A stretch of 64,000 bases of DNA from an uncultured delta proteobacterium. GTDB lineage: Bacteria; Desulfobacterota; Binatia; HRBIN30; BPIQ01. Shown here one piece after another: positions 1 through 64,000 of the stretch. The translations under genes and the position numbers were made by a program. The notes below the pieces were generated by a model. That model was not told the origin of the DNA and made no database searches. It worked only from the letters and a program-made list of their open reading frames with translations. The stretch spans positions 1,123,522 to 1,187,521 of the forward strand of contig CAVXGR010000018.1 in NCBI GenBank assembly GCA_963761335.1, read 5' to 3'. Within the stretch, counting starts at the first letter, position 1. Each line of letters starts with the position of its first letter.

Positions 1-2
1 CC

Positions 3-698
3 GTCGAGGCGGGCTGGGCGCCGGAGGCGCTGCTCGACACCTATCAGGTCGAACGACAGCCGGTGGCGCGCTACAACGCCGACCAGAGCCTGCAAAACGC
101 GGTGCGCCTCCTCGAAGTTCCCCGCGCCCTCGGCTTCAGCGAAGACGCCGAGACCGCCAGGAAGGGATTCGCCGAGGTGTTCACCGACCCCGAACGCCGC
201 CGCCAGGTCGAAGAGGCAATCGCCAATCAGGCGGAGCACTTCGACATGCTCGGCCTGCAGCTCGGATTCAGCTACGAGGAGGGCGCCGTCGCCGGCGACG
301 GCAGCCAGCCGCCGGTGCCGGCGAATCCGGTGCGCGATTTCATTCCCAGCAGTCGGCCCGGATCGCGCCTGCCGCACGGTTGGGTTGGGAAGGGAGGCCA
401 GCGGCTTTCCAGCCTCGACCTGGTGGAGTGGCAGGGCTTCACCTTGCTGGCCGGCGGCGACGCCTCTCCGTGGCTGGATGCCGCGGCGGCCATCGACTCC
501 GTGCCGATGCGCGCTCTGCAGGTCGGCCGCGACTTCGATGATCCCGCCGAATGGTGGAGCCGGAGCGCCGGCATGGAGCCGGGCGGCGCCCTGCTGCTGC
601 GCCCCGACCAGCACGTCGCCTGGCGCTCGCGCGGTGCCGCCTCCGGCGACGCTTCCGCCGAGCTGCGCTCCGCGATTGCGGCGATCCTCGGCCGCTGA
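3..698 (+). CDS. FAD-dependent aromatic monooxygenase, C-terminal part (5'-truncated by window)
   Basis: Frame is open from the window start (ALLDTYQVERQPV). It has the RPGSRLPH and LLLRPDQHVAWR motifs typical of the PheA/TfdB-type hydroxylase C-terminus. Confidence 0.85.
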   Translation, partial: VEAGWAPEALLDTYQVERQPVARYNADQSLQNAVRLLEVPRALGFSEDAETARKGFAEVFTDPERRRQVEEAIANQAEHFDMLGLQLGFSYEEGAVAGDGSQPPVPANPVRDFIPSSRPGSRLPHGWVGKGGQRLSSLDLVEWQGFTLLAGGDASPWLDAAAAIDSVPMRALQVGRDFDDPAEWWSRSAGMEPGGALLLRPDQHVAWRSRGAASGDASAELRSAIAAILGR

Positions 699-851
699 GC
701 AGCGTTCTCGCACTCCGCAGGCGCGCGACTCCCGCGAACGTTCACTGCAATCCTTTGCAGTCTCTCCGCGGGTCGTGGCACCCACTCGGCTCACCGCCGA
801 TCGCGATGAGCGGTGGCATGTCCGTTGCTGTTGACGCAGCGAATCGGACTG

Positions 852-3263
852 ATGATGCGGTCGCCGGCGCGAGGTGGGAAGAATACGTCGACGGCACTGG
901 CGCGGGCGATTGCCGTGCCGTGTGTCGTCCTGCTGCAGGCGTGCGTCGTCTCCGCTGCCTGCGCGGTAGGGGGAACATCGAGCTTGCCGGCTCCGGCGAG
1001 CATCTATCTGCGCAGCTATCGCGCCTCGCTCGGCACTCCGAGCCGGGTCGCCGTCGACGACTCCGGCAACACCTATGTTGCCGATCCCGGTCTGCGGCAG
1101 GTCCTCGTGCGCGCCCCCAGCGGCCGCATTCTCTCCCGCGCAGAGAACCTCGGTCGGCCGCTCGGCATCGCCGTGGGAGACACCGGCACGGTGTATGTCG
1201 GCGACGTCGATACGGGCAGCGTCACTGCCTTCGACGCCGACTGGCAACCACTCTTCCAGCTCGGCCAGGGGGCAGGGGAGTTCTCGAGGCCGAACGACAT
1301 CGCGGTCGATGCCGCCACGGGGAACGTCTATGTCGCCGACACCGCGGCGCAGCAGATCAAGGTCTACACTGCCACCGGCTCGCTTCTCAGCAGCTTTGGC
1401 GGGCAGGGCGCGGGCGACGGGCTATTCAATTTTCCTGCAGGCGTCTACGTGGACGCGGCGGCGCGACAGGTCCTGGTCGCGGATCAGCTGAACTACCGCA
1501 TTCAGATCTTCGACGTGCAGGGCAACTTTCTCTCCTGCTTCGGAGCTCAGGGGAGCAGTCCCGGCCGATTCAACATGCCGCAGGGCGTAACCGCCGACGG
1601 CCAGGGTCGGGTGTACGTCGCCGACGCGCTCGAGGGCCGCATCCAGGTGCTCGATCGCAATGGCGCCTTCCTTGGATACGTCGGCGATTTTGGCGAGGCC
1701 GGAGGGCAGCTGCGCATTCCCACGGGACTGGCGATCGATCCGTCGAACCGGCTGTTCGTCGCCGCGGCGAACAACGCCCGCCTGGAGATCTATGGCCTGG
1801 ACGCCTTCTCGGATCCGGAGACTGTACTGCCGGCAGTGGTGCGCATGCAGCCGCAGCTGATCGACAGGGCGATTCCCAACGGCGCGGTCGCTGCCGACGT
1901 CGAGGTTCCCGGGTACACGCTCGAGCAGATCGTCCCGGGCAGCATGACCGTCAATGGCGTCGCGCCGATGAGCCCGCCCGCAATCGGCGACCGGGACAAC
2001 GACGGCGTTCCGGACGTCCGCCTGGAGCTCGACCGCGCGGCGTTGCTGGCGACGCTTCCCGCCGCGGGCAGCGGCGCGATCGCGGTCTCCGGAATGCTGG
2101 GAGAGCTGCGGCTCGAAGGTTCCGCGGCCGTGCAGGTGGCGACCTGTGCTCCGCAAACGAAGTGCCCTCTCGGCAACGCCGATCCGCAGTGCAACGACGC
2201 CGTGTGTGTCGACGGCGTCGGATGCACGGTGCAGCCGAAGACGGAAGGTAGCGGCTGTGAGGACGGCGATGCCTGTACGGTCGAGGACACCTGCAGTGCC
2301 GGAGTCTGCGCGGGCGCCGTCTTGACCTGTGACGATCTCAACCCCTGCACCGACGACAGCTGCGATGCGGTCACCGGATGCGTGTTCTCGAACAATACAG
2401 CCGTCTGCGATGACGCCGACCCCGGCACTGTCGGCGACCTCTGCGACGGGCAGGGGCAGTGCCTCGGGCGGGTCGTCACCGGGCGCTACGCGGTCCTCGA
2501 GAGCCCGGTCGATACCCGGAGACACAATGCCGTGTCGATCGGCCGTCGCGCTCTCATGGGCGGTGACGTCTGCGGTGAGAGTCTTCGCTTGGGATCCTTC
2601 GCGCACATCGACGGCACCGCGGTGGGTTGGGCGTCCGTGGGCAGAGCCGTGGCTCTCCACCGCAATAGCCAGGTGACCGGCGACGTGGTGACCGGCGGTG
2701 CGAGCGTGGTTTTGATGCCGCCGGCAAACATCGGCGGCCAGATCGACCAGAGCGGCACGGGCGCCGCGGTCAGCGACTGCGCCGCGGCCCGTTACCGCGC
2801 GGACAGCCGCCGCGCGGAGTGGACGGCACAGGTGCCGTCACCCGGCTACGCTCAGGGGCGGATTGCGGTGCGACGCGGAGACACCATGCGGCTGCCTTCG
2901 TCCGGAACGCTGGGAACGGGCGCGATCTTGATCGACACCGCCGGCGTCCGCCTGGGGCCGGCGAGCACGCTCACTCTGGTCGGCGATGCCTCCACGGAGA
3001 CGGTGGTGGTGCGGGTTCACGGCAAGCTCTCGCTCGGCTCGGCCGCGCGTCTGGAAGCCCAGGGGGTGCCGCCGGAACGCGTTATGGTGATGGTCGATGG
3101 GCCGGTGTTCCTGCACCGCGGGGCGGCGCTCGCCGGCTCTCTCTCGGCGAGCGGCCATGTCCGGCTCGGGAACGCCAGCGCCGTCAGCGGCGCGGTGCTC
3201 GGCGATCACGTCGACGTGGCCTCGGACGCCAGGGTGACTCTTCACCCGTTCATCGGTTGGTAG
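852..3263 (+). CDS. Secreted NHL-repeat beta-propeller protein with Cys-rich repeats and a C-terminal beta-rich domain
   Basis: Six NHL-like repeats (PxxIAVD..G.VYVAD), CDDxNPCTxDxC repeats and a hydrophobic N-terminus. Start codon uncertain (813/852/855). Confidence 0.8.
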   Translation: MMRSPARGGKNTSTALARAIAVPCVVLLQACVVSAACAVGGTSSLPAPASIYLRSYRASLGTPSRVAVDDSGNTYVADPGLRQVLVRAPSGRILSRAENLGRPLGIAVGDTGTVYVGDVDTGSVTAFDADWQPLFQLGQGAGEFSRPNDIAVDAATGNVYVADTAAQQIKVYTATGSLLSSFGGQGAGDGLFNFPAGVYVDAAARQVLVADQLNYRIQIFDVQGNFLSCFGAQGSSPGRFNMPQGVTADGQGRVYVADALEGRIQVLDRNGAFLGYVGDFGEAGGQLRIPTGLAIDPSNRLFVAAANNARLEIYGLDAFSDPETVLPAVVRMQPQLIDRAIPNGAVAADVEVPGYTLEQIVPGSMTVNGVAPMSPPAIGDRDNDGVPDVRLELDRAALLATLPAAGSGAIAVSGMLGELRLEGSAAVQVATCAPQTKCPLGNADPQCNDAVCVDGVGCTVQPKTEGSGCEDGDACTVEDTCSAGVCAGAVLTCDDLNPCTDDSCDAVTGCVFSNNTAVCDDADPGTVGDLCDGQGQCLGRVVTGRYAVLESPVDTRRHNAVSIGRRALMGGDVCGESLRLGSFAHIDGTAVGWASVGRAVALHRNSQVTGDVVTGGASVVLMPPANIGGQIDQSGTGAAVSDCAAARYRADSRRAEWTAQVPSPGYAQGRIAVRRGDTMRLPSSGTLGTGAILIDTAGVRLGPASTLTLVGDASTETVVVRVHGKLSLGSAARLEAQGVPPERVMVMVDGPVFLHRGAALAGSLSASGHVRLGNASAVSGAVLGDHVDVASDARVTLHPFIGW

Positions 3264-3269
3264 GATTGC

Positions 3270-5924
3270 GTGAGACGAGCTGCACTCCATACTCTCTCGC
3301 TGCTCTTCGGGCTGGTGTGCCTGGCTCCGGGAGGCTCCTGGGCGCTCGACCCGCCGCACGATGCCAGTCAGTCGATCGACTGCGGCAACTGCCACATCAC
3401 CCACCACGCCCCGGGAGGAGCGATCACCAAGGTCGCCGGCAACCCGAACCTGTGCATGAGCTGCCATACGCCCGGAGGGATGGCGTCCGCGAAGCCCTTT
3501 GCCGATGCGGATGAGGCGATTCCGGGCGCCGGCGGCACTTCGCACCGATGGGACTCGGGCGCCTCGGGCTGGGTGAAGGCCGATCCGGCGAATACCTCGG
3601 CCGGCACCGTGCGGTCGAGTGGCAGCTTCAGCGGCCGCTATGCGAAGAGCTACACGATCGCCATCGAGACGCCCGGAGAGACAGGGGTTGCGACCTTCGC
3701 TTGGAGCACCTCGGCGGCGACCAGCGACACCTACCGCGACGATTTCAGCACCATCTCCTTCAGCGCCTCGAATGGGTCGCGCGACTGGAGCGGCAGTCCG
3801 TGGCAGGAGGTCGTCGAGGCGGACGGTGTCGGTGCTGGCGTCGTGCGCGTGGTCGCCAGCACGGCCTGCGCCAGTGGCAACTGCCTGCGCATCGGCGGCG
3901 GCACCATCGACATGCGCGGCCTGCGCCGCGCCGCGGATCTGAGCGGCGCCAGCTCGGCGATGCTGACCTTCAGCTATCGCCGGCAGCTGGCAACCTGTCC
4001 CAACACCAGCACCGCCAACGTCGCCTTCGAGGTGAGTAGCGACGGAAACGCCTGGACCACCCTGGCGACCTACGACCTGAACGCCTGCGACAGCGCCCCT
4101 GTGGCGCAGGCGTTCGACGCCACGGATTTCGTGTCGCCGGCACTGCAGATCCGCTTCCGGGGGGTGGGCACCGCCGGCACCAATGATTTCATCTACGTCG
4201 ATGACGTGCAGGTCGAGGGGCTGCTCCGCGGTGAGGGAGCCACCGGGGTGCTCAGCGGCGCCGACGTGCCACTCAACGAAGGCGTCAGCCTGAGCTTCGG
4301 CAACGGCGCGGCGCCGCCGTCGTTCGATCTCGGCGATCAGTGGACGGTCTATGCCCTTCCGGACATCAACCAGCCCACAACCCCAGCGCTCTTGGCGCGA
4401 CTCGCGGGCGGCAAGATCACCTGCTCGACCTGCCACAACCAGCACAGCCAGCTCGCCGAGCCGTTCGACCCGGCCGCGCCCGCGTATCCGATGTCGGCGC
4501 CGGGCGGCGAGGGGAGGCACAACCAGAGGGTCGACAACGAGACCAACCAGATGTGCATCGATTGCCACAGCGCGCGGAGCGTGATGGCCGCGGCACAGGG
4601 GTCGCATCCCGTCGGTGTCGCGATTCCGGGCGGGCAGTACAGAGCGCCGTCGCTGCTGCCGTTGGATATCGTCAGCAACTCCGTGCAGTGCATGTCGTGC
4701 CACCAGCTCCACGACAGCCCGACCAGCGACGGCTCGCTCGCCCGGATCGCCGATGCCACGGCGCTGTGCTCCGACTGCCACACCCTGGCCGACACCAGCG
4801 CGCCGGCCTCGCATTTGAGCCCGTCGAGCGGCGTCCTGTGGCCGGGACCGCAGTACGGGACGCGCTTCCCGGGCATCACCGATGCGTCGAAGAGGGGAGC
4901 CTGCACCAACTGTCATCAGCCCCACGGATGGCCCGACGGCGAAAACCCCGCAGCCGACTATCCCGCCCTGCTGGTCAACCGGGAGGAGGGTCTCTGCTTC
5001 GCCTGCCACGACGGCAGCCCGGCGGCGACCAACGTGCTGCTGCAGTTTACCAAGAGCTACCGGCATCCGACGACGGACTACAGCGGCCGGCACGATCCGG
5101 CGGAAGGCGGCGACGCCGCCCGCTTCGGTACCGGCAATCGCCACGCCGAGTGTGAAGATTGCCACAACCCGCACGTTGCCGGCGGCGACGGCACGGCTCC
5201 GAGCGCACCGGCGGCCTCGAGACGCATCGCCGGCGTGAGTCGCGTGGCGGTCACCAACGGCGCCGCGGCAACGGTGCCGGCATTCACCTTCCGAGGTCCA
5301 CAGGACGGCACGCCCGCTTCGGAGTACGAGCTCTGCTTCAAGTGCCACTCGTCATGGACGACGCAGCCCGCCGGTCAGCCGGACATGGCGGTGAGGTTCA
5401 ACACCAGCAATCCGTCGTTTCACCCGGTGGAGGCGCCGGGCAAGAACACGAACATCCGTGCCGGCGGCTTCGTTAACGGCTGGTCGGCGAGCAGCACAGT
5501 CTACTGCACGGACTGCCACACCAGCGAGGATCCCACGGTGCGCGGCCCGCACGGATCGCAGTATGCGTATCTGCTCAAGCGGCCCTTCGTTGCCAGCAGC
5601 AGCCGCCGCACCATGGCCTCGACCGAGGAGTGCTTCGACTGCCACAGCTTCAATACGTACGCCAACACGCAGAGCAGCGACACGGTGCAAGGCTACAGCC
5701 GCTTCAACCGGCCAAGCTTCGAGGAAGGGCACTCCTTTCACGTGGTCGAGAAGCGGGCGCCGTGCTACGCCTGCCACGACTCGCACGGCTCGGGCAGCTT
5801 GCCGCACCTGATCGTCACCGGCCGCAATCCGGGGATCAACAGCTACACGGAGACGTCGACCGGAGGCAGCTGCTCCCCGACCTGCCACGAGCGCGAGAGC
5901 TACCGCCTCAATTACGCCCGATGA
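3270..5924 (+). CDS. Large multiheme cytochrome c (13 CxxCH + 1 CxxxCH) with a heme-free insert
   Basis: Signal peptide and counted heme motifs; a ~300 aa motif-free stretch lies between hemes 2 and 3. Confidence 0.92.
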   Translation: MRRAALHTLSLLFGLVCLAPGGSWALDPPHDASQSIDCGNCHITHHAPGGAITKVAGNPNLCMSCHTPGGMASAKPFADADEAIPGAGGTSHRWDSGASGWVKADPANTSAGTVRSSGSFSGRYAKSYTIAIETPGETGVATFAWSTSAATSDTYRDDFSTISFSASNGSRDWSGSPWQEVVEADGVGAGVVRVVASTACASGNCLRIGGGTIDMRGLRRAADLSGASSAMLTFSYRRQLATCPNTSTANVAFEVSSDGNAWTTLATYDLNACDSAPVAQAFDATDFVSPALQIRFRGVGTAGTNDFIYVDDVQVEGLLRGEGATGVLSGADVPLNEGVSLSFGNGAAPPSFDLGDQWTVYALPDINQPTTPALLARLAGGKITCSTCHNQHSQLAEPFDPAAPAYPMSAPGGEGRHNQRVDNETNQMCIDCHSARSVMAAAQGSHPVGVAIPGGQYRAPSLLPLDIVSNSVQCMSCHQLHDSPTSDGSLARIADATALCSDCHTLADTSAPASHLSPSSGVLWPGPQYGTRFPGITDASKRGACTNCHQPHGWPDGENPAADYPALLVNREEGLCFACHDGSPAATNVLLQFTKSYRHPTTDYSGRHDPAEGGDAARFGTGNRHAECEDCHNPHVAGGDGTAPSAPAASRRIAGVSRVAVTNGAAATVPAFTFRGPQDGTPASEYELCFKCHSSWTTQPAGQPDMAVRFNTSNPSFHPVEAPGKNTNIRAGGFVNGWSASSTVYCTDCHTSEDPTVRGPHGSQYAYLLKRPFVASSSRRTMASTEECFDCHSFNTYANTQSSDTVQGYSRFNRPSFEEGHSFHVVEKRAPCYACHDSHGSGSLPHLIVTGRNPGINSYTETSTGGSCSPTCHERESYRLNYAR

Positions 5925-5953
5925 TCGGGCGCACCCCCGGTGCGCCCGCCGTC

Positions 5954-7264
5954 TCAGGCGGTGCCGTACTTGGTTTCGACCTGAACGCCGATGTCCCGGA
6001 GAAACTGGGTCGGCAGAATACCGCCGGCGCAGACGATCACGGCGTCGTTCGGCAGGATCGTGCTGGCTCCGCGCTGCTCGATGACGACGCGCTCGTCTTC
6101 GATCTCGACGACGTTCGACTCGAGCATGATGCTCAGCCTTCCGCACGCTTCGGCGCCTTGCAGGCGGTCGCGGTTCGCCTGCCGGGCGCGCGAGGTCGCC
6201 CTGCCGCGATAGGAGAGGGTCACGGTCGTCCCGGGTCGCTCCGCCAGGGCCACTGCGGCCTCGATGGCGCTGTCGCCGCCGCCGACCACGAGGACGTGCT
6301 TGCCGTCGTACTGGGCGGGATCGATCATGCGATAGACGACCTTGGGCAGGTCCTCGCCGCCGACGCCCAGCTTGCGGGGCGTGCCGCGACGGCCGATGGC
6401 CAGCAGGATGGCGCGCGTGCGGTACGATTGGCGCGAGGTGTGTACGGCGAAGACGTCGCCCTCGCGGGCGATGGACTCGACGCGCTCGTTGTAGCGGATC
6501 CGCAGCCCGGTGCGCTGCTCGATGTCTTCCCAGAATGACAGCAGGGCTTCTTTGGTCGTCTCCCGCAGGCTGGTCTTGCCGACGATGGCGAGCTTGACGG
6601 GCGCGGTCATGACGATCTTGCCGCGCGGGTAATGGGAGACGGTGCCGCCGCGGGTCTCCTGCTCGACGGTGACGAAGCGGAGCTGCTGCTCGAGTGCGGC
6701 GAGGGAAGCGGAGATGCCCGCCGGCCCGGCGCCGACGATCAGGACGTCGAGGTCGGAGCTGTTGGAGGTGCGCCGTTGGTTGGCGATTGCGGCGATCGCC
6801 TGCCGCCCCTGTTCGGCGGCGTTGTGGATCAGCCCCATGCCGCCGAGCTCGCCGGCGATGAAGATTCCTCGGACGTTGGTCTCGAACTCCGGGCCGACCA
6901 GGGGAATGTCGACGCCGCGCCGCGCGGTGCCGAACACCAGCTCGATCGCCTTGGTCGGGCAGGCCTGCTTGCAGGCACCATGGCCGATGCAGTGGCTGGG
7001 GTTGACGAGATGCGCCTTGCCGTCGATCACGCCGAGGACGTCGCCCTCGGGGCACGCGGCGACGCAGGAGCGACAGCCGATGCAGTGCACCGGGTCGATG
7101 AGCGGGTGCAGGGTGGGCGGATCGGTGAGCCCCGCCTCGGTCGCCTCGCGCAGCATGCGCACGCTGCGTCGATGATGGGCGGCGCGGCGCGCCCAGTAGA
7201 TGCCCCAGATCAGCGCCATGGGCGCGGCATAGGCGGCAAACCACAGAGCGTCGCTGTCCATCAT
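5954..7264 (-). CDS. Membrane-anchored 2[4Fe-4S] ferredoxin / thioredoxin-reductase-like FAD oxidoreductase fusion
   Basis: N-terminal TM helix, CIGCRSCVAACP and CIGHGACKQACP clusters, GAGPAG and VVGGGDSA Rossmann motifs. Start set at MMDSD. Confidence 0.88.
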   Translation of the reverse strand: MMDSDALWFAAYAAPMALIWGIYWARRAAHHRRSVRMLREATEAGLTDPPTLHPLIDPVHCIGCRSCVAACPEGDVLGVIDGKAHLVNPSHCIGHGACKQACPTKAIELVFGTARRGVDIPLVGPEFETNVRGIFIAGELGGMGLIHNAAEQGRQAIAAIANQRRTSNSSDLDVLIVGAGPAGISASLAALEQQLRFVTVEQETRGGTVSHYPRGKIVMTAPVKLAIVGKTSLRETTKEALLSFWEDIEQRTGLRIRYNERVESIAREGDVFAVHTSRQSYRTRAILLAIGRRGTPRKLGVGGEDLPKVVYRMIDPAQYDGKHVLVVGGGDSAIEAAVALAERPGTTVTLSYRGRATSRARQANRDRLQGAEACGRLSIMLESNVVEIEDERVVIEQRGASTILPNDAVIVCAGGILPTQFLRDIGVQVETKYGTA

Positions 7265-7544
7265 CGCAGCGCGGGATACTTCCAGAAGATCGTCCCGAGT
7301 CAAGACGATTGCGAGGGCGAACCGCAGAGGAAGAAGAGAGAAGAAATGAAAGGACGCAGAGAGATAGAGCGGTAGAGGAGGCGTCCTGCAAGTTTCTGCA
7401 GAAGGGTGATGGCGGACCGCGCAAATTCTTGCCGTACGCGGGCGTGTCGCGCGGCGCTCACCGGATGCATCGTTGGAATCCCGGTTGCGGGCACAGCGAT
7501 TGCTGCGCAATGACCTCTCGGTGGCCGGAAGCGGAAGATCAACA

Positions 7545-8456
7545 ATGGTTGTCGAAGCAGCTCCCCGGATGAAACGGCTGCCGCTGCTGGCGCTGCCGGC
7601 CACGCGCGCGGCGCGGGTGCGCCGCTCGGGTACGGCACTGCGGGTCGCCGTGCTCGTCCTCTCGACGGTCGCCTGCGGTTGGCTGCTGCGCGACCGCATC
7701 CCGCTCACGCCCAAATCGGGTCCCGGCTACGGGCTCGGCATTGCGGGCGGAGTCACCATGCTGGTTCTCGGGCTCTATCCGGCGCGCAAGAACCTGCGAT
7801 TCATGCGCAGCTGGGGCCGGCTGAGCGAGTGGTTCCACATCCACATGATTCTCGGAGTGGTGGGGCCGCTGCTCATCCTGTTCCACTGTGATTTTCACCT
7901 GGGAGCGCCGAACAGCAGCGTGGCGCTCGCCTCGATGCTGTTGGTGGCGACCAGCGGCGTCATCGGCCGCTACATCTATACCCACATCAACCACGGCCTC
8001 TACGGCGCGCGCGCGACGCTCGAGGAGCTCCACCAGCAGCTCGACCTGAGCGCCCATACGCTCGGCGATCTGCTGCCGCCGGCGTCGCGCGCCTCTCAGC
8101 GGCTGGCCGCGTTTGCGGCGCGGGCGCAGGCGCCGCAGCGGACGATCGCCGGGCGCTTCGTCCGGGTTGCCGGTCTGCCGCTGCTCGCCCGCCTGGAGCA
8201 CGGCCGCGTGCGTCGCGATCTGCGCGCCGACCTCGACGCCGAGGCGGGGCGCAGCGGCTGGGATGCGCGGGCGCGGCGCACCGCCGAGGAAACGATCGGC
8301 GAGATGATCGCCTCGTACATCGCCGCTCTGGTCAAGGAGGTGCAGTTCAGCGCCTACCAGCGCCTGGCCTCCCTCTGGCATGCCGTTCACGTGCCGCTCT
8401 TCATCATGCTGATCCTCACGGCCATCGTGCACGTCATCGCCGTGCACATGTACTGA
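7545..8456 (+). CDS. His-rich integral membrane protein (probable heme-b / ferric-reductase-like TM domain)
   Basis: Several TM segments carrying WFHIHM..LFH and LWHAVHVP..IVHVIAVH; sits next to cytochrome genes. Confidence 0.7.
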   Translation: MVVEAAPRMKRLPLLALPATRAARVRRSGTALRVAVLVLSTVACGWLLRDRIPLTPKSGPGYGLGIAGGVTMLVLGLYPARKNLRFMRSWGRLSEWFHIHMILGVVGPLLILFHCDFHLGAPNSSVALASMLLVATSGVIGRYIYTHINHGLYGARATLEELHQQLDLSAHTLGDLLPPASRASQRLAAFAARAQAPQRTIAGRFVRVAGLPLLARLEHGRVRRDLRADLDAEAGRSGWDARARRTAEETIGEMIASYIAALVKEVQFSAYQRLASLWHAVHVPLFIMLILTAIVHVIAVHMY

Positions 8457-8503
8457 GCCGCTCGGCGAGACGGTCGGTCGCTCTGGACACCGCAGCGCAG
8501 AGG

Positions 8504-9850
8504 TTGTGGGTCGCCGGATGCCTCGGCGTCCTGGCAAGCGCCATGTTCGGCACGGCTGCGGCCCGAGCCTCGTGGGTCGAGCCGCTGCTGATGCCCGGCG
8601 AGGTCGCCGCCAAGCACGCGAAGCTCGAGCACCAGTGCGAGAAGTGTCACGCGCCCTTCGACAAGCAGGCGCAGGATCGCCTGTGCCTCGCCTGCCATGA
8701 GGAGGTGGCCGCGGATCTCGGCGAGAAGCGCGGTTACCACGGCCGCGACCCGGCGGTGAGCGGCCAGGTCTGCAAGACGTGCCATACCGAGCACGAGGGA
8801 CGCGATGCCGAGATCGTGCGGCTCAATCGGCACACCTTCGAGCACCGCTACACCGACATGCCGCTGCGCGAGGCGCACCTGCGCGTTCCCTGCGAGCAGT
8901 GCCACGCGGCCGGCAAGCGCTATCGCGATGCGGCTGCGGAGTGCAGCCATTGCCACGGCCAGCGGGATCCGCACGAGGGCTCGGTGGGGGCGGCCTGCGA
9001 CCGCTGTCACCAGGAGAGCGCCTGGAAGACGGTGCGTTTCGATCACGATGCAGCGTTCCGCCTCGAAGGCCGGCATCGCCAGGCCGAATGTCAGAAGTGT
9101 CACCCGAGCAAGCGTTACAAGCCGACGGCGAGAGACTGCCACACCTGCCACCAGAGCCAGGATCGGCACCGCGGCGCGCTGGGCATGGAGTGTCAGTCCT
9201 GTCACACGCCGCGCGCCTGGTCGACGACCTTTGATCACCGCCGCCGGACGCATTTCCCGTTGCAGGGACGGCATGCGGGTGCCGCCTGCGAGAGCTGCCA
9301 CCGGCCGGGAATGGCGGCCGCGGACGCGCCGACGAGCTGTCGGGGGTGCCATGAACGCGACGACGCGCACCAGGGGCGATTCGGCCCCGCCTGCGAGAGC
9401 TGTCACGTCCCCGTGGAGTGGCGCCGTCACACCTTCGACCACGCCCGCAGCGCCGGCTATCCGCTCCGCGGCCGACACGCCGCGGCGCCGTGCACCGCAT
9501 GCCACCGCGGGGCCGTTCGCCAGGAGCACCTCCAAACCGCTTGCGTCTCCTGCCATCGCGCCGACGATGTGCACCACGGCAGCCAGGGAAGCAACTGCAA
9601 GGGCTGCCACGACGAAGGCGGGTGGAGCCGCGGCGTGCTGATCGATCACGACAGCACGCGTTTCCCGCTGAGCGGAGCCCATGTGCGCCTCACCTGCATG
9701 CAGTGTCACATGTCTTCCTCGTTCAAGGACGTGGCCCGCGACTGCATGGGCTGTCACCAGAAGGACGACGTGCATCGCGGCCGTCTCGGGCCGCGCTGCG
9801 AGCGCTGCCACGAGGCGTCGTCGTTCAAGGTGACCCACGAGCCGCGGTGA
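8504..9850 (+). CDS. Multiheme cytochrome c, 18 CxxCH
   Basis: Signal peptide; 18 CxxCH motifs in repeating FDH..xxFPLxGxH triheme units. Confidence 0.93.
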   Translation: MWVAGCLGVLASAMFGTAAARASWVEPLLMPGEVAAKHAKLEHQCEKCHAPFDKQAQDRLCLACHEEVAADLGEKRGYHGRDPAVSGQVCKTCHTEHEGRDAEIVRLNRHTFEHRYTDMPLREAHLRVPCEQCHAAGKRYRDAAAECSHCHGQRDPHEGSVGAACDRCHQESAWKTVRFDHDAAFRLEGRHRQAECQKCHPSKRYKPTARDCHTCHQSQDRHRGALGMECQSCHTPRAWSTTFDHRRRTHFPLQGRHAGAACESCHRPGMAAADAPTSCRGCHERDDAHQGRFGPACESCHVPVEWRRHTFDHARSAGYPLRGRHAAAPCTACHRGAVRQEHLQTACVSCHRADDVHHGSQGSNCKGCHDEGGWSRGVLIDHDSTRFPLSGAHVRLTCMQCHMSSSFKDVARDCMGCHQKDDVHRGRLGPRCERCHEASSFKVTHEPR

Positions 9851-9993
9851 GAGAGGCGTTCCGGTGCAACTTCTTGCAGTGCGCGAATCGAGAGGCCGCA
9901 AGCGTTTGCAGGGCATGTGTCCAGGTTGACAGATCCCGTCCGTGCCCTTCACCGAGTGCGCATGGGTACGCTTCTTGCCTTGCCCGGAGCAGC

Positions 9994-11106
9994 GTGAATC
10001 GGTCATCGACAAACCTGGCGCGGCGTCCCCCGGGGCGGCGCGATGTGTGGCGTCTTGCGTGCCTCGCTCTTCTCCTGGCGCTCGGCGGTTGCGCCGCCAG
10101 CGCCAAGGTCCCGGAGGTCTTCTGGCCGGATCCTCCGGATCCGCCGCGGATCAAGTACCTGGGCAGCGTGCAGTCGCGGAGCGACGTCGGCGGCCACTCG
10201 TGGCGCGAGGTGCTGGTCGGCGCCGACAAGGCGAGGGCGCTCTATCAGCCGATGGGGATCGCGCTGTCTGCGGACAAACAGCGGCTCTACGTCGCCGATC
10301 GCGCCTGGAACCTGGTGTTCGTCTTCGATCTGAACGGCGGCGGCGTGCGCACCATCGGCGACCAGGAGCGATATCCCCTTACCTGGCCGGTGGGCGTGGC
10401 CCTGGACGCTCGGGAAAACGTCTACGTCACCGATACCGGCAGCCACTCGGTGCGCGTGTACGACAAGAGCGGTACCTTCCTGCGCGGCATCGGCAAGGAG
10501 GCGCTGGTGCGGCCGACCGGAATCGCCGTGGATACGGTACGCGGGCGTCTGTACGTGGTCGATACCGGCCGGAAGGACGGCGACGGGGCGCACCGGGTGA
10601 AGGTCTTCGATCTCGAGGGGCACCTGCAGCAGGAGATCGGGCACCGCGGTGATGGGGATGGGGAGTTCAACTTTCCCACGTTCGCGAGCCTGGACGCCGA
10701 AGGCCGGCTGTACGTCGTCGATTCGGTCAACAACCGCATCGAGGTGTTCGACTCCAGCGGAAAGTTTCTCTGGAAGTTCGGGCGCGGCGGCGACCAGATC
10801 GGTGATTTCGCGCGGCCCAAGGGCGTCGCCGTCGATACCTTCGGCAACATCTACGTGGTCGACTCGCGCTGGAGCAACGTGCAGGTGTTCAACCAGCGCG
10901 GTCAGCTGCTGATGATCTTTGCCGGCGTCGGCACGTATCCCGGCTTGCTGATCAATCCGACTGCGATCGCGATCGACGGCGACAACCGGATCTACGTCGC
11001 CGACACGCTGGGGAAGCGCGTCAGCATGTACCAGCTGGTGAACACCACGGCGGCGGACAGCACGGGATCGGGCGACGCAGCTGCGAATGCGGGCAGAGGG
11101 GGTTGA
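9994..11106 (+). CDS. NHL-repeat lipoprotein
   Basis: LGGC lipobox, WPxPPxxPRI motif and six NHL repeats. Start uncertain (GTG 9994 or 10045). Confidence 0.85.
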   Translation: MNRSSTNLARRPPGRRDVWRLACLALLLALGGCAASAKVPEVFWPDPPDPPRIKYLGSVQSRSDVGGHSWREVLVGADKARALYQPMGIALSADKQRLYVADRAWNLVFVFDLNGGGVRTIGDQERYPLTWPVGVALDARENVYVTDTGSHSVRVYDKSGTFLRGIGKEALVRPTGIAVDTVRGRLYVVDTGRKDGDGAHRVKVFDLEGHLQQEIGHRGDGDGEFNFPTFASLDAEGRLYVVDSVNNRIEVFDSSGKFLWKFGRGGDQIGDFARPKGVAVDTFGNIYVVDSRWSNVQVFNQRGQLLMIFAGVGTYPGLLINPTAIAIDGDNRIYVADTLGKRVSMYQLVNTTAADSTGSGDAAANAGRGG

Positions 11107-11210
11107 GTGTTTTGTCGGACGAGGCCGGAGAAGGGAGAGCGAGTGAGATGAAGTGGGGCATGAGCGCAAGCTCGAAACGTACGGGACATTTGCGGCGAGG
11201 AGGTCATGTC

Positions 11211-11861
11211 ATGAGGAGGCAGTTGGTTCTTGCGGCCGCTCTGGTTGTGGCGGTGGGAAGCAGTGCATTCGGGGCCTCGATGTCCGGGGGAATGCACGAT
11301 CTGAGCTCGACGTCGTCGGGACCGAACAAGTCCAATTCGCAGACACAGCTGTGCGCCTTCTGCCACGTCCCTCACAACAGCCTGCCGGCGGTGTCGCGCC
11401 CTCTGTGGAGCCACACCATGACGGCACAGAACCTGACCTGGGCACCGGCGACCACGGTGCGCGGCACGACCCTGCCGACGTCGATCACCGGTACGGCGCT
11501 GGCGGGCTCGCGCGCCTGCATGAGCTGTCACGACGGCACGGTGGCGCTCGGCGATCTGCTCAACGGCTCGGGCGGCACGGTCAGCGGTCCGAACGTGACT
11601 GCCGGCAAGCTGAGCGGCGGCCCCAACTTCCTCAATCCGGCGGCGATGGAGTCCAACCATCCCCTGGGGGTGACGCAGCCGGCGAACGTGGCCGGGTTCA
11701 CCGGGTTCAAGACGGTCCCGGCCAGCAGCGCCGTCAACTACGACGCCTCGGGCTACGTGCAGTGCGGCTCCTGCCACAATCCGCACGACGACACCAATGT
11801 GCCTTTCCTGAAGATCAACAACACGGGCAGTGCGATCTGCGTGACCTGCCACGACCTGTAG
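11211..11861 (+). CDS. Tetraheme cytochrome c, OmcE-like
   Basis: Signal peptide, then HDLS..CAFCHVPHN..PLW..CMSCHDG..NHP..CGSCHNPHD..PFL..CVTCH. This is the motif order I recall for Geobacter OmcE. Confidence 0.8.
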   Translation: MRRQLVLAAALVVAVGSSAFGASMSGGMHDLSSTSSGPNKSNSQTQLCAFCHVPHNSLPAVSRPLWSHTMTAQNLTWAPATTVRGTTLPTSITGTALAGSRACMSCHDGTVALGDLLNGSGGTVSGPNVTAGKLSGGPNFLNPAAMESNHPLGVTQPANVAGFTGFKTVPASSAVNYDASGYVQCGSCHNPHDDTNVPFLKINNTGSAICVTCHDL

Positions 11862-11870
11862 TCGAGTGGA

Positions 11871-11906
11871 GGTGGCGAGGAGGCCGAGTCGGGCCTCTTC
11901 GCCACC
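11871..11906 (+). terminator. Strong GC hairpin after the OmcE-like gene (terminator or mRNA-stabilising stem-loop)
   Basis: GGTGGCGAGGAGGCC-gagtcg-GGCCTCTTCGCCACC: 15 bp stem with one G:U pair and no U-tract. Confidence 0.55.
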
Positions 11907-11927
11907 GCGGAAATCCTGTGGGCTGAG

Positions 11928-12257
11928 GTGATGGAGCGTCGGGTACGGCTCGCGTCTGCGGTGTTCTTCGCCCTCCTGCTGGCGATCTCTTGTCTCCCTT
12001 CCCGGGGAGGCGAGCTGGGGGACGTGGTCTACTCGCGGGCGACCGGGACGCAGGAGTTTCCGCCGGCGTACTTTCCGCATTGGGTTCACCGCATCAAATA
12101 CAAGTGCTACGCCTGCCACGACGGCCTATTTCCGATGCGCCACACGGCCAATCCGACGATGGATTCCATGTCGAAGGGGGAGTCGTGCGGCGTCTGTCAC
12201 AACGGCAAGCTCGCCTTCGGCGTGGATATGTGCCAGCGCTGCCATGTCCGGCAGTGA
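11928..12257 (+). CDS. Small c7-type triheme cytochrome (lipoprotein-like)
   Basis: FPHWVH..CYACH..CGVCH..CQRCH. Confidence 0.88.
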   Translation: MMERRVRLASAVFFALLLAISCLPSRGGELGDVVYSRATGTQEFPPAYFPHWVHRIKYKCYACHDGLFPMRHTANPTMDSMSKGESCGVCHNGKLAFGVDMCQRCHVRQ

Positions 12258-13489
12258 GCTCCGGGGGGCGCCGGGCCGGCGTGCTGTGGGCGCTGCTGGT
12301 CGCCACCAGCTTGGCGGGCTGTAGCCCCGAGAGCCGCCAGCGGACACTCGTCTTCCTCTTTGAAGACGTGCCCTCGCCGGACGCCGCGCCCGGCACCACG
12401 CCGCTGGTGCGGCGGCCGCGACGTCCGCCGCCGCCCACCGCCGCGCCGACGCCGACGCCGGCGTTCCTGCAGACGGAGGCGGAGAGATCCGCGGCGCTGC
12501 GGACCTGGGATGACGTCGCGAGGCGCCTGCCGAAAGATCCGCTGGGAAATCCCGATTGGTCGCGGGCCCTGGAGCAGGGCATCATCGCGCCGCGGCCTGG
12601 CATCGAGCCGCGGGCAGAGGAGCAAGCGGTACTGGCCCTCGACGTCGAGATCTCCCGGCCCGGGGACTCGGCGCTGGCCGTCGTCTTCTCGCACCGGAAG
12701 CACGGCGAATGGCTCTCCTGCGACAACTGTCACACCGCTCTGTTCGCGATGAAGTCCGGGGAGACGTCGATGGCCGCCGGCGAGGCTCACGGAGAGCGGC
12801 GCTGCGGCGCCTGTCACGGGAAGGTGGCCTTCGACGTGGTCAGTGGTTGCCCCCTGTGTCACCTGCGCACCTTTCCCAAGGACGCGCAGGGGCAGGTCGA
12901 TTGGAACCGCGCCCTTGCGGAGTCGCGCATCGTGCCGGGCAGCGGCCCGAGAAGCGCGGTCGCGCCGGTGCCCATCCTGGATCTCGACGTCGCCCTCGAG
13001 GCCGCGCAGCCGACGTTCAGCTCGGTGTTCTCACACCGGGCGCACACGCAATGGCTCAGCTGTGGCAGCTGCCACCCGCGACCGTTTCCCCAGGAGGCCG
13101 GGGGACTGAACGGGGCAGACCTGCATTCTCGAGAGTACTGCGGCGCCTGTCACGGGTCGGTCGCCTTCGGGCTCACCGGTGCCTGCGAGCGCTGCCATCC
13201 GGCCTTTCGCAAGGAAAAGCATCACAATGCGTCCCTGGATCTCGACGTCGAGATCACCCCGAAGGCCTCGCCATCGACGACGAGGACGGTCTTCTCGCAC
13301 AAGATCCACACACCCTGGGTAGAGTGCTCCGTCTGCCACTCCGACGTGTACGCGCCGACGGCGCCGGCGGAGCGCCCGGCGATGGCCGACCTCTATACGG
13401 GCAAGTACTGCGCCAGCTGTCACGGAAAGATCGCCTCTGAGCTCACCGCGCGTTGCCAGCCGTGCCATGTCGCCGGGGACGCCAGGTGA
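12254..13489 (+). CDS. Nonaheme lipoprotein cytochrome (three c7-type domains)
   Basis: GTG start overlaps the upstream stop; LAGC lipobox; 9 CxxCH in three FSHxxH units. Confidence 0.88.
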   Translation: MSSGGRRAGVLWALLVATSLAGCSPESRQRTLVFLFEDVPSPDAAPGTTPLVRRPRRPPPPTAAPTPTPAFLQTEAERSAALRTWDDVARRLPKDPLGNPDWSRALEQGIIAPRPGIEPRAEEQAVLALDVEISRPGDSALAVVFSHRKHGEWLSCDNCHTALFAMKSGETSMAAGEAHGERRCGACHGKVAFDVVSGCPLCHLRTFPKDAQGQVDWNRALAESRIVPGSGPRSAVAPVPILDLDVALEAAQPTFSSVFSHRAHTQWLSCGSCHPRPFPQEAGGLNGADLHSREYCGACHGSVAFGLTGACERCHPAFRKEKHHNASLDLDVEITPKASPSTTRTVFSHKIHTPWVECSVCHSDVYAPTAPAERPAMADLYTGKYCASCHGKIASELTARCQPCHVAGDAR

Positions 13490-15513
13490 AGCGATGGCGC
13501 GCCAGCGCGGCGGGCACGAGAGCAATCGCGCTCGGCTTTGCCGGGGCGGCCCTGGTTCTCTGTATGGCAACTCGGACCCATGCTCAGGCGCGCTGGGGGC
13601 TCGGGCGGTGGCAAGGCGACGGCATCTTCTTTCTCGACTGGGAGAAGCAGGACGACAAGCGCTCGCAGAGCAAGTACGAGACGATTCTGTTTCAGGAGCG
13701 GCTGCGCCTCCGCAACCTCGGCGCTTTCCTCGTCGATCCGCGCTTCTTCAGATTCAACCTGGGCGGGTCCTTCGGGCTGTCGCAGGAGGAGGGCATCGCC
13801 GCCAGCGACAACCCACTGCGCGTCGGCAACGGCACTCTCTACGATTACGCGTTCGACGGCGTGTTTCTCGGCGACCGGCCGTATCCGGTCACGGTCTTCG
13901 CCAACCGCAGCGAGAGCATCCTGACGCAGGGCTTCGGCGGCCGCGCCGACGTGCGCTTCGAGAGCCGTGGGGGAACCTTCGAGCTGCGCGAGGGCAGCTT
14001 TCTCGAGCGCCGCGGCATTCGCCACTTCACCTCCGTTCTCGACGTTCGCCAGGAGCTGCTCAACGAGGACTCCTCGGTGTTCGGCAGCCCCTTCCTCCGC
14101 GACGAGACCCGCAACGTCGTCCGCTACGGCGCCCACAAAGGCGGTGAGAGCTCCGACATGGACCTGCGCTACGAGCTCGACGACGTCAGCGATCCGATCA
14201 ACCTCGCCGACAACTTTCAGAGCCATACGGTGCGTGCCGTACACAGCCTCGACTTCGGCGCGCGGCTCAATCGGCGCCTGGACTCGGTTCTCTATTACTT
14301 CACCCGTTCCGGTGTCGGCCCGAGCAGCTATCTTTCCTTCGACGAAGGCCTGCGCATCGACCACAGTGCCAATCTGGCCAGCAATCTCCGCTACGACTTC
14401 TCGCGGAGCGACTCCAGCGTCGGCGTGACCACGACCAACTCCGGAAGCGCGAGTGTGCGCCATCAGCTGTACGGTCACCTGACGACCACCATCGATGGCA
14501 GAGGCCTGCGCCAGGACTTTCCCAACGGCGCCAAGACGATCTACGGCGGCCAGGCCGGTGCCGCCTATCGCCGCTCCCTGCCGGGACAGGGCGAGCTCTC
14601 CGCGCAGACGTACGTCGGTTACCAGGTGGACGACAACGCCTTCACCTCCTCCCGGGTCGACGTCGTGGACGAGCCGCACGCGGCGCCGCCGTTGCTCGGC
14701 GCGGGCGCCGGATTCACGCTCGCCAACCCTTTCGTCATGAGCGACACCGTCGTGGTGGTCGACGTCCGCGGAGGGGCGCGGTTGCCGACGGTGCTCAACC
14801 TCGATTACATCCTCACGCAGGAGGGCAGTCTGACGAGAGTCGTTCCCCTCGCCGGCAGCCCGGTGATTCGCCCGGACGACCCCCTCGAGGTGAGCTACGC
14901 GTACTCGGTCGACCCCGGCCTCGAGTACTCGACCGCGACGCTGAGCGCCAGAACCGGGATCGACTATCGCTGGTTCGGACTCAGCTACCAGCACGTGCTC
15001 AGTGACCAGACGCGCCTGTCCGGTGCAGCCACGCCGCAGTTCCTCATCGATCAGAACGTGGACGATTTCTCCCTCGAGCTGCGCCATCAGTGGAACGCGG
15101 TGCGGGGGCAGTCGACCGTGGCCTACGAGATCTTCAACTCGACGATCGTCGACTCGCGCTCCTGGCGCTTCAGCCAGCTGCTCTCCTACCAGCCGCGATT
15201 CGACCTCAACGCGCAGCTCAGCGGCGATCAGGACCTGATCGACTATCCGAATGAGAACCGGCGCTCGGAGTCGTACCTGGTGCGCGCCACCGTCGACTGG
15301 CTCACGCCGATAGGGCCGAGCTTGGCGCCCTTCGCCGGCTATCGCTCTTATCGGGACACCGGCACGCAGCGCGACGAGATCCTCGACTTCGGCGTGCGCC
15401 TGCGCTGGACCTTCCGCAACCTGGAAATCTCCCAGAGCTTCTCCTGGGCGGACTATCGGAGACGGCTGAATGACGTTCGCGCTCAGCTGCAGATCACGCG
15501 GCGCTTCTTCTGA
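13486..15513 (+). CDS. Outer-membrane beta-barrel (putative porin of a porin-cytochrome conduit)
   Basis: Signal peptide, alternating amphipathic strands, C-terminal QLQITRRFF beta-signal; translationally coupled to the cytochrome gene upstream. Confidence 0.75.
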   Translation: MKRWRASAAGTRAIALGFAGAALVLCMATRTHAQARWGLGRWQGDGIFFLDWEKQDDKRSQSKYETILFQERLRLRNLGAFLVDPRFFRFNLGGSFGLSQEEGIAASDNPLRVGNGTLYDYAFDGVFLGDRPYPVTVFANRSESILTQGFGGRADVRFESRGGTFELREGSFLERRGIRHFTSVLDVRQELLNEDSSVFGSPFLRDETRNVVRYGAHKGGESSDMDLRYELDDVSDPINLADNFQSHTVRAVHSLDFGARLNRRLDSVLYYFTRSGVGPSSYLSFDEGLRIDHSANLASNLRYDFSRSDSSVGVTTTNSGSASVRHQLYGHLTTTIDGRGLRQDFPNGAKTIYGGQAGAAYRRSLPGQGELSAQTYVGYQVDDNAFTSSRVDVVDEPHAAPPLLGAGAGFTLANPFVMSDTVVVVDVRGGARLPTVLNLDYILTQEGSLTRVVPLAGSPVIRPDDPLEVSYAYSVDPGLEYSTATLSARTGIDYRWFGLSYQHVLSDQTRLSGAATPQFLIDQNVDDFSLELRHQWNAVRGQSTVAYEIFNSTIVDSRSWRFSQLLSYQPRFDLNAQLSGDQDLIDYPNENRRSESYLVRATVDWLTPIGPSLAPFAGYRSYRDTGTQRDEILDFGVRLRWTFRNLEISQSFSWADYRRRLNDVRAQLQITRRFF

Positions 15514-16570
15514 CCGGCGCGCGGCCCCCGCACTCCGGCGGCGTGCAACGCAGTGGGGGAGGCACGTTCTCCTCCCCCTGCTCTGCGTGCTGGTCACCGG
15601 ATGCGGCTGGGCGCGAGGCGATGCGCGGCAATCGCAGTCGATCCCGCCGATGGTGTGGCCCGCGGCGCCCAGCGAGCCGCGCATCGAGCTGCTCTCGCTC
15701 TTCGCGCGCGGCGCGGATCTCGGCATCGAGCCCTCCATCTGGGCGCGTCTCGCGAGCCTGGTCACCGGAGGAGGCGAGCCGCGCCTGGTGCGTCCCACCG
15801 GCGTGGCGGCATCGGGCGCACGCGTCGCGGTCGCCGATCCCGGCGCCGGGGTGGTGCAGGTCTATGATCTGGCGGAGCGGCGTGCCCTTGCCCTCGGCCG
15901 CTGCGGTGATGCCGCGCTCGTCGAGCCGGTGTCCGTCGCCTTCCTCGCCGGCCACATCTATGTCTCCGACGCCGCAGCGTCGCGCATCGACGCATTCGAC
16001 GGGGACGGTGCCTGCACGGGTGGCTGGCGATTGGCGCCGGGCTCGCGTCCGGCGGGGCTGGCCGCAGACGAGCAACGGGGGCGTCTGTACGTGGCCGATG
16101 CCGGCGCGCACCAGGTGCTCGCCTTCGATCCCCAAGGGACGGAGATCCTTCGCTTCGGGAGGCGCGGTGCCGGGGCGGGCGAGTTCAACTACCCGACGTG
16201 GATTGCCGTCGACGGTGCCGGCCACCTCTACGTCACCGATGCCCTGAACTTTCGCGTGCAGTCATTCGACGAGAGCGGCAAGGCGCTCGGCCGCTTCGGC
16301 GGGCAGGGAGACGGCTCCGGCGATCTGGCGCGCCCGAAGGGAATCGCCGTCGACGGCGGCGGCCACATCTTCCTGGTCGACGCGCTCTTCGACGCCGTGC
16401 AGATGTTCGATGGCGAGGGCCGCTATCTGATGGTGTTCGGCGAGCGCGGCCGCGGGGCCGGACACTTCTGGCTGCCGTCCGGCGTGGCGGTGGCCGGAGA
16501 CCGCATCTACGTGGCCGACTCGTACAATCAGAGGGTGCAGGTGTTTCGCTTTCTCGGGGGAGCCTCGTGA
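15470..16570 (+). CDS. NHL-repeat lipoprotein
   Basis: VTGC lipobox, WPAAPSEPRI motif and NHL repeats. Start uncertain. Confidence 0.82.
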   Translation: MTFALSCRSRGASSDRRAAPALRRRATQWGRHVLLPLLCVLVTGCGWARGDARQSQSIPPMVWPAAPSEPRIELLSLFARGADLGIEPSIWARLASLVTGGGEPRLVRPTGVAASGARVAVADPGAGVVQVYDLAERRALALGRCGDAALVEPVSVAFLAGHIYVSDAAASRIDAFDGDGACTGGWRLAPGSRPAGLAADEQRGRLYVADAGAHQVLAFDPQGTEILRFGRRGAGAGEFNYPTWIAVDGAGHLYVTDALNFRVQSFDESGKALGRFGGQGDGSGDLARPKGIAVDGGGHIFLVDALFDAVQMFDGEGRYLMVFGERGRGAGHFWLPSGVAVAGDRIYVADSYNQRVQVFRFLGGAS

Positions 16571-18303
16571 GGCGTTCCGCTCTCTCGGCTTTGCCGATGG
16601 CGGTCTCGATTCTCGCCGCTACCGCGGTCGCCTCGGCGGGACTGCGCGAGACCGTGCACAACCTCAGCCCCGGAGGCGTCGGCCGGCAGCAACGGAGTCT
16701 GCAGGGGGGCGGCGGCGGCGGCGCGGCGATGGCCGACGGCGATCTCTGCGTCTTCTGCCATACGCCACACAGCGCCGAGGGGCGCCGCGGCTTGTGGAAC
16801 CGCGCCGTCCAGCCTCTGCGCTACAAGCTCTACGAGAGCAGCACCGCGGAAGCGGAGATGCAGCAACCGACCGGGAGCTCGCGGCTGTGTCTCTCCTGCC
16901 ACGACGGAATGATCGCGGTTGGAGCGCTCAAGCATCACGGCGATCCGACGCTCGGCAAGCTGAGCGGCGCCGCCGACCTCGGTACCGACCTCTCGGACGA
17001 CCACCCGATCTCGTTCGTCTACGACCAGGCCCTGGTGACGCGAAGGCGGGACCTGGCGAATCCGCGCGCCCTGACCGGCAGCGTCAAGCTCGACGAGTCC
17101 GGTCAGATGCAGTGCACCTCCTGCCACGATGCGCATCTCGATCGCTACCCCAAGTTCCTGGTGATGGATCCATCCTACTCGGCCTTGTGCGTCACCTGTC
17201 ACCGGCTGCCCCACTGGCAGGAGTCGGGGCATGCGACCTCGGCGGCATCGGCGCCGGCAAGCGCCGTCCCCGGGCTCGGCTACGCGACCGTGGGCCAGAA
17301 CGGCTGCTCGAGCTGCCATCAGTCGCACGGGGCAAAGCACCCGCAGCGCCTGCTGGCGGCGGCGACCGAAGAGGGGGTGTGTCTGGACTGTCACGATGGC
17401 AGCGTGGCCGCCACCGACGTGCGGCGGGAGTCAATGAAGTACAGTGCCCATCGGGTTGACCGCTACGCCGGCGTCCATGATCCCACCGAGAATCCCAACA
17501 CCATGGCGGAGCACGTGGAGTGCGTCGACTGCCACGACGCGCATCAGGCATCGGCGGAGTCGGCGCCGGGCCAGCTTGCCGGGCCGCTCCGGGGCGTGTC
17601 GGGTGTCAGCATCGGCGGCAGCTTCTTGCGCGAGGCCAGCTTCGAGTACGAGGTCTGCCTGAAGTGTCACGGCATCAGCGAGGCGCGCGACCCGCTCGTC
17701 TTTCGCGCCGATCAGGTGACCAATGCGCGGCTGGAGCTCGATCCGCAGAACGCCTCTTTTCACCCGCTCGCCGACCTCGGCAGGAATCCCGGCATCGTCG
17801 GTTTGATTCCGCCACTGACGGCCGCCAGCCGCCTTTCGTGTACCAGCTGTCACGACGACGATACCTCGCGGCGGAGCGGCAGCACCGCTCCCCGGGGGCC
17901 GCACGGCTCGAGCTATCGGCCGATCCTCGCTGCCGAGTACCGCACCGAGGCGACCGCGGCGCCGGAGTCCTACCAGCGCTATGCGCTCTGCTACGGCTGC
18001 CATGACCGCAACACGCTGCTGAACCGACCCGGCGGCTTCCCGCACCGGCTGCACGTGAGCGACGCCGGCGCCAGCTGCGCCGTCTGCCACGACGCCCACG
18101 GCTCGCGGCGCAACGCCCACCTGATCAACTTCATGAGCCGCGATCTCACCGGCGAGGTGGCGGTCACGCCGTCGAGCTCGGGACGGCTGGAGTACGTCTC
18201 TCTGGGAGCCGACGCCGGTCGCTGCTTTCTCACTTGCCACGGCAGCGATCACGAGGGCACGGAGTACTCGGTGGCGACGGTAGCCACTGCGGGGCGCCGC
18301 TGA
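16567..18303 (+). CDS. Multiheme cytochrome c (11 CxxCH + 1 CxxxCH) with an OmcE-like N-terminal tetraheme module
   Basis: Signal peptide; HNLS..CVFCHTPH..CLSCHDG..LSDDHP..CTSCH..CVTCH followed by further heme motifs. Confidence 0.9.
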   Translation: MRRSALSALPMAVSILAATAVASAGLRETVHNLSPGGVGRQQRSLQGGGGGGAAMADGDLCVFCHTPHSAEGRRGLWNRAVQPLRYKLYESSTAEAEMQQPTGSSRLCLSCHDGMIAVGALKHHGDPTLGKLSGAADLGTDLSDDHPISFVYDQALVTRRRDLANPRALTGSVKLDESGQMQCTSCHDAHLDRYPKFLVMDPSYSALCVTCHRLPHWQESGHATSAASAPASAVPGLGYATVGQNGCSSCHQSHGAKHPQRLLAAATEEGVCLDCHDGSVAATDVRRESMKYSAHRVDRYAGVHDPTENPNTMAEHVECVDCHDAHQASAESAPGQLAGPLRGVSGVSIGGSFLREASFEYEVCLKCHGISEARDPLVFRADQVTNARLELDPQNASFHPLADLGRNPGIVGLIPPLTAASRLSCTSCHDDDTSRRSGSTAPRGPHGSSYRPILAAEYRTEATAAPESYQRYALCYGCHDRNTLLNRPGGFPHRLHVSDAGASCAVCHDAHGSRRNAHLINFMSRDLTGEVAVTPSSSGRLEYVSLGADAGRCFLTCHGSDHEGTEYSVATVATAGRR

Positions 18304-18316
18304 TACGATCGCGGCG

Positions 18317-19123
18317 ATGTCGACGACAAACGGCGCGGGCTTCAGCGCCATGATGCATCTCGAGCCGCACGGTCCGGATACCTTCGTGGCCAGCGGACCG
18401 CGCTACCCGTGGGGCGGGCTGTACGGCGGGCAGATCATTGCGCAGGCGCTGCGCGCCGCGACGCTCACCGTCGACCCGGCGTACCAGCTGCATTCGCTGC
18501 ACGCGTACTTCATCCGTCTCGGCGACGCCGCCGAGCCCATCCGCCTCGAGGTGGACCGCATCCGCAACGGCCGCAGCTTCGTCACCCGGCGGGTAGTCGC
18601 CCGCCAGTCCGGTGGGGCCATCCTCAACATGTCCTCCTCCTTCCAGATGCCGGAGGGCGGTCCCATGGTGCAGACGGAGGAGATGCCCCGCGTCGCCTCG
18701 CCCGACGAGCTGCGCAACGACAGCTGGAGCCCGCTCATCGAACGGCGCTCTCTCGGCCAGGAGATCATGCCCGGGCGCGTCGGCGCCTGGATGCGGCTGA
18801 CCGAGCAGATCGGCGATGATCCCGTGTTGAACGCCTGTGCGCTCGCCTATCTCTCCGACGATCTGCCGACCGACGCGGTGGTGGCGCGGCACCCCGATCG
18901 CGCCCCGCGCGATTCGGGAGAGCGGCGCTTCTGGAACGCCAGCCTCGATCACGCCATCTGGTTCTATCACCCGACGCGCGCCAACCAGTGGCAGCTGCAC
19001 GACTTCACCTGCCGCGGCCTGGTCGGCACCCGCGGCTTGTCGATCGGATCGATCTTCGACGGCAGCGGCCGGCATCTGGCGACCGTGTCGCAGGAGGTCC
19101 TGATCCGCCCCGTCCGCGGCTGA
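18317..19123 (+). CDS. Acyl-CoA thioesterase II (TesB-like)
   Basis: YGGQIIAQAL, HSLHAYF, RNGRSF and ASLDHAIWF motifs. Confidence 0.9.
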   Translation: MSTTNGAGFSAMMHLEPHGPDTFVASGPRYPWGGLYGGQIIAQALRAATLTVDPAYQLHSLHAYFIRLGDAAEPIRLEVDRIRNGRSFVTRRVVARQSGGAILNMSSSFQMPEGGPMVQTEEMPRVASPDELRNDSWSPLIERRSLGQEIMPGRVGAWMRLTEQIGDDPVLNACALAYLSDDLPTDAVVARHPDRAPRDSGERRFWNASLDHAIWFYHPTRANQWQLHDFTCRGLVGTRGLSIGSIFDGSGRHLATVSQEVLIRPVRG

Positions 19124-19124
19124 G

Positions 19125-19174
19125 GTAGAAGCGCCGTCCCGGCGCTTTCCGAAGCGGCGAGACGCCGCTTCTAC
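19125..19174. repeat. GTAG-ended REP-like palindrome, copy 1
   Basis: GTAGAAGCG...CGCTTCTAC, 50 bp; near-identical copy at 21483-21532. Confidence 0.75.
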
Positions 19175-20727
19175 TCGGCCCGCGGGCCGGTGGGTGAGGG
19201 CGGCCGAGACGGCCGCGGCCCCAGGCCGACGACGGCGATCAGTGCGGCGAGGGACAGCCAGCCCGGCCAATCGCCCCATCGCGTGTAGAGTGTCTCCTCG
19301 TCCAGCATGTGCACGGTGGCGATCAGGTTCTCGCGCCTCAGCAGCCCGCTGCGCGCGATGAGCCGTCCGCTCGGGTCGACGACGGCGCTGATGCCGCTGT
19401 TGGTGGAACGCACCAGATAGCGAGCGTGCTCCACGGCGCGCGCCCGCGCCATTGCCAGGTGCAGCCAGGGCTCCTGCGAGTCGCCGAACCAGGAGTCGTT
19501 GGCGAGGGTGACAATGAGCTGCGGTCTGGCCTCGCGCAGCATGCGGCGCACGAACGCCGGGCGCACGGCTTCGTAGCAGATCGGTGTCGAGATGCGCCAC
19601 CGACCGAGCGACAGCGCCGGCGTGTCGGTGGCGGCGGTGAACTCCGAGGACTTCGCCAGGGACGGCGCCAGGGGCTCCAGCCATTTCGCCAGCGGCACGT
19701 ACTCGGTGAAGGGGATGAGAAGATTCTTGTCGTAAACGTCGCGAATGACGCCGTCGGCACCGGCGAGCAGCGCCGAGTTGTACTTGAGGCGCTGCCCGCT
19801 GTCGCCGCGCACCGAGGCGGCGCCGAAGAGAATCGGCACGGCGAGGTCGCCGACGACGTAGCGTGCCGACAGCGGCAGCGGGCGCAGTAGCCCGCGCGTG
19901 TAAACGGTCTCCGGCCAGACCACCAGATCGGGCTTCTCCTGGGCGAGGAGCTCCCGGGTCTGCTGCAGATACTTGCGGTGATCGAGCGCGGCGTTCCGCC
20001 CCTTCTCGAATACTCCGAGGTTGCCCTGAACGATGCCGACGCGCAGCGCCGGTGCCGCGGCGACGGCGTTCTCGAGGTGATGGAGGTGCACGGCGCCGTA
20101 GGTGCAGGCGAGGGCCGTACCCAGGGCGGCAGCGGCCCACGCCCGGTCCGGCCGCGGAGCTCTTGCCGCGATCCACCGCCAGGTCGCGAAGAGGGCGAGG
20201 TTGAGCAGCACCAGGAGGGCGCTGAGCAGCAGTGGGCCGCCGAGCGCGGAGATCTGCATCACCAGCTCGCCTGAGAGGGCGTGCCCGAGATAGACGGGAA
20301 AGAGCGCCGGATAGAGCCATTCGGTCACCAGCAAGGGGAGCAGGGCCGCGGCTATGAGCGGCCCGCCGCGGCGACGGACGAGCGCGTAGCCGGCGGCATA
20401 GAGGGCGAAGCGCAGAGCGAACCAGGAGGCGTCGGCGGCCCAGAGGAGCGCGCCGAGCAGAACATTGCCGCCGAGGAAGACGTCGACGAGCCTCCATATC
20501 CAGTAGAAGCCGCCGGCATAGGCAGCGATGCCGAAGGTGAAGCCGAGGCGCGCCGCTTTCCAGGAGTCGCCGGCCGCATCTTCCTCGAGCGCCTCCCAGA
20601 GGGCCGCGAGGCAGAGCAGGGCCAGCGGCCAGATGCCGAAGCCGACGAAGCCGAGAAAGGCGAGGACGCCCCCGGTCGCCGCCAGCACGTACGGGCGGGC
20701 TCTCGCCAGGGTGCGGCTGTGTGGCAC
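19171..20727 (-). CDS. lnt: Apolipoprotein N-acyltransferase
   Basis: TM-rich N-terminus with VQGN, VVWPET, YDK..LIPF.E, ICYE and ANDSWFG nitrilase-fold motifs. Confidence 0.9.
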   Translation of the reverse strand: MPHSRTLARARPYVLAATGGVLAFLGFVGFGIWPLALLCLAALWEALEEDAAGDSWKAARLGFTFGIAAYAGGFYWIWRLVDVFLGGNVLLGALLWAADASWFALRFALYAAGYALVRRRGGPLIAAALLPLLVTEWLYPALFPVYLGHALSGELVMQISALGGPLLLSALLVLLNLALFATWRWIAARAPRPDRAWAAAALGTALACTYGAVHLHHLENAVAAAPALRVGIVQGNLGVFEKGRNAALDHRKYLQQTRELLAQEKPDLVVWPETVYTRGLLRPLPLSARYVVGDLAVPILFGAASVRGDSGQRLKYNSALLAGADGVIRDVYDKNLLIPFTEYVPLAKWLEPLAPSLAKSSEFTAATDTPALSLGRWRISTPICYEAVRPAFVRRMLREARPQLIVTLANDSWFGDSQEPWLHLAMARARAVEHARYLVRSTNSGISAVVDPSGRLIARSGLLRRENLIATVHMLDEETLYTRWGDWPGWLSLAALIAVVGLGPRPSRPPSPTGPRAE

Positions 20728-20729
20728 CG

Positions 20730-21467
20730 CTAGGGCAGCTTCAGGCAGACGTCCGTCCCCGGGGCGGCGCGTTGGCGCGCGGTGCGGCCTTCCTGGTCTT
20801 TCAGAGCCGCATCGGCGCCCCGCTGAAGCAGGAGCGCGGCCATCTCGCCGTGCCCCTTGGCGCAGGCCACGATCAGCGGCGTGTCACCGAACTGGTCGCG
20901 GGCATTGGCGTCGGCCTGGTGATCGAGAAGAAAGGCGACGACGTCGCGGTGATCGGTGAGCGCCGCCTGGAAGAGGGGGGTGCGCTGTTGCTTGTCTCGG
21001 CTGTCTACGGCGGCGCCGTGCTCGACCAGGTAGCGGACCAGATCGAGGCGACCATGCTCGGCCGCGAAGCTCAGCGGGGTTCTTCCGCCGACGTCCGCCT
21101 CGTCGAGCGCGGCCCCCTTTTCGTGCAGCCAGCGCGCCAGATCGAGGTCGCCGGCGTCCATGACGGCCAGGAAAAGGGTGTTGCGACCGAGATCGTCTCT
21201 GGAGTTGATGCCGGCGCCGAGCTGCAGGGCGCGCTCGACGGTGGGCCGGTCGTCGCGGCGCACGCCGTCGAGGAGCCGCTGCTCGAGCGTGAAGGGCTCG
21301 GGATTGCGGGGCTCCCCGGTCCCCATCACCAGGTTGCGCACCGGCCCCTTGGGGACCGGTTGGGGCGATGGCGTGGCGGCGGGCGCCGCCGAGGACGGCG
21401 TCTGTGCATCGCAGGAGGCCGTCAGGAGCAGCAGTATCGCCAGCGCCGCGCGCGCCGCCTTCCGCAG
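20730..21467 (-). CDS. Ankyrin-repeat lipoprotein
   Basis: Repeated GRTPLxxAA ankyrin motifs and an LTASC lipobox-like signal. True start uncertain. Confidence 0.75.
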   Translation of the reverse strand: MRKAARAALAILLLLTASCDAQTPSSAAPAATPSPQPVPKGPVRNLVMGTGEPRNPEPFTLEQRLLDGVRRDDRPTVERALQLGAGINSRDDLGRNTLFLAVMDAGDLDLARWLHEKGAALDEADVGGRTPLSFAAEHGRLDLVRYLVEHGAAVDSRDKQQRTPLFQAALTDHRDVVAFLLDHQADANARDQFGDTPLIVACAKGHGEMAALLLQRGADAALKDQEGRTARQRAAPGTDVCLKLP

Positions 21468-21482
21468 TGGCCCGGCCTCAAA

Positions 21483-21532
21483 GTAGAAGCGCCGTCTCGG
21501 CGCTTTCCGAAGCGGCGGGACGCCGCTTCTAC
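21483..21532. repeat. GTAG-ended REP-like palindrome, copy 2
   Basis: Two mismatches to 19125-19174. Confidence 0.75.
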
Positions 21533-21658
21533 ACTCTCTCGCGCGCCGGCGCAGCGGCGCTCCAGGACGATACGTGCGCGTCTCTGTAGGGAGGTCAGAT
21601 CCAGACGCGTCGGTGCGGGGCCCGCCGGGGCCCCGCACCGCGGTGTCGGCCGCGCGAC

Positions 21659-22975
21659 TCAAGCGCCGGAGATCGCGTCGTTGATGATCGGAGCGACGAT
21701 CTGCATGCCGGGATCCTCGTTGTTGTAGTAGTTCTCCGGCTCGACGATGCGGGTCTGCTGGCCGTTGGTGATGAAGCGCGTCAGGAATGTTTCGAATGGC
21801 ATCATACCGCTCGGGCACTTCCAGCTTTGCGTCCACGGCCACTCGAACACCTCGTACCACTTCTTCTTGCGCACCGTCGGGCACGCGTGGCTGCCGATGA
21901 AGGTGATGATCGACACGCAGTGGCTGTCGTTGATCGGCCGGTGCCACGGGATGATGTAGCTGTAGTTGGAGTAGTTCTTGATCTGGTTGACCAGGTTCGC
22001 CTGATCCTGGCGCCACTTCTGCAGAACGCCTGCCTGGTCGATGCCGGGATAGAACCGCTCGTAGGAGAAGCGGGAGAAATTGTAGTCGCTCGAGTACCCG
22101 ACGTAGGCCATCTTGTCATTCGGGAACTGCGTGGCGACCATGGCGTTCATGCTGCCGAAGTCGTTCGGGTCGAACGAGGCCGGCAGCTGGTCGTAGAGCG
22201 ACTGCAGATTCCACTGCGCGGTGATCAGCTGGTGCAGCGGCCGCGAGTTGTAGGTGGCGTTGGGCGCCGGGAAGATCGGCCCCGAGTCATTCAGCAGGTA
22301 GGCGTGCGACGGCACCAGGGTGCGGCGCGCCTGATAGAAGACGGCGCTGCTGGCCACGCCGCCGGCGCTGAAGCCGGTGACCACCAGCTTGTTGATGCTC
22401 GGAAAGCGCGAGTGCAGGAAGTTGAGTGCCGCCACCGCGTTGTTGTAGCCGTTGTGGCGATAGGTGATCGGCGGCTGCTGGCCGCTCGGATCGGTATAGG
22501 TGACGACGCGGTTCCCCACGTGCACGTCGCCGGTGCAGTAGGGCATGTAGACCATGTCGAAGCCGTTGGTGGCGATATAGGTCTTGGAGCGGAACGGCGG
22601 GATGCCGGGATCGGCACCGTTCACCAGCGGCGAGACGTACTTGGCCTTGAACTGGGTGATGTAGTCGGTGGGAATGCCATTGGGATTGGAGGCGCCGAGA
22701 ACACCCGCCTGGCCGCTGCAGGTGGCGTAATCCCAGCAGGCTCCGCCGCCTTCGAACGAGATGAGCATGCTGTTGGAGCTCGGGTTGTCGTAGTACCAGA
22801 AGCGGTACTGCGAGCCGTCGCTGCAGACGGTGCCCGGTAGCTCGACGAGCTGCCAGGCGTAGTTGTTGCCGCCGTCGACGATGTCCTCGATGCCGATGGC
22901 GTGGGCGGCGCGCAGCGGTAACGCCGCCATGAGCAAAGCGAAGCTCCAGATACCGACCTGTGCCCTGATCTTCAT
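21659..22975 (-). CDS. Secreted pectinacetylesterase-family hydrolase
   Basis: CSDGS, FEGGGACW, PYCTGDVH and GFSAGG motifs; signal peptide. Confidence 0.85.
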   Translation of the reverse strand: MKIRAQVGIWSFALLMAALPLRAAHAIGIEDIVDGGNNYAWQLVELPGTVCSDGSQYRFWYYDNPSSNSMLISFEGGGACWDYATCSGQAGVLGASNPNGIPTDYITQFKAKYVSPLVNGADPGIPPFRSKTYIATNGFDMVYMPYCTGDVHVGNRVVTYTDPSGQQPPITYRHNGYNNAVAALNFLHSRFPSINKLVVTGFSAGGVASSAVFYQARRTLVPSHAYLLNDSGPIFPAPNATYNSRPLHQLITAQWNLQSLYDQLPASFDPNDFGSMNAMVATQFPNDKMAYVGYSSDYNFSRFSYERFYPGIDQAGVLQKWRQDQANLVNQIKNYSNYSYIIPWHRPINDSHCVSIITFIGSHACPTVRKKKWYEVFEWPWTQSWKCPSGMMPFETFLTRFITNGQQTRIVEPENYYNNEDPGMQIVAPIINDAISGA

Positions 22976-23137
22976 ACCTTCCCCCTCTTTGTGCTTGGGC
23001 GCGCCGTGAGTCCGCGCGCGACTCAGGTTTGTGGTACCGTCTCGCCAACCGTGGCGATTGCTCGTGTGCGGCCTAAGTTGCCATTTGCTCCGCGCTTGTC
23101 AAGGCAAATGTTGCGCCCTGTTTCGGCTCGGCGGCGC

Positions 23138-23875
23138 TCACTTGTCGGCGGGCGGGGCGGCGGCGCCGCCGTCGAACTTCGCCTGGTCCGCCAACCATGC
23201 GGCGCGCGCCTCATCCTGCTTGTGCTTGCGCGCCAGGGCCTCTTCCACCTGGCGAGGGATCTCCTCGATGCGCGCCAGATGGAGGCGCCGGGCGAGCTCG
23301 AGCAGCGACACGTCGCGTTCCGGGAGCTGATCGCGGTAGTGATCGAGCAGGTAGGTGGTGAACTCGACGTAATCGGTGGAGAGCTGGGCGCGGTGATCGT
23401 AGTAGTTGCGGATCTCGTCTTCGCTGCCGGTCCCTGAGAGCACCTTGCCGTACTCGACGTTCCAGTGGGCCCGTTCGGCTTGGCGCGCCGCGATCACCGC
23501 TTCGTCCTTGGTCGGCGCCGACATCTTGAAGTAGAGGTTGTCGGGCATCGCCCGGCGCACGGCGTCGAGATCGACCGCCGACCAGGCCTCGGCGATCTCG
23601 TCCATGCGGTCGGGGACCAGCTGATCCGCCGGAATCGAGGCGTCGTCCGGAGCGGGCGATGGCGCCGGCACGTGTCCGGGAGGCACGGTCGGCAGGGGCC
23701 GCTCTGGCGCCGCGGGAGGCGGCTGCGCTGCGGCGGGATTTGCCAGCGGCAGTGCGGCGCCGGCGATCTCACCCGGCGGCGCGGGGCTGTGCCGCGGGCG
23801 CAGCCCCAGCCAGGCGACGAGAGCTGCGGCGGCAAAGCCGCCGATGACGATCAGTGCGAATCGACGTGACCCCAT
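23138..23875 (-). CDS. Membrane-anchored hypothetical protein (Pro-rich linker, helical domain)
   Basis: N-terminal TM segment; operon-like spacing with neighbours. Confidence 0.65.
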   Translation of the reverse strand: MGSRRFALIVIGGFAAAALVAWLGLRPRHSPAPPGEIAGAALPLANPAAAQPPPAAPERPLPTVPPGHVPAPSPAPDDASIPADQLVPDRMDEIAEAWSAVDLDAVRRAMPDNLYFKMSAPTKDEAVIAARQAERAHWNVEYGKVLSGTGSEDEIRNYYDHRAQLSTDYVEFTTYLLDHYRDQLPERDVSLLELARRLHLARIEEIPRQVEEALARKHKQDEARAAWLADQAKFDGGAAAPPADK

Positions 23876-23880
23876 GCCGC

Positions 23881-25053
23881 TTACTCCTCGAGGACGCCGA
23901 TGCCGTCGGGAAAGTTGAGTCCTTGGTCGATGGTCTCGGGCGGCTGCGGCTCGCCGTTCTCGAAGCGAATGCGGCGCACGCTTCCGGCATTCTCGCCTGG
24001 CCCGATGTCGGTCGCCCCGACCACCACGCCGATGTCGGCGTAGTAGAGCGTCCCTTGCGAATCGAGCCCGATCCCGAAGGGGGTGCCGGTCGGGAACGGC
24101 GGCAGACCGGTCGTCGGGGGCTGAAGGATGGTCCGCAGAAATTGACCGCCGGCATCGTACTCGGCGATGACGCCGTTGAAGACGCTCGACACGTAGAACG
24201 TCCCGGATGCCGTCTGCACGACGGCGTTTGGCGTTGGCAGATGCATCTGGTCGAGGATGAAGGTCTCGGCGTTCACCGAATCGGCGACAGGTGCGCCCGT
24301 GCCGTCGATCTGGCCGCAGCCGCCGGCGGCGTCGTCGCCGGTCGGAAAGGGCGGGCTGTAGCGGAGAACGCGACCGCCTCCGGGCATATCGCCGCCGCGG
24401 GCGCTGGCGACGTAGATGCGGTCGTCGGCGTCCACCCAGATTCCACCGGCGGTGGCGATGCCGATGTCGAGCTTGCAGTAGTGCTGCTCGGCGGGAGGGC
24501 GGTCGAACGGCGGAAACCAGATGATCAGCTGTCCATCCCCCGGACCGGAGGCCTGATTGCCCACGTCGGTGGTCAGCGCCGCTCCGCTGCTGAGGAAGCC
24601 GCAGCCGTAGTTCTCGGCGTTGTCCGCCGACCCCTGGTAGGTCGGCGTCAGCTTGCCGATCTCCTGCGCCGAGAGCTCACTCACCGCCTCGCCGTGGAGC
24701 TGAAAGATTCCCCAGCCCTGTCGCGGGTTCGGTTGATTGGTATCCTCGCCGGCAATGAAGCGACGCGAGCCGTCGGGAAAGAAACAGATCTGCGCGTTGA
24801 TGTCGCGGCCGTAGTCCGGAATGTCGTCGGAGCTGGGAATGACGACGCGCTTCTCGAAGGTGCTGGCGTCGTAGGCGTCGAGGCGGTTGTTCTCGGCGTT
24901 GAAGATGATGACCGAGTGCGTGCCGCTGCCGCCATTGCCGTCACCGCCACAGCCGGCTAGCGGCGGCAGCAGACCCGCGGCCAGCAGCGCCGACAGCAGC
25001 AGAAAGTGTTCCCGCCGCCGGGCGCGGTGCAGATTCCCAGTACGCTCGCCCAT
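23881..25053 (-). CDS. Hypothetical lipoprotein, probable beta-propeller
   Basis: LAGC lipobox and repeated PxGI/LYYAD strands. Confidence 0.65.
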   Translation of the reverse strand: MGERTGNLHRARRREHFLLLSALLAAGLLPPLAGCGGDGNGGSGTHSVIIFNAENNRLDAYDASTFEKRVVIPSSDDIPDYGRDINAQICFFPDGSRRFIAGEDTNQPNPRQGWGIFQLHGEAVSELSAQEIGKLTPTYQGSADNAENYGCGFLSSGAALTTDVGNQASGPGDGQLIIWFPPFDRPPAEQHYCKLDIGIATAGGIWVDADDRIYVASARGGDMPGGGRVLRYSPPFPTGDDAAGGCGQIDGTGAPVADSVNAETFILDQMHLPTPNAVVQTASGTFYVSSVFNGVIAEYDAGGQFLRTILQPPTTGLPPFPTGTPFGIGLDSQGTLYYADIGVVVGATDIGPGENAGSVRRIRFENGEPQPPETIDQGLNFPDGIGVLEE

Positions 25054-25138
25054 GATCGCCCCTCCCGCCATGGTTCGCCCGCGTTTGGCGAATGCGGCTC
25101 AGTACCGCGGCGCTCGCGCCGCTGTCAAATGTCGCCGA

Positions 25139-26056
25139 TCACTTCCGCTTTCGGGCGCGCGGGCGCGGCCGCACGACGTGCTGCCGGCGCGGCTTTCGGG
25201 AGCGCGGTCCCTGGCTGTAGTCGCCGAAGGGCTGATCGCGCCGGCGCACCGCCTCGCCGACACCCTGATCGGCGGCGGTGGCGACGAAGTCGAGAGCCTC
25301 GGGGGTGTTGCGCATGTAGCCGTCGATGACCGGACCGAGCAGCTGGGTGCTGTGCAGGCCCATGTTGTCGTACGCCTGATTGACGATCAGCTTCATTGCC
25401 GCGAGCTGCGAGAGGGGAATCTGCGCCAGCCGCTCGGCGCAGCGGCGCACCTCGGCCTTCAGCCGGCGAAAGGGAACGGCCTTGTTGATCAGCTCGACGG
25501 CGGCCGCCTCCTTGCCGCTCAGCGGCTCTCCCGTGAGCGCGTGCCACTTGGCGCGTGTCAGCCCGAGGCGGTAGAGCCACATGCCGGTCAGGTAGCAGCC
25601 CCACATGCGCGAGTACGGGGTGCCGATCTGCGCGTCCTCCGCGGCGATGACGATGTCGGCGCACAGCGCCATGTCGGAGCCGCCGCCGACGCACCAGCCG
25701 TGCACCTGTGCGATCACCGGCTTGGGGCTGCGCCAGAGACTCATGAACTTGGGGACGGGCGCCGCGAAGGGGCTGGTCGTGTAGATGAGGTCCTTCCCGG
25801 GGTCCCAGCGCCCCTGCGTCGTCAGCTCCTCCTTGAAGTGGCCGAAGTCCTCGGAGAAGTCGAAGCCGGCGCAGAAGGCGCGGCCGGCGCCGCGGAGAAC
25901 GATGACGCGCACCTGCGGATCCCGGTTGGCGGCGATCACCGCCTGCTCCAGCTCGTCCGGCATCGGCGGCACGATGGTGTTGAGTCTCTCGGGTCGATTG
26001 AGTGTGATCGTCGCCACGGCGCCGTCGGTGTCGTAGAGAATCGTCTCGTAGGGCAT
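25139..26056 (-). CDS. Enoyl-CoA hydratase/isomerase family protein
   Basis: ITLNRPE.LN, FCAGFD and KPVIAQVHGWCVGGG motifs. Confidence 0.92.
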   Translation of the reverse strand: MPYETILYDTDGAVATITLNRPERLNTIVPPMPDELEQAVIAANRDPQVRVIVLRGAGRAFCAGFDFSEDFGHFKEELTTQGRWDPGKDLIYTTSPFAAPVPKFMSLWRSPKPVIAQVHGWCVGGGSDMALCADIVIAAEDAQIGTPYSRMWGCYLTGMWLYRLGLTRAKWHALTGEPLSGKEAAAVELINKAVPFRRLKAEVRRCAERLAQIPLSQLAAMKLIVNQAYDNMGLHSTQLLGPVIDGYMRNTPEALDFVATAADQGVGEAVRRRDQPFGDYSQGPRSRKPRRQHVVRPRPRARKRK

Positions 26057-26545
26057 GGGTCGCGTCTCCTGGATTCCAGCTCTTGGGCAAAGGCTCTGCT
26101 AGCATCCCGGTCTCGACGGCGAAAGGCGGAAGGGGACAGGCAGGTGGGGACAGGCTTTTTCCAACGAATCGAGCCCCGGTGCCGCCGCCGAAGGTTGTTG
26201 CGTTGTTGGTTGTTGGTTGTTGGTAAGAAGGGGGGAACCGACCTAGCAACCAACAACCCGCCCGCAGCCAACGGGCATTCCGCTGGGCAAAGCCAGGATG
26301 CACTGCTTCGAAAATCTGTTGGGTGTGCGCTTCGGGGGCGCGTTCCCTCTCCCGCATTACTTGGCGGGGGTTACCATGTACGGCATGGTGATTGCCGCGG
26401 GGAGCTCGAACGCGAGGGGGGTTGGTAGCCTCCGCTCCCGCGGGCCTCAAGGACCATATTCCCCTCGTCGCCTCCCTGCGGTCGGCGCCGATTCCTCGCG
26501 GAACAAAATCGTCCTTGACCCCCGCTCCGCTGCGGCTGGTGGGGG

Positions 26546-28086
26546 CTCCTATGGCGGAAAGGGAGACCTTTCCGCCTGCGGACAAGGCGGAACGCTCCAC
26601 CCGGAGCAGAGGGGGCAGAGGCAACGCGTGCCTTATCGCGCCGAAAAGGGGAGCCTCCTTCTCAGAAACGCGAGACGCCACAGTGGCGTTCAGCAACGCT
26701 GCATCGCAGGCAGCAAAACGGAAGGAGACTCCCATGCGAAGATTAGTTCTAAAGCCCGTAGGCAAGCAACACCTCCCAACGCGCCCCGCCGCCGGCGAGA
26801 GCGTGATCATCGGTGTCGATCTGTCGCGCTCGAAATGGGTCTACACCTGTCGCTGGAGTGGGCTGGAGCAGCGGCGGCTGAGCACCCCCGGCGAGCTCTG
26901 CCACCTCCAAGCTCTGGCAGGCGAGTACCGGGGCTACGGCTGCCACGTGCACATCGTCTACGAGGCCTGCGGCTTCGGCTACGAGATCGCCTGGTGGGCG
27001 CAGGCGCAGGGACTCGATGTGCTGGTGGTGCCGCCGAGCACCGTGGAGAAGGCACCCGGCAGCCACGTGAAGACCGATGGACACGACGCCAGCGGCCTGG
27101 CACTGCGCTACGAGAGAGGAATGCTCAAAGGCATCCACATTCCGGTCCGGAACTGTCACCAGCTGCGCCAGCTGTCGCGCACTTACGATGCCGCTCTGCG
27201 CGATCGCAAGAGACAGCAAGCCAGAGTGCGCATGCTGCTCCAAGAGCACGGATACATGCCGCCTGCGCCGAGCGCCGGCTGGTCGACGCTCGGGCAGTGG
27301 CTGGCGGCCCAGGAGTTCGCCGCCGCCCTCAAGGCCTGTGTGGCGCAGCTGCTCATCCTGCGCCAGAGCGCCGCGATGAGCACCAAGATGCTCAAGACAG
27401 AGCTGCTTGGGGTCGCTGCCCTGCCGCAGTACAAGCCACTGGTTCAGGCGCTCACCGCGCAGTCCGGTGTGGGCAAATTCACCGCGATTCGCTTCGTGCT
27501 CGAGGTGGGCGACATCCATCGCTTTGCCACCGCCGACTCCATCGTCAACTTCTACGGCCTCGCGCCCCAGGAGCACAGCACCGGCGACACCGTGCGACGG
27601 GGTCGGATTCGCAAGTGCGGTCCCGCCTTCATTCGCTCGTGGATCATCCAGTGCGCCTGGGTTGCTCGCGGTACCCGTGGCGATGCCGAGCTGCGGGAGT
27701 TCTACCAGAGACTGTGGCCGCGGGTCGGCAAGAAGAAGGCCATCGTGGCGGTGGCGCGCAAGCTGGCACTGCGGCTGCGAGCTCGCTGGCTCGCCTACGA
27801 GCGGAGCCAGGCGCAAGCGGCCTAGACTCTTGTTCATCGACCACCAACCCGCTCCGCATCCGGCAGGCTGTCCCCTCGAGCGACTGCGTCTGGCCCTCTG
27901 GTTGCGCCGCAAGGTGCCAACGTTCGGGAGTTTTGCAGCGCTCGGCAATATCCAACGGGACGAATGATAACTTGGTGACCGTCCCCACACGAGGACGCGC
28001 ACGAATAGAAGACTCGCCACCGACGGATCGGAGCCCAGAACAGAGCGAGGGCGTACATGACCACTTGACAAGAGCCGTCATAGAAG
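26546..28086 (+). mobile_element. IS110-family insertion sequence (IS1111-like architecture)
   Basis: Transposase gene, imperfect sub-terminal inverted repeats (CTCCTATGGCGG 26546-26557 / CCGTCATAGAAG 28075-28086) and TTGACA at 28065. Ends are approximate. Confidence 0.7.
26734..27825 (+). CDS. IS110-family transposase/recombinase
   Basis: DEDD RuvC residues (GVDLS, YEACG, KTDGHDA), C-terminal GLAPxxxSTG serine motif and an AGGAGA RBS. Confidence 0.93.
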   Translation: MRRLVLKPVGKQHLPTRPAAGESVIIGVDLSRSKWVYTCRWSGLEQRRLSTPGELCHLQALAGEYRGYGCHVHIVYEACGFGYEIAWWAQAQGLDVLVVPPSTVEKAPGSHVKTDGHDASGLALRYERGMLKGIHIPVRNCHQLRQLSRTYDAALRDRKRQQARVRMLLQEHGYMPPAPSAGWSTLGQWLAAQEFAAALKACVAQLLILRQSAAMSTKMLKTELLGVAALPQYKPLVQALTAQSGVGKFTAIRFVLEVGDIHRFATADSIVNFYGLAPQEHSTGDTVRRGRIRKCGPAFIRSWIIQCAWVARGTRGDAELREFYQRLWPRVGKKKAIVAVARKLALRLRARWLAYERSQAQAA

Positions 28087-28139
28087 AGGGTCAGGGTTCA
28101 GTGAGACAGGAACCCCTCACCTTGATCCTCTCCCCGCAG

Positions 28140-28691
28140 AAAGATGCGGGGAGAGGAGACCCGCCCCCGCGGCGCGGAAGTATCATCGCAAGCGTCTGAT
28201 CGGTGAATCAGGACGCCGTCCATTTTCATCGTCTACTGGCGAGCCGCAAGGCTCATGAGGCACTGCTTCGAAAATCTGTTGGGTGAAGGTCTGGCGGAGC
28301 GCACCGGGGCTTGGCGTGGAGGCTTATCGCCCCGGAGGGGCGCAGGCATGTAGCCCCGGGTGTTAACCCGGGGACCGCGTTCGGCCCAGATCAGCGCCCC
28401 GCAGGGGCGCAGGCGTAGAGGCCGCGTGGATCACGTCGATGAGCTTCCCACGCACCCAGCGGTGATCATCGGCGTACAGGCGTGACATCGACGAAAACTT
28501 GCCCGCGCGCCTGACGGAGCCCGCCTGACGGAGCCCGCCTTCTTCCCCGGGTTTCACCCGGGGCTACACGCCACCGCCCCTCCGGGGCGAACTTCAGCCG
28601 GGCGAGGACCTCCAAGTCTCTTGCCGGCGCAGATCCCCAGCCTCGTTTTCATCGTCTGCTGGCGAGCGTAAGGCTCATGACGCACTGTCCC
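28140..28691. repeat. Composite MITE/REP-like repeat element, copy A
   Basis: Left half aligns to ~33661-33980 and right half to ~59283-59650. Contains CATGTAGCCCCGGG / CCCGGGGCTACACG inverted motifs. Confidence 0.75.
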
Positions 28692-28915
28692 CATTCGCCC
28701 TGTCCCTGTCGCGCCGCATCGTGGTACGACACGGCGCAGCGCCCGGCGCGAAAGGAGAGTGGCCATGGCGGTGATCTACCACGACGAGGATGCGACCATC
28801 GATGCGGTTCGCGGGGAGACGATTGCCCCCTGGGGCGTCGGACCGGAACCCGATAACCCAGGAACCCGATAACTCGAAAACCATCCCTAGCCGCGCGCGC
28901 CGCAAGGAGACCCAC

Positions 28916-30043
28916 ATGCTGTCCAAGTTCGACGACTACCCGGTCCACCAGACGTCCGAGCCGATTTCCCAACCCGCTTCGAGCGACCGCAACGCCTATG
29001 ATCGCTACTGGTTCAACGGCTACGCCGCCGACGGCAGCTTCTACTTCGGCATCGGCGCCGCTCTCTATCCGAACCTCGGTATCATGGACTGCGGCTTCTC
29101 GATCGTCCGCGACGGCGTGCAGCACTCCTTTCACGCCTCGCGGCGCGCCCCCCGCGAGCCGAGTGAGGTGGAGGTCGGTCCCTTCAAGCTCCACATTCTC
29201 GAGCCCATGCGGCGGCTGCGGGTGACCATCGCCGAGAACGAAACGGGGATCGGCTGCGATCTCACCTTCGCGCCGCGTACCGCCAACGTGCAGGAAGGCC
29301 ATCAGACGGTTCACCGCGCCGGACGTCTGCTGATGGACGCGACCCGGTTCGACCAGTTTGGCCGCTGGCAGGGGGAGATCCGCTGCGACGGCGGCTCGCT
29401 CGCCGTCGACGCGCGCCACGTCTATGGCACCAAGGATCGCTCCTGGGGGATTCGCCCGGTCGGCGTGCCCGATCCGGGTGCGGCGCCCAGCTACGAGCTG
29501 CCGCAGTTCTTCTTTCTGTGGTCGCCGATACAGTGGAAGGACCGCTGCACACTCGCCAGCGTCTTCGAGGACGCCGATGGCCGCCGCTGGCACTGGGACG
29601 GCGCCGTTCTGCCGGCATATGAGTCGTCGGACGACATCCCCGGGGTCGAGGATCCGGCGACCCGGCATCTGCTCGGGGTCGATCACCGGCTCTCCTTTCT
29701 CCCGGGCACCCGGCGCGTGAGCGCCGCCGAGATCACCCTGATCGAGCCCGCAGGGGTTCGCAGCGTCGTCGAGCTCGAGCCGGTGCTCTGCTTTCAGATG
29801 AAGGGGATCGGTTACACGCACGCGGAGTGGGGACACGGCATGTGGAAGGGAGAGCTGGCCATCGGCAGCGAGTCGTGGCGCCTCGACCAGCTCGATCCGA
29901 TGGCTTTCGACACGCAGCACGTCCAGCAGGTGATGAAGGCGCGCTGCGGCAGTGAAGAAGGGATCGGCATCCTCGAGCAGCTCTGCATCGGCCCGCACGC
30001 CCCCTATGGCCTCGAGGGATTTCTCGATCCGCAGGAAAAGTAG
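28916..30043 (+). CDS. Conserved hypothetical protein (beta-rich, tocopherol-cyclase/AttH-like fold possible)
   Basis: AAGGAG RBS, start MLSKFDDYPVHQT and a KDRSWGIRP motif. Confidence 0.7.
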   Translation: MLSKFDDYPVHQTSEPISQPASSDRNAYDRYWFNGYAADGSFYFGIGAALYPNLGIMDCGFSIVRDGVQHSFHASRRAPREPSEVEVGPFKLHILEPMRRLRVTIAENETGIGCDLTFAPRTANVQEGHQTVHRAGRLLMDATRFDQFGRWQGEIRCDGGSLAVDARHVYGTKDRSWGIRPVGVPDPGAAPSYELPQFFFLWSPIQWKDRCTLASVFEDADGRRWHWDGAVLPAYESSDDIPGVEDPATRHLLGVDHRLSFLPGTRRVSAAEITLIEPAGVRSVVELEPVLCFQMKGIGYTHAEWGHGMWKGELAIGSESWRLDQLDPMAFDTQHVQQVMKARCGSEEGIGILEQLCIGPHAPYGLEGFLDPQEK

Positions 30044-30298
30044 AGGAGGCGTCCCGCCTCCTCGGCGCCCCGGAGGGGCGTAGGCATGTAGCCCCGGGTC
30101 GGAGACCCGGGGAATTGACGGGAATCATGCCCTCGCGCCCCGGAGGGGCGCGGGCGCGTCCCTCGAGGTCGTCGGCTGTCCCGTATGCCGGGTGGGTATG
30201 AGCTCGCCACCAAGCTGCTCGCACCCGGCGACTCCATTGCCTGCGCCCCTGCGGGGCGCTGATCTGGGTCGCCTGGGTACCTTTCCCCGGTTTTCACC

Positions 30299-30584
30299 CG
30301 GGGCTACACGCCCGCGCCCCTCCGGGGCGACACGCCTGGGCCCCTCCGGGCGTAACACGCCCGCGCCCCTCCGGGCGTAACACGCCCGCGCCCCTCCGGG
30401 CGTAACACGCCCGCGCCCCTCCGGGGCGTCACGCCTGGGCCCCTCCGGGGCGACACGCCTGGGCCCCTCCGGGCGTAACACGCCCGCGCCCCTCCGGGCG
30501 TAACACGCCCGCGCCCCTCCGGGGCGTAACACGCCTGCGCCCCTCCGGGGCTACACGCCCGCGCCCCTCCGGGGCGTCACGCCC
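30299..30584. repeat. Tandem array of ~25 bp CACGCCCGCGCCCCTCCGGG(G)CG(TAA) units
   Basis: About 11 adjacent copies with no unique spacers. Confidence 0.85.
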
Positions 30585-30677
30585 GACAAATCCAAAGCTC
30601 CGGGAGGTGGCGAGATGCGGCGTCTACCGCCGTTTCGCTGGCGAAGACACCCTGGCCGCGATAACATCCCGAGTTGC

Positions 30678-33611
30678 ATGAGCTTGACGCGCAGGGTTGC
30701 GGTATCGATCGTCTTGCCGATGTTGCTGGTGCTCGGCTGCGGCAACGGTGATGCTCCGGGAGGAAGCTCGATCAAGTCGGTTCAGCTGGAAGGCGCCGAG
30801 GCGCACTGCGGAACCTCGGTCGGTCCCTGCCGTTGCAATCAGTACTGCCAGAAGACCAACTGCGGCCTCTGCCGCGGCGCCGCCGCGGCGCTCGCGGTCG
30901 AGCCCCCGGCGCAAGGGGCGACTGCCTGCGCCGACGGCCTCGCCGGTGCCTATCCCTGCTACAACGTCGACCTGCTGTCGTTCCTGCCGCTGAGCGCCAT
31001 CGGCGGTGGCATGGGCAACGACATCTGGGGGTGGACGGACCCGTCCACCGGTCACGAGTACGCCCTGATGGGCCGCAACAGCGGCACGTCGATCGTCGAC
31101 ATCACCGATCCGGCGCAGCCGCTGTACCTCGGCGACCTGCCGACGCACAGCATCAACTCCCTCTGGCGCGACATCAAGGTCTACGATCACTACGCCCTGG
31201 TCGTCAGCGAAGCGCCCGACCACGGCATGCAGGTCTTTGACCTCACCGAGCTGCGCACGGTCAGCAATCCGCCGGTGACCTTCTCGGAATCGGCCCACTA
31301 CGCCGGCTTCAGCCATGCCCACAACATCGTCGTCGACGAGGACACCGGCTTCGCCTACGCCGTGGGAACCAGCACCTGCGCCGGCGGTCCGCACGTCGTC
31401 GACGTGCACGATCCGCTGCAGCCGGTGTTTGCCGGCTGCGTCGCCGGCGACGGCTATACCCACGATGCCGAGTGCGTCGTCTATTCGGGACCGGACGTCA
31501 TCCACGCCGGCCAGGAGATCTGCTTCAGCGCCAACGAGGATACCCTCACGGTCGTCGACGTCACCGACAAGCAGACGCCTCTGCAGCTGTCGCGCACCGA
31601 CTACGTGGGACGCGGCTATACGCATCAGTGCTGGCTGACCGATGACCAACATTATCTCCTGCTCGACGACGAGCTCGACGAGCTCAACGACGACCACAAT
31701 ACGCGCACCTACATCTGGGACGTCTCCAACCTGGCGGCGCCGGAGGTGATCGGCACGTACACCTCGCGAAACACCGCCATCGATCACAATCTCTACGTCC
31801 GCGGCGGCTTCGCCTTCGAGGCCGATTATCGCAGCGGCCTGCGCATCCTCGATCTGGACCGGGTGGCGTTCGGCGAGCTGCGCGAGGTGGCCTTCTTCGA
31901 CATCTTCCCGCCCGACGACGAGCCGCAGTTCAGCGGCGCCTGGAGCGTCTATCCGTTCTATCCGAGCGGCGTTGCCGTAGTGAGCGGCATCGAGCAGGGG
32001 CTCTACGTTGTGCGGCCGCATCTGAGCGCCGACCTGCCGACGGCGACCGCACCGCCGTCGCTGACGCCGACGATCAGCGCCACGCCGACACCGACACCGA
32101 CCATCACCTTGACGCCGACGGTCACGCAGACGTTCACGCCGGTGCCCCCGGGAGGCGATCTCGCCCAGGGCCGCCCGGCGACGCAGTCGAGCAGCGGCTT
32201 CGGCGGCAGCGCCGACCGCGCCGTGGACGGCAACACCAGCGGCAACTGGGCGGACAGCTCGCTGAGCCATACCCTCCTGGACGACCAGGCGTGGTGGGAA
32301 GTGGACGTGGGCAGCGTCCAGCCGATTGCCAGCATCGAGGTGTGGAATCGCACCGACTGCTGCAGTGACCGGCTGAGCGATTTCTGGGTGCTGGTGTCGG
32401 ACGATCCGATCGCCTCGGCCGACCTGTCGGCGGCGCGGGCGCAGGCGGGCGTCTCCGCCTACTTCACCGCCGGGCAGGGCGGAACCCCGACGAGCATTTC
32501 CGTCAATCGCACCGGTCGCTACGTGCGCGTGCAGCTGAGCGGCCGCAACTATCTGTCCCTGGCCGAGGTGCGCGTCATTCGCGCCGCGGCGATCACGCCG
32601 ATGTCGCCCACGGCCACCGCGACCGCCGCCGCGACCGGGAACTTGGCCCTCGGCAAGCCGGCGGCACAGTCGTCGATGATCGAGGGCGCCGTCCCCGGGC
32701 GCGCCGTCGACGGCGTCACCGACGGCGGCTGGTCGTCCGGGTCGGTGACCCATACGAACCTGGAAGATCAGCCGTGGTGGAGCGTCGACCTCGGCGCTGT
32801 CGAGCCGATCGCCACCATCGACGTCTGGAACCGCACCGATTGCTGCGCCGATCGGCTGACCAGCTTCTGGGTGCTGGTGTCGGATACGCCTTTCGCCTCA
32901 CCGCAGCTGGACACGGCGCGGGGGCAGGCGGGTGTCTCCGGCTACTTCGTGGCCGGCACGGCGGCAACGCCGACGACCGTGGCGGTGGGACGCAGCGGCC
33001 GCTACGTGCGCGTCCAGCTGGCCGGGCGCAACTATCTCTCGCTGGCCGAGGTGCAGGTGTGGCGCGGCGACGGCACCCCGGGGGTGCCGTCGCCGTCGCC
33101 GTCGCCGTCGCCGACGCCGACGCCGTCGCCGTCGCCGACGCCGACGCCGTCGCCGTCGCCGACGCCGCCTCCGTCGACACCCGACCTGGCGCGCGGTCAG
33201 CCGGCGGTGCAGTCGAGCACCGGCTTCGGCGGCACCGCCGATCGCGCCGCCGACGGCGAGACCAGCGGCGTCTGGGGCTTCGGCTCGGTGAGCCACACAC
33301 TGCTCGAGGCGCAGCCGTGGTGGCAGGTCGACCTCGGAACGTCGCAGGCGATCGGCTCGATCGAGGTGTGGAACCGCACCGATTGCTGCAGCGCGCGGCT
33401 GAGCTCGTTCTACGTGCTGGTCTCCGACGTGCCGTTCGCCTCGTCCGACCTGGCCGCGAGCCTCGCCCAGCCCGGGGTGTCGAGCTATGCCGTGCCCGGC
33501 GAGGGCGGCACCCCGACGGCGATTGCGGTCGGCCACAGCGGCCGCTACGTGCGCGTGCAGCTGTCGGGCACGGACTACCTGTCGCTGGCGGAAGTCGTGG
33601 TCAAGCCCTGA
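30678..33611 (+). CDS. Choice-of-anchor-B/LVIVD-type secreted protein with three F-type (fucose) lectin domains
   Basis: NDIWGWTDP, WRDIKVY and HNLYV motifs; three repeats of H-x26-RTDCCxxR separated by PT/PS linkers. Confidence 0.82.
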   Translation: MSLTRRVAVSIVLPMLLVLGCGNGDAPGGSSIKSVQLEGAEAHCGTSVGPCRCNQYCQKTNCGLCRGAAAALAVEPPAQGATACADGLAGAYPCYNVDLLSFLPLSAIGGGMGNDIWGWTDPSTGHEYALMGRNSGTSIVDITDPAQPLYLGDLPTHSINSLWRDIKVYDHYALVVSEAPDHGMQVFDLTELRTVSNPPVTFSESAHYAGFSHAHNIVVDEDTGFAYAVGTSTCAGGPHVVDVHDPLQPVFAGCVAGDGYTHDAECVVYSGPDVIHAGQEICFSANEDTLTVVDVTDKQTPLQLSRTDYVGRGYTHQCWLTDDQHYLLLDDELDELNDDHNTRTYIWDVSNLAAPEVIGTYTSRNTAIDHNLYVRGGFAFEADYRSGLRILDLDRVAFGELREVAFFDIFPPDDEPQFSGAWSVYPFYPSGVAVVSGIEQGLYVVRPHLSADLPTATAPPSLTPTISATPTPTPTITLTPTVTQTFTPVPPGGDLAQGRPATQSSSGFGGSADRAVDGNTSGNWADSSLSHTLLDDQAWWEVDVGSVQPIASIEVWNRTDCCSDRLSDFWVLVSDDPIASADLSAARAQAGVSAYFTAGQGGTPTSISVNRTGRYVRVQLSGRNYLSLAEVRVIRAAAITPMSPTATATAAATGNLALGKPAAQSSMIEGAVPGRAVDGVTDGGWSSGSVTHTNLEDQPWWSVDLGAVEPIATIDVWNRTDCCADRLTSFWVLVSDTPFASPQLDTARGQAGVSGYFVAGTAATPTTVAVGRSGRYVRVQLAGRNYLSLAEVQVWRGDGTPGVPSPSPSPSPTPTPSPSPTPTPSPSPTPPPSTPDLARGQPAVQSSTGFGGTADRAADGETSGVWGFGSVSHTLLEAQPWWQVDLGTSQAIGSIEVWNRTDCCSARLSSFYVLVSDVPFASSDLAASLAQPGVSSYAVPGEGGTPTAIAVGHSGRYVRVQLSGTDYLSLAEVVVKP

Positions 33612-33660
33612 GGCGCCTCTCCGCCCGCCGGTGCCCGAAAAGCCCCGGGTGCGGCCGCGG

Positions 33661-33980
33661 AAAGATGCGGGGAGAGGAGGTCCGCACCCGCGGCGCGGAA
33701 ACGTCATCGCAAGCGTCTGATCAGTGAATCAGGACGCCGTCCATTTTCATCGTCTGTTGGTGAGCCGCAAGGCTAGTAATGCACTGCTTCGAAAGTGTCT
33801 TGGGTGAAGGTCTGGCGGAGCCCCGGCGCTCCGGGGGTGGAGGCTTATCGCTCCGGGTGGCGGAGGCTTATCGCCCCGGAGGGGCGCAGGCATGTAGCCC
33901 CGGGTGCCAACCCGGAGACGCGTCCCGATTGGCCCAGATCAGCGCCCCGGAGGATCCCCGGCCTCACTTTCATCGTCTGC
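33661..33980. repeat. Composite MITE/REP-like repeat, copy B
   Basis: Aligns by eye to 28140-28400. Confidence 0.72.
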
Positions 33981-34102
33981 TCTTCCGCAGGCAATGCGGG
34001 AGAGGGAACTCTCGCCTGCCGCGGCGCGGAGGCCAACCGATCATTGTTGTCAATGGCTCGCATTCCGCCGCTCAGCACACTACTTACGCGGGGGTCTCTG
34101 CA

Positions 34103-34602
34103 ATGAACGTGCGATCCGGCTCCCCGCCGATCACGACGCCATCTGCGCCGTGCACACCGCCTCGTTCCCGACCCCCGGCGAGGCGGATCTGGTCGATGAG
34201 TTGCGGGCGGCCGGGCACCTCTGTGCATCGCTGGTGGGGGAGAACGACGGCGAGGTCGTCGGCCACGTCGCCTTCAGCCCGGTGCGCGTGCCGGGCGCGA
34301 CCGATGGCCTGGGTCTGGCTCCGGTGGCCGTGTTGCCGGCTCTTCGGCGGCACGGCGTCGCCGCGCAGCTCATTCGAGAGGGGCTGGCGGTGTGCAGGGA
34401 GCTGGGCTGCGGCTTCGTCGTCGTGCTCGGTGAGCCCGACTACTACCGCCGCTTCGGCTTCGCGCCGGCGAGTCGCTGGCGGCTGCGCGACGAGTACGGG
34501 GGTGCAGAGGCCTTTCAGGTGTTGGAGCTCCGGGCGGGTGCAATCCCTGCGAGTGGCGGAGTTGTCCACTATGCTCCGGAGTTCGCCGTGCTCGGGGGCT
34601 AG
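34103..34602 (+). pseudogene. GNAT N-acetyltransferase (YhbS-like) with an apparent 5' frameshift
   Basis: EADLVDELR, LAPVAVLP and VVLGEPDYYRRFGF motifs. The ATG at 34103 (MNVRS) is out of frame with the gene body by one base. Confidence 0.7.
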
Positions 34603-34614
34603 AACGGGCGGGAG

Positions 34615-35880
34615 CTATCGCAGCGTCAACTGCAGCGAGTTGAGGCCGCGGAGCACCATGGAGCGCTTCCAGTCCTTCGGCTGGCGCTCGCCGTCCAGAT
34701 CGGGAAAGCGGCGGAGCAGGGCGGACAGGGCGATCTGCCCCTCGGCCCGCGCCAGTGCCGCGCCGAGACAGAAGTGGGCGCCGTAGCCGAAGGCGAGATG
34801 ATCGGTGTCGGGACGGCTGAGATCGAGGCGATCGGGATCGGCGAAGCGCGCCGGATCGCGGTTGGCGGCTCCCAGGCAGAGGGCGACGAGATCTCCTCGG
34901 CGGATGCGATGCCCGTCGATCTCGAGATCGACGGTGGCGACCCTGTCGGTGAGCTGAATCGGGCTGTCGTAGCGCAGCAGCTCCTCGACGGCGTTCTCGA
35001 TCAGCGCCGGATCGTCCTGCAGGCGCCGGCGCTCCTCGGGGTTGCGCAGCAGCGCCAGCACGCCGTTGCCGATGAGGTTGGTGGTGGTCTCGTTGCCGGC
35101 GCCGAGGATCAACATCGCCAGCGAGAACAGCTCCGCCTCCTCTAGCGAGTCTCCTTCCTCTTCGACGCCGACCAGGCTGCTGATCAGATCGTCGCGCGGC
35201 GCGACTCGGCGCTGCGCAAAGACGCGGCGGAAGTAATCGGTGAGCTCGAGGTAGGCGCGCTCGGCCGGCCGCATGCCGTCCTCCGCCTGGAGCGGATCGA
35301 GCAGGGCGACGAGAGCGTCCGACCATCTCTTGAAGCGCTCGCGGTCCTCGACCGGCACGCCCAGCATCTCGGCGATGACGACGACCGGCAGCGGGTACGC
35401 CAGGTCGCGGATCAGATCCATCTCGCCGCGCTCGCCCGCGGCGTCGAGCAGCTCGTCGACGATCCCCTCGATGCGCGGCCGCAAGCTCTCCACCCGGCGC
35501 GGCGTGAATGCCTTGCTGACCAGCCGCCTCAAGCGGGTGTGATCCGGCGGATCGAGCATCAGCAGGTTGCGCTCGACGGCGCGCCTGAAGTCCGGCTGCA
35601 GGCCGCCGAGCAGGTCCAACTTCTGGAAGGCCGTCGACTGCTGGCGGTTGACGGAGAAGCGAGGATCCTGCAGCACACCGGTAATGTCCGCGTGCCGCGT
35701 CAGGATCCAGCCGCGAAAGACGCGGCTGAAGAAGACCGGTTTCCGCGCCCGCATGCGGTGGTAGACGGGATACGGATCGTGGCGGTAGCTACGCAGGAAC
35801 GGGTTGAACCCCCCGAAGAGCGGGTTGAGAAGCCGCAGCGGCCATTCGAGAGCGATGAGCCATTGCACGAATCGGAGCAC
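34615..35880 (-). CDS. Cytochrome P450
   Basis: DPPDHTRLR, AGNETT, EELLR and FGYGAHFCLG motifs. Confidence 0.96.
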   Translation of the reverse strand: MLRFVQWLIALEWPLRLLNPLFGGFNPFLRSYRHDPYPVYHRMRARKPVFFSRVFRGWILTRHADITGVLQDPRFSVNRQQSTAFQKLDLLGGLQPDFRRAVERNLLMLDPPDHTRLRRLVSKAFTPRRVESLRPRIEGIVDELLDAAGERGEMDLIRDLAYPLPVVVIAEMLGVPVEDRERFKRWSDALVALLDPLQAEDGMRPAERAYLELTDYFRRVFAQRRVAPRDDLISSLVGVEEEGDSLEEAELFSLAMLILGAGNETTTNLIGNGVLALLRNPEERRRLQDDPALIENAVEELLRYDSPIQLTDRVATVDLEIDGHRIRRGDLVALCLGAANRDPARFADPDRLDLSRPDTDHLAFGYGAHFCLGAALARAEGQIALSALLRRFPDLDGERQPKDWKRSMVLRGLNSLQLTLR

Positions 35881-35913
35881 GGCACTCGCATAGCACGGCG
35901 GCGGCGGAGCGGG

Positions 35914-36951
35914 CTACTTTTCGAAGCGCGCCACCGCGTCGGCGGCGGCGGCGCGGAACAGCGGCCTGTGCTGGACCGCCTCTTCGCGCAGGCAGGCCTC
36001 GGTGAACTTGATGGCGTGCTCGTCGCCGGTGGCGATGGCGCGGTCGACCAGGGTCTCGCGATCGACGTCCGCCGAGGGAATCTCCGCCGGCGCGGCGCGC
36101 TCCGCGAACACGGCATAGAGGGCGGCCAGCGCCTGCCAGGCAAAGCGCAGAGTGCGGGCGGTGACGGCGGTGTCGAGGTGGGGCTCCAGCAGGCGTACGG
36201 CGCTGGCGCCGGTGAGCACGTGCACGATGCCGATGAGGTCCGTGTGTGCGGCGTTGGCGAGGTAGATCGACGCCGCCACGCCGGTCAGGTCGTCGAGGAA
36301 GGCGCGCGGATCGGGTGCCGGATCGACGAGGTCGGCTGCGGCGGTGAACGGCCGGTAGCTCTCCAGCGCCTCGAGCTGCTCGACGATCAGGAACTTGCCG
36401 TTGCGGCGCTCCGGCGGCAGGATCGCCACCCGCTCGATGGCGGCGCTCGGTAGTGCGGGCGCCGGGTGGGGACCGAGCTCACCGGGAGCGCGGTCGTAGC
36501 GCGCCGCCCAGTAGGCGAGGCCGAGACAGAGCTCCCGCCGCCGCTCCGCCGTGTCGCTCTGCGCCAGGGACCGGCAGGCGTGCGCCGTGCGGATCACCCC
36601 GTGGGCCGCAGCCGTGATGATTCCTGGAGCCAGGCGCTCGACCCAGCGGTTCACCATCTGCGGCCACGGGCCATCCCGCAGCTCGGCTTCGAAGAAGGCG
36701 GCCCAGTCGGCGGCGCGCCGGCCGTCGCCGAGGGCATCGCGCCAGCTCTCGGCGTGGATTGGATCCCTGGCGGACGGCGGCGCGTCGAGCTGTTGGACAT
36801 AGGCGTCGACCCAGGGGCCGATGGCGTCCTCGCGGTTCATGGCGCGCAGCGCTTCGACGGCCATCGGTCCGTGGTTGGCCAGCTCGAGGGGGCCGTACTC
36901 GGGGCCGTAGCGGTGCAGGAGCTCGAGAGCCTCGTCGAGAGTCGTGGGCAT
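35914..36951 (-). CDS. Questin-oxidase-family (DUF4243-like) protein
   Basis: ANHGPM, HGVIRTAH, HVLTG and DEHAIKF His motifs. Confidence 0.75.
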   Translation of the reverse strand: MPTTLDEALELLHRYGPEYGPLELANHGPMAVEALRAMNREDAIGPWVDAYVQQLDAPPSARDPIHAESWRDALGDGRRAADWAAFFEAELRDGPWPQMVNRWVERLAPGIITAAAHGVIRTAHACRSLAQSDTAERRRELCLGLAYWAARYDRAPGELGPHPAPALPSAAIERVAILPPERRNGKFLIVEQLEALESYRPFTAAADLVDPAPDPRAFLDDLTGVAASIYLANAAHTDLIGIVHVLTGASAVRLLEPHLDTAVTARTLRFAWQALAALYAVFAERAAPAEIPSADVDRETLVDRAIATGDEHAIKFTEACLREEAVQHRPLFRAAAADAVARFEK

Positions 36952-37010
36952 GGCAACACTCCTTTCTCTTCGTGCCGCAGGTCGGGTGCCGATACTTCCG
37001 ATAGTATAAG

Positions 37011-37029
37011 CTTTCGTAAGTTACGCAAG
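37011..37029. promoter_or_regulatory. Imperfect palindrome, candidate operator between divergent genes
   Basis: CTTTCGTAA-G-TTACGCAAG in an AT-rich intergenic region. Confidence 0.45.
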
Positions 37030-37074
37030 CAGTCTCTTTCGAAAGATGTGTTTCCGTGGCAGACTGGGGCGGTC

Positions 37075-37755
37075 ATGGGGAACGACGCGATTTCCCGAGG
37101 GAGCGACGCGGCGCGCCACCGGGTGCTCTTTCATCTGAAGATGCGCGGGCCGCAGACGGCGGCGCAGCTGGCGCGCCGGCTCGATATCACCCCGGTGGCG
37201 GTGCGCCAGCACCTGCGCCGACTCGAGGAGGAAGGTCTGGTCGAGGCGACGGCGGAACGCCGCGCCTTGGGGCGGCCGGTGAACATCTTCACGGCGACGG
37301 CGGCCGCGGCGGATCATTTTCCCGACACCCATGCCGACCTCACCGTCGAGCTTCTCGGGTCCATCCGCGCCACCTTCGGCGAGCGCGGCCTCGATCGGCT
37401 GTTGGCGGCGCGGGCGCGGGCTCAGCTCGAAACCTACCGCGCTGGTCTTCGCCGCGCCGCATCGCTCGAGGGGCGTGTCGCGGCGCTCGCCGACGTCCGC
37501 CGCCGGGAGGGATACATGGCCGAGTGGTCGCGGCAGCGGGACGGCTCGTATCTGCTGGTCGAGAACCACTGCCCGATCTGCATCGCGGCGCGCGCCTGCC
37601 AGGGTCTCTGCCGCGACGAGCTGGCGCTCTTCCGCGCCGTCTTCGGCCCCGGCGCCGAGGTCGAGCGCACCGATCACATCGTCGCCGGCGCCCGCCGCTG
37701 CGCCTATCGGATCTCGCGACGCCTCAAGACGCGGCGCGCGCGCCGCGGTTCTTGA
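37075..37755 (+). CDS. ArsR/SufR-like HTH transcriptional regulator
   Basis: HTH (AVRQHLRRL..GRP) with ENHCPIC..LC..C cysteine motif. Confidence 0.85.
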   Translation: MGNDAISRGSDAARHRVLFHLKMRGPQTAAQLARRLDITPVAVRQHLRRLEEEGLVEATAERRALGRPVNIFTATAAAADHFPDTHADLTVELLGSIRATFGERGLDRLLAARARAQLETYRAGLRRAASLEGRVAALADVRRREGYMAEWSRQRDGSYLLVENHCPICIAARACQGLCRDELALFRAVFGPGAEVERTDHIVAGARRCAYRISRRLKTRRARRGS

Positions 37756-37820
37756 GGCTGCCGGGTGTAGGCGGCGGTGAGGCCGGCGACGCCGGCGCCG
37801 ATGATCGCGATCACCGGGCG

Positions 37821-39380
37821 CTACGACACCGGCAGGTCCTCGGCGATCTCGGGCACCCGTGTCAGCTCCGCTGCCGCGTCCTTCATGGCGCCGTGCTCGA
37901 CGGCGCGCGACAGCACCTCGGTCTTCGTCGGTCCCTGCTTGTCGCCGAGAAACGGCTTGACGATCAGGTACAGCACGTCGCGCATCGGCATGTGGCGCAG
38001 GAAGCGCCGCAGGAGGCGCAGCGTCTGCAGCGGGTAATGCGTCAGCTTGTACGCGAAGAGCCGCCGCAGCCCGGCATTGCGCTCGGCGTTGATGACCGGG
38101 CCGGGCAGGCAGGTCGGATCGATCTCCGAGCACTTGAAGTACTTGTACCAATCGTCCGCGTCGTTCACCAAGCCGCGCCCGACATACTCCTGCCACAGAG
38201 GCGTGCCGCGGTAGACGCAGAGGCGATTGAAGCCGAAGGTGTCCAGGCGGAGCTTGGAGGCGAAGTCGAAGGTGGCGCGGATGTCCTCGAGCGTCTCGTC
38301 GGGGTTGCCGACGACGAAGAAGCCGTGCACGATCTCGATCCCCGAGCGCTTGGCGTTGGTCACTGCCGTCTCGACCTCCGCCAGGGTCTGCTCCTTCTTC
38401 AGCCGATCGAGCACCTTCTGACTGCCGCTCTCGATGCCGAACATGAGCGTGCGGCAGTGCGCCTTGGCCATCGCCGGAAAGAGATGCTGGGCGGTGGAGT
38501 CGACGCGGCCCTCGCAGCCCCACTGGATGGTGACGCCGTTGTCGTTGATCCCCTGGCAGATCGCCTCGATGCGCTTCGGCTGCAGGAGGAAGTGGTCGTC
38601 GACGAAGTAGACGGAGCCGTAGCCGAGCTCCTGGAGGTGCTTGAACTCGGCGATGACGTGCTGTGGGCTGCGCGAGCGCCACTTGCCTTCGTTGAAGATC
38701 GGGATGTCGCAGAACACGCAGGGCCAGGGGCAGCCGCGCGACGTCTGCATGGTCGTGAAGCGCTCCATCGACAGCACCGCGGGGACGTCGAGCGGCATCG
38801 ATTCCACGAAGTCCAGCGGCAGGCTCTCGCGATCCGGGAAGGGCCACTGATCGAGGTCGCGGTCGAGCATCCGGTTCGGATTGTGAACGACCTGGCCGTC
38901 CTTCGCCCAGGTCACCCCCGCCACCTCGCCCGGATCGTCCAGCCGCTCGATCAGGTCGAGGATGAGCTGCTCGCCGTCGCCGCGGCAGACGAAGTCCACC
39001 TCCGGACACTGGTGTTTCACCAGCTGGGCGTTGAGAGTGGCGAAGACGCCGCCGAAGGCGAGGCGGGCGCTGATGCCGGCGGCGCGGATCTGGCGCGCCA
39101 GAATCTTCGCGTACGGGTAGCTGGTGGTGCTGAGAAAGCTCAGGCCGACGAGGTCGGGCTGCTGCCGGCGGATCTCCTCGATGATGACCTCGTTGGGCGT
39201 CTCCGGATTGGCCTGGTCGAAGAGGAGGCACTCGTGGCCGGCGCGTTTGAGCACCGCCGAGAGCGCCATGATGCCGATCGGCGGAAAACCCATCACCCGG
39301 ATCCGGCCGTTCTTGGCGCGGCTGGCCGCCGGCAGGGCGTAGAACTGCGGGTCGCGAACGTTTACCAGGAATGCGCGCAC
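37821..39380 (-). CDS. B12-binding radical SAM protein
   Basis: SRGCPWPCVFC, N-terminal cobalamin-binding domain and GIESGS. Confidence 0.92.
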   Translation of the reverse strand: MRAFLVNVRDPQFYALPAASRAKNGRIRVMGFPPIGIMALSAVLKRAGHECLLFDQANPETPNEVIIEEIRRQQPDLVGLSFLSTTSYPYAKILARQIRAAGISARLAFGGVFATLNAQLVKHQCPEVDFVCRGDGEQLILDLIERLDDPGEVAGVTWAKDGQVVHNPNRMLDRDLDQWPFPDRESLPLDFVESMPLDVPAVLSMERFTTMQTSRGCPWPCVFCDIPIFNEGKWRSRSPQHVIAEFKHLQELGYGSVYFVDDHFLLQPKRIEAICQGINDNGVTIQWGCEGRVDSTAQHLFPAMAKAHCRTLMFGIESGSQKVLDRLKKEQTLAEVETAVTNAKRSGIEIVHGFFVVGNPDETLEDIRATFDFASKLRLDTFGFNRLCVYRGTPLWQEYVGRGLVNDADDWYKYFKCSEIDPTCLPGPVINAERNAGLRRLFAYKLTHYPLQTLRLLRRFLRHMPMRDVLYLIVKPFLGDKQGPTKTEVLSRAVEHGAMKDAAAELTRVPEIAEDLPVS

Positions 39381-39785
39381 CTGAATCTCCTCTGCCCCCC
39401 CAAGATTCTGGATTCTCAACTACGGCCGTTTCAGGCCGTCTGTTCTGCGCAACACGATCAATGGCACCGTTGCCCTCGCCGTGTCTGCCTGAATGTTGGG
39501 GTGCGGGAGGCTTTCGCAGCCTACAAACGAGAGCGAGATTCTCGCGCCAGACGGTCAATTATACGGGCGCGACAATAGCAGCCTCGAGCCGCCGGCGCAA
39601 TCGGCAGGCGGCGGCGGCGGGTAGTGTCCCAAGTGACGATTGCGATCATTTCCGCGCCCCGGCGCGCCAAGTCCCCTCTCCCCGCATTTCCGCGGGGAGA
39701 GGATTGAGGAGAGGGGTCCCTTTCTCCGTTTCCAAATCGACGACGGCTTCTGATAGCGTCGCGCCTGATCTGAAAGGGGGAAACC

Positions 39786-41135
39786 ATGGGAACGAGCTCG
39801 TCTATTGGCGCGCGCCGCATTCTGTCCTTGTCGCTGCTGGCGGCGATGCTGGCAATGGCCTGCGACGCCGGCGCCATCACCATTACCTACGTGAACTCCG
39901 GACCGTCGGATTCGAGGGTGTTCGTGGGATTTGCCAACAACGCCTCGGGGGACACCACCAGCGACCTGGTCGCCGATCCCGCCGCCTACAGCCGCAACGA
40001 CACCCTCTACGGCCCGTCGACGCTGCCCTTCGATGCGATGGCCTACGGTGGCGCGGAGCTCGGCACCAATTTGAACGCCCCGCTGGGCGCGGGTGTGCGC
40101 TCGGTGTTCGCTCCCTTCAACCCGACGTTCTTCCGGGCGCACGGCGTGACCTCGGCCGCCAGCGGCTCGTACTCCTGCGACGCCTTTGCCTTCTCGGGCA
40201 ACACGACCTCGACGACGCCCACGGCGTGGATCGTCCACGTCGATCCGAGCGGCGCCGAGGTCGCCGGCACGCCAGCCGACGTTACGGTCACCGGGAGCAT
40301 CGCGGGCGACCTGTCCGTCGCCGGCGTCAGTGTCGCCGACGCCTCCTGGAACGTGGCCGCCACCTCGTTCGGGACGGTGATGTCCGGCACCGCCAATCAG
40401 AGCGTCGCGGGAAGCAGCAGCTTCAGCGACTCGGGCTCGCTCACCTTCACGGTTCCCCTGGGCGGCACCTTCGGCCTCCTGGTGGACTACGATCTGTCCG
40501 CCTCGGGCGGCGGCTCGGGTGCGGACTCGACCAGTGAGATCAATTCTTCGCTGGTCGAAGTCTCGGCGACCATTCCCGCCATGCTGGCGCCGGTGAGTGG
40601 CGCCAAGCTGCTGATGATGGACAAGTACACCAAGAGCTCGAAGGCCAAGGTGGTGCTGGTGTTGAAGGACACCACCCCGGGCAGCATCGGCAAGGGCCCG
40701 GCGGCGGACCCATCGGTGTTGTCCGGGTCGGTCGTTCTCCTCCAGGTCGCCAACCCCGCGAACCGCGCCGTCTATTCCCTCGACAGCGGGGACTGGATCC
40801 TCAACAAGGACAAGGTCGCCAAGCTCCGCAACCAGGACGCCGCCCCCGGTGCGGCCGGAGTCAAGACGGCGATCGTCAAGCCGGACAAGAGGCTGAAGAT
40901 CATCGCCAAGAACCTCGGCGACGGCGACGCGGCGAGCGGCGATCAGGACGCCAACGACCTCGACCTGAGCGCCCTGACGCCCGCCGACTCGGTGATGGCC
41001 CTGGTGACCATCGACAACGCCGACGACAGCTCGACCCGCACCATGTGCGCGCTGTTCGAGGCGCCGGTCATCAAGTCGATCGCCGGCGGCACGGGCATCA
41101 AGTACTTGTCGAAGACCTCGGTGCCCTGTCCGTAG
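39786..41135 (+). CDS. Secreted hypothetical protein
   Basis: Good RBS, signal peptide, Ser/Thr/Gly-rich beta regions. Confidence 0.7.
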   Translation: MGTSSSIGARRILSLSLLAAMLAMACDAGAITITYVNSGPSDSRVFVGFANNASGDTTSDLVADPAAYSRNDTLYGPSTLPFDAMAYGGAELGTNLNAPLGAGVRSVFAPFNPTFFRAHGVTSAASGSYSCDAFAFSGNTTSTTPTAWIVHVDPSGAEVAGTPADVTVTGSIAGDLSVAGVSVADASWNVAATSFGTVMSGTANQSVAGSSSFSDSGSLTFTVPLGGTFGLLVDYDLSASGGGSGADSTSEINSSLVEVSATIPAMLAPVSGAKLLMMDKYTKSSKAKVVLVLKDTTPGSIGKGPAADPSVLSGSVVLLQVANPANRAVYSLDSGDWILNKDKVAKLRNQDAAPGAAGVKTAIVKPDKRLKIIAKNLGDGDAASGDQDANDLDLSALTPADSVMALVTIDNADDSSTRTMCALFEAPVIKSIAGGTGIKYLSKTSVPCP

Positions 41136-41217
41136 ATTCTGCCCCGATCGTTGATCATCCCGGGTTTTTCAGCCCTGGGATGAGGTTCCGGACGTTCTGC
41201 GCCGCCGCGGGGAGCAC

Positions 41218-41473
41218 GGGCATGTAGCAGCGGGGCTGCACACCACTCGCGACCATTTCTGCGCCCCCGAGAGGGGGCGCGGGCATGTAGCAGCGGGGCT
41301 GCACACCACTCGCGGCCATTTCTGCGCCCTCGAGAGGGGGCGCAGGCACGTAGCAGCGGGAGGGGCTGCACACCACTCGCGACCATTTCTGCGCCCCCGA
41401 GAGGGGGCGCGGGCATGTAGCAGCGGGGCTGCACACCACTCGCGACCATATTCTGCGCCCCCGAGAGGGGCGC
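41218..41473. repeat. Four tandem ~63 bp repeats of the CATGTAG/GCGCCCC family
   Basis: Near-identical units start at 41218, 41281, 41344 and 41411. Confidence 0.85.
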
Positions 41474-41572
41474 GGGCATGTAGCCCCGGGTGTAAACCCG
41501 GGGACCTGTGGGCACGTTCCCCCAGGCGCCCCGGCAGGGGCGCGGGCAGTGGAGTCGTCCCTGACCCCAGCA

Positions 41573-41601
41573 TTGCGCGCCCATCGCGGAGTGGTTAAAG
41601 T
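41573..41601 (+). promoter_or_regulatory. Candidate sigma70 promoter of ssrA
   Basis: TTGCGC-17 bp-TAAAGT, ending 12 bp upstream of the tmRNA 5' end. Confidence 0.5.
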
Positions 41602-41613
41602 GCGCCTCATTGA

Positions 41614-42543
<930 letters not shown>

Positions 42544-42559
42544 ACGAGAGCAGTCAGCT

Positions 42560-43020
42560 CTCCGTGAACGGTTCGACACGAAGTTCCGCGACTTCAGGCG
42601 GGTCGCCACCGCGCGGCGCGAGAAGGACTTCCCGACCATGGAGCAGATCAAGCACGTGATCACGGAGATGCGGGCAGGCTCCGACATCGAGCGGCGCAAT
42701 CGGGCACTCGTCGCCTTCACCGTGCTGACCGGCGCCCGGGACAGCGCCATCGCGTCGATGCGGCTGAGGCATGTCGACCTCGCCGCCGGCTGCGTCTACC
42801 AGGACGCTCGCCAGGTGAAGACGAAGTTCAGCAAGACCTTCACGACGTACTTCCTGCCCGTGGGCGAAGAGATTCACCAGATCGTCGTTGAATGGGTGAC
42901 CTACCTGCGGCAGACGAAGCTGTGGGGCAACGACGACCCGTTGTTCCCGGCCACCGAGACGGTGGTGGGCGCCAACCGGCAGTTCCAGGCCGCCGGCCTG
43001 AAGCGCCAGAATTGGAACCG
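42560..43020 (+). pseudogene. Tyrosine recombinase fragment
   Basis: RNRALVAFTVLTGARDSAIASMRLRHVD box-I region; no N-terminus and no HxxR/Y C-terminus. Confidence 0.7.
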
Positions 43021-43105
43021 TTCTTTCCAGCAAATACCCTTCAGGACGCTAAAGGGTTACGAATTTCAATCTTTCAAGACACGGTACCGGGCCCCCAGAA
43101 GGCGA

Positions 43106-44146
43106 CTACCGTCGCACAGGCCAGCCCAACGTCAGCCACCCTACCGCACAGAGCATCAGGACCAGGCCCATCAGGCCGACCGGTGAAGCCGCCGGCACCG
43201 GCAGCGGCGGTGGTGTTGCTTCGAAGCCCGTGCTGAACAACCCAACCGTGACTCCGCTTGCGGTGTTGATGACCTTCATCGAGACATCGTCGATGTAGAA
43301 GCCCTGGTGAACGGGGTAGTCGTTGAAGCTGTTCGACCACTTCACGGCCGTGCCCGGCGAGTAAGGGCTCCCGTCGCAATAGTGCTGCTGGTGCACCCAC
43401 ATTACATCCGGGTCCGTTACCGTTATCTCTCCAGGGGTGCCTTCATCGATGACATAGGTCGTCGTCCCGTAGGTCGAGAAGTCGGAGGGCGTGACGTTCG
43501 GATAGATCGACGTCATCTTCACCGTGTGCCAGGTGCCGGCCGCGACCGTCGCCAGGGTGAGATCGGGGAAGTCTTGATTCGAGCAACTATCGGTGGACGA
43601 AAAATGAAAGCGATGAAGTGTGACGTCGGTGGCGGAAGTGGCTGTTATGTAGAGGTTCGGACCTGTACGGTTCGGGTCGACAACATCGCGGTTGCCCTCG
43701 TAGACGTTGATCTGGGAGCCGTCGCCCGGCGCGACCGCCCTGAAGGCGAACGAGATCACCGACTCGTCGCCGGCGGGTGTCACCGGGCTGTTCGCCCCCG
43801 CGCCGAAGGCGCTGGCAGCGTTCGGGGCCCCGACCGTCGCGACGTACGGGGTAAAGGGCGTGCCCGAACCCGGACTGCCGTAGCTCCCGCTGTAGCGCCA
43901 CGACTGCTTTCCGTTGAACGCGTCGCTGTCCGTCACGACGTCGCTGTTGGGGAGGTTGTTTGTGAACCCTTGGCCGACAATACCCGCGTCCCAGCCATTT
44001 TGAAGGCTCAGATTCCCCAGCATGTAGAGCCCGGCCAATCCCCATGCCGGCCCGGTGAGGACCCCGACGAGTGCCGCGACGCTCAGTATCGAGACGACCG
44101 CACTGGCGTACAAGCCACTTCCTGCAGAGAAACGCGCGCTCATCAT
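43106..44146 (-). CDS. Exported protein with a C-terminal IPTL-CTERM-like sorting signal
   Basis: Signal peptide; ends VPAASPVGLMGLVLMLCAVGWLTLGWPVRR. Confidence 0.7.
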   Translation of the reverse strand: MMSARFSAGSGLYASAVVSILSVAALVGVLTGPAWGLAGLYMLGNLSLQNGWDAGIVGQGFTNNLPNSDVVTDSDAFNGKQSWRYSGSYGSPGSGTPFTPYVATVGAPNAASAFGAGANSPVTPAGDESVISFAFRAVAPGDGSQINVYEGNRDVVDPNRTGPNLYITATSATDVTLHRFHFSSTDSCSNQDFPDLTLATVAAGTWHTVKMTSIYPNVTPSDFSTYGTTTYVIDEGTPGEITVTDPDVMWVHQQHYCDGSPYSPGTAVKWSNSFNDYPVHQGFYIDDVSMKVINTASGVTVGLFSTGFEATPPPLPVPAASPVGLMGLVLMLCAVGWLTLGWPVRR

Positions 44147-44499
44147 GTTCCCTCCCCTGGGTTGTCTGGCGCACCATGATGCACGCGGGGATGGGAAAGT
44201 CAAAAAGAAAAGTCAAAAGAACCTTGAAAGACTGCGTGTTTAATCCGCTGTCTGAGCGGAAACGGCAGCCTGCCACTCCAGTTCGGGGATATCCGGCTCG
44301 ACCGGTTTGACCCGTCCACGTATGGCTTTTGAGGTGCCCACCGCGGCTCACGTCAATTACGGAATAGCGTAGGCATCCGTTTCTTCATCAAGCCCACGGC
44401 GAGGGACCTGACCGACCGAGCAAGGAGACGCAAATCCTGAATGTGGCAGCATCGAGTATCCGCGAGCGCAGGGATAGAGGGGGAAGCCCGGAGCTTGAT

Positions 44500-44835
44500 T
44501 AGGTGCGAGGAGTACAAACCCTCCCGCCGCAGCAGTGCCCCGATCGCCCCTGCCGTCGTGCACCGGTCCGCCTCCCGCACGATCCGCCGCTTGTACTCCG
44601 CCGTGAAACGCCGCCGCCGTGCCTTCGCCACCACCTCGGTCTCCGCCGCCGCCGGCCCAGGGGGCTCGCCCGCCGGCGCCGCGGCCGGGGAAACTCCACT
44701 CGCCCTACGGGCTCCTTCCGTTTCCCCGGCCGTCTCACCACCTGCTGCTTCTTCTCCACTGCCTTCATCGTCCATCTTCCCTCACCGCCCCCTACAGTAA
44801 ACTACCCCTACCCAACTGTCTCACCCTCATTGGCA
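44500..44835 (-). mobile_element. Truncated IS3-like element (left end + partial OrfA)
   Basis: RRRFTAEYKRRIVREAD..GALLRREGLYSSHL HTH, cut off after SSHL; TGCCAATGAGGGTGAGACA terminus at 44835. Confidence 0.72.
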
Positions 44836-44926
44836 GAGAGGGCGGATGCGGGAAACCCGCACGTCCGGTTCGACGAGGGGGGAGATGGTCGCGCGCTTCG
44901 GCGTGTCGCCTTCTCCTCTACTCTAC
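44836..44926 (+). ncRNA. Group II intron 3' remnant (domains V and VI)
   Basis: GCGGATGCGGGAAACCCGCACGTCCGGTTCGACGAGGGG (DV consensus), then a DVI stem with bulged A ending ...CTACTCTAC. Confidence 0.8.
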
Positions 44927-44929
44927 AAC

Positions 44930-45076
44930 GGGGTCTGAGGGCGAAGCCCCCAGGCGCCGTTTCCTCGCGACACACGTGCGGTGCGGGCAGGCTACGTTGC
45001 GGTGGATGTTCGTGAGGTGGGGCAACTCAGCCCGCGATGTGCCCAGCGCCAGGTGACGTGCGTTTTTCTCCCGTGA
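44930..45076 (+). pseudogene. Internally deleted DGR relic (hairpin fused to RT 3' end)
   Basis: 44930-44972 matches 48554-48596; 44975-45076 matches RT tail 50823-50924. Confidence 0.85.
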
Positions 45077-45353
45077 CCAAGCGTCGAACTGCTTTGGCAG
45101 GAGCCCCGCCAGCCACACCCCAAAGACGGCTACGGGTACTCCCGCTTCTGCGACCTGTACCGAGCGGGACATCTTGGAGCCGGCGCGACGCAGATGGAGC
45201 CGTGCGTTCATCGAGCTGTCGGCCACCGCGCCGGGCTTCCCGTATCCCGAGGAGCCGGCCCGGGCCGCGTCCCGACTTCGACTGAACGTTGTGCCGGCTG
45301 CCACGCATCCAAGACCGCTGGCAAATCTGTCTCATATGTGAGACATCCACAAG

Positions 45354-45671
45354 GTGATCGTCATCGTCGGACCGTGCGGGCGGGAGATATTGACGCTTCC
45401 TGCAGAACTCCGCGGCGATCTGGCGGACGCGCTGGCGCGCCTCGACCTTGGAATGAAACTCTCCATGCCCCTGTCCCGGCCGATGCCGTCCATCGGGCGG
45501 GGCGCGCACGAACTGCGACTGAAGGATCGATCGGGGCAGTACCGAATCCTTTACGTTCTGGCGCGCCCCGGTTTTGTGCACGTGCTCCACGCCTTCAAGA
45601 AGAAAACCCAGGCCACGCCCGCGCGGAACATCGCCATTGCAAGACAACGACTGAGAGAGGTGCAGCCATGA
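45354..45671 (+). CDS. RelE/HigB (Gp49-like) toxin, copy 1
   Basis: ELRLKD.SGQYRILY..LHAFKKKTQATP motif. Confidence 0.85.
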   Translation: MIVIVGPCGREILTLPAELRGDLADALARLDLGMKLSMPLSRPMPSIGRGAHELRLKDRSGQYRILYVLARPGFVHVLHAFKKKTQATPARNIAIARQRLREVQP

Positions 45672-45949
45672 AGAAAACATCGGCGTCGCGGATCGCAAGC
45701 CAGCTCGGCATCCCCAAGAGCCGCGGCATGGAAGCTGTCCTGAAGGCACAGCTCATCGCGGCCGTCTGTCGCGAGGTGGAGCGCCGGCAGCTGACGCACG
45801 CGGAGCTGGCGAGCCGATCGGGCCTGGCGCGTACCACCGTGACCGGGATTCTGTCGGGCAGCTTGCAGAAGGTAACGATCAACCGTGTGCTGAGGCTCGT
45901 CGAAGCGGCGGGCCTGGAGGCGGAGATCAGAGTTCGACGCGCCGCCTGA
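45668..45949 (+). CDS. XRE/HigA-like HTH antitoxin, copy 1
   Basis: LTHAELASRSGLARTTV HTH; ATGA overlap with the toxin gene. Confidence 0.82.
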   Translation: MKKTSASRIASQLGIPKSRGMEAVLKAQLIAAVCREVERRQLTHAELASRSGLARTTVTGILSGSLQKVTINRVLRLVEAAGLEAEIRVRRAA

Positions 45950-46170
45950 GACCTTGGGCAGCACGCCAGGCGAGGGGGCAACATTGACGGCAACTGGGAA
46001 GCCCAGAAAGCAGCCATCCGGGTTTCCAGTCTCGCGGTCACCAGCGCTTCCTTCGAGTACACGGCCGTTTGTTTCAGGCTCGCAACGATGAGGTTCAGCC
46101 GCGGGGCGCCGGAAGCCAGCGCTCGTCCGGCCAGGCGCGATGACAGTAGTCGGCGAGCCTGCGCCTGAAG

Positions 46171-46407
46171 TCAGGATCCGGTCGCGGTAAGCTCGCGGAC
46201 GTGAGCGACGTCACGGGGCAGGATCGAACGGACTTGCCCCGGCCGCAGCGTTACGACAGCCACCGTTTCTCCTGCGAGCGTCATGATCTCGACTTCGTAG
46301 CCGGCGCCGCCCTTGTGGACGTGGACCACGGTGCCGATATCCCCGGCTTCGAGACCAGCATCGGCGACGTCCTCTGTGAGGACCACAATTTCATGCTCGT
46401 TGATCAT
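46171..46407 (-). CDS. DUF4926-like small protein
   Basis: GLEAGDIGTVVHVH..AGYEVE motif. Confidence 0.75.
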   Translation of the reverse strand: MINEHEIVVLTEDVADAGLEAGDIGTVVHVHKGGAGYEVEIMTLAGETVAVVTLRPGQVRSILPRDVAHVRELTATGS

Positions 46408-46748
46408 CGTGTTACTCCCACAGGATACGCCGTGATGAGCCGCGGGGCAACTTCGCCGGAATCGAGTTGCCAAACCGTTCGCACCAGAGGACCTCGGCCG
46501 TCAGGGGTCGTCAGTGGACCGTCCACCTCGTAGCGAGGGCCGAAACCAGTGTCCCGTTCGGCACTCACCTCGTGTCGTTGAGGATGCTCGGACAGGGCAC
46601 GAGCGAGCGTTTCCCAGTCGTCCAGACGGAAGCCGAAGCCGGTGAAGAAGCGAGCCTTGCTGGCACCGAATCGATGCACTGGGTTGAGCAGGTACTCAGT
46701 GATCTTTTCACGCTCGACAATGGCGAGATGCGCGTTCGGAAGCTTCAT
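46404..46748 (-). CDS. DUF6883-like putative nuclease/toxin
   Basis: KITEYLLNPVH..KARFF..GF..PRLITAYP; coupled to the downstream DUF4926 gene. Confidence 0.72.
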   Translation of the reverse strand: MKLPNAHLAIVEREKITEYLLNPVHRFGASKARFFTGFGFRLDDWETLARALSEHPQRHEVSAERDTGFGPRYEVDGPLTTPDGRGPLVRTVWQLDSGEVAPRLITAYPVGVTR

Positions 46749-47444
46749 TGGCTCGAGGTCCCTGGATTGTCGCAATCAAGGGAGGATCATATCAGCAGCG
46801 GCCGGAAGGAATGAAGAGGATTGGCGGCCGCAGGAAGAGTGTTTCACCGCTACCGGTGGCCGCGCCTCGACGTCCCGAAGATCTGGCGGAGAATTCCTTC
46901 CTGTCGTACTGCGAAAGATGCGCGGTCCGGGCGACCCGAGCAAGTAGCAGGGCTCTCCGTGCCGACAAGGAGCCGATCCTGAACCCCGGGGACGCGTGAT
47001 CGCGAACGGTCAATGCAGTTCGGCCGCCGCCTTGGCCATCTGCTGCCGCGGTCCCGCCGTTTCACGGTCTTGAGGGAGCCGCAGGCATGGCAGAACCGGC
47101 CACTAGAGCCGGTTCTGTCTTGTTGTCTACCTGACTCGATGCCCGGATGGTGAAGATGGCGAGTTCGGCGTTGACTCTTCGAATCGGAACGGGATAAGGA
47201 GAGTTCTCAAGAAACTTCGATGAGAGCAGGGACGGCAACCGCGAGGCATGTGGTTTTATTGAAGCCCGGCGGGGCAGTGGCGACACTTGCCCGGAGGCTT
47301 GCCCGGATCTGGCTCTCCCCCCCCTTGTCCCCTCCGTACCGGATGAAGGAGGGGTCCTTCGCACGAAGTGGGACAGCAGCAAATGGACAGATTGACAGGC
47401 CGCTATTTCAGATTGCGTAGATGAAGATTGAGGAGGACAAGCAG

Positions 47445-48512
47445 ATGGTTGCAGAGCGACCCACGACGACGACACGCCTGCTGGCAATTGCCCTGGCGGC
47501 CACTTCGCTGGTGTGGTTGGCAACGGCTCCGGCCTGGGCGGGGCTCTCGGCCGCGGCGAAGTGCGAGGCGCTGAAGAACAAGGAGGCGGGAAAGTACGCC
47601 TTCTGTCTCGAGAACGCGCAGATGAAGCTGGTGAAGACCAAGGGCGCGTGCTCGGCGACGACGTCGACCACCTGCTACCGGGACGACGAGTGTCCCATGG
47701 GCGAGACGTGCAGCAAGGACACGACCAAGTACGATCAGCTCGTGGGCAAGTGCGACCAGAAGTACTCCGACCACTGGGCGAAATGGGAGCTGAATGCGGG
47801 GGGCAGCTGCCCGACGACCGGGGACGAAGCGAGCGTTCAGGCACAGATCACGACGGACGCGAATCGGACGGCGTGGCAGGTGTCGGGGCAGGGGCGCTTC
47901 GCCGACAACGGGGATGGCACGGTCACGGACAAGCAGACGGGACTGATGTGGGAGAAGAAGGTCGCGCTCGACTCGACGCAGGATTTCCCCAACCTCCAGG
48001 ACGCCGATAACTACTACGAGTGGGCGGGCTACTGCTCGTCGAACACGAGCAAGTACTGCCAGCCAAACACCGCCGCGGCAGCGACCTGTGCGGCGGGCGT
48101 GCAGGGCGACCCGACGGGCTGCGAGGAGTGCACGGGAGGGGATGGGACCTGCACTATCGGGGGCTCCGGGACGACCATCTGGGACTGGCTCAACCAGCTC
48201 AACACCGCCGACTTTGCCGGTTACCACGACTGGCGGGTGCCGGCGCGAAGCGAGCTTGAGTCCATTGTGGACCTGACCGACGCTACACCGCCTGTGGTGG
48301 ATGCCTCGTTCCAAGGGTCGAGCTGTGGCGGAGCATGCACGGACATTGCCGACCCTGCGTGCAGCTGCACGCAGTCGTACTCCTACTGGTCCGCGTCCAG
48401 TTACGCACCCTCCCCGTTCTACGCGTGGGGCGTGTACTTCAGCCTTGGCGGCGTGGGCGCGTACGACGAGGCGTACGGCTTCTACGTGCGTGCAGTGCGG
48501 GGCGGCTCGTGA
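47445..48512 (+). CDS. DGR target protein: secreted Cys-rich protein with a DUF1566/Lcl C-terminal (C-type-lectin-fold) domain
   Basis: Signal peptide; RFADNGDGTVTDKQTGLMWEK, DWRVPARSELESIV and YWSAS..VRAVRGGS motifs; 3' end is the VR. Confidence 0.92.
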   Translation: MVAERPTTTTRLLAIALAATSLVWLATAPAWAGLSAAAKCEALKNKEAGKYAFCLENAQMKLVKTKGACSATTSTTCYRDDECPMGETCSKDTTKYDQLVGKCDQKYSDHWAKWELNAGGSCPTTGDEASVQAQITTDANRTAWQVSGQGRFADNGDGTVTDKQTGLMWEKKVALDSTQDFPNLQDADNYYEWAGYCSSNTSKYCQPNTAAAATCAAGVQGDPTGCEECTGGDGTCTIGGSGTTIWDWLNQLNTADFAGYHDWRVPARSELESIVDLTDATPPVVDASFQGSSCGGACTDIADPACSCTQSYSYWSASSYAPSPFYAWGVYFSLGGVGAYDEAYGFYVRAVRGGS

Positions 48513-48514
48513 TC
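48369..48514 (+). repeat. DGR variable repeat (VR)
   Basis: 146 bp ungapped match to 49187-49332 with 27 mismatches, all opposite TR adenines. Confidence 0.97.
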
Positions 48515-48556
48515 GATCATTGGGCCCTTTGAACCCTTTGATTATTTGACCTGGGG

Positions 48557-48579
48557 GTCTGGGGGCGAAGCCCCCAGAC
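48557..48579 (+). promoter_or_regulatory. DGR target-recognition hairpin/cruciform
   Basis: GTCTGGGGGC-GAA-GCCCCCAGAC: perfect 10 bp stem with a 3 nt GAA loop, ~40 bp after the VR. Confidence 0.85.
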
Positions 48580-48595
48580 GCCGTTCCCTCGCGAC

Positions 48596-49000
48596 ATGGC
48601 CCGAACCGAGCATTTGCCGGTCTACAAGGCGAGCTATGACCTGTGCCTGTACCTTGAGCAGGTCGTGCGCGGCTTCGCCCGCTATCACAAGTACTCCATG
48701 GGACAGGAGCTTCGCGATGGCGCCAGATTCATCTTGAAGCTGATCGTGAGAGCCAATGCGCGGCGGGACAAGGTGCCCGTGCTGCTGCAGATCCGCGAGG
48801 AGCTGGAAGAGCTGAAGGTGCTGCTGCGCCTGTGCCATGATGCCAAGGCGCTTCCCAACTTCAACAGCTTCGAGCACGCCATCTGCCTGGTGACCGACAT
48901 AGCCCGGCAGAACGAAGGTTGGCTGAAGAGCCAACGTCAGGGCCGTGGCCAGAATCGGCACGCGATCCTCGAGGAGGTAGCGAAGCCGAGCGCGCCGTGA
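48596..49000 (+). CDS. avd: DGR accessory variability determinant (Avd-like four-helix bundle)
   Basis: LPVYK..YDL..F.RYHKYSMG.ELR..LRLCHD..GW pattern; lies between the VR and TR. Confidence 0.88.
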   Translation: MARTEHLPVYKASYDLCLYLEQVVRGFARYHKYSMGQELRDGARFILKLIVRANARRDKVPVLLQIREELEELKVLLRLCHDAKALPNFNSFEHAICLVTDIARQNEGWLKSQRQGRGQNRHAILEEVAKPSAP

Positions 49001-49186
49001 TCACGAGGTCCCTCTCCCACCGCAGGCCTCGGCACATGCCGCCCTGCGGTGAAAGCCAAAGCCCTGTGATGGGGCGGAGGCACAAGGAGGCCTTCCCCGG
49101 CCTCGGTCGGGCCAGGCCGCCGGGTCCGTTCCTCCTTTATATGCCAGTGCACTCCAGAGGGGGTTCGGGGACAAGCGGAGAGGGCG

Positions 49187-49332
49187 ACGCAGTCGAACAA
49201 CTACTGGTCCGCGTCCAGTTACGCACCCAACCCGAACAACGCGTGGAACGTGAACTTCAACAATGGCAACGTGAACGCGAACAACAAGACGAACAACAAC
49301 TACGTGCGTGCAGTGCGGGGCGGCTCGTGATC
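49187..49332 (+). ncRNA. DGR template repeat (TR)
   Basis: AAC-rich counterpart of the VR (16 in-frame AAY codons), between avd and the RT gene. Confidence 0.96.
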
Positions 49333-49394
49333 ACGGTCCAACCTTCTGTCGCCCGTGGAGAGTGGCCTGCCGCTCTCCACGGGCAGTCTTCACC

Positions 49395-50924
49395 GTGAGA
49401 GCAGACCTCTACTCGTTCGAGGATCTCTGGCGCCAGTACCGCGCCTGCCGCCGCAACAAACGGAACACGCTCAATCAGCTCCGGTTCGAGATCGACGCGG
49501 AGCGCAATCTTCTCGATCTGCAACGCGAGCTGCGAGGCCACACGTATCAGCCGGGGCCCTCCATCTGCTTTGTGACCGACGGGCCGAAGCCACGCGAGGT
49601 GTTCGCGGCGGATTTCCGCGATCGGATCGTTCACCACCTGCTTGTTTCCCGCCTCGAGGCGATCTTCGAGCCGCGCTTCATTCATGACTCGTACGCGTGC
49701 CGGAAGGGTAAAGGGGTGCTGGCGGCAAGCGATCAGCTGATGGAGTTTATGCGGCGGGTCACGCGCAACGGGCAACGACCCGCGTGGGCGCTGCACCTCG
49801 ACGTGGCCCGGTTCTTCGCCTCGATTGACAAGGAAACGCTGTACCGGATCATCGCCCGGCGCATCCGCGATCCCGAGGTACTATGGCTGACCGGGAGCAT
49901 CCTTTTTCACGATCCAACGACCAACTATCGTTTCAGGCGAGGACCGCGAGGCATCGATCATCCTGGTTCGCTGGGATATCCAGTCCCGTCGCAGAGAAGC
50001 TTGTTCGGTGCGAACAATGAGCGCGGGCTGCCCATCGGCAATCTCACGAGCCAGTTCTGGGCGAACGTGTACCTCAATGAGCTGGACCAGTTCGCGAAGC
50101 GCCGGCTCAGGTGCCGGCACTACGTGCGCTACGTCGATGATCTCGTGTTGCTCGACGAAGACCAAGAGACGCTGCGCGAGTGGCGCGAGCGGATCGGTGA
50201 CTTTCTGCAGCAGGAATTGAAGCTCGCCTTGCGCGAGCCCAAGGCGGAACCAAAGCCCACTCGCAGGGGTATCGAGTTCGTGGGCTGGAAGACCTTCTAC
50301 AGCTACCGCCTGCCGCGCAAGCGAACTCTTGCAAGCTGCGACCGGCGACTGGAGCGATTCGAGCAGAGGGAGGTGCGCAACCTGTGGCGTGGCGCAGCTC
50401 GGTGCATCGCGATCTCTCGACGGGATGGTGGTGGGAAATCTGCGCTCGAGGCGCTCCACGCTACCCTGGCTTCCTACAGCGGTCATCTTCGACACGGTGC
50501 GACATGGGACAGGTGGACGGCTCTCTGGCAGCGGTATCCTTGGCTGGACGCGATCTTCGCCCGCGAGGGATGGGGCGTGAGATTGCGCTGGCCGACCCAG
50601 GCGATCGGGGGACCGCGGTTTGCGCGGCAGTACCGGCGGCTGGTCCGCAAGGTCGGTGAACGCACTCTTGTGTTCTGTCAGGTGGGCACGTTCATCGAGT
50701 TCTACGGTTTGCAGCGCCTGCTTGCCACGGATGTCCTCCGCCTTTCGCCGGCTGCCGTCCCGCGCGGGGGCTTCGGGCTCTGCGTCGGCTTTCCGGCGAA
50801 GATGCGAGTCGAGTATGTCTCCCGTGCGGTGCGCGCAGGCTGCGTTGCGGTGGATGTTCGCGAGGTGGGGCAACTCAGCCCGCGATGTGCCCAGCGCCAG
50901 GTGACGTGCGTTTTTTTTGCGTGA
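49395..50924 (+). CDS. DGR reverse transcriptase with a C-terminal MutS-I-like domain
   Basis: KPREVFAADFRDRIVHH, DSYACRKGKG, GLPIGNLTSQFWANVYL and YVRYVDD motifs. C-terminus LVFCQVGTFIEFY..VGFP..Y..RAVRAG. GTG start chosen downstream of the TR. Confidence 0.93.
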   Translation: MRADLYSFEDLWRQYRACRRNKRNTLNQLRFEIDAERNLLDLQRELRGHTYQPGPSICFVTDGPKPREVFAADFRDRIVHHLLVSRLEAIFEPRFIHDSYACRKGKGVLAASDQLMEFMRRVTRNGQRPAWALHLDVARFFASIDKETLYRIIARRIRDPEVLWLTGSILFHDPTTNYRFRRGPRGIDHPGSLGYPVPSQRSLFGANNERGLPIGNLTSQFWANVYLNELDQFAKRRLRCRHYVRYVDDLVLLDEDQETLREWRERIGDFLQQELKLALREPKAEPKPTRRGIEFVGWKTFYSYRLPRKRTLASCDRRLERFEQREVRNLWRGAARCIAISRRDGGGKSALEALHATLASYSGHLRHGATWDRWTALWQRYPWLDAIFAREGWGVRLRWPTQAIGGPRFARQYRRLVRKVGERTLVFCQVGTFIEFYGLQRLLATDVLRLSPAAVPRGGFGLCVGFPAKMRVEYVSRAVRAGCVAVDVREVGQLSPRCAQRQVTCVFFA

Positions 50925-51201
50925 CCCAGCCTCGAACTGCTTTGGCAGGAGCCCCGCCAGCCACACCCCAAAGACGGCTACGGGTACTCCCGCTTCTGCG
51001 ACCTGTACCGAGCGGGACATCTTGGAGCCGGCGCGACGCAGATGGAGCCGTGCGTTCATCGAGCTGTCGGCCACCGCGCCGGGCTTCCCGTATCCCGAGG
51101 AGCCGGCCCGGGCCGCGTCCCAACTTCGACTGAACGTTGTGCCGGCTGCCACGCATCCAAGACCGCTGGCAAATCTGTCTCATATGTGAGACATCCACAA
51201 G

Positions 51202-51527
51202 GTGATCGTCATCGTCGGAACGTGCGGGCGGGAGATATTGACGTATTGACGCTTCCTGCAGAAGTCCGCGGCGATCTGGCGGACGCGCTGGCGCGCCTCG
51301 ACCTTGGAATGAAACTCTCCATGCCCCTGTCCCGGCCGATGCCGTCCATCGGGCGGGGCGCGCACGAACTGCGACTGAAGGATCGATCCGGGCAGTACCG
51401 AATCCTTTACGTTCTGGCGCGCCCCGGTTTTGTGCACGTGCTCCACGCCTTCAAGAAGAAAACCCAGGCCACGCCCGCGCGGAACATTGCCATTGCAAGA
51501 CAACGACTGAGAGAGGTGCAGCCATGA
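51202..51527 (+). pseudogene. RelE/HigB toxin copy 2, frameshifted
   Basis: 8 bp tandem duplication TATTGACG (51236-51251) relative to copy 1. Confidence 0.8.
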
Positions 51528-51805
51528 AGAAAACATCGGCGTCGCGGATCGCAAGCCAGCTCGGCATCCCCAAGAGCCGGGGCATGGAAGCTGTCCTGAA
51601 GGCACAGCTCATCGCGGCCGTCTGTCGCGAGGTGGAGCGCCGGCAGCTGACGCACGCGGAGCTGGCGAGCCGATCGGGCCTGGGGCGCACCACCGTGACC
51701 GGGATTCTGTCGGGCAGCTTGCAGAAGGTAACGATCAACCGTGTGCTGAGACTCGTCGAAGCGGCGGGCCTGGAGGCGGAGATCAGAGTTCGACGCGCCG
51801 CCTGA
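51524..51805 (+). CDS. XRE/HigA-like antitoxin, copy 2
   Basis: One amino-acid difference from copy 1 (GLGRTT vs GLARTT). Confidence 0.82.
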   Translation: MKKTSASRIASQLGIPKSRGMEAVLKAQLIAAVCREVERRQLTHAELASRSGLGRTTVTGILSGSLQKVTINRVLRLVEAAGLEAEIRVRRAA

Positions 51806-51905
51806 GACCTTGGGCAGCATGCCAGGCGAGGGGGCAACATTGGGGGCAACCCGTCTGGGGCGCTACGCCCATAGCCCGCAAAATCAATGGGTTACGAGGT
51901 CAATG

Positions 51906-52467
51906 CGATTCCCCCCGCCCCTTCGCTCTTCTTCGCTTCGCTCGGAAGAGCTTCGGATGGCATGCCATCCCAGAGCGAAGAAGAGCGAAGGATGCCCTCC
52001 GAAGCTTTAGCGAAGGAGGGAGCCTTGGCGAAGGTTGGGGAGACGCCTCCGAAGCCTTGGCGAAGGAGGGCAGCTCTCACTCTGATCACGCTCACCCTCC
52101 GGACCTTCCCAGCTCTCAGTGGCGGACTGATTGGCGCGGTTGTCGCTGCACCGGACCGCGTGAAGTACGTCTACCTCCTCCGCAGCGTCTCCGTCCCCGC
52201 TCAGCGATACGTCGGTGTTACAGCCGACCTGGGGCAGCGGCTCCGAGCGCACAATAGCGGGGCTTCGCCCCACACGTCGAAGTACAGGCCATGGGAGGTG
52301 GTGACGTTCATTTGCTTTCGAGACGATCGCCGCGCCGTCGAGTTCGAGCGTTACCTGAAGTCTGGATCGGGCATCGCCTTCGCCAGAAAGCGCCTCTGGT
52401 GACGAGGCGCGAGCCCCTGACCGACACCGCGATCCGCTCCGCCAAGCCGCAGGGCAGGGCCTTCAAG
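51906..52467 (+). repeat. Direct repeat copy 2 (att-like tmRNA 3' fragment + GIY-YIG + integrase start)
   Basis: Matches 41977-42543 except for loss of TCCAT and a few SNPs. Confidence 0.92.
52160..52402 (+). CDS. Small GIY-YIG nuclease-family protein, copy 2
   Basis: Same protein as 42236-42478. Confidence 0.88.
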   Translation: MKYVYLLRSVSVPAQRYVGVTADLGQRLRAHNSGASPHTSKYRPWEVVTFICFRDDRRAVEFERYLKSGSGIAFARKRLW

Positions 52468-52790
52468 CTCTTCGACGGCGGCGGCCTCTACCTGGAGGTC
52501 AGCCCCGCCGGCGGCAAGTGGTGGCGCTGGAAGTACCGCCCCGGCGGCCGGGAGAAGCGCCTGTCGCTCCGCAATTCTGCATCGCTCGGTGCGCCGTCTC
52601 CGGCGCGCCGCGGCTCTCGATCCGGCGCAGCACCGCCAGCAGCTCGGGCGCCCTGATCTCGGCGATGGGGCGCTTGCCCATCCACGGGAAGATGTCCCTC
52701 TCGAAACGGCGCAGGATGCGGTCGCCGTGGCTCGCCACCCGGCCGGGCGAGAACCTGGCGTGCCACTCGCGGGCGATGGCCTCGAAGAAA
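52399..52790. pseudogene. Scrambled P4-type integrase remnant
   Basis: Arm-binding domain on + (LTDTAIRSAKP..KLFDGGGLYLEVSPAGGKWWRWKYR); core-binding segment on - (RFERDIFPWMGKRPIAEI..ELLAVLRRIE.RGA.ETAHR). Confidence 0.8.
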
Positions 52791-53052
52791 GCTCCGCGAA
52801 GCCCACGACCGCCTCGCCAGCCACTACGCCCGCCTCACCGAGGGCTTCGACCGCCGCCCGGCCCGCGAAGCCAAGGCCGCCCTCGACGAGCTGGCCGCCC
52901 GGCTCGACGCGTAGCCTACGGCCTCGTAGCGGCGGCGACCGCGAGACTCGTGGCGCGAAGGTCGTGACGACCTGCGCGAGCGGGCGGGCCCGCTGTTTGT
53001 TGGGGGGCGACCCTCGTGGTATGAGGAAACATCATACCCAAGGGGGTTTGCC

Positions 53053-53295
53053 ATGGGAGCCGCGAAGGTCGCGATCACGATAGAAGAGGATCTGCTGAAG
53101 CGGATCGACCAACTGGTGGACCAGAAGAAGTTCGCGAACAGGAGCCGCGCGATTCAGGAGGCGGTTCGAGACAAGCTCGAGCGGCTCGATCGGGGTCGTC
53201 TCGCGCGAGAATGCGCAAAGCTGAGTAAAGGGTCCGAGCAGAGGCTGGCTGACGAGGGGCTGGGGGAGGACCTGAAGGAATGGCCCGAATTCTGA
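53053..53295 (+). CDS. Ribbon-helix-helix antitoxin
   Basis: [21 protein letters not shown]; overlaps the PemK gene. Confidence 0.85.
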
Positions 53296-53621
53296 GGGGG
53301 GATGTGCTCTGGGCCAACCTGGAGCCCACGGTCGGTCGCGAACAGGCCGGCCAGCGGCCCGTGGTCGTGCTGAGCGCGGACGTGTTCAACGAACGGTCGG
53401 GTACAGTGATCGCCATGGCGCTCACGAGTCAGGAACAGCGAGCTGGGTTCCCGCTCACCCACGAGTTGAAGACGGTGAAGATGAAGAAGCGGGCTTGGGT
53501 GAAGATCAGTCAGGTCCGCACACTCTCGACCCAACGGCTCGGCAGGAAGATCGGACGAGTGTTTCCCGAAGAGCTCGATCGGTTGGTCGAGGGGCTCAAC
53601 GAGATCATCGCCATTTCATAG
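53280..53621 (+). CDS. PemK/MazF toxin
   Basis: [27 protein letters not shown]. Confidence 0.92.
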
Positions 53622-53824
53622 AAGCTCATCCGAGTCTCCAAACCCATTTGCCGATGCCTCATGCGTGTGCCGCCTGCGGAGGCGAGAACCCGGCCGGCGC
53701 GAAACTCTGCAACCAGTGCTTCGGCGCTCGAGCCGTAGCGCCTTGACATCCCGTTTGTCCGCCCCGTATACGGTCCGCCGGCTTACCATGTCCCCTCCCG
53801 TGCAGGGTTCGTAGCTCCTGATTC

Positions 53825-56032
53825 ATGTCTACAACCATGCCGCCCACGATCGGCAACTCGAATCCCTCGATCCGCACGCTCCTGCTGTGCGACCTCGTCG
53901 CGAGCACGCAGCTGATCGAGCGCGTCGGCGACTCGGCAGCCGCCGATTTGCTGGCGCGTCACGACCGGATCGCGCGCGACCTCTTGTCCACGTTCAACGG
54001 CAGGGAAATCGACAAGAGCGATGGCTTCCTGCTGCTGTTCGAGCGGCCGATCGAGGCGGTTCGTTTCGCAATCGCCTATCAGGCCAAGCTGCGCGAGCTC
54101 AGCCCTACGTCCGATTCGACATTGGCCTCGCGGGTCGGCATTCACCTGGGCGAAGTGGTGCTTCGCGAGAACTCGCCGGACGACGTAGCGCGTGGCGCGA
54201 AGCTCGTGGAGGTGGAGGGGCTGGCCAAGGCCATTGCGGCGCGCGTCATGTCTCTGGCCGGAAACGGACGCATCTTGCTCACGCGTGCAGCCTACGACTT
54301 CGCACGACGCGCCGCGGTGGGGATGGAAGATGAAGCGCCGCTGCGTTGGGCCGTGCATGGGCTCTATCGCCTTGCCGGCGTCGAGGATCTCGTCGAGGTG
54401 TGCGAGGTCGCTGAGCCGGGGGAAGCGGACCTGAGGCCGCCTCCCAGCTCGGAGAAGGCCCATCGTGCAGACGACGAAGGCAGGGCGTCGGAAGCGTCCG
54501 ATACCGCACGGGCAAACCCGAACGGCCATGCGATGAAGGCCGTGACCACCGAGCTCCTTCTCGCCGTCCTGGCCTTCGACAATCTGTCGAGTGATCCAGA
54601 GATGCAGTTCTTCTCGGACGGCGTCAGCGAGGAGATCATTCAGCGGCTGTCACGCGGGGCCAAGCTAAAGGTGATCGGCCGCACGTCCAGCTTCCAGTTC
54701 CGCGGCGAACGCAAGGCCGAAGCGGCGCAAAGCCTCCGGTGCTCCCATGTCCTGGACGGCTCCATCCGCCGCGCTGCGGGACGCGTGCGCATCAGCGCGC
54801 ACCTGGTCGAGGCATCGTCGGGGACGACGTTGTGGTCGGAGCGCTACGACCGCAGCCTGGAGGATACCTTCGCGGTTCAAGATGAGATCTCCGAGAACAT
54901 CGCCGGAGCACTGCATCAGGCGTTTTCCAGCTCGGCAACCGGGACGGTCGACGCGGCCGTCTACGACCTCTATCTGCGCGCCAGCCCGAAGTCCTACGCC
55001 CCCGAAGAGCTGCGCGCGCACGTCAGCCTGTTGGAAGTCGTCACCCAGCGCGCGCCGCATTTCGCGGAGGCCTGGGGCCGGCTCGCCTACGTGCGGGCCT
55101 GGCTGCACTTCTATCAGCCTTTTGCCGAGCGCCCGGCGAGCGCCGCGCTCGTAGAGCGCGAGGCGGCTCGCGCTCTGGCGCTCGATCCACAGAGCCTCGA
55201 TGCCATGACGGCGCAGCTCTTCGTCGTTCCGCCGTTCGGACGGTTCATCGAGGGCGACGCGGTCGTGGAGCGTATACGACGGGCACCCGATTCGGGCGAG
55301 AGACGCCGATACCTCGGCTGGTACCTGCGGACGATGGGCCGGGTTCGCGAAAGCCTAGAGGAGACGGAGCGCGCCTATCACCTGGACCCGCTAGATGCGA
55401 TGTCCGCGAATCTCGTCGCGCTCGGGAGAATGGCGGCAGGACGCGTCGCGGAGGCGGTGCCCGTCTATGAGGACCTGGTGGCGCGGGTGCCCGATATGAG
55501 TTTCCCCGTTTCGAGCCTGCTCCGGGCCTATGCCTTCCAGGAAGACTGGGCGGCGGTGGACCGGCTGCTGGCGCTTGCAGCCAAGCGCCAGTTGCGTGAG
55601 TTCCAGGACGGACTGCCATTCATCCGCGCCAAACGCGATCCCTCACCGGAGAACATCGGCGGTTGGCAGCGCGCTCTCGAAGCGCACGTCAAGGCGAGCG
55701 GGTGCGTCGACGTTTCGCGCTTGGTGTATTCAGCGCATTTGGGCCTCGTCGAGGAAGCTTACCACGCGGCTGAGACCGCACGCCTGGGGCCGGTTGGAAG
55801 CAGCAACGACATCATGGGCCCAGACGGCTACCGCACGTCGCTGTTGTTCCAGGCTGGAATGCCCGAATTGCGCAACGACACACGCTTCGCACGCCTATGC
55901 GCGCGGCTGGGGCTCGTCGAGTTCTGGATGACGACGGACAAATGGCCCGACTGCGCCGACGAAGTCCCCTACGATTTCAAACTCGAGTGCGCAAAGGTGC
56001 AACACGTCCCGAAGGAAGACTTCGGGACGTGA
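53825..56032 (+). CDS. Class III nucleotide cyclase-like domain + TolB-N-like + TPR protein
   Basis: LLCDLVAST..IDKSDG..RVGIHLGEV, AVLAFDNLS..FSDGVSEEI and helical repeats. Confidence 0.82.
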   Translation: MSTTMPPTIGNSNPSIRTLLLCDLVASTQLIERVGDSAAADLLARHDRIARDLLSTFNGREIDKSDGFLLLFERPIEAVRFAIAYQAKLRELSPTSDSTLASRVGIHLGEVVLRENSPDDVARGAKLVEVEGLAKAIAARVMSLAGNGRILLTRAAYDFARRAAVGMEDEAPLRWAVHGLYRLAGVEDLVEVCEVAEPGEADLRPPPSSEKAHRADDEGRASEASDTARANPNGHAMKAVTTELLLAVLAFDNLSSDPEMQFFSDGVSEEIIQRLSRGAKLKVIGRTSSFQFRGERKAEAAQSLRCSHVLDGSIRRAAGRVRISAHLVEASSGTTLWSERYDRSLEDTFAVQDEISENIAGALHQAFSSSATGTVDAAVYDLYLRASPKSYAPEELRAHVSLLEVVTQRAPHFAEAWGRLAYVRAWLHFYQPFAERPASAALVEREAARALALDPQSLDAMTAQLFVVPPFGRFIEGDAVVERIRRAPDSGERRRYLGWYLRTMGRVRESLEETERAYHLDPLDAMSANLVALGRMAAGRVAEAVPVYEDLVARVPDMSFPVSSLLRAYAFQEDWAAVDRLLALAAKRQLREFQDGLPFIRAKRDPSPENIGGWQRALEAHVKASGCVDVSRLVYSAHLGLVEEAYHAAETARLGPVGSSNDIMGPDGYRTSLLFQAGMPELRNDTRFARLCARLGLVEFWMTTDKWPDCADEVPYDFKLECAKVQHVPKEDFGT

Positions 56033-56094
56033 CCTAACGTGGTGAGGACGATCGACGGGTGTCGGGCGCAGTGGGAAAACTCTCGTTGCTGGCG

Positions 56095-57120
56095 TTAGTC
56101 ACTCTTGCGCAGATAGGGGGCCAGCTTCTCCGCCAGGACACGAACGTGCGGCTCGTCGAGGATGGTCGCGTGCGAGCCGGGGACCAGGTGCACCTCTACC
56201 GGGCGCGTCGACAGTGCTCCCCACCCCATGTCGTGCGCCGGCGCTCGCAGCAGCCGCCGCGAGCTTCGAAAGAGGACGAGGCGGCTCGAAACCGGGGCCG
56301 GCGTGTAGCGGTAGGTGGCGGCAATGTGCCCCGCTAAGACGCGTTGCAACTGGGCCGGGAACGATGAAACACCGTCGATCAGATCCCCCGCCCCAAGTTC
56401 GGTGCGCACGCCGACGAGGCGCGCCAGCTGCTTGCGCACGACCCGCGCTAGGCGGCGATTCCGCGCCTGCATCTGGACTCCCTCGAGCCGCAGGTAGTCG
56501 CGCAACCAGTACGGCAGCGAGCGCACGAAGTTCACGGCGAAGCGCCAGGCCTCCCACACGCCCCTCTCGCCGGCACCGTCCGGGGCAAAGGCCTCGAGGA
56601 TCGCGACCAAGCCGACCTCGTCGCCGGCGGCCGACAGCTGTCGCGCCATCTCGAAGGCAACCATACCGCCGAAGCAGTAGCCGCCGATGTGATAGGGACC
56701 GCACTCCTGCACCGTACGCATGGCCGCAATGTAATCGCGAGCCATCTCCTCGATGCTGGCGCCGCCACCGGCGGAGTCACCCACGTCGGGCACCTGGAGG
56801 CCGTAGAAGGGCTGGTCGGCACCGAGCGCCTGCGACAGCCTCTGGTAGTCGACGACTCCACCACCGAGCCCGTGGACGCAGAAGAACCGCGGGCGACTGG
56901 TCGTGGTGCTCGCCCGGACGAAGGGCACAAGCACCATCCGTTCGCGAGGCTCCGAGTGTCGATCGAGCAGACGTGCGAGCGACGACACCGTAGTCGCCTC
57001 GATCAACGTCGAAGCGGGCAGCGTAACACCGAACTGCTCCTCGATCTCGATCGTCAGCTCGGCCGCCAGGAGGGAGTCGCCGCCGAGATCGAAGAAGTCG
57101 TCATCCAACCTGATGGTCTG
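56095..57120 (-). pseudogene. NRPS/PKS C-terminal fragment: carrier protein + thioesterase
   Basis: DDFFDLGGDSL and GPYHIGGYCFGG motifs; no convincing start. Confidence 0.78.
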
Positions 57121-57805
57121 CCCGCAGAATCTGATTCGTCAGGCCCATGTCGTGGTACAAGGGCAGCCAGCCGACCATGACGTCGTCCTCGCCGGCACGC
57201 GTGGTGGCAACCGCGCGGCGCTCATACTCGAGCACCGCCGTCTGCGTGAGCAGGACACCCTTCGGCGCCTCGGTCGTGCCGCTGCTGAACTGCACGTAGG
57301 GCGGTTCCGAAGGCGCCCGCGAGCGCCACGGCTCGCCGTCATCGAGCGGCCCGTTCTGTGCGCCGAACGGCAGCGCCACAATCCGGCACCTGCTGCCCTC
57401 CAGTCCCTCGGTCAGAAACGGTTCGAGATCCGCTGTCGTGATCAGGTGCGGCGGACGAATGAAAGCCAGGAGCCGCCTCACCTGCTCGAGATACGACCGC
57501 GTGCGCGTATCACGCGAGAGGTACGGCAGGATGGTCGGGACGGCACCGAGATAGATGGCGCCCCAGAAGGAGGCGACGAGATCGTAGCCATGGTCGAAGA
57601 CCAGGGGAAGAATCTCGCCGGGGCGGATCCCGCGTTCGCGAAGCAACGCGGAGATACGGCGGGCATCGTCGTGCAGGCGTCCGGCGGTCACCTCCTCGGC
57701 ATTCCGGTCGTTGTGGAGAAACGTGTAGACGCGTCGGCTGGGGGCCCGGTCGGCCAGGGAAGCGGGCAGGTCGGCGAGATGCGTCGGCAGCACAGGTCCG
57801 TGCAT
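57101..57805 (-). pseudogene. Fatty acyl-AMP ligase N-terminal fragment
   Basis: YVQFSSGTT..PKGV and WLPLYHDMGL, then terminates abruptly. Confidence 0.8.
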
Positions 57806-58265
57806 GAGAGACCTGCCTTATACCGGTCGGGTTCTCCGAAGTCAGCAGCGAGCCCGTTCCTCGAGAGCGACGCCGCTCACCCTCCGTGATGCTTCGGTGG
57901 GACATCCCCCCGCGTTACTTCAACGCTGCAGGAGTCGGGCGACATCCGTCTTCGGGCCAGATCGGATCCCCTCGGCTCGCCGGCCAGCGAACTGTTGTGA
58001 TTTGCCACGCCGTCCCAGACACGCGGGTCGCCCGGCTCGCGCCACAAACTCTGCGCCGCTTCGTCGTCGAGGCTGCGGAATGTCTTGACGGACATTCTCT
58101 CAGTCCTTCAGTCCCGAACTTTTCCTTGAGCACCTGAGCATCGGCCTTGTCCCGCAGCCGAACGGTGTCACGCTTCATCCGGACGGCAGGTTCTGCGGAA
58201 AGGAATGACGCGGGGAGCAAGTCGGGGCGTTTGTGCCAAGCGCGGCTCTTGGGTATTGAAAAGGT

Positions 58266-58514
58266 ATGAAATCGAATGCCAAGTCGAGCATCACTCTTCC
58301 GCCGGCGGAGGTGCGTTTGGTGCAGTCGTTGAAGGAGCGCTTGAAGCTGAAGAGCAACGTCGAGGTTGTGCGCCGTGGACTTCGCCTGCTGCAGGAAACC
58401 ACCGAGCGCCGAGCACTTCGCGACGCGTACCGCGCCGCGTCGCGCGTCACCCGTCGATCGGTGACTCGCGAGATCGAAGAGCTCGATCATCTCTCCGGCG
58501 AGGGCCTCGATTGA
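58266..58514 (+). CDS. Putative antitoxin (RHH-like)
   Basis: KSSITLP..SNVEVVRRGLRLL; stop overlaps the toxin start. Confidence 0.7.
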   Translation: MKSNAKSSITLPPAEVRLVQSLKERLKLKSNVEVVRRGLRLLQETTERRALRDAYRAASRVTRRSVTREIEELDHLSGEGLD

Positions 58515-58858
58515 AGGCGCCGATACGGCACGGAGGGCTCTATCTCGCTGACCTGAATCCGCGCCAGGGCAGCGAACCGGGCAAGGCCAGGCCGGTCCTC
58601 GTGGTTCAGACGGATCTGCTCAACGAAGTGGGCCACCCCTCGACGTGGATCCTTCCCTGCACGACCCGACGCACGGGAGAGAACCTCCTGCGTGTACCGC
58701 TGCCGCGTGGCATCGCGGGCAACACGGCGGATTGCGAGGTCATGATCGACCAGAGTCGCTCGATCGACAATCGGCGCTTTCGAAGAGCACTCGGCAAGAT
58801 GCCGCGGTCGTTGCTGAACGAGGTGAAGCTCAAGCTGCGGCTGCTCGCTGACCTGTAA
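58511..58858 (+). CDS. PemK/MazF toxin
   Basis: LYLADLNPRQGSEPGKARPVLVVQ..DQSRSIDNRR; TTG start. Confidence 0.88.
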   Translation: MKAPIRHGGLYLADLNPRQGSEPGKARPVLVVQTDLLNEVGHPSTWILPCTTRRTGENLLRVPLPRGIAGNTADCEVMIDQSRSIDNRRFRRALGKMPRSLLNEVKLKLRLLADL

Positions 58859-58984
58859 CCGTTCACGAGTGATCCCGGCGACAGCGGACGGAGACGTCAC
58901 TTTCGGCCGCTCAACTGGCGTACCGGAGGGCAAACGAGCGCGGCCCGCCCGCGGGGGGAGTGCGGCGCTTCGCTCTCGGTCCCG

Positions 58985-59253
58985 CCTCTCCGGCCGAACG
59001 CCAATGCCATTTGTGAGCGCTTCCTGCGCAGCGTGCGGGCCGAGTGCCTCGACCACTTGATCATCTTGGGCGAGCGGTCACTCGCCCTCGATGCTTCGGC
59101 GCTATTGCCGCTACTTCAACAGCGCACGACCGCACCAAGGTGTCGGACAGAAGGTGCCCGGACGGCCAAGAGCCGTCCGGGGATTCCGGCGCTATTGTGG
59201 TGGCGATCCCGGTTCTCGACGGTCTCCATCATGAGTATCGGCGCGCCGCGTAG
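58985..59253 (+). pseudogene. Transposase integrase-core C-terminal fragment
   Basis: PNANAICERFLRSVRAECLDHLIILGE..RPHQG..LDGLHHEYRRAA, spread across frames. Confidence 0.72.
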
Positions 59254-59282
59254 GGCGGATCCGCGAAGTAGCCAGTACGGCG

Positions 59283-59650
59283 GGCATGTAGCCCCGGGTG
59301 CCAACCCGGGGACCGCGTTCCGATTGGCCCAGATCAGCGCCCCGAAGGGGCGCGGGCGTGCAGAGGCCGCGTAAAACACGTCGATGAGCTTCCCACGCAC
59401 CCAGTGGTGATCATCGGCGTACGGGCGCGACATCGACGAAAACTTGCCCGCGCCCCTGGCGGGGCGCCTATGACGGACCGTGCACTTTTCCCCGGGTGCA
59501 ACCCCGGGTTTCACCCGGGGCTACACGCCACCGCCCCTCCGGGGCGAACTTCGCCCAGGCGAGAACCTCCTAATCTCTTGCCGGGGCAGATCCCCGGCCT
59601 CATTTTCATCGTCTACTGGTGAGCCGCCAGGCTCATGATGCACTGTCCCC
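59283..59650. repeat. Composite MITE/REP-like repeat, copy C
   Basis: Aligns by eye to 28345-28691. Confidence 0.75.
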
Positions 59651-59801
59651 CTCCGTCGCGGGCTCAACCTACCAGCATTGGGGCAAGGCCTGCCGCTACG
59701 GGTCGGCCGGCAATATTTCATCTTGCGGGCAGTGAACAGTTGTTCCCTCCAACTGAACGCCACTTTTCCAGGAGGGGCGCTGGGCGCCGCAAACCCACAG
59801 G

Positions 59802-60179
59802 ATGGCCGATTCGACCGCCAGAACCGCATGCGAATACTTGTTCCAGCGCGAGGGCGAGTACTGGACGCTCGCGTACGATGACACTGTGGCCCGGCTGCGG
59901 GACAGCCGCGGAATGCGCCACCTGGCGCAACTGCTTGTTGCCCCTTGGGAAAAAGTCGCGGTGAGCGAGATGGTCGCCGGCTCGACCAAGCCGCCGGCCG
60001 GTGGCGAGCCCGATGCCGAGCGGGCGCGGGTCAACGTGACCCGCGCCATCGCCACGGCGCTGCAGCGCATCGAGCTGCACCACCCCGCTCTGGCGCGGCA
60101 CCTGTCCATGACCGTCCGCACCGGCCGCATGTGCTCGTACAACCCCGACCCGCGGGTGCCGATCCGTTGGCGGACGTGA
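59802..60179 (+). CDS. Small regulator-like protein (stand-alone C-terminal domain of ATPase-regulators)
   Basis: FQREGEYW..LRDSRGMRHLA.L..ERARVNVTRAI..L..HL..VRTG. Confidence 0.6.
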   Translation: MADSTARTACEYLFQREGEYWTLAYDDTVARLRDSRGMRHLAQLLVAPWEKVAVSEMVAGSTKPPAGGEPDAERARVNVTRAIATALQRIELHHPALARHLSMTVRTGRMCSYNPDPRVPIRWRT

Positions 60180-60334
60180 ACGAGAGTCGGACGAAGATGA
60201 TGGCAGTGAACAATTGTTCGATCCAACTGAACGCCTTCACTACGTGAGAACGAGGCTATGTCGGGTCGTTCGGGGGAACGACACGACTCTGGCCGATTGG
60301 ATTCGCCGGTGGTCCGGCGAGGGAGGAAAAGCGC

Positions 60335-60862
60335 ATGGAGTTCGGGACTCCGAGAATCACGTCGGGGCAGCTGTCTTTTTCCATCACCCGTGCAGCGGCG
60401 GTCATCACGCTCGCAGTCTTTCTGGGTCTGTTGCGGGCGCCCGGCGCTCAGGCGCTGGATCTGACAGGCACCTGGAGCAGCACGAACCACACCTCTTTCG
60501 AAGCCATCAAGTGTACGTTCTACCAGTCCGGGCAGAAGCAGCGGGCAACGCTATACCTGGGACCCATCGAGATCTCTGAGAGTGGCACCTCGATCTACGC
60601 AGACACGGCCCAGGGGCAATTCCAGGGCGGGACGCTCGAGCCGTTTCCGAGCAACGACAAGAGCGTCGCTGCGATGTCCGCCTGCTCAGTATCCCAGGGC
60701 ACGATCGGCGCGCTCTTCGTGCGCAAGGCCATGGACGGTGCGCCCGCGAAGATGGTCGTGGAGCTTATCGGCTATCGGCCCGTGTACCACGAAGTCCTGA
60801 AGTGCAAGGGGACGTTCATTCGCGCGTCCTCCTCCGACCCACTCGTGTCACCCTGCCCGTGA
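60335..60862 (+). CDS. Secreted hypothetical protein
   Basis: AQA-LD signal-peptide cleavage and GGGAGG RBS. Confidence 0.6.
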   Translation: MEFGTPRITSGQLSFSITRAAAVITLAVFLGLLRAPGAQALDLTGTWSSTNHTSFEAIKCTFYQSGQKQRATLYLGPIEISESGTSIYADTAQGQFQGGTLEPFPSNDKSVAAMSACSVSQGTIGALFVRKAMDGAPAKMVVELIGYRPVYHEVLKCKGTFIRASSSDPLVSPCP

Positions 60863-60999
60863 CGGTTACGTCCGCTGCGTCCGCTAGTGATCGCGCCCGC
60901 GGCCCAACCGCATTCATCTCGGCCGCGGTGGCCGGACGAACAATTGATCCGTCGAGCTGAACGCCTCGGGACACAAAACATGAGAAAAGGAGAATGGAC

Positions 61000-61785
61000 A
61001 TGACGATTTCGAAGACCAAGCTCTGCCTGGCGGCGTCGCTGCTGCTGTGTGTGACAGCCTCGATGGCCGCGGCAACGACCGACCCGAACAACCTGTGTAC
61101 TTTCAAGCGTCAGAAGGCGTGGACCAAGTACCGTGCCTGCATCGACGCCCCTCTCGCGAAGGCATACAAGCTGGGTGCGTACAACGACATCTACGTGCCG
61201 ACCAACGTGGCGTGGGCCAAATGCCGCCACAGATACTTCAAGGCCTGGCAGAAGTTTCAGACGAGCGCTTCACTGGCAGGGACGGCGTGCGCCGGCGACC
61301 GCTTCACCGACAACGACGACGGGAGTGTGACCGACAATCTGACGCGGTTGACGTGGGAGAAGAAGGACGATGCCGGGGGAACGCACGACAAGGACAATCT
61401 GTACATGTGGAGCACCGGAGCACCGTGGGACGAGACCGGCACCGCATTCACGGATTTCCTGGCAACGCTGAACTCAGCGGCCTTCGCCGGCTCGAACGGC
61501 TGGCGGTTGCCGAGCATCGCCGAGCTGCAGACGATCGTGCAGGACTACGCGTGCTCGGGACCGTGGGGCGAGGCCGGCTGTGTCTGCGCCAGCGATCCAT
61601 GTGTCGATCCGGAGCTGGGAACGATCGACGATCTCGATCTTTACATGTCGTCGAGCACCGATGCCGATTTTTCTGGATCCGACCACGAGATCACCTTCTA
61701 TAACGGCAGCTGGGGGATCCATCTCTTCTGCCCGGACCCCAAGGCCTGCACCTCCAAGGCGATCGGCGTACGCGGCGGGTTCTGA
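61000..61785 (+). CDS. Second DUF1566/Lcl-domain secreted protein (paralog of the DGR target, no VR)
   Basis: RFTDNDDGSVTDNLTRLTWEKK, GWRLPSIAELQTIV and terminal GVRGGF. Confidence 0.85.
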   Translation: MTISKTKLCLAASLLLCVTASMAAATTDPNNLCTFKRQKAWTKYRACIDAPLAKAYKLGAYNDIYVPTNVAWAKCRHRYFKAWQKFQTSASLAGTACAGDRFTDNDDGSVTDNLTRLTWEKKDDAGGTHDKDNLYMWSTGAPWDETGTAFTDFLATLNSAAFAGSNGWRLPSIAELQTIVQDYACSGPWGEAGCVCASDPCVDPELGTIDDLDLYMSSSTDADFSGSDHEITFYNGSWGIHLFCPDPKACTSKAIGVRGGF

Positions 61786-61904
61786 CATGCCGCGCCGTCT
61801 GTCTCTCCGGCAGAAGGCTGAAGAGCCGCGGACTCTTGCCCACGGCCGCGTTCTATGCCCAGACGGTGCGCACCAGTCCGCTCTGGTCTCTGTCCAAGCT
61901 CCTC

Positions 61905-61973
61905 GTCCCGAGAGCGGGGCGCCGCGAGCAGGAACACGCAGGCGTGCGTGTCGAGCACGTATCTACGCCGCAC
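61905..61973 (-). pseudogene. PIN/VapC toxin N-terminal fragment
   Basis: RRYVLDTHACVFLL, then degenerates. Confidence 0.5.
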
Positions 61974-62123
61974 GACCGCTGCCGCGTCTCAGGCGAGATG
62001 CTTCTCGAGTAGGTTCGCGTACAGTCCGGCTGGACGGCGCAGTTCACCGGCCGCATGGTTGCGCATGAGGATCAATTTCTCAGCACAGTCGTGCAGAGAT
62101 TCGGCAACGCTAACCGTGGAAGC

Positions 62124-62333
62124 TCAGACTGGGTCCAGCGCGAGGTGAATGCGCAGGGCCCGGTCGAGCGTCTCCTGCGCCTCCGCGGATATCCTTCCGG
62201 CGCGCTTGACGACGCGATCACGGTCGTAGGTCATGACCATGGAAGCGTTCGCCACTCGCCCCTCGCGCAGATCCGACTTCGGTCTGCGCAGATCCACCAT
62301 ATTGGACGTCGACGACTTCCCTGCGCACACCAT
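62124..62333 (-). pseudogene. PemK-like toxin C-terminal fragment
   Basis: VANASMVMTYDRDRVVKRAGRIS...LDRALRIHLAL. Confidence 0.55.
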
Positions 62334-62397
62334 CGTTCGCCTGGTACCTGAGCTTTGTCTCCGGGGCAGTCAGCCCCGGAGACAAGAGCCTCCAGGC

Positions 62398-63699
62398 CTA
62401 CGTGCTCTCATTCTCATCCCCGGTTCTCGTGCCGTCGTTCTCCATTCGCTCTGACGGGCGCGGGTGTGATGAGTCGCCGCAGTGGTGCGGCAGAATCAAT
62501 CCGAGGCCATTGAGGAGGAGAAGAGCCAGCACGGCGGCGGCCGTCAGTAGCTGAGCGCTTCTGTCGGCGTCGACGACGCGCGCCAGCAGCAGCCACCAGG
62601 CGGCGGTCACGGGAATCCACAGGCTGAGATCGCTCGGAACCCAGTCGAAGCAGAAGGCGGCGTGCAGGAATGCCCACACCAGGAGCACGTCCATTCCTGC
62701 ACAATGGAGCCTTCGCCTGTACGCCAGGATCGGTGGCGTCATCACCGCAAGGCCGGCCACGGCATAGGTCGCCGCAAATGCAGCCAGCGACGCTGCTCCC
62801 GCAGTCTGCCGCCATTGCACGGTGCGATCGTTTATCCCGAGGCCGGGAAACAGGACCAGTGTGCGCGCGAAGGCGTAGCCGCCACGAGGCAGGCTCTCCC
62901 ACGTGAGGGCGCCGTAGCCGCTGCCCGGCCGCAGCACGGCCGCGATCGCGCCGAACGACCCGCTCGTGCTGACTGCCACAATCGCGCCGGCGGCCACGGG
63001 GACGGCGAATCCGGCCATCAGCCACATTGCGGCTGTCGCCCACTGTCTGGGGGCGCGGCGTTCGCTGCGCAGACCCATCAGGGCCGCGGGAAGCAGTGCC
63101 GCCGTGCTCAGGTAGACCAGCGCGCACACGCCGATCGACACCCCGAGGGCCAGTATGGGGCCGCGGCCGCGATCCCGGCTCCCCGGCGCCGCCGAGCGGA
63201 TGAGCTTCAACACCTGTCCGAGGACGAGCAGCTCCAGGGCGAGCGGAACGGTGACGAACTCCGCCTCGGTGCTTGTCAGCCAGAGGCCTCCGCAGACGGC
63301 GAATCCTCCGGCCGCCAGCAGAGCGGTGAAGGCGGAGCGAGTGACGTGTCGGCACAGACAGAAGAGCGCGCCGACGCAGACGGCGCCGCCGAGGGCGTTG
63401 AGGGCCTGCAGCGGCAGCATCGCACCGGCACTCCAACCGGCCCCCTGCCAGAGGCGAAACCATGCCCAGGCAAGAGGTTGAATCAACAAGTGATGCGGCG
63501 CGAACCCCGGGCCCCAGCCGCCGTGCTCGACGAGGGCTGCGAACCCACGGCTGTCGCCGGAGTAGTGCCGCGACAAGGTAGCGAGGTAGAGCGCCAGCGC
63601 AGTCGACGAGAGCGCCGCCGCAGCAGCGCCTCGGCGGTTCGCGCAGTGATTCGGCGACAGCGGAGGAGACGTGATTTTCGCCCGCTCAGCCACCGCCAT
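62398..63699 (-). CDS. Polytopic membrane protein (GT-C/ArnT-like possible)
   Basis: About ten hydrophobic segments with SGDS..PHHLL and STEAE loops. Confidence 0.65.
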   Translation of the reverse strand: MAVAERAKITSPPLSPNHCANRRGAAAAALSSTALALYLATLSRHYSGDSRGFAALVEHGGWGPGFAPHHLLIQPLAWAWFRLWQGAGWSAGAMLPLQALNALGGAVCVGALFCLCRHVTRSAFTALLAAGGFAVCGGLWLTSTEAEFVTVPLALELLVLGQVLKLIRSAAPGSRDRGRGPILALGVSIGVCALVYLSTAALLPAALMGLRSERRAPRQWATAAMWLMAGFAVPVAAGAIVAVSTSGSFGAIAAVLRPGSGYGALTWESLPRGGYAFARTLVLFPGLGINDRTVQWRQTAGAASLAAFAATYAVAGLAVMTPPILAYRRRLHCAGMDVLLVWAFLHAAFCFDWVPSDLSLWIPVTAAWWLLLARVVDADRSAQLLTAAAVLALLLLNGLGLILPHHCGDSSHPRPSERMENDGTRTGDENEST

Positions 63700-63853
63700 T
63701 CTCCAAGGGAGTGATCGGCTCGGTCGTCACCGTGAGGACCCCCAGCAACGCCACTCTGGTGCGATCCAACGCGAAGCCCGGAATCTTGCCGAGCAGCATG
63801 CCCAGATAGGTGAGGGCGAAGACGGTGAGGACGACGGGTTCAATCGTCGCCGC
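63686..63853 (-). pseudogene. Anion permease (ArsB/NhaD/SLC13-like) N-terminal fragment
   Basis: Manual translation gives VFALTYLGMLLGKIPGFALDRTRVALLG, then an early stop. Confidence 0.5.
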
Positions 63854-64000
63854 TCTTAGCCGAGCGGGGCGTCGGAGTCACCTGGAAGCGCTGCAATTGG
63901 TTGCCAAGTCGGGCCGCTCCCGGCGGCGGCCAAGCTGGTGGCGCTCCCTGCGTGTGCGTCTACCTGTACGCTTGACAGCTCGGCATTGTGTGGAAGACTG

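Follow-up and report, generated by a model that had tools for sequence, protein, structure and literature searches.

The 64,000-nucleotide stretch of DNA analysed here (the window) harbours a genuine, complete, chromosomal diversity-generating retroelement (DGR), an element of a well-known kind, which rewrites the tip of a lectin-fold protein. On the forward strand, the cassette comprises the target gene with its variable repeat (VR), phased repeats, a GC hairpin, avd, a structured RNA, the template repeat (TR) and the reverse transcriptase (RT). The completeness claimed in the original prediction is borne out, as all parts are in place and the target, avd and RT reading frames are open and full length in comparison with relatives. 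The predicted order (target, VR, hairpin, avd, TR, RT) also holds, though a MutS-like tail of the RT and the RNA upstream of the TR had been overlooked. Taken as a whole, an intact DGR operating by the mechanism proposed below is very probably the best explanation of the locus.

Repeat pair and adenine signature

Repeat search and self-BLAST both recovered the gapless 146-nt pair that had been predicted, at 82% identity. The VR (48369-48514) spans the last 47 codons and the stop codon of the target gene, and the TR (49187-49332) contains 44 adenines in 146 nt, including 16 AAY codons. A script count over this alignment placed 27/27 mismatches at TR adenines (12 A>T, 12 A>G and 3 A>C, the very counts claimed earlier), for which the hypergeometric probability by chance is ~3.5e-18, and 0/102 non-A positions differ. 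Within the mutated zone of the TR (49196-49299), 27/39 adenines have been changed. The recount likewise agrees that every AAY codon (16/16) is altered in the VR, mostly to Tyr (5), Gly (4), Ser (3) and Phe (2), with Leu and Asp once each; further codon changes are AAG>GAG and ACG>GCG. Since one TR codon (AAG) could yield TAG, the TR is not entirely stop-proof. The last VR mismatch lies at 48481 and is followed by 33 nt identical to the TR, instead of the 32 first counted, after which the two sequences part at 48515/49333. A genome-wide search found the VR, the TR and the DGR-type RT only once each.

The VR is followed by a specific flank (48515-48553) with phased CTTTGA/ATTTGA repeats at spacings of 9 and 8 nt, none of which occurs after the TR. 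At least three HTTYR motifs within 45 nt are present after 146/227 VRs, as against 14/227 TRs and 106/4540 random windows, and their commonest spacing is 8 nt. These repeats are a candidate IMH-like recognition element, which might tell the VR from the TR. Adjoining them, folding predicts a GC-rich hairpin or cruciform (48554-48582) with a 10-bp stem (48557-48566 / 48570-48579) and a GAA loop; relatives carry GC hairpins at the same place downstream of the VR, and a 93% copy of this hairpin is located at 44930-44972.

Target protein

The target gene (47445-48512) encodes 355 amino acids plus the stop codon, most likely starting from the predicted ATG at 47445, as suggested by a GAGGAGG motif 8 nt upstream and by the concurring N-terminus of a 95%-identical relative (P0122). 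The protein consists of a signal-peptide-like N-terminus, a Cys-rich helical domain without a Pfam match and, at the C-terminus, an Lcl_C/DUF1566 domain of lectin fold that ends in the VR. Judging from the translation, the presumed Sec signal peptide (47445-47540; MVAERPTTTTRLLAIALAATSLVWLATAPAWA followed by G) lacks a lipobox cysteine, and the protein is probably secreted or exported.

The predicted DUF1566 lectin fold is corroborated by Pfam Lcl_C (E 5.6e-23) and by an AF2 model (pLDDT 89.7), the C-terminal half of which matches 8q4e_A (Z 11.2), 4eps_A (Z 8.9) and 2y3c_A (Z 7.8) in VIA-align, superposing on the C-terminal domain of Legionella Lcl at Z 11.2 and, at Z 7.8, on TvpA, a variable protein of a DGR. 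Among 49 homologues, the non-A-coded scaffold residues W323, W336, F340, G343, R357, V359 and R360 are invariant or at least 90% conserved, and the AAY-coded positions have no majority residue.

Accessory protein and reverse transcriptase

The avd gene (48596-49000) encodes the accessory variability determinant of 134 amino acids, which matches Pfam bAvd (53.2 bits, above the cut-off of 40), the PHROG ‘Avd protein of DGR’ (E 5.9e-25) and, below that model’s cut-off, NCBIfam DivGenRetAVD (E 3.9e-14). Full-length homologues, 66-78% identical, adjoin the TRs of relatives.

The RT (49395-50924; 509 amino acids) most likely starts at the GTG at 49395, which is not within the TR. It matches Pfam RVT_1 and a PHROG RT family (E 5.8e-106) and carries the motifs IGNLTSQ (214-220) and YVDD (246-249); in 47 aligned sequences, I214-Q220, Y246, D248 and D249 never vary, and V247 reaches at least 90% conservation. 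Its placement among DGR RTs, as opposed to those of group II introns or retrons, is supported on three counts. The best PDB match of the RT profile is the 328-residue ‘Reverse transcriptase’ 8ub7_A (E 5.4e-53), which we take to be the RT of the phage BPP-1 DGR (bRT), whereas group II intron RTs match at E 5e-15 or worse and retron RTs at 0.02 or worse. In a FastTree phylogeny of 156 RTs, it falls within an eight-row clade of DGR RTs with a support of 100. Lastly, 59/80 genomic loci encoding RT relatives possess an adenine-biased TR/VR pair of their own.

MutS domain I tail of the reverse transcriptase

The last ~105 residues of the RT (50613-50918) adopt, as modelled, the fold of MutS domain I and retain its Phe-x-Glu motif (Phe433-Ile-Glu435, encoded at 50691-50699). 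With this sequence alone, the match to Pfam MutS_I (E 0.0016, 19.1 bits) falls just under the gathering cut-off of 20.6. The profile search of the PDB retrieves Taq MutS (E 6.8e-6), and a profile of the tail finds, within the genome, only itself and the resident MutS (E 2.7e-7), whose GDFYE lines up with F-x-E. The AF2 model of the tail (pLDDT 87.1) retrieves MutS/MSH domain I throughout the Foldseek matches listed (TM 0.65-0.78). The best 120 RT homologues (466-614 amino acids, at least 87% query cover) all have the extension, and 53 of them carry a precomputed PF01624 match; across loci, the domain is present at 25/80 genomic loci as against 0/80 viral contigs. Such an RT-MutS_I fusion is rare and already published: weak MutS_I similarity in the C-terminal extension of three related RTs, as well as a separate small MSL gene in 16 DGRs, is described in the available text of Wu 2018 (NAR 46:11, PMC5758913).

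The most likely role of the tail is to bind the cDNA:VR heteroduplex with its dense mismatches, and so to keep host MutS from restoring the parental sequence. Conservation of the motif (F433 and E435 at least 90% conserved in 47 RTs; F/Y-x-E in 22/23 aligned fused or frame-shifted tails) argues for a mismatch-type contact. Further, a mutS knockout in Bacteroides is reported to raise retrohoming 5- to 10-fold (bioRxiv 10.1101/2024.11.15.621889); host MutS thus depresses retrohoming there, and a decoy would therefore pay. That the tail is no repair shield is nevertheless a serious possibility, if short of probable; it might instead be a positive integration factor, locating or stabilising the mismatched cDNA:target heteroduplex, or a mere module for RNA/DNA binding or dimerisation whose mismatch specificity has been lost. 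The tail is devoid of every other MutS domain and is therefore unable to signal to MutL, MutS is described as dispensable in BPP-1 (Wu 2018, PMC5758913), and free-standing Msl genes beside four related RTs (L021, L040, L054 and L058) have been retained even though Gln or His replaces the Glu of F-x-E.

Structured RNA around the template repeat

The 186-nt spacer between avd and TR encodes a conserved multi-helix RNA (48995-49186), comprising a bridging strand and helices P2-P5, as delineated by RNAalifold and a covariance model. The bridging strand makes pairs on each side of the TR: 48995-49007, at the stop codon of avd, is complementary to the TR 3' end (49324-49336; long-range helix P0), and 49010-49017 to 49177-49184, just before the TR. 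In the spacer RNA, 22 of the 44 RNAalifold pairs show compensatory changes, and 92.8% of alignment cells are paired, compared with 81.6% in shuffled controls (0/500 reaching the observed value) and 33-50% in slid ones. The covariance model found 10 loci at 108-170 bits; against Rfam, no family matched the RNA even at E up to 10.

Helix P0, with 13 contiguous pairs in the window, was predicted unprompted by RNAalifold (9 sequences); 93.8% of its cells pair, against 17-51% when slid, and three cells are compensatory (a level reached by 2/500 shuffles). Within the window’s clade, it has only two covarying positions, and one related locus (L004) breaks one pair. A crude test of complementarity between avd stop and TR 3' end at 123 loci gave no excess of own (-19.9 kcal/mol) over cross pairings (-20.1 kcal/mol); P0 therefore rests on two alignment-based analyses and not on a family-wide scan. 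The two-helix bridging layout also appears, independently, in a second DGR clade, and it agrees with the neighbouring TR:Sp and avd:Sp duplexes reported for BPP-1 (bioRxiv 10.1101/2023.10.23.563531).

The 62-nt spacer between TR and RT contains a lineage-specific hairpin of 15/16 bp (49351-49384; repeat search and folding), which has a single copy in the genome and a z of -5.0, with 0/200 shuffles folding as well. It is shared, with three compensatory pairs, by the two closest relatives (L082 and L083). This hairpin lends itself to a doubtful, though not negligible, alternative, by which the avd-TR spacer RNA would regulate expression of avd or the RT as a leader or terminator, and priming would occur downstream of the TR as in BPP-1, at the hairpin and the start of the RT reading frame. 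The Sp RNA of BPP-1 does lie downstream of its TR (Rfam Phage_DGR match, L171 2328-2460), and stem-loops just 3' of the TR are reported for 207/278 DGRs in the available text of Handa et al. Yet L001-L003 and L005, in which TR and RT adjoin directly, have no such hairpin, and over 113 avd-TR-RT loci the median gap is ~5 nt between TR and RT but ~125 nt between avd and TR; most relatives therefore have no non-coding room downstream of the TR. Moreover, in two clades a single upstream strand pairs, with covariation, to both flanks of the TR, which favours a scaffold upstream of the TR.

Proposed mechanism

In the scheme that would unite these parts, a transcript that runs from the stop codon of avd to the end of the TR folds with the strand 48995-49017 paired on both TR sides, forming helix P0 with the TR 3' end and helix P1 with the 8 nt that immediately precede the TR; this would leave the TR as a loop anchored to a multi-helix scaffold of ~170 nt. 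Starting at the P0 end, the probable priming site, the RT together with Avd would reverse-transcribe the TR, misincorporating opposite adenines. In the target gene, the cDNA would then replace the 3'-terminal VR, which its own flank (the phased TTTGA repeats and GC hairpin, absent from the TR) would designate as the recipient. The outcome would be variation of up to 16 NNY codons (~15^16 variants) at the lectin-fold tip of a secreted, disulfide-rich protein, with the MutS domain I of the RT shielding the new heteroduplex.

Genomic setting and activity

The element is situated within a decayed, toxin-antitoxin-rich integrative island at a tmRNA gene. Its assignment as cellular instead of phage-borne is supported by the 34 ORFs scanned from 33.8 to 63.7 kb, 0/34 of which match phage structural, packaging or lysis PHROGs, and is qualified by nearby phage-type integrase fragments and Gp49-like toxin genes.

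Past activity, as originally claimed, is well supported, and the state of the cassette suggests that it may still be active. A frozen relic, which looks whole but homes no longer and whose VR records past activity only, appears improbable. It would accord with the degraded island (integrase fragments on both strands and an IS3-like fragment), with the gutted second copy of the cassette adjoining the element (avd, TR and most of the RT gone), and with the close relative P0122, the target of which diverges after residue ~272 and lacks a VR, so that the cassette can be lost. A promoter search found no site above chance, and the four sequencing runs that contain parts of the locus are thin contig sets, none of which extends over the VR past 48398. 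Against decay, however, the three reading frames remain open and full length relative to 66-78% identical homologues; catalytic and DGR-specific RT residues are retained; the RNA helices, VR flank and hairpin are all intact; and the absence of non-A differences between VR and TR (0/102) contrasts with neighbouring duplicated segments that have already drifted to 97.3% and 98.8% identity.

An ordinary segmental duplication of a gene 3' end beside an unrelated RT of the retron or group II intron type, for which one might cite that group_II_RT_mat scores best among the NCBIfam models (E 5.3e-30, albeit with 104.7 bits where the cut-off is 300) and that no DGR RT model is among the NCBIfam matches, is refuted by the confinement of all 27 differences to adenines of one copy, by the far better fit of the RT profile to DGR-type RTs and by the TR/VR pairs of relatives, with the Avd between the two repeats likewise against it.

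The element’s source is a high-GC (65%) bacterium of soil or sediment; the runs listed for the locus are designated as metagenomes from soil or freshwater sediment.

Comparison with known systems

Among the closest described arrangements are the MutS_I-tailed RTs and MSL DGRs of Wu 2018 (‘Architecture D’, PMC5758913), which likewise combine Avd with a MutS domain I mismatch-recognition accessory; here, a fold model and the conserved F-x-E back the fusion, and the clade is large and mostly metagenomic. According to the same source, the Legionella pneumophila DGR shares a cellular setting in a genomic island, an exported target (LdtA) with a C-terminal VR of DUF1566 class (CLec2), avd, a MutS-like accessory function and a GC hairpin after the VR. 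LdtA is, however, a surface lipoprotein, whereas the present target has no lipobox cysteine and has an extra Cys-rich helical N-domain, and MSL is a separate gene there but fused to the RT here.

Bordetella phage BPP-1 (mtd-avd-TR-brt, AY029185.2) has in common the gene order, adenine mutagenesis, a GC hairpin following the VR, 3' flanks specific to VR and TR, respectively, and one RNA strand pairing with both TR flanks (Handa preprint, 10.1101/2023.10.23.563531). It is a phage tail-fibre system, and its RT (29.7% identical to the present one) lacks the MutS-I tail. Its TR directly follows avd, with a 144-nt Sp RNA (Rfam Phage_DGR) between TR and brt, whereas the present element has its 186-nt structured RNA on the other flank, between avd and the TR, which is followed by only 62 nt.

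The RT-15 RNA (Rfam RF03018; ~190 nt) similarly fills the avd-TR spacer of DGRs and was detected at 10/10 loci tested of the second DGR clade (122-191 bits). Its layout is the same, with a bridging strand, a closing helix and hairpins inside, but it has conserved sequence blocks unlike those of the present RNA, which it does not match, and its pairing with the TR 3' end falls outside the Rfam model. For RT motifs other than RT-10, the available text of Weinberg et al. 2017 (PMC5737381) offers a role in DGRs as speculation only.

The Bacteroides Msl DGRs (Macadangdang et al. 2024, 10.1101/2024.11.15.621889) are also cellular, employ Avd and a MutS-like factor and diversify the lectin-fold tips of surface proteins, although their Msl is described as a separate protein and their targets as pilus tip subunits. 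The second-best structural match of the present target model, 4eps_A, is a fimbrial protein of B. ovatus.

Repeat pair and adenine mutagenesis

The element is a genuine cellular diversity-generating retroelement (DGR) of the Avd and MutS-like type with a DUF1566 target, and it is apparently intact. As a DGR it is ordinary, being one more cellular cassette of the DUF1566 type. Its value would lie in a MutS-like tail on the reverse transcriptase (RT) and a structured RNA upstream of the template repeat (TR), two parts of DGR biology which, to judge from sequence, are brought together here in one apparently intact element.

Repeat search and self-BLAST aligned the variable repeat (VR, 48369-48514) with the TR (49187-49332) over 146 nt without gaps and at 82% identity. 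As the original prediction had stated, the mismatches on machine alignment are confined to TR adenines (27 of 27; 12 to T, 12 to G and 3 to C) and every one of the 16 AAY codons is altered in the VR (Tyr in five cases, Gly in four, Ser in three, Phe in two, Leu and Asp in one each). The probability of all 27 mismatches falling by chance on the 44 adenines of the 146-nt TR is 3.5e-18, and none of the 102 non-adenine positions differs between the repeats. The mutated zone extends over TR 49196-49299, where 27 of 39 adenines have changed; besides the AAY codons, it includes one altered AAG and one altered ACG codon. The predicted identity at the 3' ends of the repeats also stands, with its length corrected from 32 to 33 nt. 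Since TAG is reachable from the TR codon AAG, the template is not entirely stop-proof. The VR spans the final 47 codons of the target, and across the 6.26-Mb draft genome (29 contigs) there is just one VR, one TR and one DGR-type RT. No further VR for this TR was found in the genome by a search allowing any base at adenine positions and up to 12 other changes.

Reverse transcriptase and Avd

The RT gene (GTG 49395 to 50924; 509 aa) carries the Pfam domain RVT_1. The best PDB match of a profile built from this RT and 46 homologues is 8ub7_A (E 5.4e-53; nine entries), a 328-residue 'Reverse transcriptase' which we take to be bRT, the RT of Bordetella phage BPP-1. This agrees with the predicted DGR lineage of the enzyme. 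An RT of the group II intron or retron type was rejected, the profile giving E-values of 5e-15 or worse and 0.02 or worse, respectively. The IGNLTSQ motif, a mark of DGR RTs, is invariant among the aligned homologues, and 59 of the 80 genomic loci encoding RT relatives possess an adenine-biased TR/VR pair of their own. The reading as a DGR RT survives every ground for refutation laid down with the original prediction. In a FastTree phylogeny of 156 RTs (166 loci with an RT match, less 10 in which no single ORF covered 280 profile positions), it falls in an eight-row clade with support of 100, consisting of loci from Binatia, Dadabacteria and 'Deltaproteobacteria' MAGs together with two genomes of its own order. 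The product of the adjoining avd gene (48596-49000) scores 53.2 bits against Pfam bAvd (cut-off 40) and matches the PHROG 'Avd protein of DGR' (E 5.9e-25), while staying under the NCBIfam equivalog cut-off (52.8 against 80).

A MutS domain I tail on the reverse transcriptase

The RT exceeds that of BPP-1 by about 180 residues in length. Taken as a single sequence, its final 121 residues give a weak match to Pfam MutS_I (PF01624), with E 0.0016 and 19.1 bits where the gathering score is 20.6. When 47 homologues were used to build an HMM of the tail and this was run against the 39,363 six-frame ORFs of the genome, the sole non-self match was the genome's own MutS (residues 21-122, E 2.7e-7), with G-T-F-I-E-F of the RT tail aligned to G-D-F-Y-E-L of MutS and F433-I-E435 facing F-Y-E; the full RT profile matches residues 18-119 of Taq MutS (E 6.8e-6). 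An AlphaFold2 model of the tail, built from 27 aligned domains, has a pLDDT of 87.1 and a pTM of 0.80, and among the Foldseek matches listed for it all are domain I of MutS or MSH proteins (best E 5e-7, TM 0.65-0.78), with E38 mutants of MutS named in the PDB titles. Phe-x-Glu is the mismatch-contact motif of MutS, and in the 47 RTs conservation of F433 and of E435 reaches at least 90%.

The best 120 RT homologues are all 466-614 aa long with at least 87% query coverage, and 53 of them have a precomputed PF01624 match. The domain was detected in 25 of 80 genomic loci (26 with a smaller search space) against 0 of 80 viral-contig loci, all its bearers lying within one 58-row RT clade (FastTree support 98). 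Four loci carry it as a separate gene upstream of the RT, and there Gln or His stands in for the Glu of the motif. The RT-MutS_I fusion is not new in kind, since the available text of Wu et al. (2018; PMC5758913) reports weak MutS_I tails on three RTs and, for 16 DGRs, a MutS-like gene apart from the RT. According to the accessible portion of a preprint on Bacteroides (bioRxiv 10.1101/2024.11.15.621889), mutS knockout raises retrohoming 5- to 10-fold, and because of this effect we favour a role for the tail as a decoy that may shield the mismatched heteroduplex. Through this fusion it could be asked directly if DGRs bring along a countermeasure of their own against mismatch repair.

Structured RNA upstream of the template repeat

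The avd stop codon (48998-49000) and the TR are separated by 186 nt. RNAalifold on eight relatives folds this spacer into 44 pairs, half of which (22) show compensatory changes, and its helices are paired in 92.8% of cells, against 81.6% after shuffling (0 of 500 shuffles reach the score) and 33-50% with the partners slid. The RNA strand is the TR strand, because of the G-U pairs. With a covariance model of the spacer, 10 loci score 108-170 bits, including two that were not in the seed. The RNA has no match to any Rfam family, even at an E-value of 10. None of the Rfam RT motifs matches within 48500-49500 at E up to 10, and none reaches its gathering score in 40-54 kb, while the controls do match (Phage_DGR, RF03022, in BPP-1 at 104.7 bits; RT-15, RF03018, at ten loci). 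The RNA is similar in layout to the Rfam DGR RNAs without being a member of RF03022 or RF03018.

When nine relatives were folded over the whole length between the avd stop codon and the end of the TR, a long-range helix (P0) emerged unprompted, consisting in the window of 13 contiguous pairs between 48995-49007 and 49324-49336. P0 is paired in 93.8% of cells against 17-51% with slid partners, two of 500 shuffles reach its score, and two of its positions covary. Two points speak against this reading: P0 is based on few changes in the clade of the window, and a crude family-wide RNAduplex energy test found no signal of pairing between the TR 3' end and the region of the avd stop. Two nucleotides past the P0 strand begins a second helix, P1 (49010-49017 with 49177-49184), which closes the spacer just before the TR. 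The TR would thus be clamped at both ends by a single upstream strand. The same two-helix layout, with stronger covariation, recurs in a second, larger clade of 16 loci from Betaproteobacteria and viral contigs. In all ten loci tested there (L044, L052, L055, L059, L063, L069, L100, L121, L148 and L150), the avd-TR spacer is the Rfam RT-15 RNA (122-191 bits). The TR 3' end pairs, outside the Rfam model, with a strand close to the 5' end of this RNA; 93.8% of cells are paired, 10 cells carry compensatory changes and 0 of 500 shuffles match it. This pairing suggests that RT-15 may be a DGR priming scaffold; in the part of Weinberg et al. (2017; PMC5737381) available, a role in DGRs is only speculated upon for RT motifs other than RT-10. 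Across 113 avd-TR-RT loci, the median gaps are about 125 nt between avd and TR and about 5 nt between TR and RT.

For BPP-1, the available text of the Handa preprint (bioRxiv 10.1101/2023.10.23.563531) describes pairing of positions 53-56 of the phage spacer RNA (Sp) with TR 118-121 and of the adjacent Sp59-70 with avd 369-379, with priming from A56 of Sp. As far as that text goes, one RNA strand pairs with both TR flanks in BPP-1, as it appears to do in the window, whereas the clamping strand lies downstream of the TR in the phage and upstream of it here. By Rfam family, the Sp of BPP-1 is Phage_DGR and the spacer of the second clade RT-15. A tentative proposal, to which we give slightly less than even weight, is that the helper RNA here is a circular permutation of that of BPP-1 and that its cDNA is primed in cis in the manner of retrons, perhaps also in the far more numerous DGRs with an RT-15 spacer. 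The scaffold and bridging strand would then be placed upstream of the TR, and cDNA would start beside the avd stop codon, at A49006 or G49007, where helix P0 ends.

If true, the arrangement of Sp downstream of TR, drawn from one phage, would be a minority layout, and the minimal RNA for transplanting most DGRs would run from the avd stop through the TR instead of comprising the TR and a downstream spacer. The candidate strand mirrors the primer and stop duplexes of the phage element seen by cryo-EM and, if this reading is right, shows which part of the RNA has to accompany the TR on transfer of DGRs with this widespread layout to other hosts for directed evolution. No description of the upstream layout was found in the portions available of Wu 2018, Guo 2011, the Handa preprint and a 2026 preprint on an E. 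coli DGR, which is not proof of novelty. The putative permuted helper RNA is the aspect most deserving of specialist follow-up. Inside the 62-nt TR-RT spacer lies an extra hairpin (49351-49384; 15/16 bp), unique in the genome, which is common to the two closest relatives with three compensatory pairs and absent where the TR abuts the RT.

Elements flanking the variable repeat

The flanks of VR and TR part immediately after 48514 and 49332, and phased repeats follow the VR only: CTTTGA, CTTTGA and ATTTGA at spacings of 9 and 8 nt (48515-48553). A GC hairpin comes next (48557-48579; 10-bp stem, GAA loop), 42 nt from the VR; the element has both the 3' flanks that distinguish VR from TR in DGRs (IMH and IMH*) and the GC inverted repeat after the VR. 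Phased repeats of this kind directly 3' of the VR are widespread in DGRs. In 227 TR/VR pairs from 141 loci, at least three such motifs occur within 45 nt 3' of the repeat for 146 VRs, against 14 TRs and 106 of 4540 random windows (2.3%); the commonest spacing is 8 nt and the cores are TTTGA, TTTA or TTCA. By reading, the VR end of BPP-1 (locus L171, 1745-1772) carries three TGA triplets, spaced 8 and 7 nt apart, every one of which is changed in the TR. The DGR literature covered, as far as its text was available, contains no description of this periodicity of about 8 nt. The portion of Guo 2011 at hand describes the hairpin only, with a stem of 7-10 bp, a GRNA loop and a distance of 4-34 nt from the VR, as against the GAA loop (in place of four nucleotides) and 42 nt of the window.

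Target protein

The target most likely starts at ATG 47445, given GAGGAGG 8 nt upstream and the agreeing N-terminus of P0122, a 95%-identical relative. Its N-terminus reads like a Sec-type signal peptide ending in AWA before G, with no lipobox. The predicted DUF1566 lectin fold was borne out by a Pfam Lcl_C/DUF1566 match over residues 166-360 (E 5.6e-23). In an AlphaFold model built from 49 homologues (pLDDT 89.7), the C-terminal domain superposes by VIA-align on that of Legionella Lcl (8q4e_A; Z 11.2, 124 residues), a fimbrial protein of B. ovatus (4eps_A; Z 8.9) and the Treponema DGR variable protein TvpA (2y3c_A; Z 7.8), while Foldseek returned weak matches only (best E 0.013). The Pfam match and the VR-bearing lectin-like fold place the target in the Lcl_C/DUF1566 class (CLec2-type DGR targets, category d of Wu 2018). 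The model also has a helical N-terminal domain (residues 41-158), which lacks a Pfam match and whose structural matches are generic helical bundles. Among the 49 homologues, conservation is complete or at least 90% at the residues coded without adenine (W323, W336, F340, G343, R357, V359 and R360), no residue holds a majority at AAY-coded positions, and the common VR consensus ends in ...YVRAVRGGS.

P0122, from another assembly, diverges completely past residue ~272 and lacks the VR-bearing end; a frameshift, an insertion or an assembly artefact are candidate causes. About ten paralogues of the target, 28-36% identical, are encoded in the genome, on contigs C7 (three in tandem, ~8.5-11.2 kb), C11 (three), C12 and C13 and at 60994-61785 of the window. 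They were rejected as extra DGR targets, as none has a VR matching the TR; the DUF1566 family is expanded in this genome and only one member is diversified.

Activity and occurrence

Recent activity is suggested by the intact ORFs and by the absence of non-adenine differences between VR and TR while nearby duplications have drifted by 1-3%; the decay of the surrounding island and the lack of a VR in P0122 counsel caution. Contigs of 151-613 nt from four low-coverage sequencing runs of one study, all of DNA or presumed DNA, match TR 49041-49321 and the VR as far as 48398 exactly, with no contig over the remainder of the VR. The cassette is absent at high identity from the 40 related genomes searched (best about 70% DNA identity), and scans for promoters and terminators gave chance-level results.

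Genomic island and neighbourhood

The element is cellular, as had been predicted from a lack of phage genes nearby: none of 34 ORFs in 33.8-63.7 kb matches a phage structural PHROG. A tmRNA gene (41614-41997; 155 bits) is followed by a 567-nt segment (41977-42543) which recurs 9.9 kb downstream at 51906-52467 with 98.8% identity. The segment comprises 14 nt of the tmRNA 3' end and then about 550 nt, carrying a GIY-YIG gene and the N-terminus (Arm domain) of an integrase; integrase fragments lie at 42638-43186 (+), 52291-52656 (+) and 52499-52738 (-). The hallmarks of a tmRNA-targeting island are present: besides the tmRNA gene itself, its 3' end recurs as a direct repeat, and a tyrosine integrase remains as fragments only. 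The region resembles integrative islands at ssrA, either in tandem or rearranged, and since no more than fragments of the integrase survive the island is probably immobile.

A gutted second DGR cassette occupies 44930-45994. Its first part (44930-44972), which copies the VR-side hairpin and the opening bases of avd at 93%, runs straight into 44975-45994, a stretch that matches 50823-51850 at 97.3% identity and contains the final 33 codons of the RT together with a Gp49/HTH_37 toxin-antitoxin pair. Missing between the two parts are about 2.2 kb, comprising avd, RNA, TR and most of the RT. On its target side the cassette is cut by an IS3-like fragment (44353-44775, -), named from its translation and without a Pfam match. 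The Gp49/HTH_37 toxin-antitoxin and DUF4926/DUF6883 pairs were rejected as DGR-linked genes, being found at 0 of 169 other loci. The region is rich in toxin-antitoxin genes, and past the island lie an RHH/MazF pair (53053-53621) and a second MazF-like domain in a 217-aa ORF (58205-58858).

GC-rich repeat arrays with units of ~24-25 nt and 63-67 nt are located at 30268-30583 and 41195-41512, one of them immediately upstream of the tmRNA gene, and there are dispersed palindromic elements of about 58 nt, of the GCCCCGGAGGGGCG... type. Copies of arrays or palindromes occur near 28318, 30056, 33862, 41448 and 59256, and together they look like a REP-like family of the genome. Within a 998-aa ORF (30615-33611, +) lie, at 32111-33436 and 33074-33188, three internal repeats of ~300 nt with 66-72% identity and a series of 12-nt GCCGTCGCCGAC-type repeats. 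The ORF at 56095-57108 (-), with phosphopantetheine-binding and thioesterase domains, is probably the end of an NRPS/PKS gene.
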